Source of the DNA: Cyanidioschyzon merolae | Taxonomy: Eukaryota | Assembly (NCBI GenBank): GCA_000091205.1 | Contig: AP006498.2 | DNA length: 64,000 nt | Direction: 5' to 3' (one strand) | Shown: positions 1 through 64,000 of the stretch, piece by piece | Numbering within the stretch: position 1 is the first letter of the stretch | Layout: the number at the start of each line of letters is the position of its first letter | Program-made: the position numbers and the translations under genes | The notes under the pieces: model-generated | The model's database searches: none | What the model saw: the letters and a program-made list of their open reading frames with translations, nothing else | Told to the model about the DNA's origin: nothing

Positions 1-284
1 GTGCAAAATGCATCGGATGAATCCTATTCTAGTCTTTCAACGGAGTTTTGTTTGACCACCGCTGCGGTGTTGAGCTGGAGATCGAAATCACTATCCAATG
101 TACTGTATGGATCGTTGATGAATTTCATGTAGGATATATGCTTTACTCAAGAGTACGGGGAGGATTGCATTTCAGTCTGGGTTCAGTTATAAAATAGTAC
201 GCAGACTGTTGAGGAACACTGAAGGAAACAAGTATACGTGCTCCGCGCCAAAAACACGTTATCCTTAAACACGGATTGTGGTCA

Positions 285-2090
285 ATGGTAGAGAACCGGT
301 CCGTTGAACGCCCTAAGCAAAGCGTTTCCGACGATGGTAGTCGCCATGGACGTCTCTATTTCTCAACGGCACGTTCGTGTGATCGGAAAAAAACTGTGAT
401 ACAGTCGTAAAAAAGTCCTAGTGCATGAACTAATATCTTGCACCGAAATCGCAGCGACAGAATTCCTCGCATCTTGCGATAGCTAAGAAGCACAGGGACG
501 TCGATTTGTTTCTTCATTCGATGAGACTTGCTTCGGATGAAACCGTTGGAGCGTATATGGGTATTCGCGGAGCAGGGCGTCCGTTGTATGCACGGTCGAA
601 CTCGAAGAGAACGATGGTATCATAACCTGTTCTAACTTTGATGGATACATTTGGCGGCCTCAATTTCGCTTGTAATGAAGGTTCGTATAACAGCAACAAC
701 CACTTTTCCGAATCATAGAAGACATTTCCCTGTCGTCGGACGACGTCATTCTACTGGACGAAATAGTAATTCCCTACTCCATTTGCGTTCGAGCTTTTAC
801 CGATTCTATTGGGCTAGAGGTGCTTTTCATTGCGCCGTACTCTCCGTGGGTCATCCCCATCGATCGATTGTTTGATATCGTGAGAAGTTATGATAGCTCC
901 GCTGGGCGACTTGATGAATCATCAGCTCGCCTGATACGGGGGCACATGTCATCTTCTTCTGCAAGTCCTTCGGCTTCAGGGAAGGTCCTCACCTAAAGTC
1001 ATAAAAAATTGCGTTCATTGTCAAAAATAAAAATCCAAGGAATGCGATGGGGAGTGCACTTTAGAAGGTCGAGATAGAGAGCAGGCGGCGGAGCGCTTCG
1101 GCGATAGAAAAGCACAGAGAGCTGATTAAGCAGCAAATGGACAGAGGGCACGAGTTCGAGGACACCTTGCACTGGTAAGTTCCACCAGAGGCAATAAAAG
1201 CATGGAGTTCGTGAACGGAGAATTTAACGCCGCCATTAATGGCAGATGTGCGATGCTGGTGAAGAGACCCGAGGTGATTTTTTTCATATGACAAAACGTT
1301 TAGATTGATCATGGATCCCAGAATTCGGAAGAGATAATGGCTTTCAGGGAAGCGTCCATCATGAAGGACCCACCTTCAAGTTCCATCACTCATACGTCCT
1401 CTCGGATATACAGGTCGTTTCGTATGTTCTATCATGCGCCGAGTGCCTGGCGTGAACGCTCACCGTAGCGCCTATATACCGCTGAAGTAGATGCTGCACG
1501 GAGACAGAACGGGTTTGCCGTACCACTGAGGGCGTCGGCTCGAGGCGTGCTATATCCGACACGGAGCCGGACTACAAAATCATTCTGGGAGCCTGCAAAC
1601 TGTGCTGACAGACCTACTGCCTGCGGCAGCGCGATGCAATATACTAGGAGTCCACTGCGACCAGGGCGACGCCCAGATGCAGCTTTGCTGCGTCTACTCC
1701 CAGAATGAATTGCGTTCCAGACGAGCAGCTCAGGTTTCTTTAAAGAACCCACCACTGGAGGCAGCATGAAGCGCTAGCTAGCCCCGCAGACTCGTCCGGC
1801 TCGCGGGACCTTCCGCCTAGAGGGTAAATTTTCGAAGATACGGAAACTTTTCGCCATTTCAACGCTAACTATCAAGGTCGATAGAAACTGTTATCGATTT
1901 GCTAGTTAGCGGTTAGTTTCTGTTCTGTCACCCGAGGTGATGACGCAATACAGCTTTGTGAGACAGCCTCTCAGGCTCGAAGTATATTGGGATAAACTGA
2001 AACCGATAGCAGGCGACCGGTCAAAAAACCTGGGAGGGCCTGTGAGGGGGTATATATATGCACTCTTTGGTGGCGAAACGTTTTCGCTCC
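285..2090 (+). mobile_element. Composite repeat E1 (family C+B): non-autonomous TnpB/Fanzor-derived element, interrupted by a ~650-bp insertion at ~1312-1967
   Basis: 285-1000 is nucleotide-homologous to 31052-31500. 1030-1310 ('aaaaataaaaatccaagga...GNKSMEFVNGEFNAAING') and 1968-2090 ('gtgagacagcctctcaggctcg...') match 23650-24150 and 31540-32000. The RuvC-III motif is degenerate (RD->GE). Confidence 0.45.
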
Positions 2091-2218
2091 ACTGATCATC
2101 CACAGGTTGCTCTGCTCATGCGATTGCACGTGAGGATGCATCGTGGTTCCGCGTGATGCCCCACGCTACAGAGTCATCCGGGCGGGATGTGGGAGCTCGA
2201 AAGCACGTGATCGCTCCT

Positions 2219-2465
2219 GATTGGAAAGCATCTCATATATGCAGGGTACCAGTACGACCGGAAGTTTTCTTGTGCGTTCATAGCACTTCCAATTGGGAAG
2301 CATCTCATATATGCACGGTACCAGCAAGACAGGAAGTTTTCTTGTGCGTTCATAGCACTTCTGATTGCGAAGCATCTCATGTTTGCAGTGTACCAGTAAG
2401 ACAGGAAGTTTTCTTATGCTTCCATAGCACTCCTCATTGGGACGCATCTCACGTATGCACATGGT
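2219..2465. repeat. 72-bp tandem repeat (minisatellite), ~3.5 units
   Basis: The unit 'attgggaagcatctcatatatgcacggtaccagcaagacaggaagttttcttgtgcgttcatagcacttc..' recurs head-to-tail with a few substitutions per unit. The 135-aa ORF over it shows the matching periodic peptide repeat. Confidence 0.8.
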
Positions 2466-2650
2466 GCTCGAGCTGGCGGTTCCGAGCGATGCACCTCTTC
2501 GATAAGAGGCAGCGTAGGCTTGCTCAGACTCTGTTTGCGCCTTACCCTCAAGGAGCGTAGACTGGATTCGCTTGCCAGTGGTGCTTCCGAACTCTATGTA
2601 AATCGGAATTCAGAGTGCGGTGTCGGCCTAATTACCGCCTAAATGCATGA

Positions 2651-3905
2651 GTGATTGGAATGGAACATGGAACTGGTCGCCATGTTCCTAAATTTCGGAT
2701 TTTTCCGAACTTTGTTTCGTGGCACTGCCACCGCATTCGGAGTGCAGCAATAAGGACTTTTGGATTCATGCATAGTTTTCAGGTTTTCGGTCATTTTTTG
2801 GAATGGTTCCTTTGACGCTGTGCTGCTGAATTTCGTTAAGATACGGTCCTCAGGTGGATTCGCGACGTCCTCGAACAACGGTTCGAAGAATGGCCGGTTT
2901 TATCATCCCATTCAGGCGTGCAAGAATGCACGCTTCTCTTGTCCTCAGGCACAGCATGCGCAAAATACATATTCTTCTTTTTTTGATCCATCCGTTTGAC
3001 GGTTTCGCGTAGGCGCCGCACTTCGCACTGGTAGGTGCTCAAGGCAAAATCTTGACGTCTTCGCTTGAGGACTGGTTCGCGAGCTCATACCGAAAGTTCA
3101 CTGAACTTGGTACGTCAAGTAACGGATTTTGCTGGAAATGCAAATCCTCCTTTCTTGAAGGCAATCGGCGGAACGGGACGCAACAGCAGTTAGGTGTCGC
3201 CCTCGGGATATGCTCGCTGAACGCTCCCCTTCCTCTTTTGTTCGTGTGGCAAAGGGTTATGTGCTCGGATATGAGCCCTGACAAAGAACGCTTTCAGTGG
3301 AGCGCGCGTCACAGCTTTACATGAACGAGGCGTAGACGGATCGAAGCTTCTCGAATTGTCCTCCGACTTTGGGTTTTGTATTCAATACTTGTTTCATCAT
3401 GAGCAACGTCGCGTTCCACAGATCCTTTTTCGGATAGAACGGCGTACCGAGGAGTGTGCAGTGGACAACCTACTCACCGAGGGACTTACCCTGAAGAGGC
3501 TCGTAATCGTCCTGTACGGTATTGGGCACGGAAACGAAGGAAGGCATCAAAGGGCGCGCATTGAACCCGTCAAGGGTATATAACGGGCAATGAAGAGAGC
3601 GCTCTCGCGCTCAAGGGCAGCGCCCGAAGGACGAGTAGGATTAGCAAGAGGTGTACTGGTCCCATTGGAACACCTAACAGCAGTCAACTGCCACCGCTAC
3701 GAAGCCGGCTTTCAGGCTTTATGCACAGATGATGAAAATGGCAAGTCAAGCGTAGCTCGCAATTTCCACCTGCACATGAAATGCATAGACAAGTTCCCGA
3801 AGCGGTAAAACCGGGACATGCACACTGCCATCAGCATCCTTCGACTGATAATAACAGAGCTGGGAGACAAGAGAGATCGGTGTATTTAGGGCCGGAGACA
3901 CAATA
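2651..3905 (+). mobile_element. Family-A compact TnpB/Fanzor-like element, copy A1 (degenerate)
   Basis: It begins with the shared terminal motif 'ATTGGAATGGAACATGGAACTG'. 3300-3900 is homologous to 11680-12245 and 54500-55035 at the nucleotide level. The C-terminal coding remnant is '...LHMKCIDKFPKR' followed by 'RDMHTAISILRLIITEL', a CxxC-like motif plus RuvC-III 'D..AI.IL', broken by stops and frameshifts. Confidence 0.5.
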
Positions 3906-4266
3906 GAGGTCCAGGGAGCACTCATGGATGAGGCCTCCAAAGGCCGCTTTTGACGGCACTGAGTGCTATCTAAATATTAGTGTGCACGGTCGAGTTAGAC
4001 GATCCGTTCCATTTTATTCTTGCATGGGTATAAATAGATGAGCATGTGAGTCGAACCACCGCTAACAGGAACTCGAAATGCTCTGGCGGCGGTCCGGGTG
4101 CACTGGTCAACAAGTGACGCCATGGCTTACGCCACGAAAGGTAAAACCCGTATTGGGATGATCTGTACGGTCGCTTTCGGGCTCGGGTACCCTAGAAGCT
4201 TTGCGTTCCGTTCGTGCGCTTCGTTGCCTGGTTGTGAGTTTTCTATAGGTACGAGAAGCTCAGCGA

Positions 4267-5865
4267 ATGACAGACAACGATGCGCTGCGAGCGAAGAGCC
4301 TGCGAGCCCCCCGAAGTGTTGCCCCTGCCGGTGTGCGTTACAGCAACTGGCAAGTCAAGGTAGAGAGCCCGCGAGTGCGCTATACTGATGAGTTCATCTA
4401 CGCAGACTTCGAGTGTGATGAGGTGAAAGCATGTCCTAACGACGAGAAGAAGGAAACAATTGTGAGGACGCTGAGAAGAAAGCTTCAGTTCAGGACGGCG
4501 ATTCGCCCTCCGCGCCTGGGGCTGCTTCTCGTGGGCTGGGCTGGAAATAACGGTTCCACACTGACGGCAGCTCTGATCGCTAACCGTGAAAACATTTGCT
4601 GGCAAAGCCGGTGTGGAGTTTGCAAACCGAACTTTTATGGTTCACTGACGCAGTGCGCAAGTATGCACATCGGTTATGATGGTGGCGCTGATGTTTTCGT
4701 GCCGCTCCATGCCGTTGTACCGCTCGTGCATCCGAAAGATATCGTCGTTGGGGGCTGGGACATTTCCTCCGTAAACTTGGCCGACGCTCTTGAGCGAGCG
4801 CAGGTGCTCGAAGCAGATCTTCGCCAGCGCCTTCGACCGTTTCTGGAGCATCAGAAGCCCTGGGCGGGGGCGATGGACCCTACGTTTATCGCCCAAAACC
4901 AGCTCGGTCGCGCGGACAACGTCATATCAGGTAGCAAGTTCGAACAACTGGAAAAGCTACGAGAGGACATCCGAAGCTTCAAGGCAAAACACGGTCTTGA
5001 GACAGCGGTTGTGGTATGGAGTGCGAATAGTGAGCGGTACTCCGAGCTTTCGCCAGGGGCCGCCCACGATCCGGAACTTCTGCTTGAGGCCATCCGGAGG
5101 AATGAAGCCGAAGTATCACCGTCGATTCTATATGCTGTCGCTGCAATTCTCGAGCGCTGTCCATATGTGAATGGGTCTCCCCAAAATACACTCATCCCTA
5201 GTGTAGTGGAATTAGCTCGACGACACGCGATCCCTGTCAGTGGAGACGACTTCAAATCCGGCCAGACGAGGCTCAAGTCAGTACTCGTCGACTTTTTTGT
5301 CGGTTGTGGCCTGAAACCGCGAGCTATCGTGACCTACAATCATCTCGGAAATAATGACATGTACCAACTCACTGACGGCACCATGTGGAAGCCGAAAGCC
5401 GTCGCAAAATCTGGCGTTCTCACGGATATTGTGCAGAGTAATGGAGCACTGTACCCGAACGGCGAGGAGCCCGACCACGTCGTTGTTGTCAAATATGTTC
5501 CGTTTCTTGGGGACTCCAAACGAGATGTCAGCGAATACACCAGCGAGGCATTCATGGGCGGTCTCTACACGAACATCATCCACAACGAGGCGTTGGACTC
5601 TGTGCTCTGTGCTCCCTTGATTCTTGACACTGCAGTGCTGTGCGAACTCTTGACACGTGTCTCGTGGAGAGATTCCCCGAGTGAGGCGTATCAGCCGATG
5701 GATTCGGTGGCCGTTGCTCTAAGCTTCTTCATGAAAAACCCGGTGATGCCACACGGACTGCCGGCCGTGAATGCGCTCTGGCGGCAACGTCAATGTTTAG
5801 AGGACTTGCTGCGCGCCCTGGTTGGCCTCGGACCGCATCACGAGCTGCAGTATATGCTCGCTTGA
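4267..5865 (+). CDS. INO1: myo-inositol-1-phosphate synthase (eukaryotic type)
   Basis: Uninterrupted 532-aa ORF with the MIPS hallmarks GWGGNNGST(L)TA, NGSPQNT and SYNHLGNNDG-like region, and full-length collinearity with eukaryotic INO1/ISYNA1. Confidence 0.93.
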   Translation: MTDNDALRAKSLRAPRSVAPAGVRYSNWQVKVESPRVRYTDEFIYADFECDEVKACPNDEKKETIVRTLRRKLQFRTAIRPPRLGLLLVGWAGNNGSTLTAALIANRENICWQSRCGVCKPNFYGSLTQCASMHIGYDGGADVFVPLHAVVPLVHPKDIVVGGWDISSVNLADALERAQVLEADLRQRLRPFLEHQKPWAGAMDPTFIAQNQLGRADNVISGSKFEQLEKLREDIRSFKAKHGLETAVVVWSANSERYSELSPGAAHDPELLLEAIRRNEAEVSPSILYAVAAILERCPYVNGSPQNTLIPSVVELARRHAIPVSGDDFKSGQTRLKSVLVDFFVGCGLKPRAIVTYNHLGNNDMYQLTDGTMWKPKAVAKSGVLTDIVQSNGALYPNGEEPDHVVVVKYVPFLGDSKRDVSEYTSEAFMGGLYTNIIHNEALDSVLCAPLILDTAVLCELLTRVSWRDSPSEAYQPMDSVAVALSFFMKNPVMPHGLPAVNALWRQRQCLEDLLRALVGLGPHHELQYMLA

Positions 5866-6526
5866 AAGACCGCTGAATGCCTGGCGAGCTGCGTGTTGGA
5901 TGCGATGCACAGCGACAGGCTGCCGAGGCGAAGCGTCGCCTCTGAGATGTGATACATCGCATACGAGTGATACAAGAACATATAGAACCGCTCCTGGTCA
6001 TCGCGCATAAAAATGCTTGGGCTGTCGTTCAGTTTCGAAGAATTTGCTGTTTGCCCCGTTCAAATAAACCACTGCGGCGCTGGATCTTCGTGGATCGTTT
6101 AGTGTGCTTCTAGTACAGAGCACGAACCCGTTTACTTGCTAGTGGCGAAGATCATCCAAGAGCGCCCTCAATGGCCGATAGCGCAGGTTGCAGCGGACAC
6201 CGCAGCTATAAAAGCAAGGCTTACGCGATCGCTTGCCGGACACCAGGCTTGCAGCTTGATCCACGCTCCCGAATTGGTGTACTCTATTATGATCAACGCC
6301 GCGTCAAGGTTATTCCCCCGGAATTCTGCGATTGGCTGCTCGACCCCAAAACTGGAGACTAGTCCACGCTTCCACACACACACACACAAAAGTACGCTAC
6401 TCTGGTCGACGCCTTGAATTGGCGCAAATCTGCATCGCCACTCAACTCTTGGGAACCTTCGAATTCAGTTACATTCCGATGCATCCTCGATTATTCATGG
6501 GCCTGCACCTCCTGCTGTATGCGCAC

Positions 6527-7147
6527 TTACTCGATGATGCCAAGAATACGAAGCAAGAGTTCAATCTGCTGTGGCATCGTTTGTCCAGTCCAGTACTCTG
6601 TCAGCATGCCAGTCACGAAAAAGAACATCGCCGTCCGTCCGTTGATAACCTCTGCGTTTCTACAGAAACCGAAAACTCGCCGAGACTCCGCCTCCTTTGC
6701 AAGACGGGCGGCTTTATAACGCTCTGCGACGGCACGCAGCGCCCGACGCTGCTCGGCAAGCTCTATGGCGCTCAGTTTGTATCGCCCCGGAACGCGCTCT
6801 GTCGCACTGCTTTGGGAACTTCCGCCGGTGGGAACAGCTCCCGCTGCTTCACTGCGCCCAGATGACGAGTCTGTAGTCTGCGAGACGGGGCCTCGGTCTG
6901 CCTGGCCGGGTCGACTCGCAGCGTCGCCTTCTGCCAGAGCGGAGAGCCTTGTACGCAACGACTGACTGGAGCAGCTTCTCCAGGATCCTACTCGTTCTCG
7001 GCCAGTCTCGCTGAACTCGTGTCGAACTCTTGAACCATAGTTTCTCTTATTTGCCCCTTTCAGGCAAACAGTGGCGCTGGGACTTCGCCTGTGCCTTCCA
7101 GCAAGCCAGTGTGAACAGAACCCGCACGAGTTCGCCTCAAAAGCCAT
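6527..7147 (-). CDS. One-helix protein / high-light-inducible (OHP/HLIP, LHC-superfamily) -like protein with S/T/R-rich N-terminal presequence
   Basis: The C-terminal segment 'NAEVINGRTAMFFFVTGMLTEYWTGQ' fits the LHC/HLIP helix motif AExxNGRxAMxGF....E..TG. The N-terminal 150 aa are low-complexity and S/R/A-rich, like a transit peptide. The ORF overlaps a +strand ORF, so the exact start is uncertain. Confidence 0.4.
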   Translation of the reverse strand: MAFEANSCGFCSHWLAGRHRRSPSATVCLKGANKRNYGSRVRHEFSETGRERVGSWRSCSSQSLRTRLSALAEGDAASRPGQADRGPVSQTTDSSSGRSEAAGAVPTGGSSQSSATERVPGRYKLSAIELAEQRRALRAVAERYKAARLAKEAESRRVFGFCRNAEVINGRTAMFFFVTGMLTEYWTGQTMPQQIELLLRILGIIE

Positions 7148-7304
7148 TGTTCCACGTGGTGCTACCCTCGCTTTTTCGACTCGCCGCTCAGCGCACAGAC
7201 ACAGTTACTATTAAAGAAAGCGCTTGGGTGACAAGCTCTGAGCCAAGCGGAAAGCTAACGTTGACCAGAAAAGCAGCAGCAGCAGCAGCGGGGTACTAAA
7301 GATC

Positions 7305-8846
7305 GTGTACCTCTCTAGTATTTCCGCTGCAATGCATACGGGAATCGTGTTCACAAGCGGCGCACTTGCCCTGCACGATGGCGAGGTCGCGTTTGACTAC
7401 TGCGAGAATGCCAGGCGTGGACGAGGCTCTTTCCGGGACCAGCCTGAGAGTGCATTTTTGCTTTACAAGTCTAGAGCAGGCGTAAAAGCACAATACGCTG
7501 TGGAAGAGAGCGACAGGGGCTGGAGTTGCTCCCTGTGGGTAAAGCTGCGCGTCGGTCGCTCAGCTCGAAGCACTGCAGCTTTGGTACCGGAGCCTGACCC
7601 GCGGTACCTCGGGAAAAGTATGCTTGTCTGTGACCAGGTTTTCGCTATTGGTTTGAGTTGCGTTGATCTCGCGCTACACCAGGTAGACAGGCTGCCGCTG
7701 CACGCTGATGATCTCGTGCAGTTTTGTGGCGTTGATTTTGTACCTGGAGGCGGCGTCTACCACACGCTCGAGTCGCTCGCCAGTTTGCTGCGGTGTGCTG
7801 CAGACGAGGGCAATTCTACCGTTCCTCGGTTGCAAGCGGTCACGCTCGTCGGAGACGATATCTTTGGGAGGTTTTATGCACGCCGCGTTTCCGAAGATGT
7901 TTCACCAGAGGCTTCGCGGACCGTGGCTTTCACGAACGAGGCAAACACTGCACTCGCTGTGGTACCCATCTATCGCGACGGAAGTCGAGGCTGTTTCGTA
8001 GACCTTGGTGCGAATCGAGTGCTTTCCGGTGAGCGCATTGTGCAGAGTGTCGCGGAGCTTCTCGCTGGGGCGAAGTTGGCGCATAGCGCGGACACCAAGC
8101 CTACTGTGCTCGTACATCTCGCGTATCCGCATTTGCTGCCAATGCTACGAGGCGAACGACTCGAGGAGCTTTTCCGCGAGCTTACCATACAGGCTGGATT
8201 GGTAAATGCCGCTGCAGTTTTTAGCGTAGACGTGAATGGCGCCACCAGGGATTCTGGATCATCGACGGACATTAAAAAGGGTGCGCTCGAGTCTATTCTC
8301 CATCACGTGGATATTTTTCATGCGAACTACGAGGAAGCCTGTGCACTTCTGGACGAGCAAATGATCGTGACACGTGAGACCTCTGGAGCGGATCTGGAGG
8401 CAGCCACATCCTCTGCAGCGTTGGTGCACTGTGTTCGCGAGCACGGACGAAGGCTGCTTCAGCGCTTAAAGGACCGCTTCTTCAACCCTGCGTCTCCGGA
8501 GAAGAGCGGCGATCGCCTGCTCGTTGTTGGGGTCACGATAGGACGGGAAGGCGCATGGCTCGTGGCGGGCTCGCGAGACGACCTGCAGACTTTTACGTGC
8601 ACACAAGAGCAGTATATACCGCCACCGAGCATCCCAGACCAGCAGCGAATCAACGCAAACGGTGCAGGAGACGCGTTTGTGGCGGGACTGTGTTTTGCCT
8701 ACCTGCGGGCCAGTCGTGGGCGCGAATCAGGTACGCAGCGCCCGCAACGCTCCCCAGCAGCTTGGACACAGTTCTTTGCTGATAACGCTCTGAGAGCAGT
8801 CACTCGCAAACTCTCCATCAAACGAGGAAACCATGCGATCTGGTGA
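7305..8846 (+). CDS. PfkB-family carbohydrate/ribokinase-like kinase
   Basis: The C-terminal PfkB signature-2 'NANGAGDAFVAGL' is preceded by a ribokinase-fold block (VDIFHANYEEACAL). The N-terminal ~230 aa are unassigned and the true start may lie downstream. Confidence 0.55.
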   Translation: MYLSSISAAMHTGIVFTSGALALHDGEVAFDYCENARRGRGSFRDQPESAFLLYKSRAGVKAQYAVEESDRGWSCSLWVKLRVGRSARSTAALVPEPDPRYLGKSMLVCDQVFAIGLSCVDLALHQVDRLPLHADDLVQFCGVDFVPGGGVYHTLESLASLLRCAADEGNSTVPRLQAVTLVGDDIFGRFYARRVSEDVSPEASRTVAFTNEANTALAVVPIYRDGSRGCFVDLGANRVLSGERIVQSVAELLAGAKLAHSADTKPTVLVHLAYPHLLPMLRGERLEELFRELTIQAGLVNAAAVFSVDVNGATRDSGSSTDIKKGALESILHHVDIFHANYEEACALLDEQMIVTRETSGADLEAATSSAALVHCVREHGRRLLQRLKDRFFNPASPEKSGDRLLVVGVTIGREGAWLVAGSRDDLQTFTCTQEQYIPPPSIPDQQRINANGAGDAFVAGLCFAYLRASRGRESGTQRPQRSPAAWTQFFADNALRAVTRKLSIKRGNHAIW

Positions 8847-8847
8847 T

Positions 8848-10149
8848 TTATTTTCTCTTGCCGGATCCTACAGCTTTCATGCTCGCTTGTGTGTCATTGC
8901 TGGCGGAATCAGCAACCGGAATCGATGCAGACTGCTTGGGCTGTTGGCTGCGAGCAAGGGGATTCGACATGCTTATGATCCGCTCGTAGTCTCTTGGCAA
9001 TAAATGTCTGACCGCGTCCCGCTCTTCAATAAGTTCTTTTCGTGTGCGCTCCATCATGCTGGCACTGAACTCGTCGACCGGGAGCTCCAAGATACGACGA
9101 AAATGTGCACCAGGGCAGAGGCAGGGCACGGAATACCAGAGACATGCATCGATTCCATACGAGCCATCACTTGGCACCGACATAGACAGCCACTTATTAC
9201 CAGCGCCGAGCCACAGATCCCGCATATGATCGATTGCTCCATTAGCCGCAGATGCGGCTGAACTGGCACCACGAGCCTCAATCACCTCCGCACCGCGTTT
9301 CTGAATCCGAGGGATGAACTCGTTTCTGTACCAGTCTTCATCGATGCGTGGACGGATCCATTCGCCGCGTACCAGGGCATGTGACAGATCTGGGTACTGC
9401 GTCGTCGAGTGATTACCCCAGATGATGACACGCTCCACCTCGGCGACATCACAGTGCATCTTCAGCGCAAGCTGCGTGATAGCGCGATTCTGATCGAGGC
9501 GGCTCATCGCGGTAATCTGCTCTGCCCAAATATCCGGAGCGTTTGCTGCCGCCACCAGCGCGTTGGTGTTCGCGGGGTTCCCGACGACGAGGACTCGGAC
9601 CTCACGCGACGCTACCTTGTTCAGTGCCCGACCTTGTTCAGCAAATATCTGCGCGTTAGAGGCCAGCAGATCGCGGCGCTCCATGCCAGGCCCTCGAGGC
9701 TTTGCACCGACCAGAATCGCAAAGTCTGCATCCGCAAAGCCCTTATCCACCTGGTCTGTCGCACTGACGCTCTTTAGCAGCGGAAACGCACAATCCTCCA
9801 GTTCCATAACGACGCCACGAAGCGCCTTCATGCCTTGTGGCGTCTCAATGCAGCTGAGATGTATCGGCTGATTCTTTCCCAACATTTCTCCCGAAGCGAT
9901 GCGGGTTACAAGTTGGTAGCCGATTTGTCCGGCAGCACCGGTGACGGCCACCCGCAAAGGCGGCAGCAGATCCGACAACTTTCCAACAGCACCACTACCA
10001 GAAGCAGCACCAGCAGCACTCTTAGGTGACGCGGTTGCCTCCGTTGCCAGCCATCTGCAACCCAGGCGTTGGACCAGCCTCGCTCCAAAGCGTCGTGCTA
10101 CGTTCATCAGCGAGTCAACAAGGGAGTTCAAGGCACCGTGCAGCAGCAA
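8848..10149 (-). CDS. MDH: Malate dehydrogenase, cytosolic/LDH-like type, with ~70-aa N-terminal and ~60-aa C-terminal extensions
   Basis: Contains '[14 protein letters not shown]', '[18 protein letters not shown]', '[13 protein letters not shown]' and '[12 protein letters not shown]', the canonical NAD-MDH (MDH1-type) motifs in order. Confidence 0.9.
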
Positions 10150-10997
10150 GTCAACCGTTTCAAGCGACGCGATGCGACTCGTGGTATCGATGATTCCTTC
10201 ATCGACGTCGTCGAGCGCTGGCGCTATATTCGTGGTGGCGGCGGCAGTGGCGGCGGCGGCTATTCGTCAACTGCCGTACGGCGTTACCGCCTCACAGGCG
10301 TGCCTCTCGAAGCTTGGACACAGAGGTAGCGGTGGTGTAGCGTGTGCGTCCGGGGAAACGGAAACGCTGACGCTTTGTGAACGCTGCTGCGGGATCGCAG
10401 TGACTGGGAGGGAGCACACGCCTCCGAGTCAGAGCACGTGCACGGGGTTGGCTAGCATAGTGCTGTGGAAGGCTGCTCGAGGCTGACAGCAGTCACCTGG
10501 GTACGAGCTCGCTGAAGAGAGTCTGAGGCAAGGCGCTTGCGGGAGTGGTGCGCTCTTGGCACAGCGATTTCACAACTGGGAAGCGAGTGCGGTAACGTCG
10601 GTGCGCGTGTTGCTAGGGCGGGGTGATGGCTGATGAGGAGGTACGTGGACCTGCGTGCCTGTGCTCCTGCTGTTTGGCATTGTGAGTGGGCGTGAACGTC
10701 GTATTTCGAGTTGACGGCACCCGGAGGTTCGCTGGATCGAGTCAGTATTCGTTAGCGAAGCAGTGCTGCGGGGTGTTGGCGTGCGATCGTGTGCGTTGTA
10801 GCAATAGCGCCGTTGTGCTAGTGACTTGCCGCGTGCATGAACCAAGCGTCCCTTCCTTGGCGGAGTACTCGCATGGTGGCCTTGGAGCTCGGAAGCGTCC
10901 CCAGAAGCAATGAAGTCCATGCTCTAAAGACTGGCAGTGTGCGCGTCTCTGGTGGCTTTTGGACAGAAGCACCGAACCTGGTCTACGCGCGAGAGAA

Positions 10998-12250
10998 ATT
11001 AGAATGGAATACTGAACTGCATGCTCGATTCCTGCCTTGCGGATTCATTCCCGAACTTTTGTCATGTATACAGCTTCGATATCTGTAGTCCATGAAAGAG
11101 CTCTTTCGGATGCGAATGCGTCTTCGGACTCGCAATCGTCCATTTCGGAGTGACTCCATCGGCGCTGTGCTGCTCGAACTCAAAAAGTCACCGAAATCAA
11201 GACGATTCTCGACGCAGCAGAACGACGGTTCGTAAAATAACTGGTATCGTTATCCGACGCGCACGAACAAGCCTCCACTCTTGTCTGTTCCCTAGGTGTA
11301 GCATGCTCAGATCACGCAAGCTCCTAGTTTGCCGATCTTTCTGTTTTCAGGCAAATCGTAGAGACGGCAGTTGGCGCCGCAGGGATGGCGATCAGGAAAC
11401 TCAACGTTGTCACTTGACGGCTTGTTCACAAGATGGTGCCGAAAGCTCACTACACTTTTCATGTCTAATAATTGATTCCGTTCGAGCGACACATCCCGCT
11501 CTCTTCATGCCTATCGACGAGACTGAACTCGACAGCAGCCGCAGCAGCCGCAGCATGCTTCTGACGAGGTATGATCCCAGAGGCGTTCGTGTCTTCTGCT
11601 TCCATGGAAAAGCTTCTTGGACTCGGACGTCGATCATCGCAGCGACCGCTTCCATTTGCGAGCGGATCACCGGTTTGCACGAAGGGAGCGTAGACGGATC
11701 GAAATAGCTCGACTTGTCCCCGAGCCCGTATTTTCCTTCCGGTACTTGTTTCACCTTGGACAACACCGCGTTCCCCAAATCGTCTAAAGAATGGAGCAGC
11801 ATGCGCTTGTGCGTGCAAGGGACGGAGCACTCGCCGGCGTATTGTCCAGAACGGGCCCGTGATCGTTGGGTACGGCACCGGGTACGGAAACGGAGTAGCG
11901 CATGCTGGGCGATGCTTCTCCACTCGGAAAGGGCTTGTGCCAAGCGAGGCATTGTTCATTTATGCGCCAGGGGGCAGCGATCAGAGGAGGCATTGCGGGC
12001 GTATTGGAACACCTGGCCACAGCCAAGCGTCACCGCTGCGAATGGCGCACCCATTCTGTCTACGAAGACGGTGGAACTGGCAAGCGAAGCGCAGGTCGCA
12101 GCTTGAACCTGTTCGTCAAGTGCGCCAACAAGTACCGGAAGCGGGTGCATTGGGACGTCAAATCTGCCATCAACATCCTTCGGCAGCTGATAACGGAGCT
12201 GGAGCGACACGAGAGACCGGCATATTTCAAGCCGGATGCGCCATAGAGGA
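10998..12250 (+). mobile_element. Family-A TnpB/Fanzor-like element, copy A2 (degenerate), forming the outer end of the left palindrome arm
   Basis: It starts with the terminal motif 'ATTAGAATGGAATACTGAACTG'. The C-terminal peptide '...GKRSAGRSLNLFVKCANKYRKRVHWDVKSAINILRQLITELE' matches the TnpB zinc-finger plus RuvC-III pattern (FxCxxC..H.D.NAAINI). The reading frame is broken upstream, switching between frames 0, 1 and 2. Confidence 0.55.
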
Positions 12251-12637
12251 ACAAAGAGCAGTCGTAGATACCGCGGGCAAAGGCTGGTGTCGTAGGTGAG
12301 AACTGGATGAGACCCAGTATAATGATTACATATGCCCGAGTTTGTTAAGTGGAACGTTTCAATTTATTCTGAAATGGACGTAGGGCATCGATGTCCTTCA
12401 TCAAGCACCTTGTGCAGCACAGAAAATGAACCAGAATTGTTCGCTTGTGTGTCGAGGCGGCAAACTCCTCCGCACAATATCCCCGGCCGAAATGCTCTCA
12501 CACGGGCTCAGAGACATCTCTCTGGCATTGACATCCGATGCTCCAGGCTAGCTCGTACTAGGTGGCGCACTCTTCTAATACGAGACAGCAGACATGCACG
12601 TGTGTTGCACCGAGCGACAACGCGCCGGCGACGTCCT

Positions 12638-14014
12638 TCAGTAGCCCAGGTACCTCACTGGGGGTTTCTTCTTCCGACGTGTGCCGTCTGCGAAGCCGTC
12701 CCGACGATCATCGGTTTCATCGCTATCACCGCGTAGGTCGTGCACAAACCCCCGGAGGCTGGCCATCACTTTGTGGGCTTGGCGTCGCAGTTCAGCAGCG
12801 CGAAGCTGCTCGAATGCATCGTAGGTTCGCGAGCCGCTCGTTCCGACATCCCGCGGTCTACGCCGCAAGTGCTGAAACTTTTGCCATCCAGGAACCGCCT
12901 CATACCGGTGATCGCGCATAATTGGAAAGCAGTTGAAACCCTCCTCGCCGGGAAGTGGCTCCTCCGCAATAGACTCAATGGTGGGCAGTTTGATGCAGTG
13001 GTCATCCACCATCGTGGCAAAATCTACGCGTTGACTCGACAAATAATCGTCAAAGTCCAGGCTGTCAGGCGCAATGCGAAATACATTGGCAAGCTCGTCT
13101 GCGACATGCAGCCAGCCAATGTAGATGAGAAAAACAGAAAGCACGTAAATAATGTCCAGCCAGCGATAGTTTCCAATATCGATGCTGCTGGACGTTGCGC
13201 TCAATAAATTCAGATTTCCCGCGAGCAGTATGACACAAATCACGTAGATGCGCACTGTTGCGTTCACGAGCTGGCGGTACATCAGCGGAACTGGAACCCA
13301 CATGGGCACATATAAATAACCGAAATATCCGCGCACGAGCGCAAGCTGCTGCACAAGCTGAAGATGAACGAATTCCGTGATGCCGTAGCGGTGGTTCTGA
13401 TCACGCAGGCGAGAAAGCAAGTGCCCAGCCCACATGACTGGCATCGTCCACTGGGCTCTGTCTACATCATTCTCCAGCCGGTATCGCTCCTCAGGTGTGA
13501 TCAAGCCAATACGTTCCATGGCCTCAGTGGTGCGGTACGCATGATCACCGCCAAGAAAAACATCGCGAAGCACCATAGCGAACGGAATGCAGATCCACCG
13601 GACAATGAGTTGCTTCAACCGTGCAGCGCCGATAGGGTCGTTATCATCATACACGAAGGACGTCATCTCGAGAGCAATATTGTAGGCAGCGATTTGGCCA
13701 GTGCCACACATGACAACACGAACACTCCACCAACGGGAATAGATTGTGCTAGTATAAAACCCCAGCATAAAGGTAAGAATTGGCGAAAGGACACTGACAA
13801 GTGCTGCGAGAGTATTCAGGAAGGGTATCGGCCATTCTGCAACGTAGAGCTTGAGCGCTATCACGAGCACTGCGGCACCGATCCAGGAAAGAAGTTCAAA
13901 GAGCAACCGCTGGACCAATGAGCCGTACCAATGAAAGAAGACTCTAGTCCATGAAAGGGGAAATACATAGTCTTTCCCGAACGTGGCTATGGGATCCTTG
14001 TAGTAGATTGTCAT
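12638..14014 (-). CDS. Bestrophin-family (RFP-TM) anion channel, copy 1 (identical to copy 2)
   Basis: 'ILTFMLGFYTSTIYSRWW', 'PVPLMYRQLV' and 'YIGWLHVADELANVFRIAPDSLDFD' align with the bestrophin TM2 (VLGFYV..RWW) and C-terminal ([23 protein letters not shown]) signatures. It is predicted to have several TM helices. Confidence 0.85.
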   Translation of the reverse strand: MTIYYKDPIATFGKDYVFPLSWTRVFFHWYGSLVQRLLFELLSWIGAAVLVIALKLYVAEWPIPFLNTLAALVSVLSPILTFMLGFYTSTIYSRWWSVRVVMCGTGQIAAYNIALEMTSFVYDDNDPIGAARLKQLIVRWICIPFAMVLRDVFLGGDHAYRTTEAMERIGLITPEERYRLENDVDRAQWTMPVMWAGHLLSRLRDQNHRYGITEFVHLQLVQQLALVRGYFGYLYVPMWVPVPLMYRQLVNATVRIYVICVILLAGNLNLLSATSSSIDIGNYRWLDIIYVLSVFLIYIGWLHVADELANVFRIAPDSLDFDDYLSSQRVDFATMVDDHCIKLPTIESIAEEPLPGEEGFNCFPIMRDHRYEAVPGWQKFQHLRRRPRDVGTSGSRTYDAFEQLRAAELRRQAHKVMASLRGFVHDLRGDSDETDDRRDGFADGTRRKKKPPVRYLGY

Positions 14015-14476
14015 CTCTGGGAAACAAACGTGCCGCGTACCAGGTAAAGGCGTCGCTGGCCTGTGGAAACCTCTTCGGGCTCTTCAAATACGCACAAACA
14101 CCGCTTGGGTGCTTGCGCAACTCTGATTTGTGCTTTGGTCGTCGAACGGGGACTCGCTCGCTCTTGAACAGCAGCCGCACTCGAGCCGTGTGCACGTTTC
14201 CAACCTACGAAAACGCGAACTCCCGCTTCCAGCAGGTATCCTGATCTTGTTGCCTCTACGGTCAGGACGCGCAGTAAGCCTGGTTCACGTACGTACCGAC
14301 TATTTACCGGTGATAGTCGTCCGATCGCAGTGAGACCTACGGCGTCCCGTGTGTTTCGCAATCTGTCTGCAATAGCCGTTAGACAACCTGTTTATGGTTG
14401 CTTTGTGGCTCTGTGGCAAACACACACGCCGACACCGAACACTTTCCAAAAGTCGAACGACGCCAGCGCTGTACAG

Positions 14477-15033
14477 TACTGGCGAGAAGCCCGCCCTAGA
14501 CAAGAAGTCTCCAGCTGACGTACGGACGCCTCCCAGTCTTCATGGACCGGGCACCTACTACTGCTTCCAATTGTTTCTCATATAGTTCCACTTTGGGAGG
14601 TTGCCCCCACAAAATTCTCTCTTGTCAGCGCTGGAGGTCTGCTTTCCAGCACCGCACATCTCCTGATATTGATGGCGGCATTAAAGTCTCGGTTCACAAA
14701 CTCCATACGTTTCTTGCCATCACTGGTTGTACTCACTAGTGCGAGTAGCCCTCGAACTTTCGCCCTTGTTTCCATTTGCTCCTCCGTCAGCGGTCCGTAC
14801 TTTTCTATGTCTTCAGGGCTCCGCTGGCACTTTTCCATCCCGACCCTCTTAAGTACGCACCCCAGTTCATGGTGTGTATAGGACGTTCGGAACCCATCTA
14901 TCGGTATCGTAACAAAACGCTGTGCGCACTCCCTGTATGTTCTTGTCGACGGAGCTGGTACACATTCTTTTTGGGTCTTCCATCGCCCTGCTCCGTATGC
15001 CACTACGAGCCTCTGACGCTCGTCCTCCTTCAT
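14477..15033 (-). pseudogene. Partial inverted copy of the 3' half of the central TnpB/Fanzor-like gene, including its conserved 3' tail
   Basis: The 181-aa ORF 14578..15123(-) shares '...KEDERQRLVVAYGAGRWK...EFVNRDFNAAINIRRCAVLESRP...SQSGTI' exactly with the 233-aa ORF at 15272..15973(+). The copy stops at the arm boundary. Confidence 0.7.
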
Positions 15034-15099
15034 AATCCATTTCCGTCTTCGATATTGTACGTGACGAAGCATGAAGATGAGAAGGAGGCGGGTCCTGCG

Positions 15100-16080
15100 A
15101 CGCAGAAAGTGCATGAGAACCACTTTGTCGTTGGCGCGGGCCCTGGGAACACGAATATCATGACCATCACAACACGCCGTTGTGGGGATGATGGCGTCGA
15201 CGGCAACTTACGTCAAAAAACACACGCGTGTTTTAAAGCGCTAAAGAACGAGATATTACCGAGAGTTCGGTGTGATGAATGCAAAGAAGAAAAGTGGAAC
15301 GTGGAGTGCTGGAGTGAAAAAGCACCTGGAAGCGATCAGCCAGGTGACGAGCCGAGAAGCGGACTTTAAAGCTTTTCGGAAATTCATGGAAGTTCGTGTT
15401 GCTCACTGGGATGCGCTGTGGGAGGGGCATACAAAGCCCCGGTGGGCTCGTCTGCGAATGAATCTATACTGTGGCAAGCAGCGCGCATTCGCGAACTTTT
15501 TCAACCAGCTGAGCGCCGTGAAGGAGGACGAGCGTCAGAGGCTCGTAGTGGCATACGGAGCAGGGCGATGGAAGACCCAAAAAGAATGTGTACCAGCTCC
15601 GTCGACAAGAACATACAGGGAGTGCGCACAGCGTTTTGTTACGATACCGATAGATGGGTTCCGAACGTCCTATACACACCATGAACTGGGGTGCGTACTT
15701 AAGAGGGTCGGGATGGAAAAGTGCCAGCGGAGCCCTGAAGACATAGAAAAGTACGGACCGCTGACGGAGGAGCAAATGGAAACAAGGGCGAAAGTTCGAG
15801 GGCTACTCGCACTAGTGAGTACAACCAGTGATGGCAAGAAACGTATGGAGTTTGTGAACCGAGACTTTAATGCCGCCATCAATATCAGGAGATGTGCGGT
15901 GCTGGAAAGCAGACCTCCAGCGCTGACAAGAGAGAATTTTGTGGGGGCAACCTCCCAAAGTGGAACTATATGAGAAACAATTGGAAGCAGTAGTAGGTGC
16001 CCGGTCCATGAAGACTGGGAGGCGTCCGTACGTCAGCTGGAGACTTCTTGTCTAGGGCGGGCTTCTCGCCAGTACTGTAC
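15100..16080 (+). pseudogene. TnpB/Fanzor-like RuvC nuclease pseudogene (family B, long copy) at the palindrome centre: RuvC-I-like block, bridge, RuvC-II-like, degenerate zinc finger, RuvC-III, plus a conserved 3' non-coding tail
   Basis: In the frame of ORF 14776..15369 the sequence 'HFVVGAGPGNTNIMTIT' corresponds to TnpB RuvC-I 'aGvDvGikdfaivT' with Asp replaced by Gly. After a frameshift, the 15272 frame reads 'KKKSG..SREADFKAFRKF' (compare TnpB 'RRKKGS...NKRQDFLHKL'). 'VAHWDALWEGH' sits at the RuvC-II position with E replaced by D. 'IPIDGFRTSYTHHELGC' is a degenerate 'TSxxCxxCG' motif. 'EFVNRDFNAAINIRR' is an intact RuvC-III. Confidence 0.6.
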
Positions 16081-16536
16081 AGCGCTGGCGTCGTTCGACT
16101 TTTGGAAAGTGTTCGGTGTCGGCGTGTGTGTTTGCCACAGAGCCACAAAGCAACCATAAACAGGTTGTCTAACGGCTATTGCAGACAGATTGCGAAACAC
16201 ACGGGACGCCGTAGGTCTCACTGCGATCGGACGACTATCACCGGTAAATAGTCGGTACGTACGTGAACCAGGCTTACTGCGCGTCCTGACCGTAGAGGCA
16301 ACAAGATCAGGATACCTGCTGGAAGCGGGAGTTCGCGTTTTCGTAGGTTGGAAACGTGCACACGGCTCGAGTGCGGCTGCTGTTCAAGAGCGAGCGAGTC
16401 CCCGTTCGACGACCAAAGCACAAATCAGAGTTGCGCAAGCACCCAAGCGGTGTTTGTGCGTATTTGAAGAGCCCGAAGAGGTTTCCACAGGCCAGCGACG
16501 CCTTTACCTGGTACGCGGCACGTTTGTTTCCCAGAG

Positions 16537-17913
16537 ATGACAATCTACTACAAGGATCCCATAGCCACGTTCGGGAAAGACTATGTATTTCCCCTTTCAT
16601 GGACTAGAGTCTTCTTTCATTGGTACGGCTCATTGGTCCAGCGGTTGCTCTTTGAACTTCTTTCCTGGATCGGTGCCGCAGTGCTCGTGATAGCGCTCAA
16701 GCTCTACGTTGCAGAATGGCCGATACCCTTCCTGAATACTCTCGCAGCACTTGTCAGTGTCCTTTCGCCAATTCTTACCTTTATGCTGGGGTTTTATACT
16801 AGCACAATCTATTCCCGTTGGTGGAGTGTTCGTGTTGTCATGTGTGGCACTGGCCAAATCGCTGCCTACAATATTGCTCTCGAGATGACGTCCTTCGTGT
16901 ATGATGATAACGACCCTATCGGCGCTGCACGGTTGAAGCAACTCATTGTCCGGTGGATCTGCATTCCGTTCGCTATGGTGCTTCGCGATGTTTTTCTTGG
17001 CGGTGATCATGCGTACCGCACCACTGAGGCCATGGAACGTATTGGCTTGATCACACCTGAGGAGCGATACCGGCTGGAGAATGATGTAGACAGAGCCCAG
17101 TGGACGATGCCAGTCATGTGGGCTGGGCACTTGCTTTCTCGCCTGCGTGATCAGAACCACCGCTACGGCATCACGGAATTCGTTCATCTTCAGCTTGTGC
17201 AGCAGCTTGCGCTCGTGCGCGGATATTTCGGTTATTTATATGTGCCCATGTGGGTTCCAGTTCCGCTGATGTACCGCCAGCTCGTGAACGCAACAGTGCG
17301 CATCTACGTGATTTGTGTCATACTGCTCGCGGGAAATCTGAATTTATTGAGCGCAACGTCCAGCAGCATCGATATTGGAAACTATCGCTGGCTGGACATT
17401 ATTTACGTGCTTTCTGTTTTTCTCATCTACATTGGCTGGCTGCATGTCGCAGACGAGCTTGCCAATGTATTTCGCATTGCGCCTGACAGCCTGGACTTTG
17501 ACGATTATTTGTCGAGTCAACGCGTAGATTTTGCCACGATGGTGGATGACCACTGCATCAAACTGCCCACCATTGAGTCTATTGCGGAGGAGCCACTTCC
17601 CGGCGAGGAGGGTTTCAACTGCTTTCCAATTATGCGCGATCACCGGTATGAGGCGGTTCCTGGATGGCAAAAGTTTCAGCACTTGCGGCGTAGACCGCGG
17701 GATGTCGGAACGAGCGGCTCGCGAACCTACGATGCATTCGAGCAGCTTCGCGCTGCTGAACTGCGACGCCAAGCCCACAAAGTGATGGCCAGCCTCCGGG
17801 GGTTTGTGCACGACCTACGCGGTGATAGCGATGAAACCGATGATCGTCGGGACGGCTTCGCAGACGGCACACGTCGGAAGAAGAAACCCCCAGTGAGGTA
17901 CCTGGGCTACTGA
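16537..17913 (+). CDS. Bestrophin-family anion channel, copy 2 (identical to copy 1)
   Basis: 458 aa, 100% identical to 12638..14014(-), with the same bestrophin motifs. Confidence 0.85.
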   Translation: MTIYYKDPIATFGKDYVFPLSWTRVFFHWYGSLVQRLLFELLSWIGAAVLVIALKLYVAEWPIPFLNTLAALVSVLSPILTFMLGFYTSTIYSRWWSVRVVMCGTGQIAAYNIALEMTSFVYDDNDPIGAARLKQLIVRWICIPFAMVLRDVFLGGDHAYRTTEAMERIGLITPEERYRLENDVDRAQWTMPVMWAGHLLSRLRDQNHRYGITEFVHLQLVQQLALVRGYFGYLYVPMWVPVPLMYRQLVNATVRIYVICVILLAGNLNLLSATSSSIDIGNYRWLDIIYVLSVFLIYIGWLHVADELANVFRIAPDSLDFDDYLSSQRVDFATMVDDHCIKLPTIESIAEEPLPGEEGFNCFPIMRDHRYEAVPGWQKFQHLRRRPRDVGTSGSRTYDAFEQLRAAELRRQAHKVMASLRGFVHDLRGDSDETDDRRDGFADGTRRKKKPPVRYLGY

Positions 17914-18306
17914 AGGACGTCGCCGGCGCGTTGTCGCTCGGTGCAACACACGTGCATGTCTGCTGTCTCGTATTAGAAGAGTGCGCCACCTAGTACGAGC
18001 TAGCCTGGAGCATCGGATGTCAATGCCAGAGAGATGTCTCTGAGCCCGTGTGAGAGCATTTCGGCCGGGGATATTGTGCGGAGGAGTTTGCCGCCTCGAC
18101 ACACAAGCGAACAATTCTGGTTCATTTTCTGTGCTGCACAAGGTGCTTGATGAAGGACATCGATGCCCTACGTCCATTTCAGAATAAATTGAAACGTTCC
18201 ACTTAACAAACTCGGGCATATGTAATCATTATACTGGGTCTCATCCAGTTCTCACCTACGACACCAGCCTTTGCCCGCGGTATCTACGACTGCTCTTTGT
18301 TCCTCT

Positions 18307-19559
18307 ATGGCGCATCCGGCTTGAAATATGCCGGTCTCTCGTGTCGCTCCAGCTCCGTTATCAGCTGCCGAAGGATGTTGATGGCAGATTTGACGTCCCA
18401 ATGCACCCGCTTCCGGTACTTGTTGGCGCACTTGACGAACAGGTTCAAGCTGCGACCTGCGCTTCGCTTGCCAGTTCCACCGTCTTCGTAGACAGAATGG
18501 GTGCGCCATTCGCAGCGGTGACGCTTGGCTGTGGCCAGGTGTTCCAATACGCCCGCAATGCCTCCTCTGATCGCTGCCCCCTGGCGCATAAATGAACAAT
18601 GCCTCGCTTGGCACAAGCCCTTTCCGAGTGGAGAAGCATCGCCCAGCATGCGCTACTCCGTTTCCGTACCCGGTGCCGTACCCAACGATCACGGGCCCGT
18701 TCTGGACAATACGCCGGCGAGTGCTCCGTCCCTTGCACGCACAAGCGCATGCTGCTCCATTCTTTAGACGATTTGGGGAACGCGGTGTTGTCCAAGGTGA
18801 AACAAGTACCGGAAGGAAAATACGGGCTCGGGGACAAGTCGAGCTATTTCGATCCGTCTACGCTCCCTTCGTGCAAACCGGTGATCCGCTCGCAAATGGA
18901 AGCGGTCGCTGCGATGATCGACGTCCGAGTCCAAGAAGCTTTTCCATGGAAGCAGAAGACACGAACGCCTCTGGGATCATACCTCGTCAGAAGCATGCTG
19001 CTGCTGCGGCTGCTGCGGCTGCTGTCGAGTTCAGTCTCGTCGATAGGCATGAAGAGAGCGGGATGTGTCGCTCGAACGGAATCAATTATTAGACATGAAA
19101 AGTGTAGTGAGCTTTCGGCACCATCTTGTGAACAAGCCGTCAAGTGACAACGTTGAGTTTCCTGATCGCCATCCCTGCGGCGCCAACTGCCGTCTCTACG
19201 ATTTGCCTGAAAACAGAAAGATCGGCAAACTAGGAGCTTGCGTGATCTGAGCATGCTACACCTAGGGAACAGACAAGAGTGGAGGCTTGTTCGTGCGCGT
19301 CGGATAACGATACCAGTTATTTTACGAACCGTCGTTCTGCTGCGTCGAGAATCGTCTTGATTTCGGTGACTTTTTGAGTTCGAGCAGCACAGCGCCGATG
19401 GAGTCACTCCGAAATGGACGATTGCGAGTCCGAAGACGCATTCGCATCCGAAAGAGCTCTTTCATGGACTACAGATATCGAAGCTGTATACATGACAAAA
19501 GTTCGGGAATGAATCCGCAAGGCAGGAATCGAGCATGCAGTTCAGTATTCCATTCTAAT
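18307..19559 (-). mobile_element. Family-A TnpB/Fanzor-like element, copy A2' (mirror of A2) at the outer end of the right arm
   Basis: Reverse-complement duplicate of 10998-12250. ORF 18305..18649(-) encodes the same '...FVKCANKYRKRVHWDVKSAINILRQL' peptide. Confidence 0.55.
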
Positions 19560-20372
19560 CTGATAGCCCCGTCGGCGACGAGGATCTCAGAGTCGGATTG
19601 CACCTGCACTGATTCCGGGGATCTTGGTGTGCATGATGGAAATCTTTGGAAAATGTTCTGCGAATGATGGAACACGGGAAGTGTTGGACGCTTCCACCGT
19701 GCGCCCAGCTCTTTCTGATGCCTCCGAAAATGGAATTTTCGGAGCGCTCTCGGACACTAGTCTTGTGTGCGGTGCTTTGCACTCGATGGACGCAAAGAGT
19801 ACCGAAGCGAATCCTCACGAAGTTACGGATTCGCGCTCATTCAAGCAATCCCGGAGACATACCATAGAGTTGACATCGACGTTGCGCTGCCTCGGACCTT
19901 ACCAGGGATTGGTCACAGCACAAACGTCGGCGTCGCTCATGCTGCAGCGCCGGCGCTCTAGGCTCACTGTGGGCCCCCCTATCAAGCACTTGGCCCCGGA
20001 GGATTGCACGAAGCGACGGTTATCTCCAAAGAAAAGCGCGCGTGGTTGTTGTTGGGGCTTGAAGATCTGTTGCCGCGGAATGGACGCTCTCTCTGATGCC
20101 GTCAACCCTCGCGCAGTCAAGGATTCCTTCGAGTGTGTAAACGAATCTACACACCCCTGTGGGAAATCGCTCGTGCGAGAGAAGATGTACTTTTAGGGAC
20201 AATAATGTATGTCTTGTACGTCCGTGCGCGTGGCCTCGACAGCAGCGCAGCACCTGCACCTTGCAGTCGTTTCGAGCGCGCAGCCAGTGCTTGTTGTAAA
20301 CGACCTAGTCTAGGGTTGCTGGGGCGGTCCTCGCGTCAGGCTGTCCGCCCGACACACCTTGCAATAGGCACC

Positions 20373-21815
20373 ATGCCGATTATGTACATGGATCCCGTGG
20401 CGAACCTGGGGAAGGACTACGTTCTTCCCCTTTCCTGGGTGCGCATATTTCTCTACTGGCACGGAAGCCTCTTGCAGCGCTTGCTGTTCGAAGTGTGCAT
20501 CCTGTTCGGTCTCGCTGCTTTTATTATTGCCATGAAGCTTTACGTTGCAGAGTGGCCACGCTTCCTTCTAGAAGTCTTTGCAAATATTGTCAACATTCTT
20601 TCAGGCGTGTTGACGCTCCTGCTGGGGTTCTATGCCAGCACCATCTACAGCCGCTGGTGGTACACGCGCACGAACATGTTCGGGACCGCGCAAGGTGGAG
20701 TGTACAACTGCGGTTTCATGTTGAACGCGCTCGTCTACGACGATGAGAATCCGGAACTTTGCGCCCGCTTTAAGCAGCGGTTTCTCCGTTGGATGAACCT
20801 CGCTTTCGGAATCATGCTCATGGACGTCACCTCTGGTGGATCGCATCTCTTCGAGTCCTTTGATAGCATGGAACGCATCGGTTTGGTGACCCCCGAGGAG
20901 CGCTATCGCCTGGAGCATGACGTGGAGCGTGTGCGCTTCACGCTGCCCATTATGTGGGCGGGTCATATGCTTACGCGCCTCCGGGATAATAATCACCAGT
21001 TTCACATTACGGATCGGGTACACATGCAGCTGTCGATCGAGTTGGCTTACTTGCGGCAGGGTCTCGGTGGATGCTATCTCATGAAGAACACACCGGTGCC
21101 GCTTCTCTATGTGCAGTTCGTGGAGGTTGCTGTCCGAATGTACGTTATTAGCATGATTCTGCTTGTAGGTGATTTGAACTTGCTGTCTGGAACCTTTCAA
21201 GAACGCGGCAACGATAGATGGGTCGATCTCGTCTACATCGCAGCGCTGTTTTTCATCTACGTCGGCTGGCTTCATGTAGCGGAGGAACTTGCAAACCCCT
21301 TCCGAATAGCCCCGGATGGACTCGATTTGGATGACCTTCTCTCCGGACAACGATGCGATGTGATGACCATGTCCGACTCGACGCGTCAACGTTTACCGAA
21401 ACCCGAGGTGATTCAGGAAGCGCCGCTTCCAGGAGAGCAGGGCTGGTATTTGCCGATTATAACCCGAGATCACAGCTACGAGCCTGTTCCCTACTGGTAC
21501 AGTTTTTGGTACAATCTCATCCGTCGCCGAAAGTGCAGCACCGCGCCTTCACCTCATTCCATTATTTGGGGATTCTATCCCGAGAAACAGCCGCTGCTTA
21601 CCGAGCCAGAAAAGAAACATGCAGCATCAAATCCATCGGCGTGGTCCAACGTAGTGCATGTACACCCGGGAGCTTCACAACATTGGAACGTGAGTCACCG
21701 CAACGACGGGCCAGCGCCCATGGCCTCACATTGCCCAAGCGGGCTGGTCAGTTCGGGTTTCGGCGGACTTGGTGTGGATAGCAGCAGTGCTGACGGCGGC
21801 GGCAGTGTATTATGA
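20373..21815 (+). CDS. Bestrophin-family anion channel, divergent paralog 3
   Basis: 'MPIMYMDPVANLGKDYVLPLSW', 'LLGFYASTIYSRWW' and 'YVGWLHVAEELANPFRIAPDGLDLDD' match the bestrophin motifs. The six-frame ORF starts at 20133, but homology to copies 1, 2 and 4 begins at the Met at 20373. It has a long Pro/Ser/Gly-rich C-terminal tail. Confidence 0.8.
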   Translation: MPIMYMDPVANLGKDYVLPLSWVRIFLYWHGSLLQRLLFEVCILFGLAAFIIAMKLYVAEWPRFLLEVFANIVNILSGVLTLLLGFYASTIYSRWWYTRTNMFGTAQGGVYNCGFMLNALVYDDENPELCARFKQRFLRWMNLAFGIMLMDVTSGGSHLFESFDSMERIGLVTPEERYRLEHDVERVRFTLPIMWAGHMLTRLRDNNHQFHITDRVHMQLSIELAYLRQGLGGCYLMKNTPVPLLYVQFVEVAVRMYVISMILLVGDLNLLSGTFQERGNDRWVDLVYIAALFFIYVGWLHVAEELANPFRIAPDGLDLDDLLSGQRCDVMTMSDSTRQRLPKPEVIQEAPLPGEQGWYLPIITRDHSYEPVPYWYSFWYNLIRRRKCSTAPSPHSIIWGFYPEKQPLLTEPEKKHAASNPSAWSNVVHVHPGASQHWNVSHRNDGPAPMASHCPSGLVSSGFGGLGVDSSSADGGGSVL

Positions 21816-22503
21816 ACATTGTCCGGAGCTTTGGCATGCTTCTAAAGATGGAAAGCAGCTGGACCGCGCAGGCGGGATGCATCTTCCTCGTGTTGAGCGC
21901 TTCGCGTGGAGGATTCCCAAAAGGAGAATTTTAGTGCTGCGCGAATAATATTCTGATGAAACGAGTTTGTGGATGCTGAGCGGCAAACATGTGCGCCATG
22001 CGCACCGACGATGACAATGACCAACGCTTTCAGAACGCCAAGTACGTGCCGAGTGACGTCATCTACCTAGCGAATGCCTGGCTTCTCAGAGCAGACAGCT
22101 GGCACACAGTAGCGAGGCGCCGAGGCTTCGCCGCATGCATCCGCCATGCCGCTGACGCTCCAAAGCCACCGATCTGACCCTGCCAGTGAAGATGCTGGTA
22201 CGATTTTATTGATTCATTTTGCCAGTCAATCTGTATGACATACGATCGTTTTCTTTCCGCAAAACGCGTAAAAGTTGTATACGCTTTTGACGTTACGTGG
22301 AACGAATCGGTGGGTGCATCTCGTGGCGATTCTGCTCAGTTGTCTTTGACTTTGTGACCTACGCTCGGCGCGATTCCAGCACTCTGGACAGGTACACCAC
22401 AAGCCTCGGTGAGATGCGGGCATCATTGCCATTAGAGGCGAATCTCTGTCGTCTGCGCTGGTTCGCCGAGGCTACGCTAGCAAGCCCTATCATTTGGTGC
22501 ATG

Positions 22504-23154
22504 TTATGAAGACTCCTTGGGTTCAAACTTCAAGGAGTAAGAGTTCATGCAGTAGCGAAGCCCGGTCGGCTTGGGACCATCAGGAAAAACGTGCCCCAGG
22601 TGCGCGTCGCAGACCGCACAAAGCACCTCCGTACGTATCATACCATGCGATAGATCCCGTCTCTCTTTGACAGCCTCTTTGCTCAGGGGAGCATAAAACG
22701 AGGGCCAGCCCGTGCCACTGTCGAACTTTGTTTCGCTGGAAAATAACGGCGTTCCACAGCAGACACACCGATATATCCCCGTGCGTTTTTCGTTCCAGTA
22801 CTCGCCGGTAAAAGGCCGCTCGGTGCCAGCTCGTCGCGCTACCTCGAACTGCATCGGCGTGAGACGTGCTTTCCAGTCTTCTTCAGTGAGAGCTCGCCAG
22901 TCTTTTACGTCCGCTGGGTTGCTCTGACTCATTTTCAGACGCGAGCTACCTTTCACAAGCTGGGTCAGCTGTCCACGCTGCAGAGACGCTCTCCAGAAAG
23001 CAACACCGAGGACGGTACGCTGCTGCTGCTGCTGCTGCTGCACGGTGTTGCCAGAGTACAGAACACGGCAACACTGCTTGCACTGGTACTGTAAACGTGC
23101 TTGCTGAACAAGTGGTGAAGTGAAAATACTAACGAACATCAAAACAGGTATCAC
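22504..23154 (-). CDS. msrB: Peptide methionine-(R)-sulfoxide reductase MsrB (SelR domain)
   Basis: 'RYCxNSxSLxF' C-terminal region, 'GTGWPSF' and '[10 protein letters not shown]' with two CxxC pairs (CVCCG, CAVCDAH). The N-terminal 74 aa carry a (CAG)n-encoded poly-Q run. An alternative start at Met75 (22932) would give a canonical ~143-aa MsrB. Confidence 0.85.
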
Positions 23155-23649
23155 TGCAACCGTCTAGCGAATCGTCTCCGAGAAACCAGAAATTAACAGT
23201 GATTTAAGAATCGGAGATGCAACGAAGAAAAGTTACGCAACAATATTCACTGTACACAGTTGTCCAGGATCGTCTACAGTGCATGTGCATGCACGCGGTT
23301 CCGAGATGACGCCTCGGCACGCAGCAATGCATGGCGTTTCGGGTTGCCTGAGTGGCGGCGCAATCAGCATCGCGGCAAGCGCCCGCGATAGGCGCAGTAT
23401 GCCGAGAACTCTTTGCCCGCAGACAAACAACTAATCTCTATGTCGAACGGAGGGACTGTTCTTGAGCTAGTGGAACGTTGAAGCGTCTGAAGTAATACGC
23501 AACTATGATGGAATTGAGCAGCATTGTGAAGTGCATTGGAGGTGTTCGTTCAAGTTTTCTTGTCATAGTTTTTCACCTAAATTGTGTTCCACTCCTCCGG
23601 TGCGTGTCATCAAATGCGTGTTCGCGGTTTATAGCGGATTCGTTCGAAG

Positions 23650-24150
23650 TAGGTTCATTTCCAAAAATAAAAATCTAAGGATCAGGTATCGACATGCAAG
23701 GCGGGGATCCAGGAGGACCCTCATCACTGGCTGCCTGAGTAAAAAACGAAACAAATCCTCTTCTCGCCGATCATCGAGCGAAGAAGAGCAAGTGACCAGG
23801 AAGAAAAAGGCGAAGAAGATGACGATGAGAGATCGGCGAGAAAATGTATTTGGTCAACGGAACGATGACGTCCCTTTGGTGGCAAAGAGGGCTCGCGTTC
23901 TGACAACTATTTTAAAGGTGAGCTCAACCAGAGGCAATAAACGCATAGAGTTCGTGAACCGAGACTTCAACGCCGCCATCAATATCATGAGATGCACGGT
24001 GCTGGAGACGAGACCCGAGGAGCTGAGGCGATCCAAGTTTGTGAGGCAGCCTCTCAGGCTCGTTCTGTGCATGAATAAACCTAAATCGATAGCAGGGTCG
24101 CGGTCGAACAGGGCAGGGACGCGTCTACGGGTGGGTATTCACGCACCCTG
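23650..24150 (+). mobile_element. Family-B short non-autonomous TnpB/Fanzor-derived repeat, copy B2
   Basis: It begins 'ccaaaaataaaaatctaaggat' like 1030. 23740-24140 aligns with 31610-31990 ('...tcatcgagcgaagaagagcaag...', '...cagcctctcaggctcg...'). It encodes 'KRIEFVNRDFNAAINIMRCTVLETRPEE' (RuvC-III) with no upstream RuvC-I or RuvC-II. Confidence 0.55.
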
Positions 24151-26272
24151 CTTGCTCGTGGGACTTTGTTTCTTTCATTGACGATAACAGTGACGATAAT
24201 CACGGACAGAATATCCACCTGTGTGCACTTTGTAAAGCTCCTGAAACCTAGGCCACAGTCGAGTAACGAAGCTCATTGTCTACCGTTCAGGGTAGATCAA
24301 GAGACAGACTTCGGGGTCGGCGTGGACCCGGGAGCTGCAGGATGTCACGCCCGATTTTTAACCTCTGAATGAGGAGGCCGGCGCCAAAGACCTACTCGGA
24401 AGGAAGCTGACCCTGTTCAAGCTTTCCAGGGCAGGGGATTATCGAGATTCGGGCATAACGTTCGCCAGCAGGGATACCAGCAAGTGGAACGACGGCGTCC
24501 GGGCCCGACTCTCGACGCTCTGGACACCGTATCGAGCAGACGGGGGCATGCTTTGCACGCTTGATTCATAGATCATATGAGCCTCAAAACGTCTCCTGCG
24601 GGCGGTCTTTGGCAGCAGTACACACGGGCGCGCGGGGTCGGAAACCGATTCGGTTGAACGGAGGCAGCCATCGTGTATGCGCCAACTTGTCAGATGTGTT
24701 CGAACGAGAAATGATCGACACGTCGCGCTGTTTCGCGGAAGCCTAAGGCGCTGGACGTGGTTTAACGCGCATGAATGCGCTCCTACTCTTCGACCAGAGC
24801 GTGCAACGAGTGCAGGAACCGATCCTCAACGATACCCCAGCCCTGAGTTCGGGACGGCGTGCACGCATCCCGAGCACAGGTGCATGCTGAAACTGGTAGC
24901 AAAGAAGAGACGGAAATAAAGTTGGATGCTCGAGCTGGTGTACGGTAAGCTGACTGTGTGTCAGATGGCGAGCGAGTCGCAAGTGCGACGCGTGCTACAA
25001 TCTGAGTCCACCGCCATCCATGAGAGAAAGCAACTTCTGCACCGATATCTCAAAGCCTTGAAAAGCGTACGGAAATGTCTCGTGCCTCCGAAGAGTTCGG
25101 TGGCTTTGTGTGGCGCGAGCTTTCGGGAATTATTTCGTATCCTATCCATGCATTGTGCTGAAACACAGAAGAGTATTTATAAAAAATCAGGGCCAGGAGC
25201 GAGGGGGCGGCCTTCGTTTCTCGCCCGGAGCAAGGCTCTGGTATGGTACGATTCAGCTACCGAACGACATTGGTGCACCGTACACATACATCGTCAATGA
25301 TTTTCCTCGGCAACTGATACACCATTATTTGAGACGACGAATATAGAACAGAGTCAAATTGATGGATCAAAGCAGGTGAGCGGGGGCATAGACCTTGCGT
25401 TTCCGCAGACGGATTCCGGATGATGCCGCTTGTGTGATTTTTTCGTTGACAAGTCGCCCGCAGGGGACACGAACCTCCAAGTTCCCACAGAGAGGACACT
25501 TTGAGGCCAGTGCTGGACCGCACGGCCTGCAAGACCTGTGTTCGCTCCATACCCCTGTAGTATCTCCTATGGACGTGCTTTCCACGACTTATTCTGTCCA
25601 AACGAGCGTTTGCCCACAAAGATCTGGTCCATCAAAGTTGAGTTCAAGGCACAAGCGCAAGTAAAGCCAATTTTGGGCCCTGTACAATATGCAGGTGGCC
25701 TTCACAGCATACGCTTCGTTCCTCGTTTACGACGCGGCGAACGAGTGCTTCCGCGGAGGCGACCACGCACACAACCCCTGAAACTGAGCAGCTACAAACT
25801 GCATTAGTGGACCTGGAAGACCTGTTTCTCCTGCTTTGTATTCGTCTCGTCATCGAGCCCAGCGTATTCAGTAAACTTCCGTGCAAGTCACGGTTTACGT
25901 GCAGGTTTTCTTCGTAGACTCCGCCTTGTCCTGGAGAGTTTACGCTCGATTACGAGCAGCCTCGTAGGTAAACTTCGAAACAATTCGCCATTTACGTGCA
26001 GATGCCTATCCAGATGCTGCGACGTCCTGCTGAAATCACTCTCGTAGACGTGCAGTTTCGTGCAGGCCGCCCCTAGTTCTGTTCGAACTCGCGCGTCCAG
26101 CAGCGAGCCTCGTTGCTGAGCGCTGCGCTCGGCACCGAATGCCTCTGCGGCTTGCACATGCTCGCTCAGAAGCGTTCGTGTTGCACTGGGGGGTTCATCG
26201 CAGCGTACGCCAAGTCACTGTGACCAGATCATAACGTTTCGGCTTCCGCTACGCGGCTTATACGGTGAGTTC

Positions 26273-28156
26273 GTGCGCCGGATGCAAGACTATGAAGCTC
26301 TGCGCGAGTTGCGCTGGTGCGGAGCGGAGCTACACCGCGTCGCCGGTGCCCAGCTGGTGTCTCAGAGCACTGCTCTCGAGCGCACCAGTACTCTTGTAAG
26401 AAGCCTGCTTGAAAAGAAGGACTTTATGGAGGAGAACTGGAAAGAGGTGCTGCATCTGCAATCACAGTGGTTCTGCTGTTTGCAGACCCTGGTGCAGCGC
26501 TCAGTACAAGCGGAAAAGCCAACGTCAAAGCCCAGCTGTGCGGTAGTCGGAGCGCTCGAAGCGTCACTGCAACGGATAGCGCCAGTGGTTGTTCGATTGG
26601 GCACGGAGCAGGATATGGCGCTCGTTTTCAGCATCGCAGGCGGTCTCTGTGCTTTAGAACTGCTGAGCTGGTCCCAGTGCTGGCACGTCCTCGTGCGTCA
26701 ACTTTTGGACAGCAGCATCGATGACGCAGCACGTTGGCAAACCGTCCTGGTGCAGGGGTGTGCCGCAGCGTTTTGCGACCTGCGTTTGCATACGCTCCAC
26801 GCAGTAGCGCACCTGCTACGTGAATCGAGTTCGGTATACTCGACGCCTGCACCCGGGGCTGCGCTTGACTTGGCGGCGCGTGCGGAGAATGCATGGCGGT
26901 TCGTTTTGAAGCCCATTGGGCGACTACTCACCAAGGATGTGGCAAAGCAGCACCAGCAGCTGCTCAGTGAGGTCTTGCGGCGAGTCACGACGCCATCGCA
27001 ACGCGGAGACCGGCAGCAGCGACTACTGAAAGCATCCCGAAAGGCATTCACGGATGCGATGCTGGCGCTGCTGTCGACCGGTGAACACGGAATCGATTTG
27101 TCTGCACCCGTCCTCCTCGATGTTTTCGGAGAGCTTGTAGACAACCTCCTGCCGAACCATTGTATCGCAGAGCCGCTCCGACTGGGTGACTTTCTCGCGG
27201 AGACTTTTCGCGAGGCGATTGCCGGTCGTTCTGTGTATGGGATCGCAGCACTGGAGCCGCTGCTGTTTCTCATGCGCCACGATGGCCTCGAGTACGAACA
27301 CATATATGAGCAAGTGTATTCCAAGCTGGACGTACACACGCTCCTGCGACTGAACGCATGTGAGTCGGCCACAAGGGGGCGAGTGCTGCGCGCTGTCACG
27401 CAGCTATTGACGTCTAGCCACCTTCCGCATGCACTCATCAGCGCCTATACGAAGCGCCTTGCCCGGATAGCGCTGCAGAGCTGGGATGCAACACTGACGC
27501 TGTGGGCGCTTCGCTTGACGCTCGAACTCGTGCATCGCCATACGAGTGCGCGTCTGCTGCTCGAGTCGTGGTTCAAGCGACAGCAACCCGACAGGGAGCC
27601 TGTCATCGAAAGCAGCTGCTCGGACTCGACACCACGTCGTCGGGATCAGAGCGAGGCCTCGTTTGAGGCATCAGGGACCGGTGTGGTGCGTTCGACTCCC
27701 ACGAAACGCCTTGCATATGGATTCGTGTTTTGGGAGCGATCCAGCGGTCAACGAGCCGGAGATGAGTGCGCTAGTTCGACGCCCGGGCTGACGAACGACC
27801 CGTTTTTGGCCGATGAGCCAGATCCGCGTCGCTCCAACGCCTCTGCGAGTTTCCTCTGGGAAGTGGGTATGCTCTCTGAGCACTTTGTTTCCAGTGTTCG
27901 ACAACTCGCCGCTTTGTTCGAGGACCCGGAAAAGGCGATCAGTCGGGCGGGTCCGCTGGACGCCTGGTGTGATGCCTCACTTCGGGACCTTATCGAGTTG
28001 GAGTTACGCCGCTCCCAACATTTGGTGCGGAACAAGCCGATCGCGTTTGAGGCACCCAGGGACGACGACATCGTCGGAGACTCTGGATCAAAGGTAGAAG
28101 CTCAATTTACAGCGCATGCTGCGAATGCAAAAGTCATATTTGGTGAATATTCATAG
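26273..28156 (+). CDS. Hypothetical protein (627 aa), leucine-rich alpha-helical; no family recognised by eye
   Basis: Long uninterrupted ORF with coding-like composition and GC3 bias, lying between bestrophin paralogs 3 and 4. Confidence 0.4.
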   Translation: MRRMQDYEALRELRWCGAELHRVAGAQLVSQSTALERTSTLVRSLLEKKDFMEENWKEVLHLQSQWFCCLQTLVQRSVQAEKPTSKPSCAVVGALEASLQRIAPVVVRLGTEQDMALVFSIAGGLCALELLSWSQCWHVLVRQLLDSSIDDAARWQTVLVQGCAAAFCDLRLHTLHAVAHLLRESSSVYSTPAPGAALDLAARAENAWRFVLKPIGRLLTKDVAKQHQQLLSEVLRRVTTPSQRGDRQQRLLKASRKAFTDAMLALLSTGEHGIDLSAPVLLDVFGELVDNLLPNHCIAEPLRLGDFLAETFREAIAGRSVYGIAALEPLLFLMRHDGLEYEHIYEQVYSKLDVHTLLRLNACESATRGRVLRAVTQLLTSSHLPHALISAYTKRLARIALQSWDATLTLWALRLTLELVHRHTSARLLLESWFKRQQPDREPVIESSCSDSTPRRRDQSEASFEASGTGVVRSTPTKRLAYGFVFWERSSGQRAGDECASSTPGLTNDPFLADEPDPRRSNASASFLWEVGMLSEHFVSSVRQLAALFEDPEKAISRAGPLDAWCDASLRDLIELELRRSQHLVRNKPIAFEAPRDDDIVGDSGSKVEAQFTAHAANAKVIFGEYS

Positions 28157-28892
28157 AGTGCGTCCTGGTGTCTTGTGTGGCGTCACACTTGCGGAAACGC
28201 AGCGTCACTGGCGTGCAGGCAGCAGCTGCGATGCTCTCGCGTTGACGAGATTTCCGTCGTTATGGTGAACGCTTTCGAGCGACATTCCTGGTACATTCCT
28301 GCTGCGTTCTGCTAGATGATTCGGCAGGAGCGCCATCAGGTCGTTCCAGACCAGTGCGCGAGGTAACAGCAGCTGCAGCAGGTCCAACGCCTGCGACGCG
28401 AAGACAACGCTGCGCTGGATGTCTCGATGGTATCATAGCACCGATCGCAGCGACACCGCTGAGATGGACTTGAAGCAGTGGCGTCCAAGCGAGCTCCTCG
28501 ATTCTACGCTTCTGTGGATCGTGCAGCTCGAGCGGGACGGGAACGTGACTGGAGCAAGACGTGGTTCAGTGCGCACTGCTTGAAGCCGACGTACACGCTC
28601 GTCGAGCTAGTGTCACCGCTCCGTCATCGTGAAACGAAAACGCCTGTTCGGATTCGGGATCAGCGCCACACACGCTCCGTTCTGACTTGTCGGTAATGCG
28701 TCCTGCGTTAGCACGCAGGGCGTATCTGTGCTCCGTATCGACATGTGCGGAGGCACGGGGGCGCTTCTTCGGTGCGGGATACCTGCGGAGCACCCACCGC
28801 ACGCAGGCGAGGAACGTTATCGAAGCCAGACCGTGCTGGTTGCGCTTGTTTGCGCGGATATTGTGCTTGGCCAGGCGATGCGCTTGACGAGT

Positions 28893-30275
28893 TCAGAATC
28901 CGTAGTACCGGATCCTTTCGGGAGGTCCGGTCCAACATCGGGTGGTGCCACGTAGTGACGTGTTGCCCTGCAGTCCGATGCTTTGGGCCCAGTCCGTCTG
29001 CGTCGGAGCTGTGGTATCGTCGGTTGCGAACGTCTCCTCATCCGAGAGCAGGCGTTGGCGCACCCGCTGGAAAAAGTCGTATGTCTTTGCATGGCCGTCT
29101 TGTCGACTTGCTTTGACGGTCCGAATATACTCCTTGTACTTGTTCCAGCCTGGGACCGCCTCGTAAGCGTGATCACGCCACACGAACGGACAATTCCAGT
29201 TCGGATCGCCCGGTAGGGGCTCGTCGTTGATGGAATCCACTGTGGGCAAGCGGATACTGTTGTCGTCGACCATAGTGGCGTGGTCCGCTCGCTGACTCGA
29301 GAGATAATCGTCAAAATCGAGGCCATCTGGGGCTATTCGGTACGGATTTGCGAGCTCGTCTGCAACGTGCAACCAACCAATATAAATGAAGAAGACGCTC
29401 ACAATGTAGACCATATCGGTCCAACTGTAGTTGGCGGAATCCGTCCCCGAGCTGGTGGCACCCAAAAGCTGCAGGTTCCCAGCAAGCAGGACGACAACGA
29501 GAATATAGATTCGTACAGCGGCACTCACAAGCTGCCGGTACATAAGAGGCACTGGCACTGTCACAAAAACGTACATGCTTCCGAGGCCTTGACGAAGGCT
29601 TGCCAACTGCTGTGAGAGCTGCAAGTGGACCCAATGCGTCACTCCGTAGTTCGGCTCGTGGTCTCGCAGGCGCGTAAACGTGTGTCCCGCCCACATCAGA
29701 GGCAGCGTGAAACGAACTCGGTCCACGTCGTGCTCAATGCGTTGGCGCTCCTCTGCCGTCATCATGCCGAGCTGCTCCAGGGAATCAAAGGAGTTGTACA
29801 GGTGCGTTCCATCGGTTATAATCTCACGCAACACGAGCGCAAACGCGAGGTTGCACCAACGCACAATTCGCTGTTTGAGACGTGCAGCTGTTATCGGGTC
29901 CTTGTCGCTGTAAATAAACTGAGTCATCTCCATGGCGATGTTGTAGGCGGCCATCTGCGCGGTGCCACACATGGAGACGCGCGCGTCCCACCAGCGCGAG
30001 TATATCGTGCTCGTGTAAAAACCCAGCATAAACGTGAGAATTGGAGATAGCACGTTCGCCAAAATCGCCAAAACAAGGAGAAACGCATGAGTCCACGTCG
30101 CAACGTACAGCTTGAGCGCGATCACGAGCGCCGCCAGCGCTAGCCATAAGATTATTTCGAACAGCAGCCGCTGCATCAGAGAACCGTGCCAGTAAAAAAA
30201 GAGCCGCAACCATGACAGGGGCAGAACATAGTCTTTCCCGAAAGTGGCAACGGGGTCTTTGTACAGGATGGTCAT
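28893..30275 (-). CDS. Bestrophin-family anion channel, paralog 4
   Basis: 'MTILYKDPVATFGKDYVLPLSW', 'ILTFMLGFYTSTIYSRWW' and 'YIGWLHVADELANPYRIAPDGLDFDD'. It is ~70% identical to copies 1 and 2. The ORF extends to 30302, but the homologous start is the Met at 30275. Confidence 0.85.
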   Translation of the reverse strand: MTILYKDPVATFGKDYVLPLSWLRLFFYWHGSLMQRLLFEIILWLALAALVIALKLYVATWTHAFLLVLAILANVLSPILTFMLGFYTSTIYSRWWDARVSMCGTAQMAAYNIAMEMTQFIYSDKDPITAARLKQRIVRWCNLAFALVLREIITDGTHLYNSFDSLEQLGMMTAEERQRIEHDVDRVRFTLPLMWAGHTFTRLRDHEPNYGVTHWVHLQLSQQLASLRQGLGSMYVFVTVPVPLMYRQLVSAAVRIYILVVVLLAGNLQLLGATSSGTDSANYSWTDMVYIVSVFFIYIGWLHVADELANPYRIAPDGLDFDDYLSSQRADHATMVDDNSIRLPTVDSINDEPLPGDPNWNCPFVWRDHAYEAVPGWNKYKEYIRTVKASRQDGHAKTYDFFQRVRQRLLSDEETFATDDTTAPTQTDWAQSIGLQGNTSLRGTTRCWTGPPERIRYYGF

Positions 30276-31051
30276 GGACGCAGTTTGTGGTCCGGCGCAC
30301 AAGGCAAGCCGCCACGCGTCCGCGCAGGCAACAACGTGCTCACGGGGAATACTGGCGTGTCGGTGCCGAGCCTGCGCGCGGCACTAGCGCCCCAGTCCAA
30401 TATGTCCATAAGATCTACTTGATTCACTAGATGTCAAGTTAAGGACAGGTATGAGACTGCTCCCAGGGGCACCCATCCGGATGCTACCGCTGATTAAGCG
30501 ACGCGTTCCGGTGTTCACGGGTGCATGGCTCGTCGAGCGGAACCCCTTTTCCCAAGGTCAGCGAATGCACTGCACAGCGCTTGGCACTTGCGCCTCGAGA
30601 CAGTTAGGCAGTTATCGGAGCGCTTGAGGCAACTTGGGGATCGCCAGCGGGGGCCAGCGTGCCACGACTGAACTTGGTGCGGCCGGCTGACTCGCCTATC
30701 GCCTCCGCCCACTGCCGGGTTCGGCATGGAGCCGAGGATGCTCGACCTTTCGCACTGCGCGGGTTCGAGATTTGTTTTATTCGGGTATTTGAACTGAAAT
30801 TTATTCCAGACCAGCTGATTCCACTCGAATGCTTTTCTGCAGTGTATGGCAGGAGATCCAAATCACGATGCAACGTACCGTATAGATCGTAGACGAATTG
30901 CATGCAGGATACATGTATGACTGAACAGCGCAGAGAAGAATGCGTTCGTACTTCATGTCAGTCATACGATGGTACCGTGATGGTTGAGGAACGCTGAAAG
31001 ATCTAAGTAGACGCGCTTCGCGCCAAAATCCGATATTTTTACAGACTGTTT

Positions 31052-32000
31052 GCGATCTGTGGTAGAAAACGACACGTTGATCACTTTACAGAAAGCAAAA
31101 GCGATGATAATAGGCGTCACAGGCATCTCTGTTTCGCAACAGCATGTTCGTTTGGTCTTGAAAACAGTCGGATACTGTCGCAATAAAGTCCTAGTTCACA
31201 CACGGTATCCTGCACCGAAATCCCAGCTACTACAGCGTCCCTAGAACGTCGTGATCGGTATGAAGCAAAGGAACGTCGGTCTGTTTTTCCCGACTCTATC
31301 GGGGAGTAGAGCTGCTTTTGATTCCTCCATACTTTCCATGGTTCCTCCCCATCGATGGATACTTTTCTATTGTGAAACGTGGTGATCGCTATACTGGGCG
31401 AGGCGCTGAGGTGTTAAGCATACCGTTACACACCGGGCCACATGACATCGTTCTTCCGCAAGACCTTCTTCTTCCCCAGGGAGATGGGTGCTCACCTAGC
31501 CGCATAAACAAGAGTATTCATTTTCAAGAAAAAACTATCGAAAGGAAAGTTTTGGGAACGAAAATCGGGGATACCACAAGGCCGTCATCGCGGAGTTCGA
31601 CAGCGAAACGAAAAAATTCTCCTCTCGTCGATCATCGAGCGAGGAAGAGCAAGCGACGAAGGTGTCAATGATACGCGAGAAAAGGTGTTTCCCCGACGGG
31701 ACGACGACGATACTGTATTGGAACTGAGGCGCAACTTCGAGGACATGCTCGATTGCTGAGTTCCATCAGCGTCAATACACGGACGGAGTTCGTGAACCGA
31801 GCCCTTAACAGTGCCATCAATACCAGACGACATGCGGTGCTCCAGAAGAAACCTGAGGAGATGAAGGGATACAAGTTTGTCGCACAGCCTCACAGGCTCG
31901 AAATATGTAGGAATAAACAGATACCGACAGCAGGTGTCCGGTCAAAAGGGGCTGGGAGGCGTCTGCGCGTTGGGATTCATTTACCCGAGCGAGCATCGAC
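31052..32000 (+). mobile_element. Composite repeat E3 (family C+B), same family as 285-2090
   Basis: 31052-31500 is homologous to 285-1000 (for example 'ggtagaaaacgacacgttgatcac' vs 'ggtagagaaccggtccgttgaacgc', and the 'tcctccccatcgatgg' block). 31540-32000 is homologous to 23650-24150 and encodes the degenerate 'TEFVNRALNSAINTRRHAVL'. Confidence 0.5.
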
Positions 32001-33384
32001 GGAGCGCGTTGCGCACCAGAAAACCATCCGCCACACCCAACTTGCAAAGGTTCCAGTTGGCCTCGGAGTCTCTGGATAGAGCCGGCGCGCTTCAGATACG
32101 AACGCACCCTTATGTGACTGCCACCCTAGCATATCACTGCGCGCCGCAAACCAGGAAACCCATCCACCGCCCCCGTCTAGCATCCATCAACGTTGCAAGT
32201 GCCAGCGGGCAAGCGCGCCGCACCCATAATCAATTAAGCGGGTGCGCCGCCTGCGCCTGCTGCCCCAGGAAACCCATCGCGCAAATATGCCACCCCGCAG
32301 GTCCCGCAAACGCGCACCCGAACGCGCCACCCCGCACGCCTTCCACGAAAGCACCCTCACCTTTCCTTCACCCTGAACTGAGACGGCGCGTCCCACACGC
32401 GCACTCTCGCGTCGACATACACGCGCGCTGCCCCCGCAGGGTGTCCATCCGTACATGCGCACACCCGCAGAGACATCCGCGTCGCACCGCACACGTCCCG
32501 TGCTGCGCACAGACGCTGCCGTCTCTGGCATGCATGGTGGCGTAGCAGCGCATCCACAGCGCGTGCGGTTATCGGCTGATCCGGCATCGGTGATCGAAGT
32601 GTCCATTTATGTCCATCGAGGAACTACTTCATCATTTTCGAACGATATCCAGCGGCCTTGATACCTGGCTGCCAGACACGTGTCCATCGGCAGCCGCGAT
32701 CGGCTCGCAGCCTTGTCGCTTGTGGGATGCGTGCATGCCGCCAGGCTCCGTAACGAGCACAAACGCTCCCAGTATGTGGAGCATGCGCATCTGCAATTCG
32801 TCGTATGCTTCCTTGTCTGTCTGAATGATCACGGACAAGTGTTCCCGAACAAATCAGTGCCTGGTTGATCTACCATCGATCGGGATGGAGAACCCGCCCG
32901 AGAGCCACGGCTGGTGCGCGTCATGCGTACTCGCTCTGCGCTGAGGCGCGTCCAGACACCCCAGTGGCATTGGGACGCGGCGCAGCGATCGTGGCGCGAA
33001 GGCTTGCGTTGTTGTAGCGAGCGCCTTCAGTGTGTCCAGCATCCCGAGATTCATTGGATAGAACTTACCCTCATTGTTCATAAACTGGTCTGGTGTTCGT
33101 CGGACGCCTTCGCGTATGGAGAAGGACGACTGTATCTTCTGCGTCTGCAGAGCGCATTGTCACATTCGAGGGACACTCGTAGCATGCATCCTTCTGAGAT
33201 GAAAAAATTGCATCCTGTCTGCAGCCATACGGATAAAGGTTCGCTTTGGATCACGCTCGTAGGTGTTGTCCTTATCACCATACGGATACAAGTTCGCTGT
33301 ATCATGCGCTCATGAGCGTCTATCTTGTCACTGCATTGATACAGGCTCGCCCTGGTACCTGTTTGCGAGGTGTGGTATTCGGCG

Positions 33385-33422
33385 TACGTCGACCTGCGCC
33401 TGCGCCTGCGCCTGCGCCTGCC
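33385..33422. repeat. (CTGCGC)n hexanucleotide microsatellite, ~5 units
   Basis: 'gacctgcgcctgcgcctgcgcctgcgcctgcc' read directly from the sequence. Confidence 0.8.
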
Positions 33423-33706
33423 GTGCCGCCCCGCCGATGACGCCGCCGTCGCTCGAGCGCCGCCCGACGTACGCCGAATCCCACGCTTTTCCGAGCGATC
33501 TCATTTTCTACCTGCACTGCGGTTTCTACTGGAAACTGTGGTAAGTCTGGGATCACAACTGGTTTCGGTCACCAGGGAAAGTGGTAGCGAACGGTCAGTG
33601 TCTCAGGGGTATCCTCCTTTTTGATATTCGGACGACGAGCCACAAGCTTCAAGACTGCAGGTGAGCTGGGGGCAACGCCGCTTCCATTCTGCACCAGGCA
33701 GTCTCG

Positions 33707-36700
33707 TTGGTACTAAGCAGTGTCGGGCGGCTCTTTCTAGAGCTAGGAAACCAGAGTGTCTGGATGGACCGCCGCTGTCTCAGCTTTACAGCTGGTCAAA
33801 ACTTCTTTCCCTGGAGCTCGTTACGCGCCGCCTCCGTCGCGCGTTTCTGGTTGCGGCGGCTTGGTGAAGTACCAGCCGAAGGCGGATCGTTTCCCTATCG
33901 CAGAAGTTTCTTGTGCCCGTTTACCCCTGGATCGAATTTATATAGAGGCTGCGCAAAGTCGCGAGAGAGGCTCGGGCCCTGGCTTTGGCCGACGAACGAA
34001 GCACTCCCGGGGAAACAGCACGCAGGGTTCTGGCGATGGCAGGCTTCGGCAGCGTCTGGAAGCGGTACAGACGGATCAGGTACTTTCGCGGACCCTACAG
34101 TCACCCAGGTACGGAACAAGGATAGTATTTTGGCTCCGGGGACCACGGAAACCGCCCATAGAGAGCCAGAATCCATCGTACCTTCACCACGAGCTGATGG
34201 TGCTTACGACTTTCTCGCTGTGGAACGTCGCTGGCAAGAGTTCTGGGAACGCGAGCAAATATTCCGCACACCAGATGAAGTCGATTGGAACCGGCCTAAG
34301 TACTACATTCTAGACATGTTTCCGTATCCTAGCGGTGCCGGGCTTCACGTCGGGCACCCCGAGGGCTACACCGCGACCGACATTCTCGCACGGTACAAGC
34401 GGATGCGAGGGTATAATGTGCTTCATCCCATGGGTTGGGACGCTTTTGGTCTGCCCGCCGAACAATTTGCTCTCGATACGGGAATTCATCCAGCAGTGGC
34501 GACCGAGCGCAACATCACGCGTTTCCGTAAGCAGCTCAAGTCACTAGGATTCTCCTACGACTGGAAACGCGAGATTAATACGACCAGTCCCGAATATTAT
34601 CGGTGGACACAGTGGATATTCCTTCAGCTGTATAAGAGGGGCCTCGCCTATCAGGCTGAGATACCGGTAAACTGGTGCCCGGCACTCGGCACTGTACTCG
34701 CCAACGAGGAGGTCATCGATGGGCGAAGCGAACGCGGGGGCCATCCCGTCATCCGCAAACCCATGCGTCAATGGGTACTGCGTATCACTGCCTATGCTGA
34801 GAGACTGCTCAAAGATCTCGATCTACTTGACTGGCCCGAAAACGTGAAGGAGATGCAGCGAAACTGGATCGGCCGAAGTGAAGGAGTCGAAGTTACGTTC
34901 CCCACGGTGTCCGATGCTTCGTCGGCATCCGCCAAGGGCGCGCTCGCAGAGCCCCCAGGCATCACCGTTTTCACAACGCGGCCGGAAACCATATCCGGGG
35001 CCACGTACCTGGTCGTTGCTCCCGAATACCCGATTCTAGAGGAGTTGGTAACGGATGCGCAACGAGAGCAAGTCCAGCGCTACGTGGAGCAGGCGCTGCG
35101 ACGCAGCGACCGCGAGCGCACCGGCACTGAGGTCAAGCTGAAGAGCGGCGTCTTCACGGGGCGGTACGCCCAGAACCCTGTTACCGGGGAACACATACCT
35201 ATCTGGGTAGCGGATTACGTTCTCGGCAGCTACGGCACTGGAGCGATCATGGCGGTGCCCGGACACGATGCACGGGATCGAGCGTTTGCGGAAACATTTG
35301 CCTTGCCCATCCGGATTGTCATCGACGAAACGACGAATCAAATGACCGACTGGAACCCAGACTGGCTTGGCGGCCTGGAAGTTGCAGGCACGAACGTGGA
35401 GGCTGCCCGGGTGCGGATCACGGAAGCACTGGAGCGACTTCATATCGGGGAGCGAAAAGTGAACTACAAACTCAGGGATTGGCTGTTTAGTCGCCAGCGG
35501 TACTGGGGCGAGCCCTTCCCGATTGTGTTCGACGCAGAGACCGGCGAGCCGCTGCCCGTAGATGAGCAAGCACTCCCGGTCGAGTTACCTACCACGGAGT
35601 CGATTCGTCCGAGTGGCGATGGACGCTCTCCGCTGGCCAAAATTGTGGACTGGGTGGAAGTTCGTGATCCTCAGACCGGTCAACTGCGTTACCTACGCGA
35701 GACGAATACGATGCCCCAGTGGGCTGGCAGCTGTTGGTACTACTTACGCTTCATCGACAACAGCAACGCGGAGCGGTTGGTTGATCCAGTCAAAGAACGC
35801 TACTGGATGCCGGTTGACCTGTACGTCGGCGGCGTGGAACACGCAGTGCTCCATCTTCTCTATGCGCGCTTTTGGCACAAGGTTCTCTACGATTTGGGGG
35901 TCGTGAGCACTCCCGAGCCCTTCCTACGCCTGGTGAACCAGGGCATGATTCTCGGTGAGGTTGAGTACACGTGTCGTCGTGAACGAACCGCGGCAGAGGG
36001 CCGGCAGCTTGTTGCAAACGGCCACGCTGCCGAGGCACCGCTCCTCGAGGAAGTGCGCGTACCCGCCGATCAAGTCGAGAAAATAGGCAATGATCGCTAC
36101 GTTTTGAAGGCGGATCCTCGTGTAGTGGTAACTGCACGCGCCCATAAGATGTCCAAGTCACGGGGCAACGTGGTCAATCCCGATGATATTGTGGAACAGT
36201 ACGGCGCAGATGCGTTGCGATGCTACCTCATGTTCATGGGACCGCTGGATCAGGTTAAACCCTGGTCGACTCAGGGCGTCAACGGGATGCGGCGCTTCCT
36301 CGATCGCGCTTGGCGTCTGCTCTTCGACAAAAACGAGGTCTGCAACGGAGACTCTCGAACGGAGCATCAGGTGCAGCCGACACGTGCACAGCTGCGTCAG
36401 CTGCACAGCCTCATCAAACGAGTCACCGAGGATACAGAGGCACTTCGTTTTAACACCGCCATCGCAGCGATGATTGAATTTGTGAACGATGCCTACAAAT
36501 GGGAGGTGCCCTGGCCAAAAGATATCTTATTGGGTCCTTTTGTTTTGCTCTTGTCGCCGTATGCGCCTCACGTAGCCGAGGAGATGTGGCAGGAAATTCG
36601 TCGGCGGCAACAGCTTCGCCATGGAACCGAACGAGACTCAGATGCTGCTGATGCCCAGGTGCCGCGTTCATTGGCCTACGAGCCTTGGCCTGACTACGAT

Positions 36701-36910
36701 CCCCAATACTTGGTGCAGGAGACGGTCGTCTATGCTGTACAAGTGAACGGCAAGTTGCGCGGCACACTCGAGATTCCCAGTGACGCCGATCGAGATGCCG
36801 TCCTGGCAGCCGCTCGACAAGTAAGTAGTGTCGCGAGTCATCTTGATGGAAAACAGGTTGTTCGTGAAATCTTCGTTCCCGGCAAAATCGCAAACTTTGT
36901 CGTGAGATAA
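33707..36910 (+). CDS. Leucyl-tRNA synthetase, bacterial/organellar type, with ~160-aa N-terminal extension
   Basis: '[15 protein letters not shown]', '[52 protein letters not shown]' (HIGH region), '[14 protein letters not shown]' (KMSKS) and the editing/CP1 domain are collinear with bacterial LeuS. The 1067-aa ORF is uninterrupted. Confidence 0.92.
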
Positions 36911-37054
36911 ACGAGACTGAAATCCCTGTCGCCTTTCCTCGAGTTGCCTTGTTCTCGCATTGCTCTGTGCAGAGGCAGAGGAGAGCGAGAAAGCGCCCTG
37001 TAACCTCGAGATATGCCCAAATGCTCGTGAGTTGGTGCTCCATTCCGAGGCGTG

Positions 37055-37085
<31 letters not shown>

Positions 37086-37868
37086 CAACAACAGGAGCGG
37101 CGGAAGCACTCGAACCCAGAGTCATTGCATTCATCTCTGGACAATGGAGGAACGCTACGTTCTTTAACCGTAAGCAAGCAGCGAGCGACGTATCTCGACT
37201 CAAATGGTGAAGCACGGTGTTCATGTATTCCTCGTAGAGCGCAGGTGCTCGTCGAGATGATGAATGGACGAAGCAGTGGTGTTCGCGTTGAATCTCGATA
37301 CCAGCGTGTGTGGTCGATTCGCTGGGCATGGATCGTTGTACGCATCCATGAACTCCATACCAAGATTCGTCGTTGCTTCTCGCTCGGAAGCAAGCTAGGC
37401 AACCGGCTGGATGCGGATACCAAACTCGCACGTCGAACTCGACCACGGCTCACTGGCTGCATCTGTGCGGTACTGAGGCTGTTTCCCTGATGACCGGCAG
37501 TAGGCGTGCAATCGTCGGAATCTGTTGGTTTGATGCTGTTCAAAAAACCGAACTTGACAGGCACCGTTGCGCGAGCTCGTAAACTCTACGAGAGAGCAGC
37601 GCCGCACTGTTTGCCAGCCGAACAGATGACTCGTGTCGGTGTGCGGCATTAGTCGACGTACTTTTGTCTAGCGGACGCTCGGCTTGGCGCCCGTAACGCA
37701 TTGTGAGCTTCATCGAAGTGGCGTTTGTGTCAACCGGAGAGCGCCCTATACCTTGCCTGGTGGTGAACGGGATCCTCAAGCACAAACACAGAGCCGCCCA
37801 GTAGATAGTGCGCACGAAAGCAAGAATCCATGAACCACCATCCGGTAACGTACCGTATTCCCTGGAGC

Positions 37869-38483
37869 TTACGCGTCAGCGTCAGGCAGGCCCAGTGTCG
37901 CAACCGATGGCCCTCGAAGTACAACTCTGCCGAGTTTTCGCTGCCAGTGCGTACTCATCGGCGACTTGGTCGGCAGTAGTGCACGTACATGCAGCGTCTG
38001 CTCCGTACTAGACTTTGATGCCTGCCACGCTTCCGCGGCACACGTGTAGATCGCGGATACCTCTCGAGGCTGAACCCCGATTCCCAGCGCACTACTTGAC
38101 CCGATTGGCGCGGCGACAAGCTCGGAGGAGGCTTCGCGGGCGTCCTGGAAATACTCGACGGCGTCCTCGAGCACGAGGTTCGCCAGCGTGTCCCACCCTA
38201 CCAGCTTTCCGATGACGCAACGCCCACCAACGAGCAGCACCTGGACGGTTTGTCCCGACCACGGGCTTACTTCCAGGGCCGAGACCGGTCCAGCAGGCGA
38301 CGCTCTCACTGGACGCTTTTCGCGAGCTTGAGGCCGGGCTCCGCTTGAGCGTCCGCGTTCAGACTGCCAGCCGCGGTTCCGCGTCCCAGAACCTCCTGTC
38401 GCAGGCCTTGCACTGGTAGCTTTGGTCCCTGCTTGACGTCTTCTGTTTTGTCCGGACCGATCTCTGGGATGTTTCGGGTCCAT
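37869..38483 (-). CDS. Sm-like (LSm) domain protein with RG-rich N-terminal region
   Basis: 'GQTVQVLLVGGRCVIGKLVGWDTLANLVLEDAVEY' matches the Sm1/Sm2 fold pattern (V.V.L..GR...G.L.gfD...NLVL.da.E). It is flanked by an RG/RS-rich low-complexity region. Start and extent are uncertain. Confidence 0.4.
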   Translation of the reverse strand: MDPKHPRDRSGQNRRRQAGTKATSARPATGGSGTRNRGWQSERGRSSGARPQAREKRPVRASPAGPVSALEVSPWSGQTVQVLLVGGRCVIGKLVGWDTLANLVLEDAVEYFQDAREASSELVAAPIGSSSALGIGVQPREVSAIYTCAAEAWQASKSSTEQTLHVRALLPTKSPMSTHWQRKLGRVVLRGPSVATLGLPDADA

Positions 38484-40028
38484 CTATGCCCAAACGTCAA
38501 GGTGTGCAAGGAACGGTACACCGCCTCGTGGGCCTACGCGAGCCGCCGATACCGCCCCAAGGGCGTCGTCGTTCTGCATTCCAAAGACCTGCCTGCCTGC
38601 AAAGCACTGCGGACGCGTAAGCGACGCCCTCATGAGCACTACCGACTCGTCTGATGAACTGTTTAGGAACGTTCATGAGCAACTAAAAGCCAACGAAACT
38701 GCATTGAAGCAGAAGTATGCGCGTTTACGGTCGCAAGTGGAGCAGCAGCGCACTGAGCTAGCGCAGTGGCGCACCCAGTTCGAAGCGGATGTGACGACAC
38801 TGCTTGAGACTCTTGAACGAGTTGAACGGAACTCCAAGTCACGTCTGGAGCGCTGTCTGCAGGTGATTGAGGAAACCAAGCGAACCGAGAATGAGGGTGG
38901 CCAAGATCAGGAAGGAGAGACGCCAGAGGGTCCTGGCGAGGCTCCAGGCTCGTCGTGAGGCCAACGAGTGGCTGCGGTGTCCGCGCCCGTGCGCTGTGCG
39001 TACATGGACACGTGGGATGTCGATGGGGATTGATCACGAAAACGCGTGTTTTTAGCGTGTCATGGACGCAGTGGTACGCGTCTAATCGTCTACTGCGTCT
39101 GCGGGACAACTTGGTGTCGCGGGGATGAACGCAACAGCGGCTTCCGTAGGCAGCTGCGGCTTTTGCAGCGCTTATTCGTCATAGAATGGACAGCGGGGTC
39201 GACTTATGCAGCACGCTAGTGGCAGAGCGGGCGTATACAGAACTTGTGCGTTGCCGATCGCCGTAGTGAACGCGAAGGATTTCCAGCGAGCGTCAGATCC
39301 GGAGTCACCCTAGCTGCGAGGAGAACTCCAGAAGCTAGCAAGCAAGCACGGTACTTGTTCCAGGGATCCCGCTTAACAAGTCAGAGCCTGGATCGTTTCA
39401 AGTCCTTTGCGAAGCACTATGCTCTTCTACGCGCTACCTGCACGGGGCGATGTCGAGCATCATGCAGGTGCTCAATGTGCTGTCTCCGGTGAACTGTTCG
39501 AGCCTTGCTGCTCGATTGTTTTATCTGGAATGGTCACGAGTTCGCACGAGCTGTTCGAGTCGTCTCCGTATCTGATTATTGTTGCTTAGAGACGCAGGAG
39601 ATCATCACCTGCAGCCGAAGCGGTGCGAGCAACGAGACGAGGCCGAGTTTTTTTCGAGTTGCACGCGGGTCGCGCACTCTTCAGTGTTCTGGAGGCGGTT
39701 TTGAGGACGCTCAGTCCGTGCTGGTTGAGCTCCATGAGCGGCAATATTCGGAATGCATCGCTGTTACCAAGAATGCTCCAGCTGCAGCATCGCTCTAGTT
39801 CCTGGTGCCCAGCTGCAGCCTAGCAGGCTCTCTGGCATGTTTCAGCAGCGGTGGCTCCGTTCGCAGGCTGGCTCGTCCACCGCAGTGGCGACGCAGACGC
39901 CCGCAGCATGAGGCTCCGCTCGGCCCCGACGCCGATCCACGCTTGAAACATACCAATCATGGACGCTGCGGCTGTCGCTTGGTGGACGGCATCGCCTCGA
40001 GAGCCATCCGCGCACAGCTATGTACATT

Positions 40029-42059
40029 CTAGTCGAAATAGTCAGCAAGGTCGAGCGATCCGTCCACCAGCGCCGATCCCAGGAAGCCCACGTCCAGCTG
40101 ATTCAGTAGCAGATGTTCGTAAACTTCCTCGAGATCCGTCTCACCGAGCAGTACGGCACCCATGAGACGATTCTTGCAGAGTATAACCCGAATGTATTGC
40201 AACGAGGTGGGATTTCCATCCTCACCGGGACGCAATGACTCGAGAACCTGCACCTCCGGGTTATTGCTCTGCGCACATTCGAGCCGATACCGACCCATTA
40301 AAACCACCTTGATTCCACAGAACTCAGTAACATGGCAGAAGAGTTCCATGTCGAGGGGCTCGGCCGCCTCCATCTGCGCGACCTCATCCCGCGATAGTGA
40401 TGCTGGTGGTGCAGGTTGTGGCGGTGCGAGGACGGCCGCTTCGGGGTGCCCGGCCTCGCTTGGACCTTGCTCTTTGAGAGCGCGCGCCCAGGTTCGTGGC
40501 CGGCTCACCAGTAGGTCACGAACAATGGATCGAGCTGCGCGAGCGCCCATCATCCTCGCTTGGCTCCATAGACGCATTTGGAACCAGAGGCGTGGCGTCT
40601 CGTCACCAGCCAACGACGAAGCGCCCTGCACAACACAGCAGTCTCCAGCAGCGAAAATGTACCTGGCATGCGTCCGCAGGTGCTCATCGACAGCGATGCC
40701 GGTATCCTCGGCGTCCTCGGTGTCCGCAGCGACGACGGTACCAGAAGCGCCTGGAGATCCACCATGCTCTCCAGGGTCCGATGCGCTGTTGGCGTCGTCG
40801 ACTCCATCACAACGACGACGACAATGCGTACCAAAAGGCAATGGCGGATCTAGATGCACCCAACGAAGCAGTCTCTGGCCCTCTGCATCAAAATACGAGG
40901 GCACCGCTGCTCCACGAACACCAGTGGCGCAAAGCAGAACATCGGTGAAGACAACTCCACCATCCGAGAGCGTGACTCGCAGACAAGCGTCTGTAAGCGA
41001 CGCTTGACTGCTTGCATCAACGGCGGCGTCATCGCTTGTGGTACTCCCCGGAGCGTCCCACGCAATGGAGGTCACCGTACAACACTGATGCAGGCAGAGT
41101 CGCTTTGTGGAACCCTGTTCCGCATCTGAGTTTGTATTCGGCAGGTCAGCGTCAGGTACAGATGAGGTTTGGTCCCAGTGCTGATGCCCGTGTACGACTC
41201 GTATCTGCGCAGGCTCCAGCACGGTTTGCTTCTGGTCTCGTCTACCGCCTTGCATCCAGTCGGGACCGAGTCCAGCACCCAAAACGCGGCGCGGTGATGA
41301 CTCCACTGCTAACGAGCGTGTCGGTGCCAGGAGCCATGCAGTTGCTTGCCTGCGACGCGGACGTCGCGCAGTCGGCAAACTCCACAGCACGTTGGACAGC
41401 GCAGCGTCAAAGAATGTATGACCAATGTGCGCGTCTCGAATGACCCAGTCCACGTGTGCGACCTCTGGAAGCACGTAGGCAAGCTCCATGGCGATACCGC
41501 CGTTGCCGAGGATCATAACGCGAGGCTCTGAGGGGCGCCCCCGCCGCCGCTGTCGACGCGCTACCAGGTCTTGCAGGAGTTTGCGGAACCGATCGGCAGA
41601 GTCGGTGTCGCGGAGCGTAAGGATGCGCTCGTTCAGCACACGAGAGGAAGCACAAGCTTGATGCACGACTTTTGGAATGCGCGGCACTGCGCCCATACAG
41701 ATACAGAGATAATCAAAGCGCAGCTGGAGAACATCGCCCGCCGAGTGCCTGCCTTGCGGTGCTCCGTCGCCGACCCGCACGTAGACGCAGCGTTCAGCGA
41801 CTCGAACCTGCTCGACAACACCGATGAGAACGTCTACCCATGGAAGCGCCTCCCAGGGGTCGCTGCAGGTCTCTTCGAGTCTGTAGGCGGCAATGTGTCG
41901 ACCGCGTTGACCATAGGGCACCGCCCGCCGCAACGCCGACGTCGCGGACACTAGAGTAATGTGTGTATCTGTGGTGAAGTCGTTCGCGTACGCAACCAGC
42001 GTCTCAAGACAGGTCACACCAGCAATGCCACCTCCGAGAATGAGTACCTGCATACGCAA
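40029..42059 (-). CDS. PYROXD1: Pyridine nucleotide-disulfide oxidoreductase domain protein, PYROXD1 ortholog, with internal low-complexity insertion
   Basis: 'VLILGGGIAGVTC', 'LRDTDSADRFRKL', 'VMILGNGGIAMELAYVL', 'LGPDWMQG', 'FAAGDCCVV', 'QMRLWSQARMMG', 'FCHVTEFCGIKVVLMGRY', 'MGAVLLGETDLEEVYEHLLLNQLD' and a C-terminal 'DYFD' track human PYROXD1 block by block. Confidence 0.8.
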   Translation of the reverse strand: MRMQVLILGGGIAGVTCLETLVAYANDFTTDTHITLVSATSALRRAVPYGQRGRHIAAYRLEETCSDPWEALPWVDVLIGVVEQVRVAERCVYVRVGDGAPQGRHSAGDVLQLRFDYLCICMGAVPRIPKVVHQACASSRVLNERILTLRDTDSADRFRKLLQDLVARRQRRRGRPSEPRVMILGNGGIAMELAYVLPEVAHVDWVIRDAHIGHTFFDAALSNVLWSLPTARRPRRRQATAWLLAPTRSLAVESSPRRVLGAGLGPDWMQGGRRDQKQTVLEPAQIRVVHGHQHWDQTSSVPDADLPNTNSDAEQGSTKRLCLHQCCTVTSIAWDAPGSTTSDDAAVDASSQASLTDACLRVTLSDGGVVFTDVLLCATGVRGAAVPSYFDAEGQRLLRWVHLDPPLPFGTHCRRRCDGVDDANSASDPGEHGGSPGASGTVVAADTEDAEDTGIAVDEHLRTHARYIFAAGDCCVVQGASSLAGDETPRLWFQMRLWSQARMMGARAARSIVRDLLVSRPRTWARALKEQGPSEAGHPEAAVLAPPQPAPPASLSRDEVAQMEAAEPLDMELFCHVTEFCGIKVVLMGRYRLECAQSNNPEVQVLESLRPGEDGNPTSLQYIRVILCKNRLMGAVLLGETDLEEVYEHLLLNQLDVGFLGSALVDGSLDLADYFD

Positions 42060-42639
42060 CAGCGTCGTTGCCGAGGTTTATGTGTTCAGGTGCGTATGCC
42101 GCTAGCTTGAGCGCGTCAACCGAATGAGCAGCGGCTCGTGCACGAGTACCGGATCAATGAATGCACCGCTTTCTCGGTGCCTGGGGGCGACGCGAACAAC
42201 CGCTGCTGCTACCAAGGTATCGTGTTGAGGTGTGTCGCGAGCAATACGAGTCGGTAACAGTGGTATGGAGGTCTCACTGCTTCTGTCATGTGCTTACCAA
42301 GATCTACAACGCACGACATTCCGAAGTGGTTGGTGCTTGCTTTAGAGTCGGGCTTGAGGCCTAGCTCGTTTGCAGCGACGGGTGTTCTTGTCGGGGTGCG
42401 TTCGTTGCCTTTCCAAGCGTCGACGGTGACAACGTATGCCCAGCACGTACCAGAAGCACGTCGTCGTGTGTGTCTCTCGATGGACCACGACTTTTGGGTT
42501 GGCTTGGTGAACGTCCGTCGTTGTCGTTCTCGTTGTCTGCAGCGCAGCGCTCCCTTCGCGTTGACTTTGGCTTCGTGGTGCCTATCCATGGAAGCAGCGG
42601 TTCTCCAGAGCTGGTGTGTATGCGGCTTTGGAAGCATAT

Positions 42640-44330
42640 CTCGTTACGCTCAGAGTAGTGAATTCTGGGCTGCATGCACCAGCACGCGCAATTGTTGCTG
42701 TCTGCGTTATCGCAGGTAGCCTAGAGAAGGAAAGCATGCTGTCGAGTGGAGAAATGATCACGGAATGACATGATGCTTTCATTGCTAGCCTGAGGAAAAC
42801 CGCCGCATTTCTCCAAGTCAGTCATGCTGCGGTCAGCGGGCGGATGAGGCGCCCTTCTCCCAGTGCATGTCGTGAACGGTACGCACCCAGAACGGTACTT
42901 TTTCGGTTCTAGCTGCACGAAGCGCTCCTCGTCGAGCAACTCCGCTCCGTGTGTTCTCGAAAACATCGTACAAAATGAGCCACAGGATGTGCAGTCTCGG
43001 CACCGTCGACACGAACGGTGATGGAGAGACACGGATACTCGAGGCGAAAAACACGCTTCCCTGGGGCAGCATACTGCGTCGAAGGATACACTGTCGATTT
43101 CGTACGGAAACGGGAACGCGTATTCCACGAGATATACGGACGATCGTCTCTGTCGATGAGACTTCATTTGGGTGCGCTGCTGCATCTGTACGTATTTGGG
43201 CGGAGAGGCGCAAACCGCAGGTCGTCAAAGAGCGACGAGTGAGCAGTCGGATACGTCCAGCCCCAGCGGCGCCTCGAGCCGGTTGTCTACTGCACATCAC
43301 CGAACGGGCGGGATCGTTCAACACCTCATGCTTCGTCGTCAGACGCTGTGTGGCTTTTTCGTTCCAGATGCATTTGTGCCGCTTTCGGGAATCGCCGCTT
43401 TCCATCCCTCAAGGCGGTCATGGGGCACGCGGCTGATTCTGGCGTCGAGCTGCTCTTGGTGCGCGTCTATGCTCCGTAGGTCGGTGGTGTCGAAGGCGTG
43501 GGCGTTGCCGGTAGACGCCATCTCTACGCTCATGGATACATAGATGAGTCTTTCGCATCCGGTACACCGAACGATTCGGGATGTCACTCGGAATGCGCCC
43601 AGCTGCTTACGCTGGGAAGACTCGCCTAGCTCGCCGCGCCTTGATGCACCTCGCCAAGCAAGTATTCGCAGAACTTTCGGACGCTAGGCTACCAGCTGTC
43701 CAGAGACCTCTCGAATTTTTCGATCAAACTTCCCAGCGACAATGCAAGTTATGTTCGGGTGAGAGGCTGCACTGCGAACGCATTTTCTCCCAGGCTCGCT
43801 GCAGTCGGGCGTTGGACATGATGGACGGCAGGGGGCATACCGACACACATGGAATGACGGCATCAGGACCTGTTTCAAAGCTCTGAGCATCGTACTGAGC
43901 AAACGGGGATGCTTTGAACGCTCTGTATAGTCAGCACATTTGCGTGCAACTGGCACATGCGTACAATCTATGGTAAAAGTATATGAGAAAGCGATCGGAT
44001 CGCCGATTGTATCAGTTGCATGGACGCAAGAAACATGCATTCACCAACTTGTCCAATGAGTTGGGAAATGAAATGAACAATGATTAGCATCGACCGGTTT
44101 TAGTGTATGGAGCTGGACTTGCCGTAGCGCGCAGAGTACGCCCCGCTGGTGCCCCTCCGACAGCCCACATCGAGTACGGGTAGCAATTCTGAACAACTCC
44201 CATCGATGCATTCATGACGACAGAAACGCATCTCGAGCAAGATTGCATGAGGAAACAGGTAGAGGATAAGAGCGTGAATAGAGCCGGATGCATGAGATGG
44301 TGTACTGCAAGGTGAACGAAAGTCAAATGG
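42640..44330. repeat. Direct segmental duplication, copy 1 (core 42640-43590 nearly identical to 50221-51146; 43590-44330 divergent)
   Basis: ORF twins such as the 154-aa pair 42721..43185(-) and 50300..50764(-) are almost identical. Downstream, only protein-level similarity remains: '...LPAVQRPLEFFDQTSQRQ' vs '...LPASRISLKFFDQTFLRKH', and 'NASMGVVQN' vs 'NTSMGIVQN'. Confidence 0.85.
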
Positions 44331-45212
44331 CGAGGTAATCGACGGTGAGCGACTTGCTATGTTCTGATTCGTCATGCAACCATGCCCGCAAACACTCTCT
44401 GCACTGCTACTTGCATGACGCGATCGATATGCAGCGAAATGTGTTGTGCTTGCCAGGCTTCCGGCAGCTTTGCGTTGAACGAACTTTCTAGGATATCGTT
44501 TAGTGCTCAGTATGAGCATAGCGCTGACAAGTCGCAGACTTTCGATGGCAAAAATCAGTGGCACTGCATCGAACGACTGGCTTCTATCCTGGTGCAAGCC
44601 AGTTGTGTGGTACGCTTCAGCAGTTCCTCAATGCTACAGCGCCGTGTGTATCCACCGGAAGCAGTTTTCCTGGCCAATTAGAAAGCGATCATAGTGTTCC
44701 ACGATGCGATACAACTGATTCCATTTCCTCATCGCCAGGTCGCGACAGCTCCCGGCTCCGGCGGCGGCCTCTGTAAACTGCACCGGTCTTGGCCCGACTC
44801 GAGCAGTGCAGCGCACTCTGCGGAATATTTTTCATTCGGATGGATTGTACAGCGAACCGTCTCCAACCCGGTAACCCGTGGCCGTCTCGTATCGCAACGG
44901 TGATCAAATACGCGAAAACCGCTACCCCGAACAGCGCTGATCGTTCCCGGGGCTCGCGAATATTCGCGTACGCGCTAGAGCTCATCGTCCTATCCTCCAT
45001 CGCTCTAATCGAGTACAAGATATCAGCTGTGGCGAACGATCCTCGCCAGTCTCGCAAAAAACGCGGAAGCCTCCGCGATCCTCAGCTGCGCATCCGGTGA
45101 GGCTGCACCAAACGCCCAAACGCCTCAGCACCGCACTCGAGGCAACCCCAGCTCGATGACGATTAGATCGCATGTGCTCATGACGCATACCGCCGAAGCT
45201 GCAAACCAACGA

Positions 45213-46673
45213 TCACTTGTGCTTATCATCGTTCGAGTCAGCGAAGAAAAAGCGCCTCAAGCGCTCCCAGACAGTCCCCGGTTCCTTCTCCGGGGTCGAT
45301 GTCTTTTGCGGTTGAGGCCGCTCGCCTTGAGCTGCCGTTGTCGGGGTACCCCAAAACTGACGCCCGAACCAGCTATCCCAGCCGCTGTCCGCTCGTCGAC
45401 TCTGTTCATCGGCACGCTCAGCGGTTCGCCGCTGTGTCGGATCCCGACGACGCTGCAACCACTCCAGAACAGCGTCGAGGCGACTGAGGAGACTACCACC
45501 ACCGGAGGCAGGACCCTCGGTCGTGCGGCTACCGAGTCCCCAGCGTCGAGCTCTGCGGCGCAACGCCAACTCCTCTCGCAGATGTTCTTCTATGTACACG
45601 AAATAGAGATAACCAAAGATCGCTCCGCCCAAATGCGCAGCAAAGTCGATGTAGCCGAAGCGCCCGACGACACCGATGACGTCGAAGAGCACCCACAGCA
45701 GACAGGCTTCCTGTGCAGTCATCTTGATGCCCATGACGTAAAGGGATGAACGCGGAAAAAGCATCGCAAACATGACCAAAACCGCCATGACGCTACCGCT
45801 CGCACCGATGGAGACCGCACCCGACAACCGCAACCTTTTGTAAAGTAGACTCATCGCCGAGGAGAGAAAGGCACCTCCGGCGTATAAGGTGAGAAAGCGC
45901 GATGGACCGAGCACTTTGCACACATCTAGACCGAAATTGGCGAGAAGAAACATGTTCCCCAGAAGATGCAAGAAACCCATATGTGATATGGAGCTGGTGA
46001 GGAGCGTGTGCGTCCGCCCTGCGTAGAGCGACTCGAGCGAGCAGGCAAAATGACGCCACATGAACGGCGGTCCGCCTGGTCTGCTCTTCCATGCCAAGTA
46101 CACCAAACCATTCAGCAAAATCAGGGAAAGAATCGTACGACCTTCTCGTGACGCCCATGAGCGTCGGACCCGGTCGCCCATGCTGCGTACCCAGTCCAAT
46201 AGTGCGTCTAGGTTTTGCTCAAGGTCACCTGGACGAAAGCAGAGCGCTTGCGGACCTCCGTGTTGTTCCTTGCTACCCGACGGGAGCTTGTCTCTCGTTT
46301 GCGAAACACCGGACAAGTTGAAAGTGTCTGATTCGTTGTGCGAGACGCAGTGCCCCAGCACCGCAAGTCCGCCGAGACCGCTCCAGACTGCTGGGGCAGC
46401 GCTAGCACGGGCACCGCTCCAGCGGTAAAAGCGCGCCATTCGCCACACTGGGGTCTGGAGTTGCACGCGCAGCTTCTCTGCAAGAAGCGAGCTGCTCATT
46501 AGAGACATTCCAGCCTCGTGGCAGGTGCTTCGTTGCTCGACGAAGCCCGGACGGCATCCGGGGCTGTCGACCTGCAGCGGCCGAGCGACATACCGTAACC
46601 AGCGTCGACCAACAGAGCCAAGGCCCTGTCGAATCGGTCCAAGCATAGTCCCTGGTAACCGAAAGATGGTCAC
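45213..46673 (-). CDS. Rhomboid-family intramembrane serine protease (PARL-like)
   Basis: Catalytic 'GASGSVMAV' (GxSG) and a downstream 'AAHLGGAIFGYLY' His-containing helix, plus several TM segments and an N-terminal extension. Confidence 0.8.
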   Translation of the reverse strand: MTIFRLPGTMLGPIRQGLGSVGRRWLRYVARPLQVDSPGCRPGFVEQRSTCHEAGMSLMSSSLLAEKLRVQLQTPVWRMARFYRWSGARASAAPAVWSGLGGLAVLGHCVSHNESDTFNLSGVSQTRDKLPSGSKEQHGGPQALCFRPGDLEQNLDALLDWVRSMGDRVRRSWASREGRTILSLILLNGLVYLAWKSRPGGPPFMWRHFACSLESLYAGRTHTLLTSSISHMGFLHLLGNMFLLANFGLDVCKVLGPSRFLTLYAGGAFLSSAMSLLYKRLRLSGAVSIGASGSVMAVLVMFAMLFPRSSLYVMGIKMTAQEACLLWVLFDVIGVVGRFGYIDFAAHLGGAIFGYLYFVYIEEHLREELALRRRARRWGLGSRTTEGPASGGGSLLSRLDAVLEWLQRRRDPTQRRTAERADEQSRRADSGWDSWFGRQFWGTPTTAAQGERPQPQKTSTPEKEPGTVWERLRRFFFADSNDDKHK

Positions 46674-47275
46674 GTTTGATCAGGACTGCGCTCGTCAGCG
46701 GTTGCGTCTGCAGCAGGTGTTCCCGTTCGAACGAACGAGCGAGCCCAGAAACCGCCACGTCACTGGACAGCGGCGAGGAGAAAGCAGGTGCCGCTGCTGC
46801 TGCAGAGCATTGTCGCGGATGCTGGTGCCGCGTTGTGCCGGGGGCGTTTCTGGGAGACCTCATCCATGGTCCTATCGTGACGACATGGCACTCTGGCGTC
46901 AAGTTGTGCAGGTATGTAAAGAGTCACGGGGTTTTGGCGAACAGTGTCGAGTCCGCGCTTCAAGCTCTGTGGAAAGGGCGCGTGTTTAGCAAGCGCTCTG
47001 GGGCACTGCGGACATCGAGAGAAACGCGCTGCTAGCGCATAGGAACAGGCTCGATTCCCCCAGTATCGATGATTATTAGCTTGAGCACTGATGAAGACTG
47101 CAGAGCGGCAGCAGAGCTTGCTGATTGCTGGGCGACAAGCACGAGACGCGAAGGCCACAGAGGAAACGCGGAGCTCCCCAAGGGACGACGCTCGCGCAGG
47201 TCGTCGAGCTTCAACGTGCCTGGACACCAGCTCGGAGGCCGTGTTGTCGACCGTTTGGATATCGTAGACAAAAGT

Positions 47276-49021
47276 CTACAGACCACTTGGGAAATGCGTT
47301 TGCCGCTCGAGGTTTTGAGCTGCTGTGGACTCACCAGCCCGCAGCATTCTTCGCATCCGCTTCGACGGCATTTCGGACGCTTGCGACGGCTCCAGGAGTG
47401 CCTGGCAATCCGAGTTCGCTTCGGAGCGTGCCGCCTCTTCGTTTTCAGGGACCTGGGGCTCTGTGTCACATGTTAAAGATTTGCCAGAGTGAATCGTTTC
47501 GGGTGCGACGCCATGCGTATTTTCCTTGTCTGCATCCGTCACGTTTTCGTTCAGTGCCGACGAATTCGACTCCGCGTTCATTGGCATAGCTCGCTGCGGA
47601 TGATCGACGGCCAGTTCATGATTGGAGCGTTGTCCATACAGGTTAAACTCGGCTTCTTGGTCTAAATTGCGAGCCGAGAGCGCTATTCGCCGAAGATGCT
47701 GCGCGTGGTCGCTCACGAGCCTATTTGCTTGCTGCGGTGCTGCATGAGAAGGATGCACTTGGAGCCGTGCGTCGCGACGCGGGCAATACGGCACGAGTGG
47801 CTTGCTTGGACGCAAACGTCGAAGCTCACCTCTTTTCCACCGCATGTACTGTTGAGCAGCGCCTTGTACTGCGAAAAACATCGCCCGCTCGGATGACTCA
47901 AAGCGGTGAAGCTGCTCGAGCGGGTCGCCGTCAAACGGGCTCTGGGCGCGATCAGCGATTTCAAGGCAGCGGGCCTGGTGAGCATCCAGCAGTACTGACC
48001 CGAGCTCCGCAAGCACTGCGTTACCGCCGCGCAAGCCATTCCTACTAGCAACGTTCCGAATGCGAAAATACTGCCGAAATCGTTGCACAACTGCATAAAA
48101 ATATGGGCATTTTTCGTTCAAGTTTGCGATACACGGGTCAGCGCGCAGTTCTCGAAGTGTTCTGGATCTCAGACTCGGCGGCAATTCGATGCGCACGAAC
48201 ATTCGTGCAGCCAACATTTCCGCCAACCAGAGTGGAAGATCACACGCCATATCGGGGAGCATGTCAAGTCCACCCGCGACCTCCTGCCGTTGCAAAAGTT
48301 GCTCCGATGAAGGGTTCGCCCCCGATGCCGACGCCCTCGTGACACCATATCCACTTGCTTGGAGCGCTGCCTGATGGGTCAAGGCAGCAGCAGCTGCTGC
48401 TGCTGCGGTCATGATGTCAGATCGATCTTTCGATAGTGCGTCGCGCGATAAGCGTCTCTCGAAATCCTGGACAGGTTCAGCTCTGTCTGATACACTGCTG
48501 CGCTCATTCTCCTGGGAGATGCCCTCTCCTGATGTCTCGGTGTGCGCGTGTACGAGGCTCGCAGCATTGACTTCGGCTTGCGCTGCGAATGATGCACCGC
48601 CGCTGGTGTCCAAACAGGCCATGCCTCGAACTCGTTCGAGGAAAACGCAGCGGAAACGGGTCTCCGCTGCGAGAATTTCATCTAGTGAATAGTAGTCTCT
48701 ATCGAGAAGCACGGGACCTGCATACGAGTTTGATCTTCGCTGGTGTTGACCGAAAGACGCTGTGCTGTGCGCGTGGCTCCAGGATTGCAGAGCGGGGTTC
48801 GTCCCCCGCTGGTTCATGGAAAGCGACACTGGGAGAGTCTCCGAATTATACCTGCCGACGAGCGTCTCTGCGCCGCGGGAGCCCATGCTTCCTTCTTTTC
48901 CGGACACAGGGAAGCGGTGATAGTGCCGCTGATTAAGCCGGCTTGGCGTAAACGACACCAGAGACGTTACTAGAGCGTGCTCGTGGCCTTGCCGATCCAC
49001 AAGCACCCAAGAAGCAACCAC
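47276..49021 (-). CDS. PSF3: GINS complex subunit Psf3-like protein with long low-complexity insertions
   Basis: 'YYSLDEILAAETRFRCVF' resembles Psf3 'FLSLDDILMSHEKLPV'. 'DLPLWLAEMLAARMFVRIELPPSLRSRTLRELRADPCIANLNEKCPYFY' aligns with human PSF3 'ELPLWLAKGLFDNKRRILSVELPKIYQEGWRTVFSADPNVVDLHKMGPHFY'. An Ala/Gln-rich insert lies between the two blocks. The true start is uncertain. Confidence 0.55.
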   Translation of the reverse strand: MVASWVLVDRQGHEHALVTSLVSFTPSRLNQRHYHRFPVSGKEGSMGSRGAETLVGRYNSETLPVSLSMNQRGTNPALQSWSHAHSTASFGQHQRRSNSYAGPVLLDRDYYSLDEILAAETRFRCVFLERVRGMACLDTSGGASFAAQAEVNAASLVHAHTETSGEGISQENERSSVSDRAEPVQDFERRLSRDALSKDRSDIMTAAAAAAAALTHQAALQASGYGVTRASASGANPSSEQLLQRQEVAGGLDMLPDMACDLPLWLAEMLAARMFVRIELPPSLRSRTLRELRADPCIANLNEKCPYFYAVVQRFRQYFRIRNVASRNGLRGGNAVLAELGSVLLDAHQARCLEIADRAQSPFDGDPLEQLHRFESSERAMFFAVQGAAQQYMRWKRGELRRLRPSKPLVPYCPRRDARLQVHPSHAAPQQANRLVSDHAQHLRRIALSARNLDQEAEFNLYGQRSNHELAVDHPQRAMPMNAESNSSALNENVTDADKENTHGVAPETIHSGKSLTCDTEPQVPENEEAARSEANSDCQALLEPSQASEMPSKRMRRMLRAGESTAAQNLERQTHFPSGL

Positions 49022-50220
49022 TCGTCTCTCTTGAGTAGGGAGCGCTGCCCCAGCGGATCTGGCGGTTTGAATTGAGGAGCGCGGGGTACGGGCGCGCCTC
49101 CTGCGCTGCGCTGCTGCGCGCCTTCCGATTGATGGGGTAGCAGATCAAAGGCTGATTGATGAATGCATGGTGGAGCACTTTGTATTTGAACGGGTCGTAG
49201 ATGAATGAATGAATGGTTTTTTGCAGAGCACTCTGTACTTCTTTCAGTAATAGGTAATTCGTTGATTTATCTGTAGAGATCTTTTTAGATGGAACGTCCT
49301 ACGATCCGGACACGTGCGCTAGCTACGTGCGCCTTGCACCCCTGCAGTGACGTGTACCGAGCTGACGTCTGCACAGCTCGAGGGCAATGCATGCTCCACG
49401 TGACTTCAAAGATAGGGGTCTATACCCAGGCCTCGATCTGGTCGCCGCACTCCTCGAATGTATCGGTCCGCGTTGGCAGTCTCGCGTGCGCAGAATTCCA
49501 GCGCGAAGCCTGACGACGAGTTCCGGCCTCACGCCGGGCGAACGGTGCCTCGCACCGACGTCCGCAGGTATACACTGTAAGGCTGTTCCGTCTCTAGATG
49601 GCGACCGCAGCAGCGCTTCCCCGCTGTAGCAAGCGTGCCGAATGCGCTTGGCACCAGGACGATCGCTCGATTGAACTGGCTTAGATTCTTCGGAGAAATC
49701 CTGCGTTGGAGATTATGGTGCATAGAGGCGGATGCGGAAGGACAGAGACTCTTTTGTTGCTCTCCGGTAGCGTTTGCGTATCTGGAGAAATCGCGGGTAG
49801 ACTCATTGATCTTGTACGGTGAAGAATTGTGCAATACCCGGTGGGATTCAGCTTTAGGATAATGCACCGTGACGGGTGCCCGGTGCAACGCCATGCATAT
49901 CGGTCCCATGCGCGATGATGCTTTTGGATGACTACGAGTCGCCGCTGCCGTCATTTTTGACCGAGTCGAGGTTGCGCAAGGATCAGCAGTTCGCCGTTTG
50001 GAATAGAGCGCTCCATGAATACAATCCGATGGATGCGATATCGACAGAAACACTCTATCAAGTATAACCGTTGTCATTACATTTGCTTCATTCGCGGAAC
50101 CTATTGAAATAGACTTGCAATCGGTTGTGGCGCATCACTGCCGTGAATGGCAACAAAAAAAGCAGCCGGCTCGGTTACAGCCGAGCGGCTGTGTTGCATG
50201 GTGTAATCAGCACACCGGGG

Positions 50221-52320
50221 CGTTACGCTCAGAGTAGTGAATTCTGGGATGCATGCACCAGCACGCGCAATTGTTGCTGTCTGCGTTATCGCAGGTATCC
50301 TAGAGAAGGAAAGCATGCTGTCGAGTGGAGAAATGATCGCGGAATGACATGATGCTTTCATTGCTAGCCTGAGGAAAACCGCCGCATTTCTCCAAGTCAG
50401 TCATGCTGCGGTCAGCGGGCGGATGAGGCGCCCTTCTCCCAGTGCATGTCGTGAACGGTACGCACCCAGAACGGTACTTTTTCGGTTCTAGCTGCACGAA
50501 GCGCTCCTCGTCGAGCAACTCCGCTCCGTGTGTTCTCGAAAACATCGTACAAAACGAGCCACAGGATGTGCAGTCTCGGCACCGTCGACACGAACGGTGA
50601 TGGAGAGACACGGATACTCGAGGCGAAAAACACGCTTCCCTGGGGCAGCATACAGCGTCGAAGGATACACTGTCGATTTCGTACGGAAACGGGAACGCGT
50701 ATTCCACGAGATATATGGACGATCGTCTCTGTCGATGAGACTTCGTTTGGGTGCGCTGCTGCATCTGTACGTATTTGGGCGGAGAGGCGCAAACCGCAGG
50801 TCGTCAAAGAGCGACGAGTGAGCAGTCGGATACGTCCAGCCCCGGCGGCGCCTCGAGCCGGTTGTCTACTGCACATCACCGAACGGGCGGGATCGTTCAA
50901 CACCTCATGCTTCGTCGTCAGACGCTGTGTGGCTTTTTCGTTCCAGATGCATTTGTGCCGCTTTCGGGAATCGCCGCTTTCCATCCCTCAAGGCGGTCAA
51001 GGGGCACGCGGCTGATTCTGGCGTCGAGCTGCTCTAGGTGCGCGTCTATGCTCCGTAGGTCGGTGGTGTCGAAGGCGTGGGCGTTGCCGGTAGACGCCAT
51101 CTCTACGCTCATGGATACATTGATGAGTCTTTCGCATCCGGTGCACCGCTTTTCGACAAGTCGCCCTCAGTATTCACCAGCCATGAACTGCTCTGTTGCG
51201 GCTCTGCTCAATCGAGGTAGGGAGCGGAAAGGTGCGCCTTTATCAGTAAGCATGCTCGCGACGGAGAAGGTGACGAAAACGTACTTGAGGAATATTCCAT
51301 AGATGTATGCAAAAGGCGAGTTTCCCACACATCGTCGACCTAGTGAGTCTCATTCTCCAGGTAAAGCGGATTCGTCATACATCGCCCACATGTATGTTAT
51401 GCCGCATGTTCAACAGAAGAAAATGAAGAAACCACCGGGCAGAGAGCAGAAGGAACAGAAAGCAGGAACAGTCACAGTAGAAAAATTGGTCCTAAACTAT
51501 TACCGAGCCCTGTCATCCCGGACACACCAACAGGGAGAATCTATCAAAAAGCGAGATGCAGGGCGTCATGGAGGATCGCGTAGCTTCCTACTCGAGGGGG
51601 GCTCTTCCGGCTTCTCCCGCCTTGACGAACCTCGCAAATCGACTGTTTGTGAGCATCCGGGATGCAGGGCTGCCAGCTTCCCGAATTTCTCTGAAATTTT
51701 TCGATCAAACCTTCTTGCGAAAGCACAACGAATGCCCGGGACGGAAGATGCAAGACGACCTGGCTATGGGGTCAGAGCATTGTGCACACGCTTCCCAGAA
51801 TACATGGAGACGTCGCAGCGCAACGCTCGAGATCGAAATGAACCAAAGCCCAGGTGCCAAAAAGGCATCAAGACTATCTCAAAACCCTAAACGATACACG
51901 GGTCAATGTGGAGCGCCGCAGGAACGGCACCCTGTGAGCGCGGTTCCCGCGTCTCACTGACCGCGGAATGTACGGACTGATAGAAAGGATTCTATACTTC
52001 AGAGATTAGATGAGCATCCAGAATGACTCATGCCAGCGCCCTTCGGACGGAGTGCATAAAACCGTGCTGGGGTCGCCACTGGATTCAATGGCACGGAGGC
52101 AGGAAGCGCATGTTCGCCAGCTTGTTCAACGAACTGGAAAAGGGACTAACGGGTACGCCGCGTCGTTTCATTACAGACTCTGGCGCTGGACGTACCGTAG
52201 CGCACGCGGACGCTGCACGCATCGACCTTCGACGAAAGCGTACACAGCGCGAGAATCGATTCTGTACGATTCCCATCGATGTGTTCAGGACGACGTGCAC
52301 ATAGCATGAGCACGACTGCA
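50221..52320. repeat. Direct segmental duplication, copy 2 (core 50221-51146; ~400-bp insertion 51146-51556; divergent tail to ~52320)
   Basis: See copy 1. The two cores are ~97% identical by eye over ~930 bp, offset by ~7.58 kb. Confidence 0.85.
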
Positions 52321-52860
52321 CGCCAAGTCAAGTATAAAGGAATGGAACATGGAGCCCGATGCACGACATGGGGTATAGAGAGATGCCCGAACGCCAGATG
52401 GCGCTGCAATCGAAAGGCGAGAAGCTTGCTATGGTAGGATGGCACCAGCACGAATGCCTGCATGCACCCTCTGCACCGAGACTTGAACGCCGTGATCACC
52501 ATCAGGAAATGCGTTGTGCTTCCGGCGCGTCCAGTGTGTTCGTGTGAAGCGAATTCCAAAGGAAATCGTTTATAACTCACTTTGGGCACTGAGGTCCAAC
52601 GCTGCAGACTTGCCATCAAAATAGCACTCAGTGGCTACCAGAGAGAGGGAGAGAGAGAGAGAGCTTCGGATTCCCACCGCCTGAAGCACGACACTGGCAT
52701 GGAGCAATCAGCAATCCATGTAGGCTGCAGCGCCATATCCATAGATCGGACACGTTTTTCCTGGGCATTTCGTCGACGATAATGGTGTCCTATTATTCAG
52801 TATAACTGGGCATACCAGAGGAATCCGCAAAATCGAATCTTCCTCATTCGCTTCGCTCCT

Positions 52861-53850
52861 TTAAAACCCGGGATGCACTCGCAAGTCACGTCCGCGGCGT
52901 ATTTCAGCATCGAGGTCCTCGGCCGCACGTCGCGGATCTTCAGCACCCAGGATAGCTGATATGCACGCTATACCTGCGGCCTTACCCTGGGAAATACATT
53001 GTCTAGCGTTAGAGATTCCAATACCTCCGACAGCAAGCACCGGGAGTGGTGCAACCGCTTCCACGATGTGTGCCAGTCCACGGATACCAATCGGTGCACC
53101 CGCATCGAGTTTTGTCTGTGTGCCAAATACCGGGCCACAGCCGATATAGTCCAACCGTATGGGGCGTTCCGCGGTACTCGCTTGTTTCAAAGCTGTGACT
53201 TCAGACAACGAGCCAGCAGATGCGCCTATGATCCAGTCAGCAGGCACGAGCTTCTGTACATATTCCAAGGGCATATCTTCTTGGCCAACGTGCAAGCCAT
53301 CCGCGTCCACCGCAAGCGCCAGGTCTAGCCGATCGTTCATGAGAAAAGGAACACCCGCTGCAGCACAAACCGCACGCAGTCGTTTGGCGAGTTCCAGCGT
53401 CTTGCGCAGTGAGCTCCTCTTATCTCGCAGCTGGACCGCTCGCACGCACCCAGAGGCCAACGCACGCTCCGTAAGCTCTTCTAGTGACTGCCTCGACCCT
53501 AGTTGTGAAACATAGGCTACGTCTGCAATGAGATACAAAGAGAGATCGGTGCGCGTGCTTCTGAACGGTGTCAGGCGGTCACCTGCTGCATGAAGTGGTA
53601 CAGCGTAACGTTCCCCGCGTCTTCGACATCGCCGCTGTTCACCGTGCAGGTCGAGCGAAGCAGCTCGGTGCCTTGCGAACCAGCTGCCGCTGCCTACTGC
53701 TCTTCGTTGGATGAAACTTAAACCTGTTGCCGTGAACGCAGGCGTGGTGCCGCAGCAGTGCCCCAGCAGGCACGACTGCGTTCCCATGGAAACGGGCGAG
53801 CGCTTACCGCGAGGTCGTTCCGAACGTGTTGCCAGATTACAATGGAACAC
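52861..53850 (-). CDS. thiE: Thiamine-phosphate synthase (ThiE / TMP-PPase) with ~100-aa N-terminal extension
   Basis: 'LYLIADVA', 'VQLRDK', 'FLMNDRLDLALAVDADGLHVGQEDMP', 'IGASAGS', 'DYIGCGPVFGTQTK' and 'PVLAVGGI' are the ThiE motifs in order. Confidence 0.85.
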   Translation of the reverse strand: MFHCNLATRSERPRGKRSPVSMGTQSCLLGHCCGTTPAFTATGLSFIQRRAVGSGSWFARHRAASLDLHGEQRRCRRRGERYAVPLHAAGDRLTPFRSTRTDLSLYLIADVAYVSQLGSRQSLEELTERALASGCVRAVQLRDKRSSLRKTLELAKRLRAVCAAAGVPFLMNDRLDLALAVDADGLHVGQEDMPLEYVQKLVPADWIIGASAGSLSEVTALKQASTAERPIRLDYIGCGPVFGTQTKLDAGAPIGIRGLAHIVEAVAPLPVLAVGGIGISNARQCISQGKAAGIACISAILGAEDPRRAAEDLDAEIRRGRDLRVHPGF

Positions 53851-55035
53851 TGAACTGGACAGGTTGTACCTGCTGTGCGATTCTTTTCGGAACTAATTTT
53901 TTTCGCTGTACTTCCTTGACATTGGAGGTGCAGCGACAAGGGCTTGCGAATTCATGTGTATTTTGCGGATTCACGGTCGTGTATTCGGAGAGGCTCCTTC
54001 GAGACGCGGCTGTTGAAATCGGGTCCGTCATCGGAATCGAGATGATTTGCGACGCACTCGAACGATGCCTCGTAAAGTGACGGACATCATGATTCAATGC
54101 ATGTGTAGCATTCGCCGTGCTTCACATATGCCAGCGTGTAGCATGCTCGCATCATGCACGCTTCAAGCTTTCGATTTTTTCATTTGAAGGCAACTGGTTC
54201 GCGGAGCAATCTGTGGCGCCCGATTCACGACTAATCAGATAGAACCTTGTCCGTCGACGATTTGTTCGCAAGTTCATGCAGAGATTTCCTGAAACTCCTC
54301 ATGCCAAATCGTCGATTCGCCTCGAAATACAAATCCTCTCCTGTTTGTTGACATCCGCGAATCGCGATTCGACGGCAGCGGAATCATTCACGTACGGGAA
54401 CAGCTCCATGAGACTTCCGTCCCTCTTCTTCCCATGGAATCGAGTCTCGGTCTCGGACTTGCATTATCAAATGGATCGCATGTACTGAAGCCTGCGTCAT
54501 CGCTGTGTACGAAGCGGTCGTCGACGGATCGAGATTTCTCGACTTGGTCTCCAGCCTAGATTGTCCCACCGGTACATGTTTCATCATACACAGCATCGCG
54601 TTCCACCCATGCATTCTATCGAGTGGAACAGCGTAAGCTTGCACGCACAGCGGACACAGTACGCGCCCAGTGTATCACCCAGAAGCAGCCTGTGATCGTC
54701 GTCCACGACAACAGGCGCGGAAACAAATGAGAATAGCTGGGAGAGCCCACTGTACCCGTCATGCGCATGCAGCAAACGGCGAGGCAAGCGCTCACGCGGC
54801 ACAGGGCTACTCTCGAAGGAGCCGATGTGCTGGACACAGACGGGAACCCAGCGCAGTGTCCCCGCTGGGAAGCGCACCCCGAGACTCGATGCAAAACGAC
54901 ACGAGTATGGCACGCCAAGCATTGACAGCAACTGCTGCTTCTGCATGGAAAGCGCTGACAACACCTGGACTCGTCGATATCGGGACGTTACAACTGCTGT
55001 CAACATCCTTCAACTGCTGACAGCGAAGGTTTAGA
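53840..55035 (+). mobile_element. Family-A TnpB/Fanzor-like element, copy A3 (degenerate)
   Basis: It starts with 'ATTACAATGGAACACTGAACTG'. 54500-54600 is homologous to 11680-11780 and 3320-3420. The C-terminal peptide is '...SIDSNCCFCMESADNTWTRRYRDVTTAVNILQLL' (CxxC plus RuvC-III). The frame is broken upstream. Confidence 0.5.
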
Positions 55036-55468
55036 TATAGGACAAACCTGCATCTTCCAAGCTGGATCAGAGGGAGTGAGCAGCAGGAAGAAGAAGCAGT
55101 CACAGAAAAAGCGCGCAAACGCTGGTGCGAATGACAGCGGTTACTAGCCCAAGTTTCTTTGCACATATACCAACGTTTTCTGATATGGACTTTATAAGAG
55201 TGATGAGCCCGCTCTGGACTGCCGCATGACAAGCGCCTGGGAACGTTTGAAATCGTATCCGCCGTTGAAGCATACAACGCATAGGCAGTGCTGCTACCGA
55301 GACCGGCAGCTGCGGCGATACGACCTGGAGACAGATACACCCCAGCGTTTACACTGTCCATTAAATCCATTTATGATCCATTTCATCCAACAAAATCGCA
55401 CCCGCATGCACGACCAGTAGACGCGCGTGCGCGTTCCGTACTCGCGATCTCCGCCAGCCTGAGGATTC

Positions 55469-58400
55469 TCATGTTCTTTCGTGTTTCGAACTGCGCAACG
55501 CTGGGCTGTGGACCGTCGAAGACAACCTGCACCACCGAGCCGGGCGATAGAGTTCCAGAAGAATACTCGATACGGTCACACAGACTGAACTCGCTGCCAT
55601 GGCGATCGCAGCAATATATGGTGGAACCTGTTGCTGCCATGCCGGGTAGAATAGCCCCGCAGCAAGTGGCAACGCTGCAAGGTTATAGCCAAGTGCCCAG
55701 ACATAGTTCAGCGAGATGCGGCGGAATGCAGCACGAGAGAGGTCGATTGCGACCAATAGATCATACAACTGGTCCCGCATCAAGACAACTTGTCCGGCTT
55801 CGGCTGCAACCTGGGTCCCAGCGGCCATCGCGACGCCAACGTCTGCCGTTGCAAGTGCAGGCGCATCATTGAGACCGTCTCCGACGAAAGCCACGCGATA
55901 CCGATGACGCCATGCTTTCTTCTTCGATGAATTATCCTGCGTTGGCGACTCCGCCTGGAGCGCCTCGATCATCCATGGCACGGGCGGTGCTGGCTCCGAT
56001 CCCACAGCCGCTTTCGGCAACTTTCCGCGCTCGGCTGCTTCCACACATGCGCGAACCGCCTGCGCTTTTTGCCATGGTAAGGCCCCAGCAATCACGCGTG
56101 TCGTAGGGATACCGACTCGTTCCGCTACACGCTGAGCAGCGGCTGCCTGATCCCCAGTTACCATCCAGCACGATATGTGCAGGCGTTTGCTCAGAGTCGT
56201 TATCACTGCAGCCGATTCTGGTCGGATGGGGTCCTCAATGGCGAAGGCAACCTGCGGCACCCAGTTCCGTGCCGCAACCACCACCGTTGCTCCACCAGCT
56301 TCGATTGCACGGAGTTTCTGCTCGATATGTTCCAGGGGTACCGCCTGCGTATCCGCGAAATCCGTGGGTGTCTCTCGACAAACTTGCAAGATCCACGTCG
56401 GAGAGCCAATATGAACCGTGTGATCTGCGACGATGCCCTGAATGCCGAGGCCCGGTTCCACATGCAGCGCGCGAGCAAGCGGCAGTACCGCATCTGGAAT
56501 CCGTTGGCGAATATAGTCGAGCAATGTGCGAGCAAGCAGATGTTCGGAGTGCTCCTCAATTGCTGCGATACTCAGAAGCAATGCCTCCTCCCGCTCACTC
56601 GAAGACGGGCCATGCTCGATGGACGGCTCCAGCTCTTGCAGAAGAAGATGCCGTGTCACAGCAGGTCTGCCCATGGTTAGCGTCCCCGTCTTGTCGAACA
56701 GAATGCAGCGGACACTGCGCAGCGCCTCCAACGCGATGCCGCTCTTGAAAAGGACTCCCAAATGTGCTCCCAGCGACGTCGCCACCATAATGACGGTGGG
56801 CGTGGCGAGTCCCAGCGCACAGGGACAGGCAATGATCAGGGTGGATATCGCGAACAGAAGCGCAAATGGCACTGGTCCGCCCTTGCCGCTGTACCAACTC
56901 GATGGAATCACCCTACTTTGGGCGAGCGCCATCCACACCAAAAAGTCGACCAGGGCGATCACGAGAACCCCAGGAACAAAAACAGCGGCGATGCCGTCTG
57001 CAATGGCCTCTACGGGTGCTCGCTGGGCCTGTGCCTCCTCAACCAGACGAATGATCTGCGAAAGCGTCGCGTCAGCGCCCACGGCTGTCGCCTGCACAAT
57101 GAGCGGATGGCTCCCGTTGACGGTGCCGCTGTAGACGATAGCCCCGGGGCCTTTGGGGACGCGCATCGACTCGCCAGTCAACATGGACTCGTCGGCGGTG
57201 CTGCTTCCTTCGAGTACAATCGCGTCTGCGGGAAATCGTTCACCAGGTTTGATTCCGATAATATCGCCAACGTCGAGCAGTTTTGCGTCGATATCTCCGA
57301 TGCCGCGATACTGCTCATCGCTGGCAACCGGGAGGCTACCACTTTTCCCAGTTGATACAGGCAAAGCATCCGAGGTTCGCACGGCAGGCTCGCTGGTGCT
57401 CTCCATTGCTTGGGCAGTATGTATGCCGGCAGTAAGCGGCTCGGGCGGATGTCCAGGAATGGTGTCGCGCTCCGCCGCGGGCTTCCGCTCGCAAGGTTCC
57501 TGGGGTACCTCATTCAAACCCTCGTTGGTGCAGGAAGCATCATCTGACCGTTGTGTTATACGGGCCATTAAAAAGGCTCGCTGCGGCTGCAACGCGTACA
57601 AGGACTCAATACCCGATGCGGCACGGCGTTTTGCCACAGTCTCCATCCACTTACCAAGAATGATAATGGTAATGAGGAGGGCACTCGTGTCAAATGCGGG
57701 ACCGCTTCCAAACCGCACATTGGCGCCATTCAGAATCACGAGAATCAGCGAGTAGAAATAGGCAATGGATGTGCTTAACGCAACGAGCACGTCCATGTTC
57801 GCTCGACGCCTCTTCAACAGCGCGTAGTAGCTGCCCCTGTAGAAAGGATAGCCCGCAATGAACTGAACAGGAGTTGTGAGCACCAGGGCAACCAAATTGC
57901 CGACCTGGAGCGCAGAGCCGCCAACCTGAGCCCTCAAGGAAGGCGGTGGCATTGGTAAATTCATTAGAACAGTACTGATAACCAGTACAGGAATCGTAAA
58001 CACCAGCGCGAAGGCAAAACGTCCCAACCATTCCAACGCCTCTCGGTGTAGACGCGCTGCCAATGTCTCAGCGGGGTCCTGCGACTTAGCGGCATTGGGT
58101 GCATCTTTGATGTCGAAGCTGCCACCGAGGCCAGCACTCTGCAAAACAGCGACGATTCTAGCGTATGGATTCAGTTGAGATGCCTCTGGCGAAACCTCCA
58201 TGTTTTTGCTGATATTCGTGATAGATTGCTCATCTCTCGGCCATATATGGAGCGCGTAGCGCGGTGCAGGCCGCTTGCGCATGCACAGCCACTGACGATA
58301 AAGCGCTTGCCACCAAGGAAGCGCCGCGTTAGCGTCCATTTCTCCTGTGGATTTTTGCTCGACTAGGTTGAATGTCTTCGCCACAGCAGTCCTTTGGAGC

Positions 58401-59746
58401 GCAGCTACTGCCTCGTCCGCTTTGAGTCGGTCTGTAAAACATAGCACTAATGGCATTCGGTCGGAGCCCGCCACGGTACCGCTTCGATTCGGATGCGATG
58501 CCGACCCATCCGTGAGTGTCTCATTGGATTGCAGTTCGGCGCCGTAGCCGATGGACGCAATATATGCCTGGATCCGGCCGGCGTCTACGATATTGCCATC
58601 ATACGTTACTGTTGCCTTCTGACTGAGCAACGTCACAGAAGCGCTCTGGACACCAGCTAGACGACGAAGTGCGGTCTCTATGGCACCAACGCAGGTAGCG
58701 CACGACATACCACGAACACTGAAAGTTGTACGGACAAGATTTGTTTTGTCTTGGAGCGCTTCCTTTTTCAAGGTCTTCTCAGTCGTAGCGCTCTCGTCTA
58801 CGGCCATTGTTTTCAGAGATTTCGATGAGCAACACGCACGAGTCGAGGCTCGCTTTCCACAACCGCAAGCAGCTTGCGAAAGATCCAGGATGCCCACTGG
58901 ATTCACCAGGCATCCCATGGTGTCCAGCTCTTCGCGGTTCACGCGAACGCCCGCATCACCTCGAAGCCGCGGCTCGAGTGCGCCGACGCAGCTCGGTTCT
59001 CCGCAACCACAGTTATAACGGAGCGCTTCGGAGGTATCATCCGCGTCACTGATACAACTCATTTCCACGTCTTTTGATATGAGTGTGACCTGCTTACCAA
59101 CGGCGTTCGTCGCCTGGATCAGCGCCGACACAGGCACCTGGCGATCCAAAGCAACGCGTGCCCGCTTGAGACCCAACAGGACATGTGCCCGAACAACTCC
59201 CGGCACGTTTTCCAACGCTGCAGTGACCTTGCGAGCACATCCATCGCAACGAAGGCCTTCGACTTGAAGGTGCACTATCTGGAAGATGCGCGTGCGCAGC
59301 GTCATCTGTACCGCGGGCAGCTCTCCCTGTAAAAACTCTATAATTTTGGAGTACAGCGCTGTTGGCGACGTACGCACGCGCAACTTTACCTCTGCTCCAG
59401 TGCACTCCGGAAAGACAGCTTCAACTTCGGGAAGACTTTTCAACCGCTCCACAACTGCTGCAACATCCTTCGAACCCGGCCACTTGGCCACAACGACCTC
59501 AAACATCACACAATCCTTCCCGTCTGCTTGTTCTTTATCGTTCATATGCCACGTGTACAAACGTAGTCGCGAGGTAACGACACCAGGGCCATGCAAACTG
59601 CCGCTTCGACAACGTCCGTACAAGCTGGACCTCCGGTGCCTATGGCGTATCGTGTGACACGAGTGTGACGCGCAGGCAGTCGCGATCGATCGCGCGATGC
59701 GCGCCCTCGGGTATGCAGCAGGGGAGGCCAGACGCGCGCCGCCCAT
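55469..59746 (-). CDS. Copper-transporting P1B-type ATPase (heavy-metal ATPase) with N-terminal HMA domains
   Basis: HMA-type metal-binding domains ('LQVEGLRCDGCARKV', 'FSVRGMSCATCVGAIE'), a 'TGES' actuator, 'ACPCALGLATPT' (CPC), 'DKTGTLT', 'VTGDQ' and 'GDGLNDAPALA'. The 1425-aa ORF probably starts at a downstream Met (~aa 68, 'MNDKEQ'). Confidence 0.9.
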   Translation of the reverse strand: MGGARLASPAAYPRARIARSIATACASHSCHTIRHRHRRSSLYGRCRSGSLHGPGVVTSRLRLYTWHMNDKEQADGKDCVMFEVVVAKWPGSKDVAAVVERLKSLPEVEAVFPECTGAEVKLRVRTSPTALYSKIIEFLQGELPAVQMTLRTRIFQIVHLQVEGLRCDGCARKVTAALENVPGVVRAHVLLGLKRARVALDRQVPVSALIQATNAVGKQVTLISKDVEMSCISDADDTSEALRYNCGCGEPSCVGALEPRLRGDAGVRVNREELDTMGCLVNPVGILDLSQAACGCGKRASTRACCSSKSLKTMAVDESATTEKTLKKEALQDKTNLVRTTFSVRGMSCATCVGAIETALRRLAGVQSASVTLLSQKATVTYDGNIVDAGRIQAYIASIGYGAELQSNETLTDGSASHPNRSGTVAGSDRMPLVLCFTDRLKADEAVAALQRTAVAKTFNLVEQKSTGEMDANAALPWWQALYRQWLCMRKRPAPRYALHIWPRDEQSITNISKNMEVSPEASQLNPYARIVAVLQSAGLGGSFDIKDAPNAAKSQDPAETLAARLHREALEWLGRFAFALVFTIPVLVISTVLMNLPMPPPSLRAQVGGSALQVGNLVALVLTTPVQFIAGYPFYRGSYYALLKRRRANMDVLVALSTSIAYFYSLILVILNGANVRFGSGPAFDTSALLITIIILGKWMETVAKRRAASGIESLYALQPQRAFLMARITQRSDDASCTNEGLNEVPQEPCERKPAAERDTIPGHPPEPLTAGIHTAQAMESTSEPAVRTSDALPVSTGKSGSLPVASDEQYRGIGDIDAKLLDVGDIIGIKPGERFPADAIVLEGSSTADESMLTGESMRVPKGPGAIVYSGTVNGSHPLIVQATAVGADATLSQIIRLVEEAQAQRAPVEAIADGIAAVFVPGVLVIALVDFLVWMALAQSRVIPSSWYSGKGGPVPFALLFAISTLIIACPCALGLATPTVIMVATSLGAHLGVLFKSGIALEALRSVRCILFDKTGTLTMGRPAVTRHLLLQELEPSIEHGPSSSEREEALLLSIAAIEEHSEHLLARTLLDYIRQRIPDAVLPLARALHVEPGLGIQGIVADHTVHIGSPTWILQVCRETPTDFADTQAVPLEHIEQKLRAIEAGGATVVVAARNWVPQVAFAIEDPIRPESAAVITTLSKRLHISCWMVTGDQAAAAQRVAERVGIPTTRVIAGALPWQKAQAVRACVEAAERGKLPKAAVGSEPAPPVPWMIEALQAESPTQDNSSKKKAWRHRYRVAFVGDGLNDAPALATADVGVAMAAGTQVAAEAGQVVLMRDQLYDLLVAIDLSRAAFRRISLNYVWALGYNLAALPLAAGLFYPAWQQQVPPYIAAIAMAASSVCVTVSSILLELYRPARWCRLSSTVHSPALRSSKHERT

Positions 59747-59984
59747 CGCCGCCTGCCCAAAAAAGTAAGAAAAGAAAAATGCGCATAATCGGAGAACGCT
59801 GGCCTAAGCAAACGTTTTGTACATGAAAAAAATCGCCGCCTGCCGCTTCCGTTCCGCGACGGCGTTGAGGCGCGCTCCAGACACGTGTCTTCGGATGCCG
59901 CTGAGGCGCGCGCGATCCACGTGCGTGTCCACAGAAGGGAGCCTCATCCGCGCATCCGGGCAGACGTGTCTCTCTCTTTCCCTC

Positions 59985-60010
59985 TGTGTGTGTGTGTGTG
60001 TGCGCGCGCA
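59985..60010. repeat. (TG)9(CG)4 dinucleotide microsatellite
   Basis: 'tgtgtgtgtgtgtgtgtgtgcgcgcgca' read directly from the sequence. Confidence 0.8.
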
Positions 60011-61245
60011 TGACTCGCTGGGCGCCCCTAACGCCAGTCATCCAGACAAAGTGTCGATATCGTAAGCATCTAGATGCTTGCGCGAACGGATTTTGCGGCG
60101 AGTGATCGCAAGCGTTCTCGCGTTGCATTCGCTGGCGAGGCGTCGAGAAAGGAGGCGCATTTGGATGCCTGTCCTGTCCGTGTCCGAATGGTATCTTTCA
60201 TGGCATTCCAAAGGGGCAATCCGTGGGCGGATGTGTAGGAACGCTTTTCGCGGTGCTCTGTGTTGCCGCACCGGTACCCGCGCTCTCGGCGAGGACAGCG
60301 CAGCGCTGCAAGCGCTCAGCAATCCACGCCGTTTTCGATTCGCCGGCGAGGGTGCTTTGCCAGTGTGGACGGTCTCTTTCGATATCGTTGAGAGAAGGCT
60401 GCTGTGACGCCTGCATTCAGCTGGATTTATTCGTAACTGGGCGAGGTCGTCGACGCACCGACTCGCGAAATGCTAACACGCTCAGCAGAACGCCGCTGCC
60501 TACGCATGTGATCGCTTCCTCTTAGACAGAGCGGGACTGTTTGATGAATGCGTGGTCGTACGCTTCTGAAACACGCTCTTTCGTGGAACATACACGATCG
60601 ACATATAGATTGTGCATCCACTCGATCAGCGCAGATGCGATTATGGCAAGTAGTTCGTGATCATGTTCGCGAAATGCCCCGGGTATTCTTGCAATCTTAC
60701 TCATTGCCGCTCAAGATACATGGTATGGAATGCGTGAATCGCTTATAGAGCAAGTTTGTGGAAGCGATTCCCGCGTAGATGATCCGCAGGGAAGTAGCAC
60801 AAACGACCCCTTCCCGCCAAGTCTCAATGACGTTGGTGTGCGTGCATGCGTGCATGCGTGCACGCGGGAAACGCCGTCGACGGAGCGCCCGCGGGTGTTG
60901 CCACCGCGAATGCGTCGCGCGCTCCAGGTTCACTGCTTCGCCTCAAGTGCGTGCAGCGAATCAGGTTGAGAAGCGTGGGGCCGGGGGCTTGCAAACCTCA
61001 ACATCCAGCGCATATTGCTGCTGAAACTCGGGGTTGGCGGGCTTTGGCTTCTGATTGCGCCTTAGACTGTATTCTTGGGCACCTTGGTGACCGCTGCGTG
61101 ACGAGGACACTGCAGTGCTGCGGCTGCAGGTGCGTGCACTGCCAGCGGAGTCAGCAGGCCACGCTGCAACTCTCTGGAGCGTGGTTTGCGCTCTTCATCT
61201 TTGCAGGGTTTGTGTGCACGGATCTGATATAGCTTTACGCAGTTT

Positions 61246-63159
61246 GTGGTTAGTAACGTGATTGCTTGTGACACGAGGATGAGTGGCGGCGGTTGCTCAA
61301 GTTGCAGCTGCAACGGAACCGAGCGCTATGGTTCCATCGACCCGAAACTCAAGTTTGTCATTGTTGCCGGCGGGGTAATCAGCGGCATCGGAAAAGGGCT
61401 CACCTCGTCTTCGATAGGTGTCCTGCTGAAAGCGTGCGGTTGGCGTGTATCTGCGATCAAAATCGATCCGTATATTAACGTGGACGCGGGCACCATGTCG
61501 CCGTTCGAACACGGAGAGACCTTTGTGCTTGATGACGGCAGTGAGACTGACTTGGATCTTGGAAACTACGAGCGTTTCTTGTCTGTGAACCTCACTCGGC
61601 GGCATAACATTACCACAGGAAAAGTGTACTCCGAAGTTATTCAGCGCGAACGACGAGGCGATTACCTCGGACGCACTGTTCAAGTGGTTCCCCATTTAAC
61701 AGACTTGATACAGGATCAGATAATGGCGGCAGCGATGGAGAGAGTTGACGATTCGGGGCTTCCACCCGAAGTCGTGATTATTGAACTCGGGGGAACAGTC
61801 GGCGATATCGAAAGCGCCCCCTTCGTGGAAGCGTTGCGACAGCTTCGCTATAGACACGGCCAAGAGAATGTATGTATTGCTTTTGTCTCACTAGTGCCGT
61901 GTCTTGGCGTTGTTGGCGAGCAAAAGACGAAACCCACGCAGGCAGGGTGCTCGACGATTGCGTCCCTGGGGTTACCTCCGCAGCTCATCTTTTGTCGCAG
62001 CGATCGACCATTGCTCCCGGAGACGCGTGCGAAGATTGCACTTTTTGCACAGGTTCCTGTAGAAGCCGTTGTCTCCCTGCATGACGTTAGCAATACCTTT
62101 CGAATACCGCTGATGATGCAGGAGCAGGGTGTCACGAATGCGCTGATCTCGGCGCTGCGTCTCAGCTGGCGGCTGCCGGTCCTCTTAGAGCGCTGGGGAC
62201 GTATGGCGGCTGCTTTCGATAGCTATCAGGGCGAGTGCAGGATCGCCATTGTGGGCAAATACACGGGTCTCGCGGACACTTATCTGAGCGTTATCAAAGC
62301 GCTTGAACATGCAGGCATGGCTCTCCATCGCAAGGTTCACATTCACTGGATCGCAGCTGAGAGCCTGGAGAACTTTGTGGATGCATCGGGTGATTCGAGA
62401 CTGCTGCCAAACGGCTCGCCGACGCAGCGCCATATGGCGTATCAGAATGCATGGCGCGAACTGAGCGCCGCTGATGGAATCTTGGTTCCGGGCGGTTTCG
62501 GTTGTCGTGGCATTGAAGGCATGCTGGCAGCGATTCGGTATGCGCGGGAGCATCGAGTCCCGTACCTTGGCATTTGCCTTGGCATGCAGCTGGCTGCGGT
62601 GGAGTTGGCGCGATCGCGCCTCGCTGATGGCGCGAAGGCTAACAGCACCGAATTTGATGAGCATGCCGATCCTGCCATCGTCGTATTCATGCCCGAAGTA
62701 GACAAGACTAGAATGGGCGGTACAATGCGACTCGGTGCCCGTAAGACAATCTTTCAACCCGATGGAACCAACTCCATTGCATCGTTACTCTACGGCCGAA
62801 AACCGTTCATCATGGAACGGCACCGCCATCGATACGAGGTGAACCCCAAATACGTGGATCGCCTGGAGAAAGAATGTGGACTTCGATTCGTTGCTCGCGA
62901 TGAAACAGGACAGCGAATGGAGATCGCAGAGCTGAATCGCGCGGAGCATCCCTTCTTTTTGGGATCGCAGTTCCATCCGGAGCTTAAATCCCGACCGGGA
63001 GCACCATCACCGCCGTTTGTGGGATTTGTTGCGGCTGCTGCGGGTCTTCCGCTTGACGAACTCGCGATCGAGGAGATGATGCTACGTGTACAGAGTCAGG
63101 ATCCCTGGCAGCCGCATTCCGAGGAGTCTCGTGGTTTGGACTCTAGTTTCTGTCTTTGA
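61246..63159 (+). CDS. CTP synthase (N-terminal synthetase domain plus C-terminal glutamine amidotransferase)
   Basis: 'KFVIVAGGVISGIGKG', 'DPYINVDAGTMSP', 'GEVFVLDDG' and the GATase triad region 'GICLGMQ' ... 'HRHRYEVN'. The N-terminal ~30 aa (Cys/Ser-rich) precede the conserved start, so an alternative start at Met12 is possible. Confidence 0.92.
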   Translation: MVSNVIACDTRMSGGGCSSCSCNGTERYGSIDPKLKFVIVAGGVISGIGKGLTSSSIGVLLKACGWRVSAIKIDPYINVDAGTMSPFEHGETFVLDDGSETDLDLGNYERFLSVNLTRRHNITTGKVYSEVIQRERRGDYLGRTVQVVPHLTDLIQDQIMAAAMERVDDSGLPPEVVIIELGGTVGDIESAPFVEALRQLRYRHGQENVCIAFVSLVPCLGVVGEQKTKPTQAGCSTIASLGLPPQLIFCRSDRPLLPETRAKIALFAQVPVEAVVSLHDVSNTFRIPLMMQEQGVTNALISALRLSWRLPVLLERWGRMAAAFDSYQGECRIAIVGKYTGLADTYLSVIKALEHAGMALHRKVHIHWIAAESLENFVDASGDSRLLPNGSPTQRHMAYQNAWRELSAADGILVPGGFGCRGIEGMLAAIRYAREHRVPYLGICLGMQLAAVELARSRLADGAKANSTEFDEHADPAIVVFMPEVDKTRMGGTMRLGARKTIFQPDGTNSIASLLYGRKPFIMERHRHRYEVNPKYVDRLEKECGLRFVARDETGQRMEIAELNRAEHPFFLGSQFHPELKSRPGAPSPPFVGFVAAAAGLPLDELAIEEMMLRVQSQDPWQPHSEESRGLDSSFCL

Positions 63160-64000
63160 TTGGCATCCAAAGAGCTAGCAGTCCTGCTGTACCTGGGTTG
63201 TCGCGGATGCGCAGGGCCCCAGATCATCATGACGCTCTCTGGTCGGACGAAGGGCACGCTAGTGCACGGGACGCTGGAGAGGACCACGCTTGCTAACTCT
63301 GTAAGATAATCACAACTGGTGCAGCGCAAGTCCCATGGGATGATGTGGAGCTCACGGCGTTCTTTTCGGTGATGATCGCTAGTTTGCCTCAGGTGAATCA
63401 AGGATTTTATATGAGCAACAAGCTAGCCAAAGATATTCGCATGAAAAATGGTGCATCTGTGGGGCCCGGCTCTTGTCTGCGCCTTTCGAACTATGGAACG
63501 GTGCTCGTCGCCAATGCGCTTGTCATCACACTGCAGAATCATGAAAAGCCGCTTCTCGCAAGTAGCGAGCGATGGATGACGCTACACGCACCCGACCTCC
63601 GGAGACGGCATGCGCATTGCACGACTGACGTTTCGTAACGCTGCCACAAGAGCTAAAGCGGCTACACAACGATACGGGAATCCTTGCGTCTTTTTTTGGT
63701 GTGCTTGAAGGCTGTTTACTGTTACCAGCGGATCTCCGATTGCACGATGGGTCTCGGTCTCCGGCGAAAAGCATCCGCGATTCCACAGCATGCCCTCAAG
63801 TTCTGCGAGCCAGCACCTCACAGACTTTTCCCTGGGGACATTAGCCAGTACGTATGATCCGCTGGATGCCGTACCGACCGAACGTGCCGAGAATATTGGC
63901 TACTGCGCTGCTGGGTACACCTCGCAGAGACAGAACGACATTGTCGTTCACTGTTGCATGCTCGCTTGAGACGTCCATATTCCAGCACGGGGTCAGGTAT

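Follow-up and report, generated by a model that had tools for sequence, protein, structure and literature searches.

The window analyzed here, a stretch of 64,000 nucleotides from Cyanidioschyzon merolae (contig AP006498.2), harbors three related short repeats and raises the question of what kind of mobile element they descend from. A sequence-only reading had presented them as non-autonomous, MITE-like deletion derivatives of a TnpB-like element, built of a 5' part (family “C”) and a 3' part (family “B”). In brief, the three copies are long-dead relics, probably of a Tc1/mariner-type element of a Cyanidioschyzon-like red alga in which only the beginning and the tail of a Fanzor (TnpB-like) gene are left.

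Repeat copies and their limits

The presence of three homologous copies was confirmed by the self-BLAST of the window. The 5' part is indeed shared by copies 1 and 3 (62-511 aligned with 30837-31286 at 70% identity, E 1e-46, and 795-1031 with 31285-31534), and no further copies of it were found in the window; the 3' part connects copy 1 with copy 2 (1174-1274 and 23917-24020, 82%) and copy 2 with copy 3 (23744-24141 and 31606-31979, 69%, E 1e-36). The limits proposed initially (285-2090, 23650-24150, and 31052-32000) turned out to be too narrow and are extended by multi-copy alignments to approximately the coordinates given in Table 1.

Copies 1 and 3 are about 1.2-1.4 kb in size, copy 1 measuring about 1.40 kb after the subtraction of its nested insert. 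In the multi-copy alignments, the 5' limit of copy 1 is marked by a TA at 30-31 and by TCTTTCAAC at 33-41, and its last conserved 3' block is CTCCACTGA at 2087-2095. The transposase relic of copy 3 occupies 30788-31499, bears a 283-bp internal deletion, and is followed by the leader at 31517-31535. Copy 2 (618 bp) begins with the 5'UTR of the published element CMe-1A from about nt 787 and proceeds through the ATG and about 35 N-terminal codons, which are fused to the last about 90 codons of the Fanzor gene (with an intact NRDFNAAINI) and the 3' end; its blastn segments on CMe-1A are 787-967 and 2871-3012. A paralog of the same structure and 5' limit (L002) was also found.

Table 1. Coordinates of the repeats, their constituents, and neighboring features in the window
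Feature	Position	Strand	Composition or basis
Copy 1, type I composite	32..2095	+	transposase relic, Fanzor leader, and Fanzor 3' stump, with a nested TE inside
“C” part of copy 1, IS630/Tc1/mariner-type DDE_3 transposase pseudogene	32..996	+	translation, consensus Pfam match
A-rich leader before the Fanzor ATG, copy 1	1023..1041	+	alignment to CMe-1A about 885-905
Fanzor1 3' coding stump, first piece, copy 1	1042..1278	+	CMe-1A nt 2737-2971, blastn; CMe-1 residues 613-689, tblastn
Nested TE-N2_CMe-like element, 651 bp	1279..1929	+	82% to CMe-1A nt 3-634
Fanzor1 3' stump, second piece, and element 3' end, copy 1	1930..2095	+	CMe-1A nt 2980-about 3112, then ...CACTGA
72-bp minisatellite	2220-2460		upstream of INO1
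INO1	4267-5865		
“Family B” reference, 5'-truncated CMe-1A Fanzor1 pseudogene, palindrome arm 1	14461..15030	-	CMe-1A nt 2577-3145, blastn 87.7%
“Family B” reference, 5'-truncated CMe-1A Fanzor1 pseudogene, palindrome arm 2	15036..16090	+	CMe-1A nt 2093-3145, blastn 85.7%
Copy 2, type II, Fanzor-only, without the transposase part	23564..24181	+	blastn to CMe-1A and alignments
Copy 3, type II composite	30788..32020	+	transposase relic, leader, N-terminal codons, Fanzor 3' stump

The 5' part as a transposase relic

As judged from its reconstructed consensus, the 5' part of the copies is a decayed DDE transposase gene. The relic in copy 1 is readable in one frame throughout (frame-0 translation FDETCF...LLDEIVIPYS...APYSPWVIPID), with six internal stops and a terminal TAA at 994-996; taken alone, it matches the Pfam DDE_3 profile at E=0.15 only. 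A consensus built from six copies of this part and hand-joined across two frames matches the same profile at E=4.5e-21 (75.7 bits with a cut-off of 28.6) over profile positions 4-136 of 146 and displays the DD(E/D) triad, i.e., D in VDETSF, D in LLLDN, and E in NPIE (PPYSPWFNPIE). It also shows a weak N-terminal match to HTH_Tnp_Tc3_2 (E 0.008) and 26% identity over 175 aa (E 3e-11) to the Mariner transposase of PUl-1, in an alignment that spans the DDE motifs. The DDE_3 identity becomes visible solely because the multi-copy consensus was reconstructed: the Pfam search returned nothing significant for single copies and for the uninterrupted 234-codon ORF in the transposase part of contig L089, and no homologs of the copy 1 5'-part translation were found at E<=0.01.

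The 3' part as a Fanzor1 remnant

The 3' part of the copies is homologous to the published C. merolae Fanzor1 element CMe-1A. In the blastn comparison with the CMe-1A consensus (PMC3627910, supplementary file 2), identity was 76.6% for copy 1 (E 3e-43), 78% for copy 2 (E 5e-27), and 70% for copy 3 (E 2e-25). The published account of the CMe-1 family counts about 150 copies, with about 80% identity to their 3169-bp consensus, and describes CMe-1A as devoid of inverted terminal repeats and of unknown superfamily (Bao & Jurka 2013, PMC3627910). The assignment to Fanzor1 rests on that description and on the alignment of CMe-1p with the Fanzor1 protein of PUl-1, spanning RuvC-II to RuvC-III (23% over 255 aa, E 2e-6). 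The family protein matches Pfam Cas12f1-like_TNB at E=0.24 only, and a phmmer search of the PDB yielded no match; its AlphaFold model is poor (pLDDT 53.7), and no Foldseek match was better than E=0.29 (SpuFz scored E=1.1).

The retained coding part is longer than the last ~40 aa originally supposed: the Fanzor tail comprises 90-125 codons according to tblastn to CMe-1p, corresponding to CMe-1 residues about 613-723 in copy 1, 643-728 in copy 2, and 628-729 in copy 3; about 35 N-terminal Fanzor codons are present in copies 2 and 3 as well. RuvC-I and RuvC-II are deleted from the copies, and in place of one ORF with the complete RuvC set (D...E...RD) and the zinc-finger region only the RuvC-III region is found. 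The RuvC-III motif EFVNRDFNAAINI, earlier assigned to the repeats in general, is present at 23963-23986 and in both palindrome arms and is degenerate in copy 1 (EFVNGEFNAAING at about 1205-1245) and copy 3 (EFVNRALNSAIN); copy 2 has an intact NRD, for which copies 1 and 3 read NGE and NRA, respectively. In the translation of the palindrome arm 2 copy, the RuvC-I D and the RuvC-II E are both replaced by G.

The 19-residue “start motif” with which two copies were said to begin (1023-1041 and 23663-23681) corresponds to the leader just upstream of the Fanzor ATG. It is located about 990 bp inside the element in copy 1 and about 100 bp inside in copy 2 and is therefore not a terminus.

Family structure, subtypes, and termini

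Across the window and related metagenome contigs, no fewer than nine paralogs in unrelated contexts share the 5' limit, the 3' limit, and the transposase-Fanzor junction. They support both the past mobility proposed earlier and the status of the repeats as discrete elements. The composite copies (copies 1 and 3, L005/6, L067/71, L051/55/57, L072, L089, L090-93, and L094), several of which come from one sample, are 67-72% identical to each other at the DNA level and 79-83% identical to the composite consensus, have unrelated flanks, and are all pseudogenes. Their transposase-Fanzor junction is identical wherever the downstream DNA of the copy is available.

Two forms of the internal deletion were distinguished, in agreement with the initial suggestion of deletion derivatives of a TnpB-like element, here Fanzor1. 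In type I (four copies), the leader passes straight to CMe-1A nt 2737; in type II (four composite and two Fanzor-only copies), the leader and about 35 codons precede about nt 2790 of CMe-1A. Type II occurs with and without the transposase part, yet both types have the same transposase-Fanzor junction; a simple deletion tree does not fit this pattern, and therefore recombination between elements must be invoked.

The 5' block is preceded by a TA at a distance of 0-3 nt in all seven copies compared. At the 3' side, where the block ...CACTGA is common to the copies, a TA occurs 2-6 nt past CACTGA in only 6 of 10; the TA target is only suggestive. No inverted terminal repeats above the shuffle background were revealed by the Smith-Waterman comparison of the ends of five single copies and the consensus, nor did the repeat search return a terminal repeat pair. 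The copies are about 20% diverged, and short inverted repeats could have decayed past detection.

Probable origin of the composite elements

Taken together, these observations make it probable that an old transposon family of the Mariner-plus-Fanzor1 type gave rise to copies 1 and 3, each of which has decayed to about 80% identity to the family consensus. Such an element carries on one strand, from 5' to 3', a short Tc1/mariner/IS630-type DDE transposase gene (about 300 codons), the leader belonging to a Fanzor1 gene of the CMe-1 lineage, and the internally deleted remnant of this gene together with the 3' end of the element. The ancestor would have combined Mariner with Fanzor1, as PUl-1 of Pythium does. 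A full-length composite ancestor can only be inferred because a transposase beside a full-length Fanzor ORF was encountered nowhere in about 0.5 Mb of related contigs. Two different internal deletions, each costing the Fanzor ORF about 1.8 kb, would have given rise to types I and II; both shortened forms would have retained the transposase gene and both ends and kept transposing by DDE cut-and-paste, probably into TA sites, to several copies each. Copy 2 is the type II version minus the transposase. The survival of the Fanzor tail may be due to its position directly beside the element's right end, which in Fanzor systems is the location of the guide RNA. All copies are now neutrally evolving pseudogenes.

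Two published Fanzor systems are close enough for comparison. PUl-1 of Pythium ultimum and PGv-1 are Mariner elements encoding a Mariner transposase and Fanzor1 (PMC3627910). The present family resembles them in that both genes lie on one strand and in the same order, a short transposase of about 300 aa being encoded ahead of Fanzor1. PUl-1 differs in having a complete Fanzor ORF, inverted terminal repeats of 24 bp, and TA duplications, whereas the present family features a Fanzor stump, no detectable inverted repeats, and the TA signal noted above. With CMe-1A, the copies have in common the leader, the ATG region, the C-terminal coding region, and a similar age (about 80% to consensus). However, they form a separate sublineage with shared changes (e.g., a 3-bp deletion before EFVNRD), have lost about 1.8 kb from the ORF, stop about 57 bp short of the CMe-1A 3' terminus, and possess a DDE transposase gene in place of the TE-N2-type 5' module of CMe-1A.

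What has been published already comprises Mariner-Fanzor1 composites, the Fanzor1 family CMe-1A of C. merolae, and TE-N2_CMe. The junction of a DDE_3 transposase relic with a Fanzor remnant of the CMe-1 lineage in C. merolae-type genomes may be new, being absent from the searchable literature, and suggests to which superfamily this Fanzor family, unclassified in its original publication, belongs. The copies also show, which may likewise be new to the searchable literature, that these elements could spread with less than the full nuclease gene in cis. On the whole, the three repeats amount to unremarkable transposon remains that offer specialists a minor novelty; all copies are dead, and no effect of them on neighboring genes was seen.

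Alternative explanations

The original interpretation of the repeats as MITE-like deletion derivatives of a TnpB-only element, devoid of coding capacity and mobilized in trans, is in line with the loss of most of the Fanzor ORF from all copies and with the transposase-free copy 2 and its paralog L002, which have one 5' limit at CMe-1A about 765-790. Still, it is an unlikely one and lacks support where copies 1 and 3 are concerned: a DDE_3 transposase relic makes up about two thirds of either element (about 1 kb of about 1.4 kb, found also in at least six further paralogs), and the truncation in these copies is limited to the Fanzor passenger. MITEs are expected to be under about 800 bp, non-coding, flanked by inverted repeats, and numerous; here, inverted terminal repeats were not found in the five single copies or the consensus, the proposed terminal motif is internal, and copy numbers are in single digits per subtype. 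Even copy 2, short enough at its 618 bp, has no inverted repeats and only one paralog seen. P-MITE reports no MITEs in C. merolae (PMC3964958).

Shortened forms that still amplify after losing the middle and keeping both ends recall other transposon derivatives. Cut-and-paste elements generate internal-deletion derivatives, and bacterial PATE-like derivatives of IS200/IS605 keep the ends only. The present family differs from them in that the passenger nuclease gene, not the transposase gene, was deleted.

According to another explanation, the Fanzor tail was kept as a guide (fRNA or omega RNA) scaffold together with the right end, and the CMe-1A nuclease acted in trans for homing or retention. 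It draws on the observation that at least 90 C-terminal codons and the 3' end persist in every copy irrespective of the internal deletion, and on characterized Fanzors, whose fRNA shares sequence with both the ORF 3' end and the element's right end (PMC10530073). In addition, an 8-bp hairpin with a double change in four of its pairs precedes the terminal CACTGA in eight stump copies. This hairpin is weak, however (-6 kcal/mol, covariation +0.31); for 27 CMe-1A tails, RNAalifold failed to produce a conserved structure that was convincing, the only Rfam match on the tails was a chance one below threshold, and the composites do not extend over the final about 57 bp of CMe-1A, where its terminal hairpin lies. 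Moreover, a transposon depends on its ends in any case, and the persistence of the tail is thereby explained without RNA. Sequence constraint is not evident either: copy 2 accumulated 22.7 substitutions/kb relative to a 99.3%-identical strain, the highest density of every interval compared in the 9-kb neighborhood, genes and intergenic intervals alike. Overall, this explanation appears improbable.

Equally improbable is its extended form, in which mariner-type elements would be “guide-only” hitchhikers recruiting the CMe-1A Fanzor nuclease to cut empty sites and thereby aid their own retention or, in a milder version, the DDE transposase would be the missing mobilizing enzyme of the whole unclassified CMe-1 family. 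If true, the guide-only reading would represent a eukaryotic DDE transposon parasitizing an RNA-guided nuclease in trans.

A domesticated mini-Fanzor protein encoded by copy 2 was ruled out by the same top substitution density and by its codon changes relative to that strain (10 nonsynonymous and 6 synonymous).

A by-product of segmental duplication of the bestrophin-containing region, rather than a transposon, would account for the bestrophin paralogs adjoining copies 2 and 3 and the palindrome Fanzor copies, as well as for the 4-kb inverted duplication in the window, but this highly improbable explanation is rejected by the sharp ends of homology at the same limits in at least nine copies, by unrelated flanks (INO1, SelR, DUF8361, adh_short, Cyt-b5, and others), and by the variable orientation of the copies to the bestrophin genes.

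Nested TE-N2_CMe insertion upstream of INO1

Copy 1 was later hit by another element. The nested insertion of about 650 bp noticed previously is real, although its position is that given in Table 1, not ~1312-1967. Its match to CMe-1A (blastn) covers 1288-1926 and represents homology to TE-N2_CMe over the full length; no tRNA-like head was found in it. TE-N2_CMe is a 635-bp unclassified C. merolae repeat with about 70 copies, 95% identical to the 5' 635 bp of CMe-1A, and its target duplications could not be determined in the original description (PMC3627910). In contrast, the nested copy opens with a T7 run and lies between two identical 12-bp direct repeats, ACCCGAGGTGAT, at 1267-1278 and 1930-1941; the insertion site is uninterrupted in paralogous copies. 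This clean 12-bp target duplication for TE-N2 is absent from the searchable literature and may be new. As for the “transposon-rich island” proposed upstream of INO1, the description holds in part, namely for copy 1, its nested TE-N2, and the minisatellite, which do lie upstream of that gene.

Composite structure of the short repeats

The three related short copies recognized in the sequence-only reading were borne out by self-BLAST (see table). They reside in DNA with a G+C content of ~55% and long ORFs devoid of introns, whose genes include INO1 (4267-5865), malate dehydrogenase, SelR, CBF/Mak21, and four bestrophin paralogs. Judging by sequence similarity, the window belongs to C. merolae or a close relative and the TnpB-like protein family formerly called "family B" is CMe-1, because the CMe-1A consensus (from the supplementary file of Bao & Jurka 2013, PMC3627910) matches the palindrome copies at 86-88% and other parts of the window at 70-82%. 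CMe-1A is an old Fanzor1 family (Fanzor being the eukaryotic TnpB) of the red alga Cyanidioschyzon merolae, with ~150 copies, each ~80% identical to the 3169-bp consensus; its first 635 bp represent TE-N2_CMe, a repeat in its own right, and CMe-1A itself is listed with an unknown superfamily (PMC3627910). The Fanzor ORF occupies nt 906-3110 of the consensus. The family is labelled Fanzor1 on the basis of its published classification and of a pairwise alignment, from RuvC-II to RuvC-III (E 2e-6), of the CMe-1 protein with Fanzor1 of PUl-1, a Mariner + Fanzor1 element of Pythium. The match to the Pfam Cas12f1-like TNB domain was weak (E=0.24), and neither a PDB phmmer search for TnpB identity nor Foldseek with a poor AlphaFold model returned a significant match.

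The retained Fanzor tail, initially thought to be ~40 aa long, comprises 90-125 codons, and the ATG region with ~35 N-terminal codons is also retained in copies 2 and 3; RuvC-I and RuvC-II are missing from the Fanzor stumps of all three copies. The 19-letter motif taken for the element start (1023-1041 and 23663-23681) turned out to be internal, aligning with the A-rich leader before the Fanzor ATG.

Upstream of the leader, copies 1 and 3 have ~1 kb in common, 283 bp of which are deleted in copy 3. In copy 1, this 5' part keeps a single reading frame throughout, with six stops, and its translation (FDETCF...LLDEIVIPYS...APYSPWVIPID) resembles a Tc1/mariner/IS630 DDE transposase. Taken alone, it was not significant (Pfam DDE_3, E=0.15) and gave no match in a protein search. 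Further copies with 67-72% identity were taken from related contigs (L005/6, L067/71, L051/55/57, L072, L089, L090-93). The majority consensus of six copies restored VDETSF, LLLDN, and PPYSPWFNPIE and matched positions 4-136 of the 146-position DDE_3 profile with E=4.5e-21 (75.7 bits against a cut-off of 28.6); N-terminally, an HTH of the Tc3 type was matched weakly. Two frames were joined manually to obtain the consensus protein; judging by its score, so strong a match cannot be an artefact of joining. Its alignment with the PUl-1 Mariner transposase (308 aa) shows 26% over 175 aa (E 3e-11), with all three catalytic motifs aligned.

The relics are neither live nor domesticated. All transposase relics of the window harbor stops or deletions. 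In the related locus L089, an open 234-codon version persists, with degenerate catalytic residues. Copy 2 has an open frame of 216 codons and differs from a 99.3%-identical strain (L095) by 14 substitutions in 618 bp, i.e., 22.7 per kb, vs. 1-6 per kb in genes and up to ~16 per kb in other intergenic DNA of the same strain pair; in its ORF (651 bp, 17 substitutions), 10 codon changes are nonsynonymous and 6 synonymous.

Positions of the repeats and of neighbouring features (window coordinates unless a related contig or locus, marked by an L number, is named)
Feature	Position	CMe-1A nt	Remark
Copy 1 (+)	~32-2095		CMe-1 residues ~613-723 (protein level)
	1042-1269	2737-2971
	1288-1926	3-634
	1941-2037	2980-3077
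Copy 2 (+)	23564-24181		CMe-1 residues ~643-728 (protein level)
	23565-23751	787-967
	23918-24056	2871-3012
Copy 3 (+)	30788-32020		CMe-1 residues ~628-729 (protein level)
	31719-31970	2833-3088
Type I	copy 1, L089, L090-93, L094	2737	leader joined straight
Type II	copy 3, L005, L067, L055	~2790	leader + ~35 N-terminal codons joined
Type II without transposase part	copy 2, L002	~765-790 (start)
Palindrome arms	10998-15032; 15519-19559		99.85% identical
Bestrophin paralogs	12638-14014(-); 16537-17913(+); 20133-21815(+); 28893-30302(-)		~64% identical between loci
Older Fanzor pseudogenes	24184-25123; 43563-44514; 51427-52533		~27-35% aa identity to CMe-1, many frameshifts
928-bp direct repeat	42642-43569; 50221-51148		98.7% identity
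Minisatellite	2220-2460		72-bp unit, 3.3 copies, 86% matches
"Element A1"	3286-3929; 11644-12269; 18282-18907; 54979-55127		dispersed repeat, 66-69% identity
Upstream CMe-1 3'-end fragments	L010 599-692; L029 216-311; L035 285-380; L056 287-382; L011 26-461; L027 30-465

Element limits and proposed history

Homology limits are abrupt, starting at the TCTTTCAAC block and ending at ...CACTGA. Since these limits are common to the copies and the flanks are unrelated genes (several copies coming from one sample), the repeats represent, as had been proposed, discrete elements with defined limits rather than fragments of an ordinary gene family. In all seven copies that retain a 5' end, the dinucleotide TA precedes the first conserved block by 0-3 nt; in 6 of 10 copies, it is found 2-6 nt beyond CACTGA. 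This pattern is compatible with a TA target, albeit short of proof. Terminal inverted repeats above shuffled controls were found neither in five copies nor in the consensus, and a separate repeat search returned none; short ones could be undetectable after ~20% decay per copy. Identity to the 5'-part consensus (79-83% per copy) places the elements in the same age class as CMe-1A.

In every copy with downstream DNA available, the leader and Fanzor stump adjoin the transposase relic at one and the same junction, and all copies are separated from CMe-1A by common changes, e.g., a 3-bp deletion before EFVNRD. The stumps fall into two deletion types (see table). Because two different breakpoints lie between identical flanks, a full-length composite ancestor probably existed; none turned up in ~0.5 Mb of related contigs. 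In the simplest history, Fanzor1 would have been carried by an element of the Mariner type, as it is in PUl-1; two different internal deletions would have removed most of the nuclease ORF, and the shortened forms of both kinds would have continued transposing via their own DDE transposase. Some recombination between elements has to be assumed, since the transposase part is present in some type II copies and absent from others, and the junction is common to both types. As both stump types spread, a complete nuclease gene was apparently not required in cis.

Tail retention is sufficiently explained by the need to preserve a transposon end. The tail might alternatively be kept for its RNA, as the guide RNA of characterised Fanzors overlaps both the ORF 3' end and the right element end (PMC10530073), but the only structure obtained from the eight stump tails was a weak hairpin of 8 bp in front of CACTGA (-6 kcal/mol, with a covariation term of +0.31), the consensus fold of 27 non-redundant CMe-1A tails was unconvincing, and no tail matched Rfam above threshold. 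Moreover, composite elements lack the last ~57 bp present in CMe-1A. The RNA reading, an improbable one, gains no positive support from these results.

Mariner-Fanzor1 composites, CMe-1A, and TE-N2_CMe have already been published (PMC3627910); searches of the literature on Cyanidioschyzon Fanzors and on C. merolae mariner elements turned up nothing on a DDE transposase associated with the CMe-1 family. In P-MITE, no MITEs are reported in C. merolae (PMC3964958). The composite elements help to classify the CMe-1 family, being otherwise ordinary transposon debris.

The insertion in copy 1

An insertion in copy 1 was correctly recognized, with its position now revised to 1279-1929. The inserted element is of the TE-N2_CMe type, with 82% identity to nt 3-634, and the 12 bp on either side of it, ACCCGAGGTGAT (1267-1278 and 1930-1941), form an exact duplication; the site is uninterrupted in paralogous copies. 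The insert starts with T7 adjoining the duplication, and runs of 5-9 T residues, in many cases following GA, precede TE-N2 copies in L004, L055, L058, L060, L063, L067, L068, L072, L076, L077, and L082. Such runs would fit a retroposon with its poly-A tail on the opposite strand; a tRNA-like head was looked for in the insert and not found. The published description gives neither class nor target duplication (PMC3627910).

Neighbouring repeats

Each arm of a 4-kb inverted duplication carries one bestrophin gene and one 5'-truncated CMe-1A Fanzor pseudogene, the arms joining within the Fanzor ORF (CMe-1A nt 2577 vs 2093). A metagenome contig with 99% identity (L001) continues through the Fanzor gene at the fold-back point and terminates exactly at the outer limit of the palindrome repeat; the palindrome reflects either an assembly issue or a fold-back duplication peculiar to the strain. 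Head-to-head inverted Fanzor fragments likewise joined within the ORF occur at two non-orthologous loci (L007 807-1959 and L075 11-1703), and such junctions may be recurrent. A 233-codon ORF with EFVNRDFNAAINI (15272-15973) has 228 relatives at 65-99% identity in the protein collection, almost all from JGI metagenomes.

All four bestrophin paralogs are accompanied, at a distance of ~0.5-1.8 kb, by a Fanzor relic or a composite element. Three Fanzor pseudogenes are far older, the first beginning 3 bp past the end of copy 2, and the 928-bp direct repeat lies immediately upstream of the other two. Its ORFs, as well as those in the palindrome copies of "element A1", had no Pfam match. The minisatellite lies between copy 1 and INO1.

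A fragment of the CMe-1 3' end is situated ~750 bp upstream of a CMe-1A core starting at nt 648-671 in at least five loci, with a common alternative 5' module in between; these fragments may reflect insertion beside existing 3' ends or terminal direct repeats. Many CMe-1A copies (L010-L088) contain 1-6 tandem 75-78-bp units inside the Fanzor ORF just before RuvC-I (consensus nt 2117-2196), i.e., a coding minisatellite of variable length (e.g., L028 1071-1372 and L036 2585-2886).

Follow-up and report, generated by a model that had tools for sequence, protein, structure and literature searches.

Tc1/mariner-type transposons that carry a Fanzor1 gene, such as PUl-1 and PGv-1, are known from oomycetes and from algal and giant viruses (Bao and Jurka 2013, Mob DNA 4:12, PMC3627910). 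In Cyanidioschyzon merolae, a red alga, the known Fanzor1 family is CMe-1A, with about 150 copies that are each ~80% identical to its consensus (PMC3627910). Here, we describe a further family from this alga, Family A, and we propose, with a probability of about 0.9, that it is an old, dead and non-autonomous IS630/Tc1/mariner element that derives by deletion from a mariner–Fanzor1 composite. Composites of this kind are already known, and Family A in C. merolae is new as far as the literature was searched: we found neither a mariner-type element nor a mariner–Fanzor1 composite reported from this species in the literature covered.

Family A copies and their limits

The window, by which we mean the whole 64,000-nucleotide stretch of DNA that was analyzed (GC ~55%), contains three long open reading frames (ORFs) identical to C. 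merolae 10D proteins, namely BAM81819 (myo-inositol-1-phosphate synthase), BAM81823/BAM81824 (bestrophin), and BAM81837 (Cu-ATPase), which are carried by a chromosome of 908 kb. Introns are almost absent in this red alga, and long ORFs are therefore expected. No tRNA or Rfam matches were found in the 64-kb window. An initial annotation of the window recognized four copies of Family A, each ~1.25 kb long and each beginning with a conserved left-end motif. This 22-nt motif, ATTRSAATGGAAYAYKGAACTG, does occur exactly four times in the window (2654, 10998, 19559 on the minus strand, and 53836), against a chance expectation of 0.01, and the copies align over their whole length in self-BLAST with pairwise identities of 64–69%, including the internal nucleotide homology to which that annotation had pointed (3286–3547 in copy c1 with 11644–11903 in copy c2). 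The count of four needs qualification, however, given that copies c2 and c3 belong to opposite arms of an inverted duplication of 4041 bp (10998–15032/19559–15519; 99.85% identity), and thus only three independent copies are present in the window.

The ends of the element were set by aligning 10 left ends and 6 right ends of Family A copies. The unit is 1368–1395 bp long rather than ~1.25 kb, starting ~12 nt upstream of the ATT given earlier and ending 125–155 nt further to the right, and every copy with enough flanking sequence has the same left end and the same right end. Terminal inverted repeats (TIRs), which had been thought to be absent, are present: they are ~25 bp long and imperfect, agreeing at 18 of 25 positions at the level of the consensus, and the left terminus reads CAGCCGTGCCAGATTAGAATGGAAC directly after a TA. 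The motif at 2654–2675 in c1 is the inner part of this left TIR. Across 10 paralogous lineages, the left end is as similar to the consensus as the rest of the element (identity 0.72 vs. 0.73 overall), and no special conservation of the motif is seen among them. TA dinucleotides lie on both sides of c1 and c2, which are two of the five copies in which both ends could be read. The flanks of the other three, CA/TA in L011, TG/AA in L001, and GA/TT in c4, differ from TA by at most one base each and are consistent with decayed TA. The combination of TIRs with TA at both ends is a hallmark of Tc1/mariner/IS630 elements. The features of the four copies are as follows.

Copy c1
2642..4030, plus strand: whole Family A element, 1389 bp (alignment of 6–10 paralogues; TIR and target-site duplication positions)
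2640..2641, plus strand: left TA target-site duplication, directly outside the left terminus, with its TA counterpart at 4031–4032
2642..2666, plus strand: left TIR, consensus as given above; 18/25 positions equal the reverse complement of the right end
2720..3426, plus strand: decayed IS630/Tc1/mariner DDE transposase remnant, comprising a putative helix-turn-helix (HTH) followed by DDE_3 as far as the second catalytic Asp motif (consensus nt 73–778 projected onto c1)
3428..3998, plus strand: Fanzor1 C-terminus remnant (Fanzor1 HMM on the consensus; consensus stop position 3996–3998)
3665..3682, plus strand: RuvC-II-like motif, EHL
3689..3700, plus strand: CHRY motif
3809..3841, plus strand: RuvC-III motif, NRDMHTAISIL
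4006..4030, plus strand: right TIR (GTTCCATTTTATTCTTGCATGGGTA)
4031..4032, plus strand: right TA target-site duplication
Copy c2
10986..12380, plus strand: whole element, 1395 bp; TA at 10984–10985 and 12381–12382
11066..11783, plus strand: transposase remnant
11785..12344, plus strand: Fanzor1 remnant
Copy c3
18177..19559, minus strand: whole element, mirroring c2 within the inverted duplication of 4041 bp; the outermost 12 nt (19560–19571) are unlike those of c2
18774..19491, minus strand: transposase remnant
18213..18772, minus strand: Fanzor1 remnant
Copy c4
53824..55191, plus strand: whole element, 1368 bp; flanks GA and TT; inner part of the right TIR deleted
53906..54615, plus strand: transposase remnant
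54617..55179, plus strand: Fanzor1 remnant

Several other features lie around these copies. The arms of the inverted duplication (10998–15032 and 15519–19559) are separated by a 486-bp spacer, and the center of the duplication falls in a CMe-1A Fanzor1 copy. On the outside, the duplication stops exactly 12 nt into the left TIR of Family A, and c2 and c3 are unrelated in their terminal 12 nt. The duplication doubles a bestrophin gene (12638–14014 and 16537–17913; BAM81823/BAM81824) and therefore accounts for two identical paralogues among the four of the bestrophin family that lie within 18 kb, the others being at 20133–21815 and 28893–30302. A tandem repeat with a 72-bp period is found at 2214–2460, ~180 bp upstream of c1 (2220–2387 and 2292–2459 are 87% identical).

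Beyond the window, searches by protein words and a single metagenome scan yielded numerous contigs of Cyanidioschyzon-like organisms that are 95–99.9% identical to the window copies or within a locus group, together with further paralogous groups represented by L001, L011, L018, L023, L024, L026, and L027. Including the window copies, there are at least 10 Family A lineages; this copy number, which comes from the window and these searches, is a lower bound. The copies are ~73% identical to the family consensus, nearly uniformly along the element. Between copies we find neither codon-position bias nor a synonymous versus nonsynonymous signal in any frame, which argues that the decay was neutral, and the pattern reads as that of one old transposition burst followed by neutral decay. 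As the initial annotation stated, all copies appear inactive, with stops and frameshifts throughout each of them.

Two gene remnants in the family consensus

Single copies have no significant match to any protein family, with nothing in Pfam for their raw ORF fragments or for the long frame of c2, and the homologies described below are visible only in the blind majority consensus of the family. The 5′ ~705 nt of the 10-lineage consensus correspond to the N-terminal 225–230 residues of an IS630/Tc1/mariner DDE transposase, and consensus nt 73 to ~780 can be read in one frame as MYSLDIRS...FVAIDETAF...GYAPRGSRL...EGSVDGSKFLDL...CFIMDNIAFHKS. Pfam DDE_3 matches this consensus with 40.7 bits (E = 2.7e-10; cut-off 28.6 bits), a score that improved with the consensus, having been 24.5 bits when 6 lineages were included. 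HTH_33 (E = 9e-4) and HTH_Tnp_Tc3_2 (E = 0.015), both under their own cut-offs, lie upstream of DDE_3 in the expected order, and in tblastn this putative helix-turn-helix region is colinear with the transposases of the relatives described below from residue 1. In a tblastn search of 72,556 plasmids (7.3 Gb), the transposase reading matched 625 records; among the matches listed, the best E value is 5e-7 and query coverage reaches 98%, and the annotated features under the 15 plasmid matches listed are all IS630-family transposases. Residues 5–250 of a Methylobacterium IS630 transposase align with consensus nt 77–805 (E = 5e-15), whereas the PUl-1 mariner transposase, too distant from the Family A consensus, gives no tblastn match. 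The consensus retains the motifs IDETAF and FIMDNIAFHKS, with the first catalytic Asp in IDET and the second in MDN. Homology to four independent transposases of 295–315 residues stops at residues 225–250, right after DNxxFHKS, and the DDE_3 alignment never covers profile positions 118–146. The DD(E/D) triad is therefore incomplete, the homology ending before the third catalytic residue, and on this basis Family A is classed as a non-autonomous derivative.

The 3′ ~500 nt of the consensus correspond, in another frame, to the last ~150 residues, or about a quarter, of Fanzor1. Consensus nt ~780–1278 read ...KKLVIVGYGIGHGNGGGHRGEPSVPVKGMYRAMKQAF...DIxEHLTTAKCHRCE...NRDVHTAISILRLLITELERQERPAYL, and the individual copies retain parts of this peptide (HMKCIDKFPKR*NRDMHTAISIL in c1, FVKCANKYRKRVHWDVKSAINIL in c2, and FCMESADNTWTRRYRDVTTAVNIL in c4). 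We gathered diverse Fanzor1 proteins related to CMe-1 by an exhaustive representative search of 1.84 billion proteins and built an HMM of 654 positions from 77 of them plus CMe-1. This HMM matches the consensus over positions 479–625 with 43.7 bits, the best of 2000 shuffles reaching 7.0, and the alignment takes in VIVGYG, EHLTT, NRDxxxAIxIL, and the RP tail. Similarly, the score of Pfam Cas12f1-like_TNB (formerly OrfB_Zn_ribbon) rose from 16.7 to 20.9 to 22.4 bits as the consensus improved and is 24.9 bits (E = 2.3e-5) on the 3′ segment alone, which is above the scores of bona fide Fanzor1 proteins. The coding remnant with a zinc-finger and RuvC-III signature that the initial annotation had seen is thus borne out by the consensus and profile searches that it had put forward, and the 3′ part is indeed the C-terminal zinc-region and RuvC-III part of a TnpB-superfamily nuclease. 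HMM positions 1–478, comprising REC, WED, and the RuvC-I aspartate, have no match in any frame of the consensus, and the room of this missing N-terminal part is taken up by the transposase remnant.

The assignment to Fanzor comes mainly from the HMM. Direct matches of the Fanzor reading to the intact relatives are weak (tblastn E = 0.002; BLASTP E = 7e-6), and its comparison with the CMe-1 family is marginal (hhalign P = 0.088). There was no tblastn match at E ≤ 10 to TnpB genes of the 72,556 plasmids, no NCBIfam match, and no TnpB, Fanzor, or Cas12 match in PDB searches with either the consensus or the profile. As regards a guide-RNA (fRNA) scaffold at the 3′ end, the consensus 3′ 228 nt are predicted to fold no more stably than shuffles (z = −0.88), and covariation is not expected in dead copies. 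Some candidate readings were dropped: IIDSxRxTNP and later VLDSDLG as RuvC-I, and FTELVTSNNGF as the Fanzor TDG strand, proved to be wrong-frame readings of the transposase region.

The window also contains other Fanzor1-related sequence. Copies or fragments of CMe-1A, 70–88% identical to its consensus, lie at 14461–16090, 1288–1926, 23471–24568, and 31672–32076, of which 1288–1926 matches the 5′ 635-bp TE-N2_CMe unit of CMe-1A (82%). A 928-bp segment is duplicated at 98.7% identity (42642–43569 and 50221–51148), and adjoining the duplicates are decayed Fanzor1-like segments (43548–44514 and 51427–52572; 15–33 bits with the Fanzor1 HMM) of a different Fanzor1 family, ~27–33% identical to CMe-1.

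Intact relatives and a proposed origin of Family A

Among Fanzor1 proteins, the remnant is most similar to P0230, P0285, P0282, and P0260. We inspected four loci, those of P0230 and P0282 and those of P0314 and P0317, which are cluster-mates of P0230 and P0260. In all four, a DDE_3 gene of 247–295 residues lies directly upstream of a Fanzor1 gene of 635–652 residues on the same strand. In L034, the gene pair is enclosed by 33-nt inverted repeats (326–358 and 3394–3426), which delimit a 3.1-kb element, and in L032 the sequence AATGGAACA lies 17 nt inside a TA, as it does in Family A; the inner TIR motif of Family A is common to the left ends of both. The transposases begin with MYSLDR in L034 and MYNIDR in L032, compared with MYSLDIR in the Family A consensus, and that of L032 matches the consensus with E = 1e-21 in BLASTP. 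In tblastn, residues 1–225/229 of the relatives' transposases align with consensus nt 74–778/784 (E about 1e-23), and residues 477/487 to 600/619 of their Fanzor1 proteins align with nt 775/778–1182/1227. The two alignments abut, which places a junction at consensus nt ~778, corresponding to ~3426 in c1, ~11783 in c2, and ~54615 in c4. These relatives are metagenome contigs with a GC content of 41–59%. The genes around the pair on L032 and on the contig of P0314 (metagenomes ERZ27313591 and ERZ1426647) encode RNase III, an SprT-like protein, a glycosyltransferase, and a BTB/BACK protein, a setting that recalls giant viruses or protists.

Based on these observations, we propose that the parent of Family A was a composite of ~3 kb with the order TIR, DDE transposase, Fanzor1 RNA-guided nuclease, TIR. 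A single internal deletion would have taken out ~70 residues at the transposase C-terminus, the third catalytic residue among them, together with the spacer between the genes and the N-terminal ~480 residues of Fanzor1 (REC, WED, and RuvC-I), joining the two gene stumps out of frame at consensus nt ~778. Because the junction is common to all copies, this deletion presumably preceded amplification. Even the ancestral 1.39-kb unit would then have been noncoding cargo between its TIRs, since the parts needed for both activities were deleted, yet having kept both TIRs it could have been moved in trans by the transposase of a full-length relative, by cut-and-paste into TA. It would have spread in this manner to at least 10 loci in Cyanidioschyzon-like genomes before movement ceased, and each copy would since have decayed neutrally to ~73% identity with the consensus. 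We see no sign of a present function, given the neutral-looking decay, termini without special conservation, and an unremarkable 3′ fold. The initial annotation had suggested that an intact master copy may exist elsewhere; one of 1.25 kb is not to be expected, since no functional protein could be made even from the ancestral consensus, and the parent would instead be the ~3-kb composite. Neither the window nor the Cyanidioschyzon-like contigs yielded a full-length parent, and word-indexed searches of 5.8 billion protein clusters with both consensus readings returned no intact relative, only further decayed copies.

Three other explanations were weighed. The initial annotation took Family A for a compact, TIR-less, IS1341-like element that encoded only a TnpB/Fanzor2-like protein of ~400 residues and is now frameshifted. 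The RuvC-III and zinc-region signature is real, and one plus-strand frame is open for ~330–340 codons in both the 6- and the 10-lineage consensus. This open frame, however, has no tblastn match in the 7.3 Gb of plasmids, the Fanzor homology is limited to the last ~150 residues, and the 700 nt upstream match DDE_3/IS630 transposases in another frame with E values of 1e-10 to 1e-23. Given also the TIRs and TA flanks, and a remnant that matches Fanzor1 and not prokaryotic TnpB genes, we consider a TnpB-only origin very improbable. The other outcome that the annotation had envisaged, namely that the copies are fragments of a larger, unrelated transposon, largely describes them, as they seem to be a deletion derivative of a larger composite.

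Marginally better placed, though still improbable, is the view that Family A is simply a Tc1/mariner/IS630 element whose transposase gene is decayed but complete and whose 3′ likeness to Fanzor arose by chance. A length of ~1.3–1.4 kb, TIRs, and TA flanks would all suit a simple mariner, the c2 frame at 11096–12103 is interrupted by a single stop, and YSPGYHPEE and EEMWW resemble, weakly and by eye, the tail of a transposase. We dropped this putative tail because homology to the four intact transposases stops at DNxxFHKS, and the DDE_3 alignment likewise does not reach profile positions 118–146. Furthermore, the Fanzor1 HMM gives the next 500 nt a score of 43.7 bits, far above any shuffle, and the closest intact Fanzor1 genes adjoin transposase genes of this same lineage. 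The least probable explanation makes Family A a subfamily, diverged or truncated, of CMe-1A, which is abundant in C. merolae, present in the window, and also contains Fanzor1 sequence: neither the CMe-1A consensus nor the CMe-1 protein has a blastn or tblastn match to any Family A copy at E ≤ 10, the profile–profile comparison reaches only the P value of 0.088 given above, and CMe-1A is described as TIR-less, with ends unrelated to those of Family A. Thus, we strongly favor descent by deletion from a mariner–Fanzor1 composite.

A second composite-looking family is found at 62–1288, with a 70%-identical paralogue at 30837–32076. Its ORF at 691–993 reads like the C-terminal portion of a DDE transposase of IS630/mariner type (VILLDE...PYSPWVIPIDRLF), with E values of 1.4e-5 in phmmer against IS630 and 0.044 for Pfam DDE_3. 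Directly downstream lies a CMe-1A-like Fanzor1 3′ end (1042–1288), which suggests that a mariner-type vehicle may be linked to Fanzor1 of the CMe-1 type as well. This arrangement hints at a broader and, in our estimate, rather unlikely scenario in which Family A is a fossil of the entry or spread of Fanzor1 in C. merolae on Tc1/mariner vehicles and the unclassified CMe-1A branched off later from a composite of that kind. In a stronger version, the Fanzor tail may have been retained because a guide-RNA and right-end module was needed in cis for mobilization.

Comparison with known systems

Family A has no bearing on present-day function and appears to be an ordinary relic. What had the appearance of a miniature eukaryotic TnpB element, a tempting misreading, is better understood as the wreck of a mariner–Fanzor1 composite. 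With Family A, a second transposon family, previously unclassified, is added to a genome that is among the most transposon-poor of eukaryotes. The family also illustrates how homologies to two different proteins, hidden in every single copy, can emerge from a blind consensus.

With Fanzor2/IS607 and IS1341-like TnpB-only elements, Family A has in common only the C-terminal zinc-region and RuvC-III signature. Those elements encode a whole TnpB and have neither TIRs nor target-site duplications, whereas Family A has TIRs, TA flanks, a DDE remnant, and a Fanzor1-type tail (VVxYG, E-x-x-T-T, and the RP tail). CMe-1A and its TE-N2_CMe unit resemble Family A in that they occupy the same host, are also old, contain Fanzor1 sequence, and adjoin Family A copies in the window (at 14461–16090 and 1288–1926). 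However, the two share no similarity that is detectable at the nucleotide level or, for proteins, by BLAST, and CMe-1A is 3.2 kb long, lacks TIRs, and includes some copies with a still intact Fanzor1, compared with the 1.39-kb, TIR-bounded Family A. Judged by their sequences, they are different families.

The likeness to bacterial IS630 elements is confined to the 5′ part, where the remnant aligns over 98% of its length with 24–29% identity among the matches listed, has a putative HTH followed by DDE_3, and carries the motifs DE(T) and DNxxxHK. Family A differs from them in its eukaryotic host, in the deletion of the third catalytic residue, and in the added Fanzor1 tail. The closest described systems are PUl-1 and PGv-1, with which Family A shares the order TIR, mariner-like DDE transposase, Fanzor1, TIR on one strand as well as TA target duplications. 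It is set apart from them by the loss of the transposase C-terminus and of about three quarters of Fanzor1, which makes it non-autonomous, whereas L032, L033, and L034 show the PUl-1/PGv-1-like architecture intact in the Family A lineage. Taken together, these comparisons suggest that Fanzor1 in red algae is tied to Tc1/mariner vehicles, as it is in oomycetes and giant viruses.

Follow-up and report, generated by a model that had tools for sequence, protein, structure and literature searches.

A bestrophin-bearing palindrome with boundaries in transposon sequence in the nuclear genome of Cyanidioschyzon merolae

The nuclear DNA of Cyanidioschyzon merolae 10D contains an 8.6 kb palindrome that carries a bestrophin gene in each arm. 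Independent metagenome assemblies confirm that it is a real, natural feature of the nuclear genome, present in many wild strains. We consider it probable that this gene-bearing palindrome arose as an inverted duplication at transposon copies, underwent a later central deletion and is maintained by gene conversion. The type of structure is already known, and the organism is new for it; a literature search on C. merolae bestrophin, palindromes, inverted duplication and gene conversion found no description of the palindrome.

Architecture of the palindrome and its presence in wild strains

The window analyzed here is a stretch of 64,000 nucleotides of contig AP006498.2 (assembly GCA_000091205.1). 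Arm limits were set with a repeat finder and global alignment. The features, in window coordinates, are:

10998-15032, minus strand: left arm, 4035 nt, the derived, inverted copy, holding a family-A element, bestrophin-1 and the 3′ 570 nt of CMe-1A (F1)
10998-12380, plus strand: left copy of the family-A element, ~1.4 kb, degenerate, with left end ATTAGAATGGAA
11533-11555: (CAG)n/(CAGCAGCCG)n microsatellite of the left arm, 23 nt, the sole site of arm difference
12638-14014, minus strand: left copy of bestrophin-1, 458 aa, PF01062, of the BAM81823.1/BAM81824.1 pair
14461-15030, minus strand: mirror copy of the CMe-1A 3′ end, consensus 2577-3145
15032-15036, no strand: central deletion junction, TTCA/TAA/TCCA in 10D
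15033-15518, plus strand: spacer, 486 nt
15036-16090, plus strand: CMe-1A (Fanzor1) pseudogene fragment, consensus 2093-3145
15519-19559, plus strand: right arm, 4041 nt, the copy in ancestral orientation
16537-17913, plus strand: right copy of bestrophin-1, 458 aa, PF01062, of the same pair
18171-19559, minus strand: right copy of the family-A element, in the bestrophin-1/bestrophin-2 intergenic region
18996-19024: (CAG)n/(CAGCAGCCG)n microsatellite of the right arm, 29 nt, 6 nt longer than in the left arm

The right arm thus reads CMe-1A 3′ part, bestrophin-1 and family-A (minus strand), with bestrophin-2 beyond it, as in Cyanidiococcus. Two inverted arms of near-100% identity enclose a unique spacer, in agreement with the original prediction of a palindrome with a unique center of ~490 bp. 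That prediction, made by eye, had put arm identity at ~99.9% with two 6-nt indels. Global alignment yields no mismatches and a single 6-nt indel, in the microsatellite; the near-identity therefore stands and the second indel does not, the earlier reader having probably counted one indel twice, once per strand. The length of this (CAG)n microsatellite is hypervariable between strains. Outside the arms, 10150-10997 and 19560-20400 are unrelated, with a local alignment score equal to the shuffle mean. Neither Rfam nor tRNA scanning of the window returned a match.

Both 458-aa bestrophin ORFs are intact (Pfam PF01062, E 8.5e-34) and identical, as had been proposed from the sequence. They are already on record in GenBank as the identical proteins BAM81823.1 and BAM81824.1. 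The full 5′ and 3′ flanks of each copy fall within its arm; in practical terms, one bestrophin gene would be present as two complete copies of identical sequence.

The comparison set consists of ~25 independent contigs from metagenomes that match the window at 98.8-99.5% identity; they are population consensus sequences with mosaic SNP patterns, so the ‘strain’ distances drawn from them are approximate. All cross palindrome junctions or stop exactly at arm boundaries. The left outer junction (10997/10998) is crossed by L005-L008, L010-L013, L018-L020 and L024, both left-arm junctions by L005 and L019, and the right outer junction (19559/19560) by L009. The end of the right arm, the whole spacer and the left arm are spanned by L028 and L030. 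Four contigs (L021, L026, L027 and L028, the last at 10998) stop exactly at the family-A terminus, and L001 begins exactly at 15519. All contigs that extend into flanking sequence map to this one locus, with the same two flanks.

Perfect identity of 4-kb arms is the expected product of a mis-join, and the original prediction had allowed for an assembly artefact; the assembler would then have duplicated a single-copy segment in inverted orientation. However, independent assemblies of other samples cross every junction, and the arm boundaries are precisely where assemblies from short reads break, as they would at a true two-copy repeat. The arms are, moreover, distinguished by the 6-nt indel, which indicates that they were assembled separately. 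These observations rule out an assembly artefact for practical purposes and reduce its probability to a negligible level.

The central Fanzor1 fragment and the inner boundary

CMe-1A is a Fanzor1-encoding C. merolae element with a 3169-bp consensus, ~150 copies and no terminal inverted repeats (Bao & Jurka 2013, PMC3627910). The central fragment is 85.7% identical to this consensus over 1055 nt, and its protein shares 66-78% identity with intact family members. The spacer corresponds to consensus ~2093-2576 of the right-hand element (F2), and its reading frame continues unbroken into the right arm; no record was found of the exact 10D sequence of the 232-aa ORF that spacer and right arm form. 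The invariant Asp of RuvC-I is replaced by Gly (VGAGPGNTN, in the spacer), as is the invariant Glu of RuvC-II (IDGFRTS), and RuvC-III (NRDFNAAINI) is intact. A 10D-specific +1 frameshift lies near 15215 in the spacer, and a premature stop at 15973. The right-hand element rebuilt from L020 and L022 measures ~3.17 kb, similar to the published element, in contrast to the copy at the palindrome center, which lacks the catalytic Asp and Glu, is frameshifted and has lost two thirds of its length. Since both catalytic residues are Gly, the frame is broken by the frameshift and in-frame stop, and only consensus 2093-3145 remains, the central fragment is a pseudogene and, judged from its sequence, a dead copy of CMe-1A, in line with the TnpB/Fanzor-like pseudogene originally proposed for the center. 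CMe-1 N-terminal coding sequence was not found to the left of the palindrome.

Pfam gave no match for the central ORFs or for intact CMe-1 relatives and only sub-threshold Cas12f1-like_TNB matches for distant ones, and a profile search of PDB sequences returned nothing relevant to CMe-1. Because these sequence searches were negative, confirmation as a Fanzor required fold comparison. The structure model of an intact relative, P0037 (mean pLDDT 78), has as its best PDB matches the Fanzor proteins SpuFz, PpFz and GtFz (E 1e-10 to 4e-6); Cas12 and TnpB come next. The CMe-1A family is accordingly modeled with the Fanzor/TnpB fold, a RuvC domain with inserted domains.

The inner arm boundary falls within the CMe-1A fragment, immediately 5′ of the ‘LVVAYGAG’ strand preceding RuvC-II, which is where the original prediction had placed it. 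The attribution of this boundary to a fold-back or transposon event did not hold, as wild contigs (L020-L022 and L025-L027) reveal a longer form. In this long form, the arms are roughly 5.1 kb and end inside two head-to-head CMe-1A copies. F1, a second, 5′-truncated CMe-1A copy, is contiguous with the arm over consensus 740-3145 in L020, L021 and L025-L027. The 5′ end of F2 lies 14 nt from F1, head-to-head, in L020 and L025, and in L022 the spacer sequence adjoins a 5′ region of F2 type. F1 and F2 are 99-100% identical outward from ~consensus 1535 and 63-89% identical further in; their N-terminal parts share 66% identity, no more than either shares with the rest of the family (57-73%). Removal of ~3.95 kb from the center of the long form gives the 10D form and that of several wild contigs; the long-form palindrome itself is deduced from short-form parsimony and contig break points, as both of its arms never occur in one contig.

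A one-step fold-back (hairpin-primed) or template-switch duplication could in principle have made the present arms and 486-nt spacer directly, and the geometry fits: the duplication is inverted, the unique spacer is short, and the inner junction lacks long homology. However, the spacer runs into the rest of CMe-1A instead of the left arm in six contigs from six samples, and in long-form contigs the left arm, too, continues into the second CMe-1A. A simple deletion separates the 10D junction from the long form, and a one-step origin is quite improbable. Because the 10D form is the long form minus ~3.95 kb, its inner boundary is a secondary deletion junction rather than a fold-back scar. An ancient fold-back inside F2 (consensus ~740), with later decay of the inner part, could have been the very first event, although identity between F1 and F2 is only 63-77% at that position.

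The central deletion was sealed by end joining with microhomology of ≤1 nt. Its junction reads TTCA/TAG/TCCAG in wild short-form contigs, and the undeleted element reads GGATCG/TCCAG. A 3-nt filler, ‘TAA’, was considered at this junction and rejected, as TAG in wild contigs and TCG in the undeleted element favor a direct join followed by point changes.

Probable gene conversion and a proposed origin of the duplication

The two 10D arms differ from each other at 0/3531 sites and from every other strain at 14-30 arm sites. Wherever strains with the same junctions vary, the two 10D arms agree, and five 10D-private substitutions (16674, 18005, 18655, 19122 and 19195) are found in both. The arms of 10D are thus closer to each other than to orthologous arms, the pattern of concerted evolution. 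With at least 18 arm differences expected, the Poisson probability of none is <2e-8.

A very young duplication could leave 0 mismatches in 4 kb without any gene conversion, and a very recent event was one of two readings originally offered for the arm identity. However, the deletion junction and both outer junctions are common to 10D and to contigs with 14-30 arm differences from it, and contigs that share the junctions also differ from 10D within 8 nt of the deletion junction. The private substitutions, moreover, sit in both arms, and youth alone is a very unlikely explanation. From the absence of differences between the 10D arms, set against 14-30 between junction-sharing strains, we infer that the arms are continually homogenized by intrachromosomal arm-to-arm gene conversion, the second of the two readings. 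This homogenization would not be instantaneous, since the arm ends of L028 itself differ at 2/74 positions.

Inversion isomers of the spacer, which arm crossing-over would produce, were not seen; 10D, L005, L028, L029 and L030 share one orientation, in a small sample (n=5 short-form sequences) that rare isomers could escape. Such isomers are common in gene-bearing palindromes, and not obligatory.

A single-copy arrangement, which the original prediction had proposed seeking in related strains, is present in Cyanidiococcus, where the locus reads MDH(-), bestrophin-1(+), bestrophin-2(+), bestrophin-3(+). The right bestrophin-1 of C. merolae is the positional and orientation orthologue of the first of these three tandem bestrophins, and neither CMe-1A nor family-A was found in the searched sequence of the Cyanidiococcus locus. 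This arrangement is the ancestral form of the locus. The C. merolae lineage has a full CMe-1A (F2) on the upstream side of bestrophin-1 and family-A on its downstream side, and an inverted copy of the segment comprising the CMe-1A 3′ part, bestrophin-1 and family-A adjoins the MDH side. Insertions of CMe-1A and family-A and rearrangements of the bestrophin cluster fall together in this region, a local hotspot.

At both ends, the outer arm boundary coincides within 1 nt with the start of family-A homology, which supports the original placement at the terminus of this element. The start reads ATT[A/G][G/C]AATGGAA, with copies at 2654, 10998, 19559(-) and 53836, and is preceded by A at the left junction and by G in the other three copies. 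TnpB/Fanzor-like motifs (VIVGYGxG, EHLAT, CHRC and RDxxSAINIL) occur in shifted frames on the plus strand of the left copy. Family-A gave no Pfam match, no CMe-1 profile match and no similarity to CMe-1A DNA, and a protein search with its C-terminal translation matched only its own locus, with no intact relatives. At only about 65-70% identity, the other family-A copies of the window would make a poor recombination substrate.

We propose that the original duplication was anchored on pre-existing inverted transposon copies, with F1/F2 inside and, as the outer anchor, probably a second, pre-existing family-A copy. Break repair, through gap repair or break-induced replication, would have copied bestrophin-1 across, and ~3.95 kb at the center of the long form would later have been deleted to give the 10D form. 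Repair anchored in this way would explain why arm identity ends exactly at the transposon end. A duplication of family-A alone, combined with flips of the intervening segment, was also considered and rejected, as arm contigs pass the inner end of family-A and stop only at the outer one.

The precise position of both outer ends at the family-A terminus, and the location of both boundaries within transposon sequence, may also suggest a transposon-driven event, in which a composite mobile element captured bestrophin, as originally suggested, or a transposase or TnpB-type nuclease cut at this terminus. The two ends of such a unit are, however, unrelated (the family-A left end and the inside of CMe-1A), with no terminal inverted repeats and no target-site duplication evident on reading the junctions. 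Contigs with bestrophin-1 show no context other than this locus, and the gene is syntenic with Cyanidiococcus. The family-A copies are degenerate, no intact protein was found, and DNA folding of the left ends detected no conserved terminal hairpin, only a 9-bp hairpin in one copy. A transposon-driven origin is therefore unlikely. A more specific version, in which the family-A left end was cut by a nuclease or recombinase that the transposon encodes and repair of the break copied the host gene in inverted orientation, is distinctly unlikely; if true, the duplication of a host channel gene, since kept by gene conversion, would be the direct work of a Fanzor/TnpB-type element.

Relation to known systems and significance

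Primate sex-chromosome ampliconic palindromes, such as P1-P8 of the human Y, are maintained by arm-to-arm gene conversion (see also PMC6790999). The C. merolae palindrome shares with them near-identical inverted arms, a unique spacer, intact genes in both arms, and a greater similarity between the arms of one genome than between orthologous arms of different lineages. Structural polymorphism, with changes of the spacer and inner boundary through deletion, is a further likeness. In contrast to primate arms of 9 kb-1.45 Mb, those of C. merolae are 4-5 kb, 100-1000 times smaller. They belong to a unicellular alga with a transposon-poor genome of 16.5 Mb, in which they occupy an ordinary chromosome and have a single gene per arm and both boundaries in transposon sequence.

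In yeast and human copy-number variants, inverted duplications form through break repair at pre-existing inverted repeats, via break-induced replication or template switching, with one homology-mediated and one end-joined junction (see also PMC10622511, PMC10766186). Similarly, the long-form inner boundary in C. merolae lies inside two inverted, diverged copies of one transposon, and the other junction is sharp and non-homologous past the element end. However, the C. merolae product is a two-copy interstitial palindrome rather than a triplication or terminal fold-back, and is known from the product alone. As in plastid inverted repeats, two inverted copies appear to be kept identical by recombination-dependent copy correction, although this palindrome is nuclear and shows no spacer flip-flop in the five short-form sequences.

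This palindrome provides a small, fully sequence-resolved natural case of palindrome birth, remodeling by central deletion and maintenance by gene conversion, in the setting of a minimal, transposon-poor eukaryotic genome. The C. merolae genome is easily manipulated by homologous recombination. Wild populations contain both structural forms, which would allow direct measurement of conversion rates and of palindrome stability. Knockout or quantification of bestrophin-1 must handle two identical copies, and Cyanidioschyzon assemblies made from short reads will be interrupted at precisely these arm boundaries.

Architecture of the palindrome and its mobile elements

The window is nuclear DNA of Cyanidioschyzon merolae 10D, located on a 908,485-bp chromosome, and its genes are of the intron-poor nuclear type (inositol-phosphate synthase, PfkB kinase, malate dehydrogenase (MDH), CBF/Mak21, LeuRS, copper ATPase and CTP synthase). 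A repeat finder returned two abutting inverted pairs that together form one palindrome, whose arms were delimited by global alignment.

Features of the palindrome and related copies in the window
10998-15032, left arm, 4035 nt
15033-15518, spacer, 486 nt
15519-19559, right arm, 4041 nt
2654-~4040, + strand, family-A copy 1
10998-~12380, + strand, family-A copy 2
19559-~18171, - strand, family-A copy 3
53836-~55250, + strand, family-A copy 4
20133-21815, + strand, further bestrophin paralogue
28893-30302, - strand, further bestrophin paralogue

The arms had been predicted to be near-identical, with two indels. The near-identity holds, with 0 mismatches, and the alignment gives one indel, of 6 nt, in a (CAG)n/(CAGCAGCCG)n microsatellite (11533-11555 versus 18996-19024). 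Outside the arms, the two flanking sequences are unrelated to each other. The microsatellite is hypervariable across strains (contigs L005-L013), which differ in its length by 3 to ~30 nt and only by whole triplets; it sits in a 182-191-aa ORF antisense to family-A that gene callers predict in many contigs and for which a search found no family match. Each arm encodes a 458-aa protein with a bestrophin domain (Pfam PF01062, E 8.5e-34), and exact protein look-up equates the pair with two GenBank entries, BAM81823.1 and BAM81824.1, both annotated 'similar to bestrophin'.

Both outer arm ends coincide within 1 nt with the start of family-A homology, as had been proposed. The four window copies of this element are alike over about 1.4 kb (roughly 65-70% identity), from the sequence ATT[A/G][G/C]AATGGAA onwards, and are unrelated in sequence to the central element. 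Their plus strand carries TnpB-like motifs in shifted frames, and this resemblance makes a TnpB-like nature conceivable but unproven; none of the profile methods used supported it, and a search for an intact relative found none. A short direct motif recurs at both ends of all copies (ATTAGAATGGAA on the left, 10998-11009; ATTCTGAAATGGAC near the right, 12363-12379), and may represent terminal direct repeats. Just upstream of the first copy lies a tandem array of three 72-nt units (2220-2435; 82-100% identity). The left end of the fourth (53836-53850) overlaps the first codons of a thiamine-monophosphate synthase ORF (52861-53850, - strand; start codon 53848-53850).

The coding sequence across the spacer and the first part of the right arm gives the last ~310 residues of a protein with 228 close relatives in a first search and 1433 representatives in a profile search, many of 600-700 aa. 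This sequence belongs to CMe-1A, a family of ~150 copies without terminal inverted repeats, whose 3169-bp consensus was published together with a CMe-1 Fanzor1 protein (Bao & Jurka 2013, PMC3627910). Window positions 15036-16090 match consensus 2093-3145 at 85.7%, and left-arm positions 15030-14461 correspond to consensus 2577-3145. The AlphaFold model of an intact relative, P0037 (mean pLDDT 78), has solved Fanzor structures as its best matches (SpuFz 9cey/8gkh, E about 1e-10, then PpFz and GtFz), with Cas12 and TnpB following. The prediction of a TnpB/Fanzor-like pseudogene is borne out: the invariant RuvC-I Asp (VGAGPGNTN versus VGADPGNTN in relatives) and RuvC-II Glu (IDGFRTS versus VDEFRTS) are both Gly, and the copy is further disrupted by a frameshift close to 15215 and by a premature stop.

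Related sequences occur elsewhere in the window. A CMe-1A 3′ fragment (1042-1269; consensus 2737-2971) is directly followed at 1288-1926 by the 5′ 635 bp of the element (82% to consensus 3-634), a copy matching the short element TE-N2_CMe (Bao & Jurka, PMC3627910). Further along, a 928-nt direct repeat (42642-43569 and 50221-51148; 98.7% identity, 7.6 kb apart) holds in each copy a 190-aa ORF with no Pfam match; diverged Fanzor-like fragments (43785-44285 and 52020-52533) follow the copies within about 0.2-0.9 kb. This repeat could be either a segmental duplication or a younger family of transposons.

Two natural forms in wild strains

Exact-protein look-ups and a 23-mer of the left flank recovered about 25 contigs of independent origin, which match the window at 98.8-99.5% identity. 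One 66.8-kb contig (L005/L019) runs from the left flank through the entire left arm into 419 nt of spacer. The ENA contig L028 joins 74 nt of right arm to the whole spacer and whole left arm, and L030 links 70 nt of right arm, through the complete spacer, to a left arm that it covers as far as 12540. The right outer junction is spanned by L009, which runs on to CBF, and the left by L006-L008, L010-L013, L018, L020 and L024. Other contigs stop exactly at arm edges: L021, L026, L027 and L028 finish with the final base of the family-A terminus, and L001 starts at exactly 15519. Such stops are the expected behaviour of short-read assemblies at a true two-copy repeat. The palindrome is thus real, and the assembly artefact considered in the original prediction is excluded.

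These contigs fall into two forms. In the short form (10D, L005, L028, L029 and L030), all sequences have the junction arm...TTCA|TAG|TCCAG... in common, with a spacer of 485 nt; 10D has since acquired TAG to TAA, G to T at 15040 and one A near 15215. In the long form (L020, L021 and L025-L027), the arm runs without this junction into the remainder of CMe-1A, here the left, 5′-truncated copy F1 (consensus 740-3145), which has an open frame of 453 codons and the same Gly substitutions as the window copy. In L020 and L025, the 5′ end (consensus position 1) of the right copy, F2, follows in opposite orientation 14 nt beyond F1, and in L022 an F2-type 5′ region leads into a stretch that matches the spacer exactly. 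Combining L020 with L022 gives an F2 of about 3.17 kb, which fits the consensus. Outwards from a point about 558 nt upstream of window 15036, F1 and F2 agree at 99-100%; their identity drops to 84-89% in the adjoining 300 nt inwards and to 63-77% beyond. Their N-terminal protein parts are 66% identical, and each is 57-73% identical to other family members, so the two are no closer to each other.

We infer that the long form is itself palindromic: its arms measure about 5.1 kb, and its spacer, about 2.35 kb, consists of the diverged 5′ parts of two CMe-1A copies facing each other head-to-head. Each long-form contig holds at most one arm; the palindromic arrangement is favoured because no other structure would yield the short form in one step, and because arm contigs from long-form samples pass unbroken through the family-A inner end and stop only at the outer end. 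There, two contigs of a single sample, L018 from the left flank and L027 from the arm, share a 121-nt overlap. Removing about 3.95 kb from the long form, from F1 consensus 2576 across the centre to F2 consensus 2092, gives the short form, which must be the derived state because in the long form each CMe-1A copy follows the family consensus without interruption. Microhomology at the deletion junction is at most 1 nt (A), and the junction looks like simple end joining.

Three independent long-form contigs (L021, L026 and L027) begin at the same base in F1 (L020 6445, about consensus 983), implying a further assembly-graph branch there. The F2 5′ region at the long-form centre differs by 4.2% between two samples (L022 1-517 versus L020 7160-7677), compared with 0.3-1% in arms and flanks, reflecting either faster evolution or escape from cross-strain homogenisation, or an L022 partly built from another CMe-1A copy.

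Concerted evolution of the arms

The 10D arms have 0 differing sites in a 3531-nt arm core, whereas 10D differs from every other contig at 14-30 sites (proportionally fewer over shorter overlaps), the metagenome contigs being consensus sequences. The differing contigs include short-form ones that share the deletion junction by descent, and changes 3 and 8 nt from the junction place divergence close to it as well. A very recent event, one of two reasons originally offered for the arm identity, is therefore insufficient by itself. The other, gene conversion, accounts for these observations. Five 10D-private substitutions (16674, 18005, 18655, 19122 and 19195) are present in both arms, and independent arm evolution since 10D and L005 diverged predicts at least 18 differences, with a Poisson probability of none below 2e-8. 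This discrepancy argues that the arms have been homogenised by arm-to-arm gene conversion. Where the two arms of L028 can be compared, they show 2 differences in 74 nt, a hint that arms may now and then be heterogeneous.

SNP patterns among strains are mosaic (arm core 16100-18400, 16 sequences), with all four allele combinations at 17385/17502. Short-form strains do not cluster, and the closest to 10D is the long-form L020. These patterns suggest either that lineages of this alga, supposed to be clonal, have recombined, or that some metagenome contigs are chimeric consensus sequences.

Origin and significance of the duplication

At the syntenic locus of Cyanidiococcus yangmingshanensis (L004) and related metagenome contigs (L014-L017), the order is inositol-phosphate synthase(+), PfkB(+), MDH(-), bestrophin-1(+), bestrophin-2(+), bestrophin-3(+) and CBF(-), with bestrophin-2 starting 370 nt after bestrophin-1; the central element and family-A are both absent there. 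Because bestrophin-1 is single-copy in this locus and oriented as in the right arm, the right arm occupies the ancestral position, and the left arm is derived. The reading frame of the central gene, unbroken from the spacer into the right arm, agrees with this polarity. A bestrophin-3/CBF/SelR block is also inverted (window 22500-30300 versus L004 13660-19440), the order being SelR(-), CBF(+), bestrophin-3(-) in C. merolae and bestrophin-3(+), CBF(-), SelR(+) in Cyanidiococcus. This is a second rearrangement of the bestrophin gene cluster, and CMe-1A fragments lie within and beside the inverted block (23565-24056 and 31719-31970).

The long-form arms end on the inner side within two inverted CMe-1A copies that look like independent family members, and on the outer side exactly at the family-A end. 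The simplest reading is break repair anchored on inverted transposon copies. Repair of a break on the MDH side would have relied on homologous elements lying inverted on the bestrophin side and closed the gap by synthesis through bestrophin-1, and later conversion would have extended identity to the limits of homology. Such a homology-anchored origin needs a putative second family-A copy at the left flank, where the base preceding ATT is A, against G in the other three copies; none of the recovered contigs carries the left flank without the family-A junction. Alternatively, a template switch or end joining may have fallen by chance at the family-A end, or a transposon enzyme may have cleaved there.

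The duplicated bestrophin genes were already annotated and the CMe-1A family already published. Our search of the C. merolae literature for bestrophin, palindrome, inverted duplication and gene conversion turned up no account of the palindrome, of the two forms in which it occurs naturally, or of the concerted evolution of its arms. The palindrome behaves as plastid inverted repeats and the gene-bearing palindromes of mammalian sex chromosomes do, but is far smaller and belongs to a red alga. While it does not amount to a new mechanism, it is useful both as a model and as a practical warning.

Follow-up and report, generated by a model that had tools for sequence, protein, structure and literature searches.

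A probable old triplet of animal-type bestrophin genes, partly rearranged into a palindrome, in a red alga, Cyanidioschyzon merolae

What does a cluster of four bestrophin-family genes, two of them mirror images of each other, represent in the genome of a red alga? The window analysed here, a stretch of 64,000 nt from contig AP006498.2, is C. merolae 10D DNA and contains the bestrophin locus of that strain. A preliminary description made from its sequence, which rightly supposed a plastid-bearing host, saw a locally amplified, transposon-associated family and linked it to the thylakoid bicarbonate channels of the algal carbon-concentrating mechanism (CCM), with dosage or diversifying selection on anion transport as possible causes. 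The four paralogs are present as described, with open reading frames (ORFs) and Pfam matches in agreement; all four ORFs are complete and intron-free (458, 458, 480, and 460 aa), and their three distinct products exactly match the C. merolae 10D GenBank entries BAM81823.1/BAM81824.1, BAM81825.1, and BAM81828.1, every one already annotated as "similar to bestrophin". The cluster is made up of ordinary, previously annotated genes with putative functions. The genes and their conserved neighbours are as follows.

12638 to 14014, minus strand: bestrophin copy 1 (c1), 458 aa; ORF with PF01062 match (E 8.5e-34), identical to BAM81823.1/BAM81824.1; the inverted duplicate
16537 to 17913, plus strand: bestrophin copy 2 (c2), 458 aa; ORF with DNA identical to copy 1; ancestral orientation
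20373 to 21815, plus strand: bestrophin copy 3 (c3), 480 aa; ORF with Pfam match, identical to BAM81825.1; G/S-rich C-terminal tail
22504 to 23154, minus strand: MsrB (SelR) gene (PF01641, E 9e-56; synteny); conserved neighbour, inverted along with copy 4
26273 to 28156, plus strand: CBF/Mak21-family gene (PF03914, E 4.5e-23; synteny); conserved neighbour, inverted along with copy 4
28893 to 30275, minus strand: bestrophin copy 4 (c4), 460 aa; ORF with Pfam match, identical to BAM81828.1; block inverted relative to sister genera

We consider it likely that the locus holds three old, animal-type bestrophin paralogs encoding pentameric anion channels of a non-plastid membrane, and that the C. 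merolae lineage added a c1 palindrome, formed by an inverted duplication that broke inside a transposon and homogenised by gene conversion, together with an inversion of the c4-CBF-MsrB block.

Protein family and the carbon-concentrating alternative

The family assignment made in the preliminary description is borne out by profile, sequence, and fold. The three distinct sequences score 115 to 140 bits against Pfam Bestrophin PF01062 (E 8.5e-34, 7e-33, and 1.6e-40), so far above the gathering threshold of 24.2 bits that chance is not an issue, and they cover profile positions 1 to 299/303 (c1/c2 and c4) or 16 to 307 (c3) of 324; scores against PF25539 (Bestrophin_2) are lower, at 57 to 79 bits. 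In phmmer searches of the PDB, BEST1/BEST2 matched with E values of 7e-24 (88 bits) to 5e-17, KpBest with about 1e-7, and the plant channel VCCN1 (7ek1) with 0.037. The AF2 model of copy 4 (pLDDT 79.4, exceeding 90 in most 10-residue blocks between residues 40 and 330) likewise retrieved BEST1/BEST2 as top Foldseek matches (probability 1.00, target-normalised TM-scores 0.70 to 0.83), the best being chicken BEST1 4rdq (E 1.3e-11).

Each paralog type has a structural N-terminus from residue 1 and four transmembrane helices. Alignment to BEST1 identifies the LGFY...RWW segment as the pore-neck helix, with F82/F86 in c1/c2/c4 and L82/F86 in c3 as equivalents of the hydrophobic neck residues F80/F84, and aligns V216 with the aperture residue V205; owing to a 2-residue gap, either L80 or P78 may be the equivalent of I76. 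At the position of the BEST1 Ca2+ clasp (E300-D304) lies an acidic stretch, PD(G/S)LD(F/L)DD, within the aligned segment RIAPD(G/S)LD(F/L)DD; it matches the clasp only in part, keeping the equivalents of D304, F305, and E306 but aligning an A to D301, and each of the nine Cyanidiales sequences compared retains its acidic residues. The RFP motif of animal "RFP-TM" bestrophins is absent, its positions reading NSF in c4 by direct BEST1 alignment and RTT in c1/c2 and ESF in c3 by paralog alignment. Gating may differ from that of BEST1, given the partial clasp and the missing RFP motif. As an aside, RFP marks the animal subfamily and not the Pfam family.

At the DNA level copies 1 and 2 show 100% identity, and both lie within palindrome arms, as the preliminary description had stated. 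Its estimate of about 70% identity between these and copy 4 was somewhat high, the measured values being 61% for the whole protein, 66% over residues 1 to 330 (the channel domain), and 60.6% in DNA; copy 3 shares 50% protein identity with copy 1 and 49% with copy 4. Two motifs had been attributed to all four copies: LGFY(T/A)STIYSRWW does occur in four of four, but the ELANP(F/Y) pattern fits copies 3 and 4 only, copies 1/2 carrying YIGWLHVADELANVFRIAPD, that is, ELANVF with V where the pattern has P. This V sits at the equivalent of BEST1 P297 and recurs in the Cyanidiococcus ortholog. The C-terminal ends ...RYLGY (copies 1/2) and ...RYYGF (copy 4) were read correctly, as was the low-complexity tail of copy 3, which is G/S-rich. 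The start of copy 3 at 20373 agrees with orthologs beginning MPIMYADP or MYADP; DNA homology to Cyanidiococcus starts only 7 nt upstream, and orthologs do not conserve the upstream in-frame extension. The main differences among the paralogs lie in their cytosolic C-terminal tails, so that regulation or trafficking, more than pore chemistry, is probably what sets them apart.

All three paralog types encode classical, animal-type bestrophin subunits, which by homology most likely form pentameric anion (Cl-/HCO3-) channels in the plasma membrane or an endomembrane rather than in the plastid.

A role in the plastid has nevertheless to be weighed, as the preliminary description had pointed to thylakoid bicarbonate channels of the BST1-3 type. 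Had the copies been amplified under selection on inorganic carbon transport, as functional equivalents of Chlamydomonas BST1-3 or diatom BSTs, they would supply what C. merolae appears to need: its CCM is reported to work without a pyrenoid and to await assignment of a bicarbonate transporter in the thylakoid (PMC10154280), and red algae are reported to have no BST1-3-clade orthologs (Nigishi et al. 2024, PMC11142338), so that a substitute would be required. Against this, both sequence and fold are nearest to animal BEST1/2 and not to the VCCN1/BST type; a CrBST1-3 BLAST search by Steensma et al. (2023) missed these genes, its sole match being CMN088C at 8e-3; and purifying selection acts on all three paralog types, which are old. 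The N-terminus argues in the same direction. All four copies begin MT(I)xY.DP at residue 1, as in BEST1, and the MTIxY start is common to Porphyridium, Timspurckia, Phaeodactylum, and nematode homologs; in c1/c2 and c4, residue 1 falls on Pfam profile position 1, and for c3 the match runs from residue 21. Neither profile nor homolog alignment revealed an N-terminal plastid-targeting presequence in any of the four copies, and with residue 1 already within the conserved channel fold there is no room for a transit peptide, although plastid-membrane residence by another route may be formally compatible with this. We therefore regard the link to thylakoid bicarbonate channels as improbable. Membership of the BST1-3/VCCN1 clade itself was rejected on the VCCN1 and BEST1 E values, the lower scores for PF25539 than for PF01062, the absence of these genes from the CrBST1-3 search result, and the reported lack of the clade in red algae.

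With that clade reported missing from red algae, classical-type bestrophins lacking an N-terminal transit peptide could instead fill the bicarbonate/anion-channel role as non-orthologous components of a pyrenoid-less CCM, or serve pH/ion homeostasis in an acidophile. We hold this to be a long shot; if true, the conversion-maintained palindrome would be a selected increase in the dosage of one subunit.

Age, selection, and rearrangement of the locus

A direct tandem triplet lies beside the same neighbours in Cyanidiococcus (L004) and Cyanidium (L014), and copy 2 matches both in orientation and in its position upstream of copy 3. Orthologs of C. merolae and the sister genera show 76 to 78% DNA homology each. 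A neighbour-joining (NJ) tree recovers a Cyanidiales clade (100%), a c4 group (95%), and a c3 group (85%); Cyanidium CDCA05G1592 is assigned to c1 on the strength of its position and tail features, with NJ support of only 52% for its placement. Across the three genera, dN within paralog types is 0.075 to 0.128 and dS is saturated. Gene order, together with dN far below saturated dS, indicates that the c1, c3, and c4 types were already distinct before Cyanidium, Cyanidiococcus, and Cyanidioschyzon separated. Local amplification holds for copies 1/2 only, and the suggested diversifying selection gives way to purifying selection; specific to C. merolae are the copy-1 palindrome, the copy-4-block inversion, and the Fanzor-like transposon remnants.

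The surroundings of the genes could suggest that at least one copy is a decaying pseudogene or a functionless passenger carried by a transposon, as degenerate Fanzor-like remnants and further dispersed repeats surround them, and copies 1/2 bear V at the P297 equivalent. We judge this very unlikely: every ORF is intact, conservation of each type extends over three genera (dN at most 0.13 with saturated dS), the P-to-V change is shared with Cyanidiococcus, and the gene positions are syntenic, not transposed. The features of the rearrangement are these.

10998 to 15032, no strand: palindrome left arm; metagenome contigs L005 and L001 at the inner junction
15033 to 15518, no strand: palindrome spacer, unique, 486 nt; middle part of the degenerate Fanzor-like ORF
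15033 to 15973, plus strand: degenerate, frameshifted TnpB/Fanzor1-like remnant, by motifs; 3' part mirrored at 14578 to 15032 (minus strand)
15519 to 19559, no strand: palindrome right arm; contigs L016 to L020 start near its outer boundary
23531 to 24181, plus strand: Fanzor-like fragment inside the inverted block (tblastn, blastn; repeat families D1/D2)
30837 to 32079, plus strand: Fanzor-like element remnant (blastn to 62-2062 and 23744-24141; tblastn), adjoining the 5' end of copy 4 and the right edge of the inverted block

The transposon association proposed earlier is upheld by tblastn, blastn, and metagenomic relatives, with remnants flanking the bestrophin genes. The spacer contains a RuvC-I-like FVVGAGPGNTN (15124 to 15156), and further along the remnant, past the spacer, lie IDGFRTS (15650 to 15670) and NRDFNAAINI (15857 to 15886). 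There are 228 metagenomic relatives, and DPGNTN...DEFRTS...NRDFNAAINI occurs in the longer of them; relative to this, D-to-G and E-to-G replacements and a frameshift mark the copy in the window. The match to the Pfam Cas12f1-like_TNB profile is weak (E 0.2 to 1.7) and a PDB search returned no match; a Fanzor1 element, CMe-1A, has been reported for C. merolae (PMC3627910).

The palindrome is real and present in independent assemblies. The sole difference between its arms, about 4 kb each, is a 6-nt (GCT/GCA)n indel. A 66.8-kb metagenome contig (L005) crosses the left-arm inner junction and continues to 15451 in the spacer, another (L001) ends exactly at 15032, and five more (L016 to L020) start 121 to 141 nt inside the outer boundary at 19559, which is the k-mer overlap at a repeat edge; L009 and L015 carry the right-arm context. 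The assembly duplication against which the preliminary description had cautioned was checked for, and the duplication passed, its junctions being seen in independent metagenome contigs. That the palindrome is a fold-back chimera or collapsed repeat concealing a three-gene locus, as perfectly identical arms around a short spacer (a known artefact pattern) and the three genes of the sister genera might suggest, is scarcely credible and largely refuted by the two genes with identical products in the reference annotation, the independent contig spanning the novel arm/spacer junction, the same protein in both flanking contexts, and six independent contigs that break exactly at arm boundaries as a two-copy repeat predicts.

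Within strain 10D the arms show no substitutions over about 4 kb, whereas 19 to 30 substitutions (about 0.5 to 0.8%) separate 10D from wild contigs along this stretch; the wild contigs were assembled from short metagenome reads of different samples, and the two arms may be collapsed in them. Unique flanks differ to a similar degree (0.4 to 0.5%), and at least 15 of the 10D-versus-wild differences are common to left-context and right-context contigs. Identity within 10D alongside divergence between strains points to homogenisation by arm-to-arm gene conversion.

We propose that the locus began as a direct tandem triplet in the order Ldh(-), c1(+), c3(+), c4(+), CBF(-), MsrB(+). On the branch leading to C. 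merolae, a Fanzor-type transposon would have inserted upstream of c1, after which an inverted duplication of a 4-kb segment bearing c1, broken on its inner side within the transposon, would have yielded the c1/c2 palindrome; the c4-CBF-MsrB block was inverted as well. With the two arms kept identical by gene conversion, the practical effect would be a doubled dose of one subunit type.

Comparison with known systems

Animal BEST1 and BEST2, Ca2+-activated pentameric Cl-/HCO3- channels (PDB 4rdq, 6n26, 8d1i, 6vx5), are the best PDB matches of the red-algal copies in both sequence and fold. They share the MTIxY N-terminus, the LGFY..RWW neck helix, the aperture V, and the VPxPLxYxQ and GWLxVAExLxNP(F/Y) motifs, and a post-core C-terminal segment also aligns. 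Identity, however, is only 21 to 24%, the RFP motif is missing, (I)APD(G/S)LD(F/L)DD, with a 2-residue insertion, stands in place of the clasp EDDDD, 2 residues are deleted just before the neck, and the tails are short, with c1/c4 ending in a conserved ...R(Y/I)xY(L/Y)G(Y/F). KpBest and PF25539 have the core fold in common with the C. merolae copies (target-normalised TM-scores 0.75 to 0.84) and give the secondary Pfam match, but solved KpBest chains have 296 to 301 residues as opposed to 458 to 480 aa, and the match stops at query residue 319 to 320.

Thylakoid bestrophin-like proteins (Chlamydomonas BST1-3, diatom PtBST1-4, plant VCCN1) belong to the same superfamily, come from photosynthetic organisms, and are counted as anion channels, as are the C. 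merolae copies by homology; the overall pentameric bestrophin architecture (PMC9076864) would likewise be common to both. The similarity of VCCN1 in sequence is marginal, and proteins of this type are thylakoid- or pyrenoid-localised (PMC11142338, PMC6708349), whereas the C. merolae copies have no N-terminal extension.

Outside the Cyanidiales, the nearest relatives are found in Porphyridium purpureum (FVE85_7864), P. aerugineum, Timspurckia, and Phaeodactylum tricornutum (XP_002183772.1), with E values of 1e-103 to 3e-57. These classical-type homologs have the same N-terminal start and motifs and no presequence; they align to copy 4 at 21 to 29% identity and contain long cytosolic-loop insertions. 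Only in Cyanidium, Cyanidiococcus, and Cyanidioschyzon does the present analysis show a tandem triplet.

The ampliconic palindromes of primate Y chromosomes carry genes, and their arms are homogenised by arm-to-arm gene conversion. The C. merolae palindrome resembles them in its near-identical inverted arms, its short unique spacer, and its identity within a lineage alongside divergence between lineages; unlike them it is tiny, with 4-kb arms and one gene in a 16.5-Mb genome, and its inner breakpoint falls inside a transposon remnant.

Bestrophin genes of the window

The four ORFs outlined in the preliminary description are all intact, and their assignment to the bestrophin family was right, as each strongly matched Pfam Bestrophin PF01062 (115-140 bits against a cut-off of 24.2 bits), with Bestrophin_2 PF25539 as a weaker secondary match (57-79 bits).

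Bestrophin copies in the window
c1: 12638-14014, (-) strand, complete uninterrupted ORF, 458 aa
c2: 16537-17913, (+) strand, complete uninterrupted ORF, 458 aa
c3: 20373-21815, (+) strand, complete uninterrupted ORF, 480 aa
c4: 28893-30275, (-) strand, complete uninterrupted ORF, 460 aa

Copies c1 and c2 are arranged head-to-head and, as had been claimed, lie within a palindrome and are identical in DNA. Their sequence exactly matches two C. merolae 10D entries (BAM81823.1 and BAM81824.1), and c3 and c4 are exact matches to BAM81825.1 and BAM81828.1. As every one of these entries, placed on a 908,485-bp chromosome, bears the annotation "similar to bestrophin", the genes were already known publicly. 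What our analysis adds is the triplet as the ancestral state, the rearrangements particular to the C. merolae lineage, and the reality of the palindrome, whose arms gene conversion apparently keeps identical. Protein identity is 61% for c1-c4 (66% over residues 1-330), 50% for c1-c3 and 49% for c3-c4, with DNA identities of 60.6%, 53.6% and 57.8%, respectively. The earlier figure of about 70% for c4 against c1/c2 was therefore a little high. Of two motifs described as common to all four copies, the first is present throughout, but the second is altered in c1/c2, which read ELANVF and not ELANP(F/Y). The valine (V311, window about 13082-13084 and 17467-17469) occupies the position equivalent to P297 of animal BEST1 and is confined to c1-type proteins of C. 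merolae and Cyanidiococcus, with proline in all other paralogs and in Cyanidium.

A conserved C-terminus, ...R(Y/I)xY(L/Y)G(Y/F), is common to c1 and c4 (12641-12655 and 17896-17910 in c1/c2, 28896-28910 in c4), and the c3 tail is G/S-rich. Many algal classical-type bestrophins end in G-[FY] after basic residues, including RYLGY and RYYGF in c1/c2 and c4, QYLGY in Cyanidium and ...TGF in two uncultured relatives (P0174 and P0177), the exceptions being PYLGM in Cyanidium, ...TGH in the homolog P0173 and ...SDF in Phaeodactylum; this terminus may serve as a conserved signal for sorting or regulation.

Ancestral triplet and palindrome

The synteny comparison with related genomes proposed in the preliminary description found exactly three bestrophin genes, in a direct tandem array, in both Cyanidiococcus yangmingshanensis (locus L004) and Cyanidium caldarium (locus L014), with the same flanking genes and the order Ldh(-), c1-type(+), c3-type(+), c4-type(+), CBF(-), MsrB/SelR(+). 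Each ortholog pair of C. merolae and Cyanidiococcus shows 76-78% DNA homology. In a neighbor-joining (NJ) tree (Kimura distance, 300 bootstraps) built without BST1-3, VCCN1 and KpBest sequences, the nine Cyanidiales sequences formed one clade (100%), and support was 95% for the c4 orthogroup, 85% for the c3 orthogroup and 100% for the c1 pair of C. merolae and Cyanidiococcus; Cyanidium CDCA05G1592 is the c1 ortholog by position and common tail features, its placement in the tree being weak (52%). Given a triplet common to both genera and the orthogroups in the tree, the three levels of divergence noted earlier hold, and reflect a triplication of long standing followed by a single very recent duplication. 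For the ortholog pairs of C. merolae and Cyanidiococcus, dS is saturated and dN amounts to 0.075 for c1, 0.128 for c3 and 0.077 for c4, so that all three types are under strong purifying selection, with C-terminal tails that change faster, and not under the diversifying selection previously suggested.

Two rearrangements are specific to C. merolae: c1 arose by inverted duplication, with c2 keeping the ancestral orientation, and the c4-CBF-MsrB block was inverted.

Palindrome and element remnants in the window
10998-15032: palindrome left arm
15519-19559: palindrome right arm, beyond a spacer of 486 nt
15033-15973, (+) strand, mirrored at 14578-15032, (-) strand: degenerate, frameshifted TnpB/Fanzor-like remnant in the spacer and inner arm ends
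62-2062, 23531-24181, 30837-32079, 43944-44285, 52020-52533: dispersed degenerate TnpB/Fanzor1-like remnants

The arms differ solely by a 6-nt indel in a (GCT/GCA)n microsatellite (11535-11555 and 18996-19016), the length of which is hypervariable among metagenome contigs. An assembly duplication, raised earlier as a possible explanation, is ruled out by independent metagenome contigs: L001 terminates precisely where arm meets spacer; L005 (66.8 kb) extends from the unique flank on the left, across the left arm, into 418 nt of spacer; L009 and L015 have the same protein in a right-arm setting (c2, c3, MsrB, CBF, c4); and five further contigs begin exactly 141, 127, 127, 127 and 121 nt inward of the outer boundary (19559), a distance of one assembler k-mer into a repeat present twice. 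The inner breakpoint of this real palindrome lies inside the TnpB/Fanzor-like remnant, transposon homology starting exactly at 15033, and a microhomology search at the junctions found only an 8-nt GAAGGAGG repeat (15081 and 15520), too little to assign a mechanism. Cyanidiococcus, with a c1-c3 spacer of just 370 nt, has nothing corresponding to the 1.6 kb of arm that extends past the gene. A further dispersed repeat (66-69% identity) occurs at 3286-3929, at 54979-55127 and, in the 3' flank of c1/c2, at 18262-18907 with a mirror copy in the left arm.

Wild contigs, assembled from short reads of different samples and with the two arms possibly collapsed, carry 19-30 substitutions relative to 10D in the 3.7-4.0 kb of arm that they cover (0.47-0.80%), similar to the 0.42-0.53% in unique flanks, whereas the 10D arms show zero substitutions against each other; with 19 or more expected, a count of zero has a Poisson probability of about 6e-9. 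Left-context and right-context contigs have at least 15 of their differences from 10D in common. Together with the common junctions, and read with that possible collapse in mind, these data point to arms that evolve in concert, homogenised by gene conversion, and the 4-kb palindrome would record intrachromosomal gene conversion still under way in a highly compact genome.

Fanzor-like remnants

The palindrome-associated remnant carries the motifs FVVGAGPGNTN, IDGFRTS and NRDFNAAINI, in which the RuvC residues are mutated (D to G, E to G). Its 228 metagenomic relatives come from acidic hot springs, none with a Pfam domain call, and the longer ones have an intact-looking DPGNTN...DEFRTS...NRDFNAAINI triad. 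As the transposon ORFs gave no significant match to Pfam or PDB sequences, the assignment rests on motifs and on the report of the Fanzor1 element CMe-1A in about 150 copies in the C. merolae genome (Bao & Jurka 2013, PMC3627910); by motif rather than formal HMM support, the C. merolae-specific remnants resemble a TnpB/Fanzor-like element. A 99%-identical direct repeat (42642-43543 and 50221-51302) has a 300-nt core (42642-42941 and 50221-50520) that near-identical ORFs lengthen to about 900 nt, and since both have a Fanzor-like fragment about 400-700 nt downstream, the two may be copies of a longer composite element. Dense mismatches in the Fanzor remnant over the first ~250 nt of contigs L006, L007, L009 and L013 (window about 15694-15967) are probably chimeric joins with other element copies.

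Channel type and proposed function

The observation of the cluster was thus confirmed with small corrections, but its interpretation as thylakoid channels of the carbon-concentrating mechanism (CCM) is unsupported. In c1/c2 and c4 the conserved N-terminal structure opens at residue 1 (Pfam position 1), while c3 starts with a homologous MPIMY, leaving no space for a transit peptide; an upstream in-frame extension of c3 (GTG at 20133, ATG about 20202) was rejected as one since orthologs do not conserve it. In phmmer searches of PDB sequences, c4 matched chicken, human and bovine BEST1/BEST2 (E 7e-24 to 5e-17, 88-65 bits) far better than thylakoid VCCN1 (7ek1; E 0.037, 16 bits), with bacterial KpBest at E 4e-8 to 5e-6 (36-29 bits). 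Red algae are reported to lack BST orthologs by Nigishi et al. (2024, PMC11142338), who define that clade, and a BLAST search with CrBST1 retrieved only CMN088C (26% identity, E 8e-3) and with BST2 and BST3 nothing (Steensma et al. 2023), so that the four cluster genes were not among the hits. Literature searches turned up no functional study of Cyanidiophyceae bestrophins and no paper on the function, localisation or expression of these genes. A "bestrophin" annotation in an alga does not automatically denote a CCM or thylakoid channel, and our result chiefly corrects an attractive but wrong inference.

An AF2 model from a 74-sequence alignment reached a pLDDT of 79.4 (>90 in most blocks of residues 40-330), superseding a poor 10-sequence run (58.6), and its best Foldseek matches were BEST1/BEST2 (E about 1e-11, 320-412 aligned columns, target-normalised TM-scores 0.70-0.83), then KpBest. 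Aligned with chicken BEST1, F82 (L82 in c3) and F86 fall on the neck residues F80 and F84, and V216 on the aperture residue V205. An alignment-based search yielded no proteins beyond the 9 found with a single query, distant relatives appearing only in an exhaustive HMMER search (1360 relatives); the closest outside Cyanidiales were Porphyridium, Timspurckia, Phaeodactylum XP_002183772.1 and then nematode bestrophins, all of which start MT(I/V)xY at residue 1. The P. tricornutum protein XP_002183772.1 (P0175/P0322 among our homologs) is a classical-type bestrophin without presequence, probably distinct from thylakoid PtBST1-4, and pairs with Porphyridium purpureum (98%, NJ tree), a grouping consistent with a red-algal origin.

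By homology, we propose that the cluster proteins would form pentameric anion (Cl-/HCO3-) channels in a non-plastid membrane, with paralogs that would differ in tail-mediated regulation or trafficking; any Ca2+ dependence is uncertain. The locus leaves present understanding of bestrophins and of algal carbon uptake unchanged, and offers three conserved channel paralogs tractable in C. merolae, where gene targeting is routine. In contrast to animal BEST1, with its acidic clasp EDDDD, the C. merolae proteins carry a conserved (I)APD(G/S)LD(F/L)DD, and they lack the RFP motif of animal bestrophins. Sequence, fold and N-terminal architecture clearly set the classical (animal-like) type apart from the BST/VCCN1 type here.

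Follow-up and report, generated by a model that had tools for sequence, protein, structure and literature searches.

Positions 15034-15973 of the window, by which we mean the whole 64,000-nucleotide stretch of DNA analysed, had been read from the letters as a TnpB/Fanzor-like gene with substitutions at RuvC catalytic positions, and two explanations had been offered for it: a decaying pseudogene, or the remnant of a domesticated, nuclease-dead RNA-guided protein whose gene was disrupted by the event that formed a palindrome. Which of the two does this locus hold? Our analysis makes it very likely that the segment is a dead, 5′-truncated copy of the element CMe-1A, that is, a decaying pseudogene, and this assessment includes the order of events proposed below. 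The peptides quoted in the original prediction are present, 'VVGAGPGNTNIMTIT' in one frame and 'KKKSG...SREADFKAFRKF', 'VAHWDALWEGH', 'TSYTHHELGC', and 'RDFNAAINI' in the ORF at 15272-15973. A neighbouring 458-aa bestrophin ORF is identical to BAM81823.1 and BAM81824.1, two adjacent proteins of Cyanidioschyzon merolae 10D in a 908,485-bp record. This identity marks the window as red-algal nuclear DNA, and both arms of the palindrome are present in the deposited assembly.

The homology to TnpB and Fanzor is real and is visible only by deep profile or fold comparison. Searching Pfam with the window ORFs and four family proteins returned nothing significant, the best match being Cas12f1-like_TNB (E 0.24) over 'NRDFNAAINIR'. 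No match was found in the PDB by phmmer with the repaired 339-aa sequence or with a 10-sequence profile, and a word-index homology search with the profile recovered close family members only. An exhaustive HMMER search yielded 3,100 representatives at E ≤ 1e-3 (50% clustering), and a profile of 50 diverse family members matched the Fanzor1 structures 9cf0 (Parasitella parasitica PpFz1, 7e-23), 8gkh (Spizellomyces punctatus SpuFz1, 9.5e-19), and 9cer (Guillardia theta GtFz1, 2.8e-14). AlphaFold with a shallow 30-sequence alignment gave a pLDDT of 49.5 and was rerun with a diverse alignment; the resulting model of P0133, an intact 752-aa relative, has a pLDDT of 81 and a pTM of 0.79. When this model was compared with the PDB using Foldseek, the top seven matches were all Fanzor1 (E 7e-17 to 5e-14), with SpuFz1 at E 7e-17, a target-normalised TM of up to 0.72, and Cas12 proteins far behind. 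The WED-REC-RuvC-NUC fold was tested on P0133; the window copy retains the RuvC/NUC half only. The N-terminal halves of family proteins carry the precomputed Pfam tag PF26935.1. Both the family profile, which matches 9cf0, 8gkh, and 9cer, and the P0133 fold, which matches that of SpuFz1, thus bear out the description of a TnpB/Fanzor-like gene. The profile alignment that had been suggested as a check gave a significant Fanzor1 match and also placed the RuvC-II residue elsewhere.

The family itself is already known. CMe-1A was described as a Fanzor1 family in C. merolae by Bao and Jurka (2013, Mob DNA 4:12; PMC3627910), with ~150 copies that are ~80% identical to a 3,169-bp consensus, lack terminal inverted repeats, and are in some cases intact (PMC3627910). 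It is a non-autonomous transposable element of ~3.2 kb whose single ORF encodes a Fanzor1 protein. The supplement of PMC3627910 supplied the consensus DNA and the CMe-1 protein (734 aa), and the copy in the window was delimited as follows.

15036..16055, plus strand: Fanzor1 ORF remnant of CMe-1A, by blastn and global alignment to the published consensus.
16056..16111, plus strand: 3′ untranslated end of the CMe-1A copy, by alignment of 77 family 3′ ends.

The remnant corresponds to consensus nt 2093-3110 and codons ~396-734 of 734; the first ~395 codons, which make up the WED/REC half, are absent. Its identity to the CMe-1A consensus is 85.3% at the nucleotide level and, computed after taking out two single-base insertions, 78.8% at the amino acid level (residues 396-734), while consensus nt 2093-3145 aligns to window 15036-16090 at 85.7%. 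The published CMe-1 protein and the window copy agree motif for motif. The 77 family 3′ ends cease to be conserved near 16111, where the element ends. Hundreds of sequences are related to the ORF at 65-84% identity, almost all of them in JGI metagenomes, and a metagenome scan confirmed 334 related stretches, 80 of which were kept. The family is multi-copy in a eukaryote, the transposable-element context of Fanzor1, and the copy under study is an ordinary transposable-element (TE) pseudogene.

To place the catalytic residues, we used SpuFz1, in which D383, E541, and D606 coordinate two Mg2+ and are named the catalytic triad (PMC10432273; PMC11423790). In P0133 numbering, our 50-sequence alignment shows no variation at D484 and E656 and at least 90% conservation at D725; these residues are D431, E603, and D672 of the CMe-1 consensus. 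The D431, E603, and D672 columns face chain residues 777, 935, and 1000 in the HMMER alignment to 8gkh, which we equated by spacing with SpuFz1 D383, E541, and D606. The copy then reads as follows.

15139..15141, plus strand: RuvC-I Asp (D431, 'GADPG') changed to Gly ('GAGPG', GAC to GGC), aligning with SpuFz1 D383.
15557..15559, plus strand: Gly at the canonical RuvC-II position ('VVAYGAG', consensus G570), an invariant Gly in the family.
15656..15658, plus strand: alternative RuvC-II Glu (E603, 'VDEFRT') changed to Gly ('IDGFRT', GAG to GGG), aligning with SpuFz1 E541.
15677..15694, plus strand: 'HHELGC' replacing the first zinc-finger CxxC, six residues past the catalytic Glu, a family-wide state.
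15863..15865, plus strand: retained RuvC-III Asp (D672, GAC, 'NRDFNAAINI'), aligning with SpuFz1 D606.

The Asp-to-Gly change that had been called at RuvC-I is confirmed by the GGC codon at 15139-15141 and its alignment to SpuFz1 D383, and the RuvC-III Asp at 15863-15865, aligned to SpuFz1 D606, is kept as had been stated. The RuvC-II lesion, in contrast, was misassigned. A Glu-to-Asp substitution had been placed at 'VAHWDALWEGH', a segment that lies in helices 559-580 of the P0133 model, ~45 residues upstream of the RuvC-II strand; the true change is Glu to Gly at the Fanzor alternative Glu (15656-15658), in the context 'IPIDGFRT'. In the P0133 model, beta-strand 618-623 ('RLVVAYG') forms the canonical RuvC-II strand, at the end of which stands the invariant Gly. 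In Fanzors, the canonical Glu is replaced by Gly or Pro, and a conserved downstream Glu, the mutation of which abolishes cleavage, is used (PMC10530073); PMC10711439 sets out the 'DPG' and 'Ealt' signatures. The Gly at 15557..15559 is the normal Fanzor state and no lesion. DPG with the catalytic Asp is present in the family consensus and lost in the window copy; the Gly at canonical RuvC-II and the alternative Glu are both found in the family, and the copy retains the Gly only; the RuvC-III 'RD' Asp of Fanzor1 is present in the copy. Because Fanzors relocate the catalytic Glu, an alignment by eye to ISDra2 TnpB misplaces RuvC-II, and claims that a Fanzor is 'nuclease-dead' need to be made in the DPG / vDE[FY]xT[ST] / RD frame.

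The first zinc-finger Cys pair had been listed as replaced. It is indeed absent, but not as a sign of decay, since the whole subfamily lacks the finger. Six residues separate the Glu from the first CxxC according to a rule given in PMC10711439, and among 50 diverse subfamily representatives a single Cys is conserved in this stretch ('RGLLWC'). The C4 zinc finger between RuvC-II and RuvC-III, a motif of Bao and Jurka, is absent in the copy and in the subfamily; the 2013 paper gives it as strictly conserved (PMC3627910). Judged from these alignments, the missing first Cys pair is a subfamily trait that marks a variant subgroup and no feature of decay. By motif pattern, Volvox VCa-1 and VCa-2 (Bao and Jurka) group with the finger-less Fanzor1 subgroup. 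We suggest tentatively, and with more doubt than confidence, that CMe-1-type proteins may form a large finger-less Fanzor1 subgroup and that, if they are active RNA-guided nucleases, the zinc finger would be dispensable in Fanzor1. The subfamily-wide absence of the finger is a testable structural variant of Fanzor1. If CMe-1-type proteins are active, the Cyanidiales copies would be a source of acid- and heat-adapted enzymes, and the window copy would still be a dead relic.

Directly before the RuvC-I strand, family proteins carry one to approximately five tandem units of ~24 aa ('TKHEEKKEADPATQKVQDNDFVVDA'). They occupy residues 384-470 of P0133, are also found in P0149, P0026, and P0116, and are represented by a single unit in the window (15060-15135). 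The units are predicted to be disordered, and each repeats the lead-in of the DPG motif.

The history of the copy can be read against two hot-spring metagenome contigs, L001 (JGI 3300027863) and L002 (JGI 3300002182), which carry the same insertion at 99.2-99.3% identity and have no palindrome. The frame of the window copy is interrupted at the following sites.

15215..15220, plus strand: A6 run with a +1 frameshift, window-specific (A5 in L001 and L002).
15242..15244, plus strand: premature TAA for consensus TCG (Ser465), common to L001 and L002.
15943..15947, plus strand: G run with a second +1 frameshift, common to L001 and L002.

The A6 run at 15215..15220 is the frameshift that had been noticed between the RuvC-I block and the rest of the gene. 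The TAA at 15242-15244, the +1 frameshift at 15943-15947, and the extent of the ORF to 16055 go beyond what had been noticed; the G-run frameshift makes a false stop at 15971-15973, and the original frame continues to 16055. In L001 and L002, the ORF runs upstream through the full WED/REC half for 412-453 more residues. As both contigs carry the N-terminal part missing in the window, the proposal that the gene was cut by the palindrome junction stands. Both also already have GAGPG, IDGFRT, the TAA, and the C-terminal frameshift, and the window-specific changes comprise the A-run frameshift and the truncation only. Because the other lesions are common to L001 and L002, the gene was dead before the inverted duplication took away its 5′ part.

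The lesions are those of one insertion and not of the family. At covered sites, family proteins keep the RuvC-I Asp in 106/125, the Glu in 132/152, and the RuvC-III Asp in 100/108 cases, and 32 of the 40 proteins that cover all three sites read D-E-D. Gly occurs at RuvC-I in 3/125 and at the Glu site in 4/152. Given a D-E-D family consensus and the rarity of Gly, D431G and E603G belong to a single insertion. The search for intact paralogs that had been recommended found intact D-E-D relatives, among them P0133, intact at 752 aa. At the 21% amino acid divergence of the copy from the consensus, the probability that at least two of the three catalytic residues are changed is ~0.12; the double catalytic loss is therefore not beyond chance, and the pattern needs no special explanation. 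The window and L002 differ at 7 of 1083 nt in the TE part and at 26 of 3441 nt in the rest of the arm, so that remnant and flanks have diverged from L002 at equal rates, and nothing points to extra constraint. The remnant is not expected to have a protein function because the N-terminal half and two catalytic carboxylates are missing and the frame is interrupted. The open 233-aa ORF at 15272-15973 could in principle give a C-terminal fragment without RuvC-I and the whole WED/REC half.

The truncation coincides with a near-perfect palindrome, which is laid out as follows.

10998..15032: left palindrome arm, joined to the ancestral outer flank according to L002.
14440..15032, minus strand: second, mirror-image copy of the remnant's 3′ part (consensus nt 2577-3169), within the left arm.
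15033..15518: palindrome spacer of 486 nt, of which 15036-15518 is CMe-1A consensus 2093-2576.
15519..19559: right palindrome arm, with its ancestral link to the spacer kept.

A (GCA)2 microsatellite indel near 19002-19016 is the sole difference between the arms, which are otherwise 100% identical over ~4 kb. The Fanzor1 remnant extends over the spacer and the beginning of the right arm. Consensus nt 2577-3145 aligns reversed to 15030-14461 in the left arm, and both the E603G codon and the retained RuvC-III Asp recur in the mirror-image copy. At the inner junction, the sequence is ...CCTCCTTCA / TAA / TCCATTTCC...; the spacer bases 15033-15035 ('TAA') match neither an arm nor the ancestral sequence, and no clear microhomology was found at the inner junction. 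L002 passes the outer arm boundary into the left flank of the window, from 10997 down to 10191, and by this continuity the left arm holds the ancestral outer junction and the right arm the ancestral spacer link. The right flank (19560-23500) gave no match in a blast comparison with all fetched loci, and the telomere repeat AATGGGGGG was not found in the window.

A complete bestrophin gene is doubled by the palindrome, at 12638-14014 (minus strand) and 16537-17913 (plus strand). The arms are near-identical to each other, yet ~0.7% from the orthologous metagenome contigs, which suggests that the event is very recent or that the arms have undergone gene conversion with each other. Around L002 5-975, the forward CMe-1A copy, which begins at consensus 740, meets the 5′ end of another CMe-1A copy that is oppositely oriented (consensus 1-956, 79% identity), the pair being nested or head-to-head. 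What looked like a second CMe-1A fragment, at the beginning of L002, was discarded because the match belonged to another contig, L003.

On the assumption that L001 and L002 preserve the ancestral state and did not arise by secondary resolution of a palindrome, we propose the following order of events. A CMe-1A copy would have inserted beside the bestrophin gene and then undergone neutral decay, in which two of the three catalytic carboxylates would have been lost by single A-to-G transitions (D431G and E603G) and the TAA stop and the +1 frameshift near the C-terminus would have been gained before the palindrome. An inverted duplication of ~4-4.5 kb would subsequently have been joined inside the element in the strain 10D lineage, with breakpoints at consensus ~2090 and ~2577, and the 5′ 1.2 kb of the ORF would have been swapped for the mirror image of its own 3′ end together with the bestrophin gene. 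One further +1 frameshift would have followed the inverted duplication. Comparison of the palindromic (10D) and non-palindromic haplotypes thus dates the inverted duplication that doubled the bestrophin gene to a time after the death of the Fanzor gene, and it locates both breakpoints with single-base precision.

It could be argued that the palindrome and the 5′ truncation are an assembly artefact and that the real 10D locus is like L002, with a full-length but dead CMe-1A. Perfect palindromes can come from chimeric clones or reads, and arms that are 100% identical over ~4 kb except for one microsatellite indel would suit such an origin. We nevertheless consider it unlikely, as the (GCA)2 difference suggests two separate physical copies of the arm and the deposited genome carries annotations for both bestrophin copies. 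Moreover, contig L003, which stems from an independent sample and is 99.4% identical, has its start precisely on the inner arm boundary (15032/15519). A real inverted repeat with a spacer causes an assembly graph to break, and the start point of L003 is circumstantial evidence that the palindrome is no artefact. The verdict of a pseudogene is the same whether the palindrome is real or artefactual.

A second possibility concerns RNA. By analogy with the characterised Fanzor1 homologues, an intact member would cut double-stranded DNA as an RNA-guided endonuclease; its N-terminal half would be WED/REC and its RuvC domain split, with an active site made up of the Asp in 'DPG', the relocated Glu in 'vDEFRT', and the Asp in 'RDxNAA'. 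The 3′ end of the element would be the expected source of a guide RNA, since this is where characterised Fanzors encode theirs, in overlap with the end of the ORF (PMC10530073). On the same analogy, a copy with a dead ORF might supply guide RNAs in trans to an intact CMe-1A Fanzor1 from its retained 3′ ends (14440-14500 and 16050-16111). The 3′ location of the guide RNA in known Fanzors (PMC10530073), a 3′ end in the copy that is complete to the family boundary, and the existence of intact D-E-D relatives are consistent with such a role. Against it, no conserved secondary structure was detected in the family 3′ ends: RNAalifold, applied to the last 70-220 nt at the 3′ end of 56-65 distinct copies, returned no convincing consensus structure, with about -0.4 kcal/mol and one 4-bp helix. 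We regard a role in trans as improbable.

The weakest alternative, a domesticated, nuclease-dead RNA-guided protein of the TldR/dCas12 type that was functional until the palindrome formed, can draw on the substitution of two of the three catalytic residues within RuvC motifs that are still recognisable and on a RuvC-III motif and most of a C-terminal half that are 79% identical to the consensus, but it is very hard to maintain, because the substitutions are not conserved (the consensus and 32/40 sampled proteins read D-E-D), a nonsense codon and a frameshift are already present in the L001 and L002 haplotypes, at least two of the three residues change ~12% of the time at the observed divergence, the copy diverges from L002 at the rate of its flanks, and it is one of ~150 TE copies (PMC3627910). 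A regulator would be expected to have an intact ORF and inactivating changes conserved in its orthologues; here, the ORF is broken in the window, in L001, and in L002. Of the two readings in the original prediction, the decaying pseudogene is thus the one upheld, as the stop, the frameshift, and both substitutions were already in L001 and L002, and the domesticated protein is the one set aside, as the consensus is D-E-D and the gene was already interrupted in those contigs. The copy itself is of little significance, being a routine TE pseudogene of a family published in 2013.

The surroundings of the CMe-1A copy are rich in related sequences. At least seven further Fanzor1 relics lie within the window, and none of those listed here is intact (1042-2035, 23565-24651, 31690-31974, 43785-44523, 46225-46569, and 51726-52545). 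Some of the relics are CMe-1A fragments with 70-82% nucleotide identity, and the one at 1288-1926 is a copy of the 5′ 634-bp module common to CMe-1A and TE-N2_CMe; others were seen at the protein level only, at 27-35% identity, and probably represent older families. Four bestrophin-family genes are clustered at 12638-30302, namely the two palindrome copies and diverged paralogues at 20133-21815 (plus strand) and 28893-30302 (minus strand), which points to repeated local duplication of this gene family. A direct repeat of at least 300 nt (42642-42941 and 50221-50520) is 99% identical with a spacing of 7,579 nt. The same set of ORFs recurs around it, at 42.7-43.4 kb and 50.3-51.0 kb, and an old Fanzor1-like relic follows each repeat copy; the repeat is probably a segmental duplication or a repeated element.

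Compared with known systems, the segment is closest to the CMe-1A consensus, with which it shares the organism, the motif order, and the 3′ end, at 85% nucleotide and 79% amino acid identity over consensus nt 2093-3169. It differs from this consensus in lacking the 5′ two-thirds of the element, in D431G and E603G, in one stop and two frameshifts, and in the doubling of its 3′ third in inverted orientation by the palindrome. With the solved Fanzor1 proteins (SpuFz1, 8gkh; PpFz1, 9cf0; GtFz1, 9cer), the CMe-1 family has in common the full-length fold, the DPG of RuvC-I, the Gly at canonical RuvC-II, the relocated catalytic Glu in the 'DE[FY].T[ST]' motif, and the 'NRD' of RuvC-III, although identity is only ~15%. 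Between RuvC-II and RuvC-III, the CMe-1 subfamily, unlike them, lacks a CCCC zinc finger; before RuvC-I, it carries a variable tandem-repeat insert. Prokaryotic TnpB (ISDra2, D191/E278/D361) resembles the family in its split RuvC, D...E...D order, 'RD.NAA.NI' RuvC-III, and link to transposons. TnpB itself, however, has its Glu on the canonical RuvC-II strand and usually a D-hydrophobic-G RuvC-I (PMC10711439), a signature that is absent from the CMe-1 family, which has DPG and a Gly at canonical RuvC-II. Nuclease-dead derivatives of the TldR and Cas12k type likewise have substituted RuvC catalytic residues, but they are intact, conserved ORFs under selection in which the inactivating changes are fixed, whereas the window holds a broken single TE copy.
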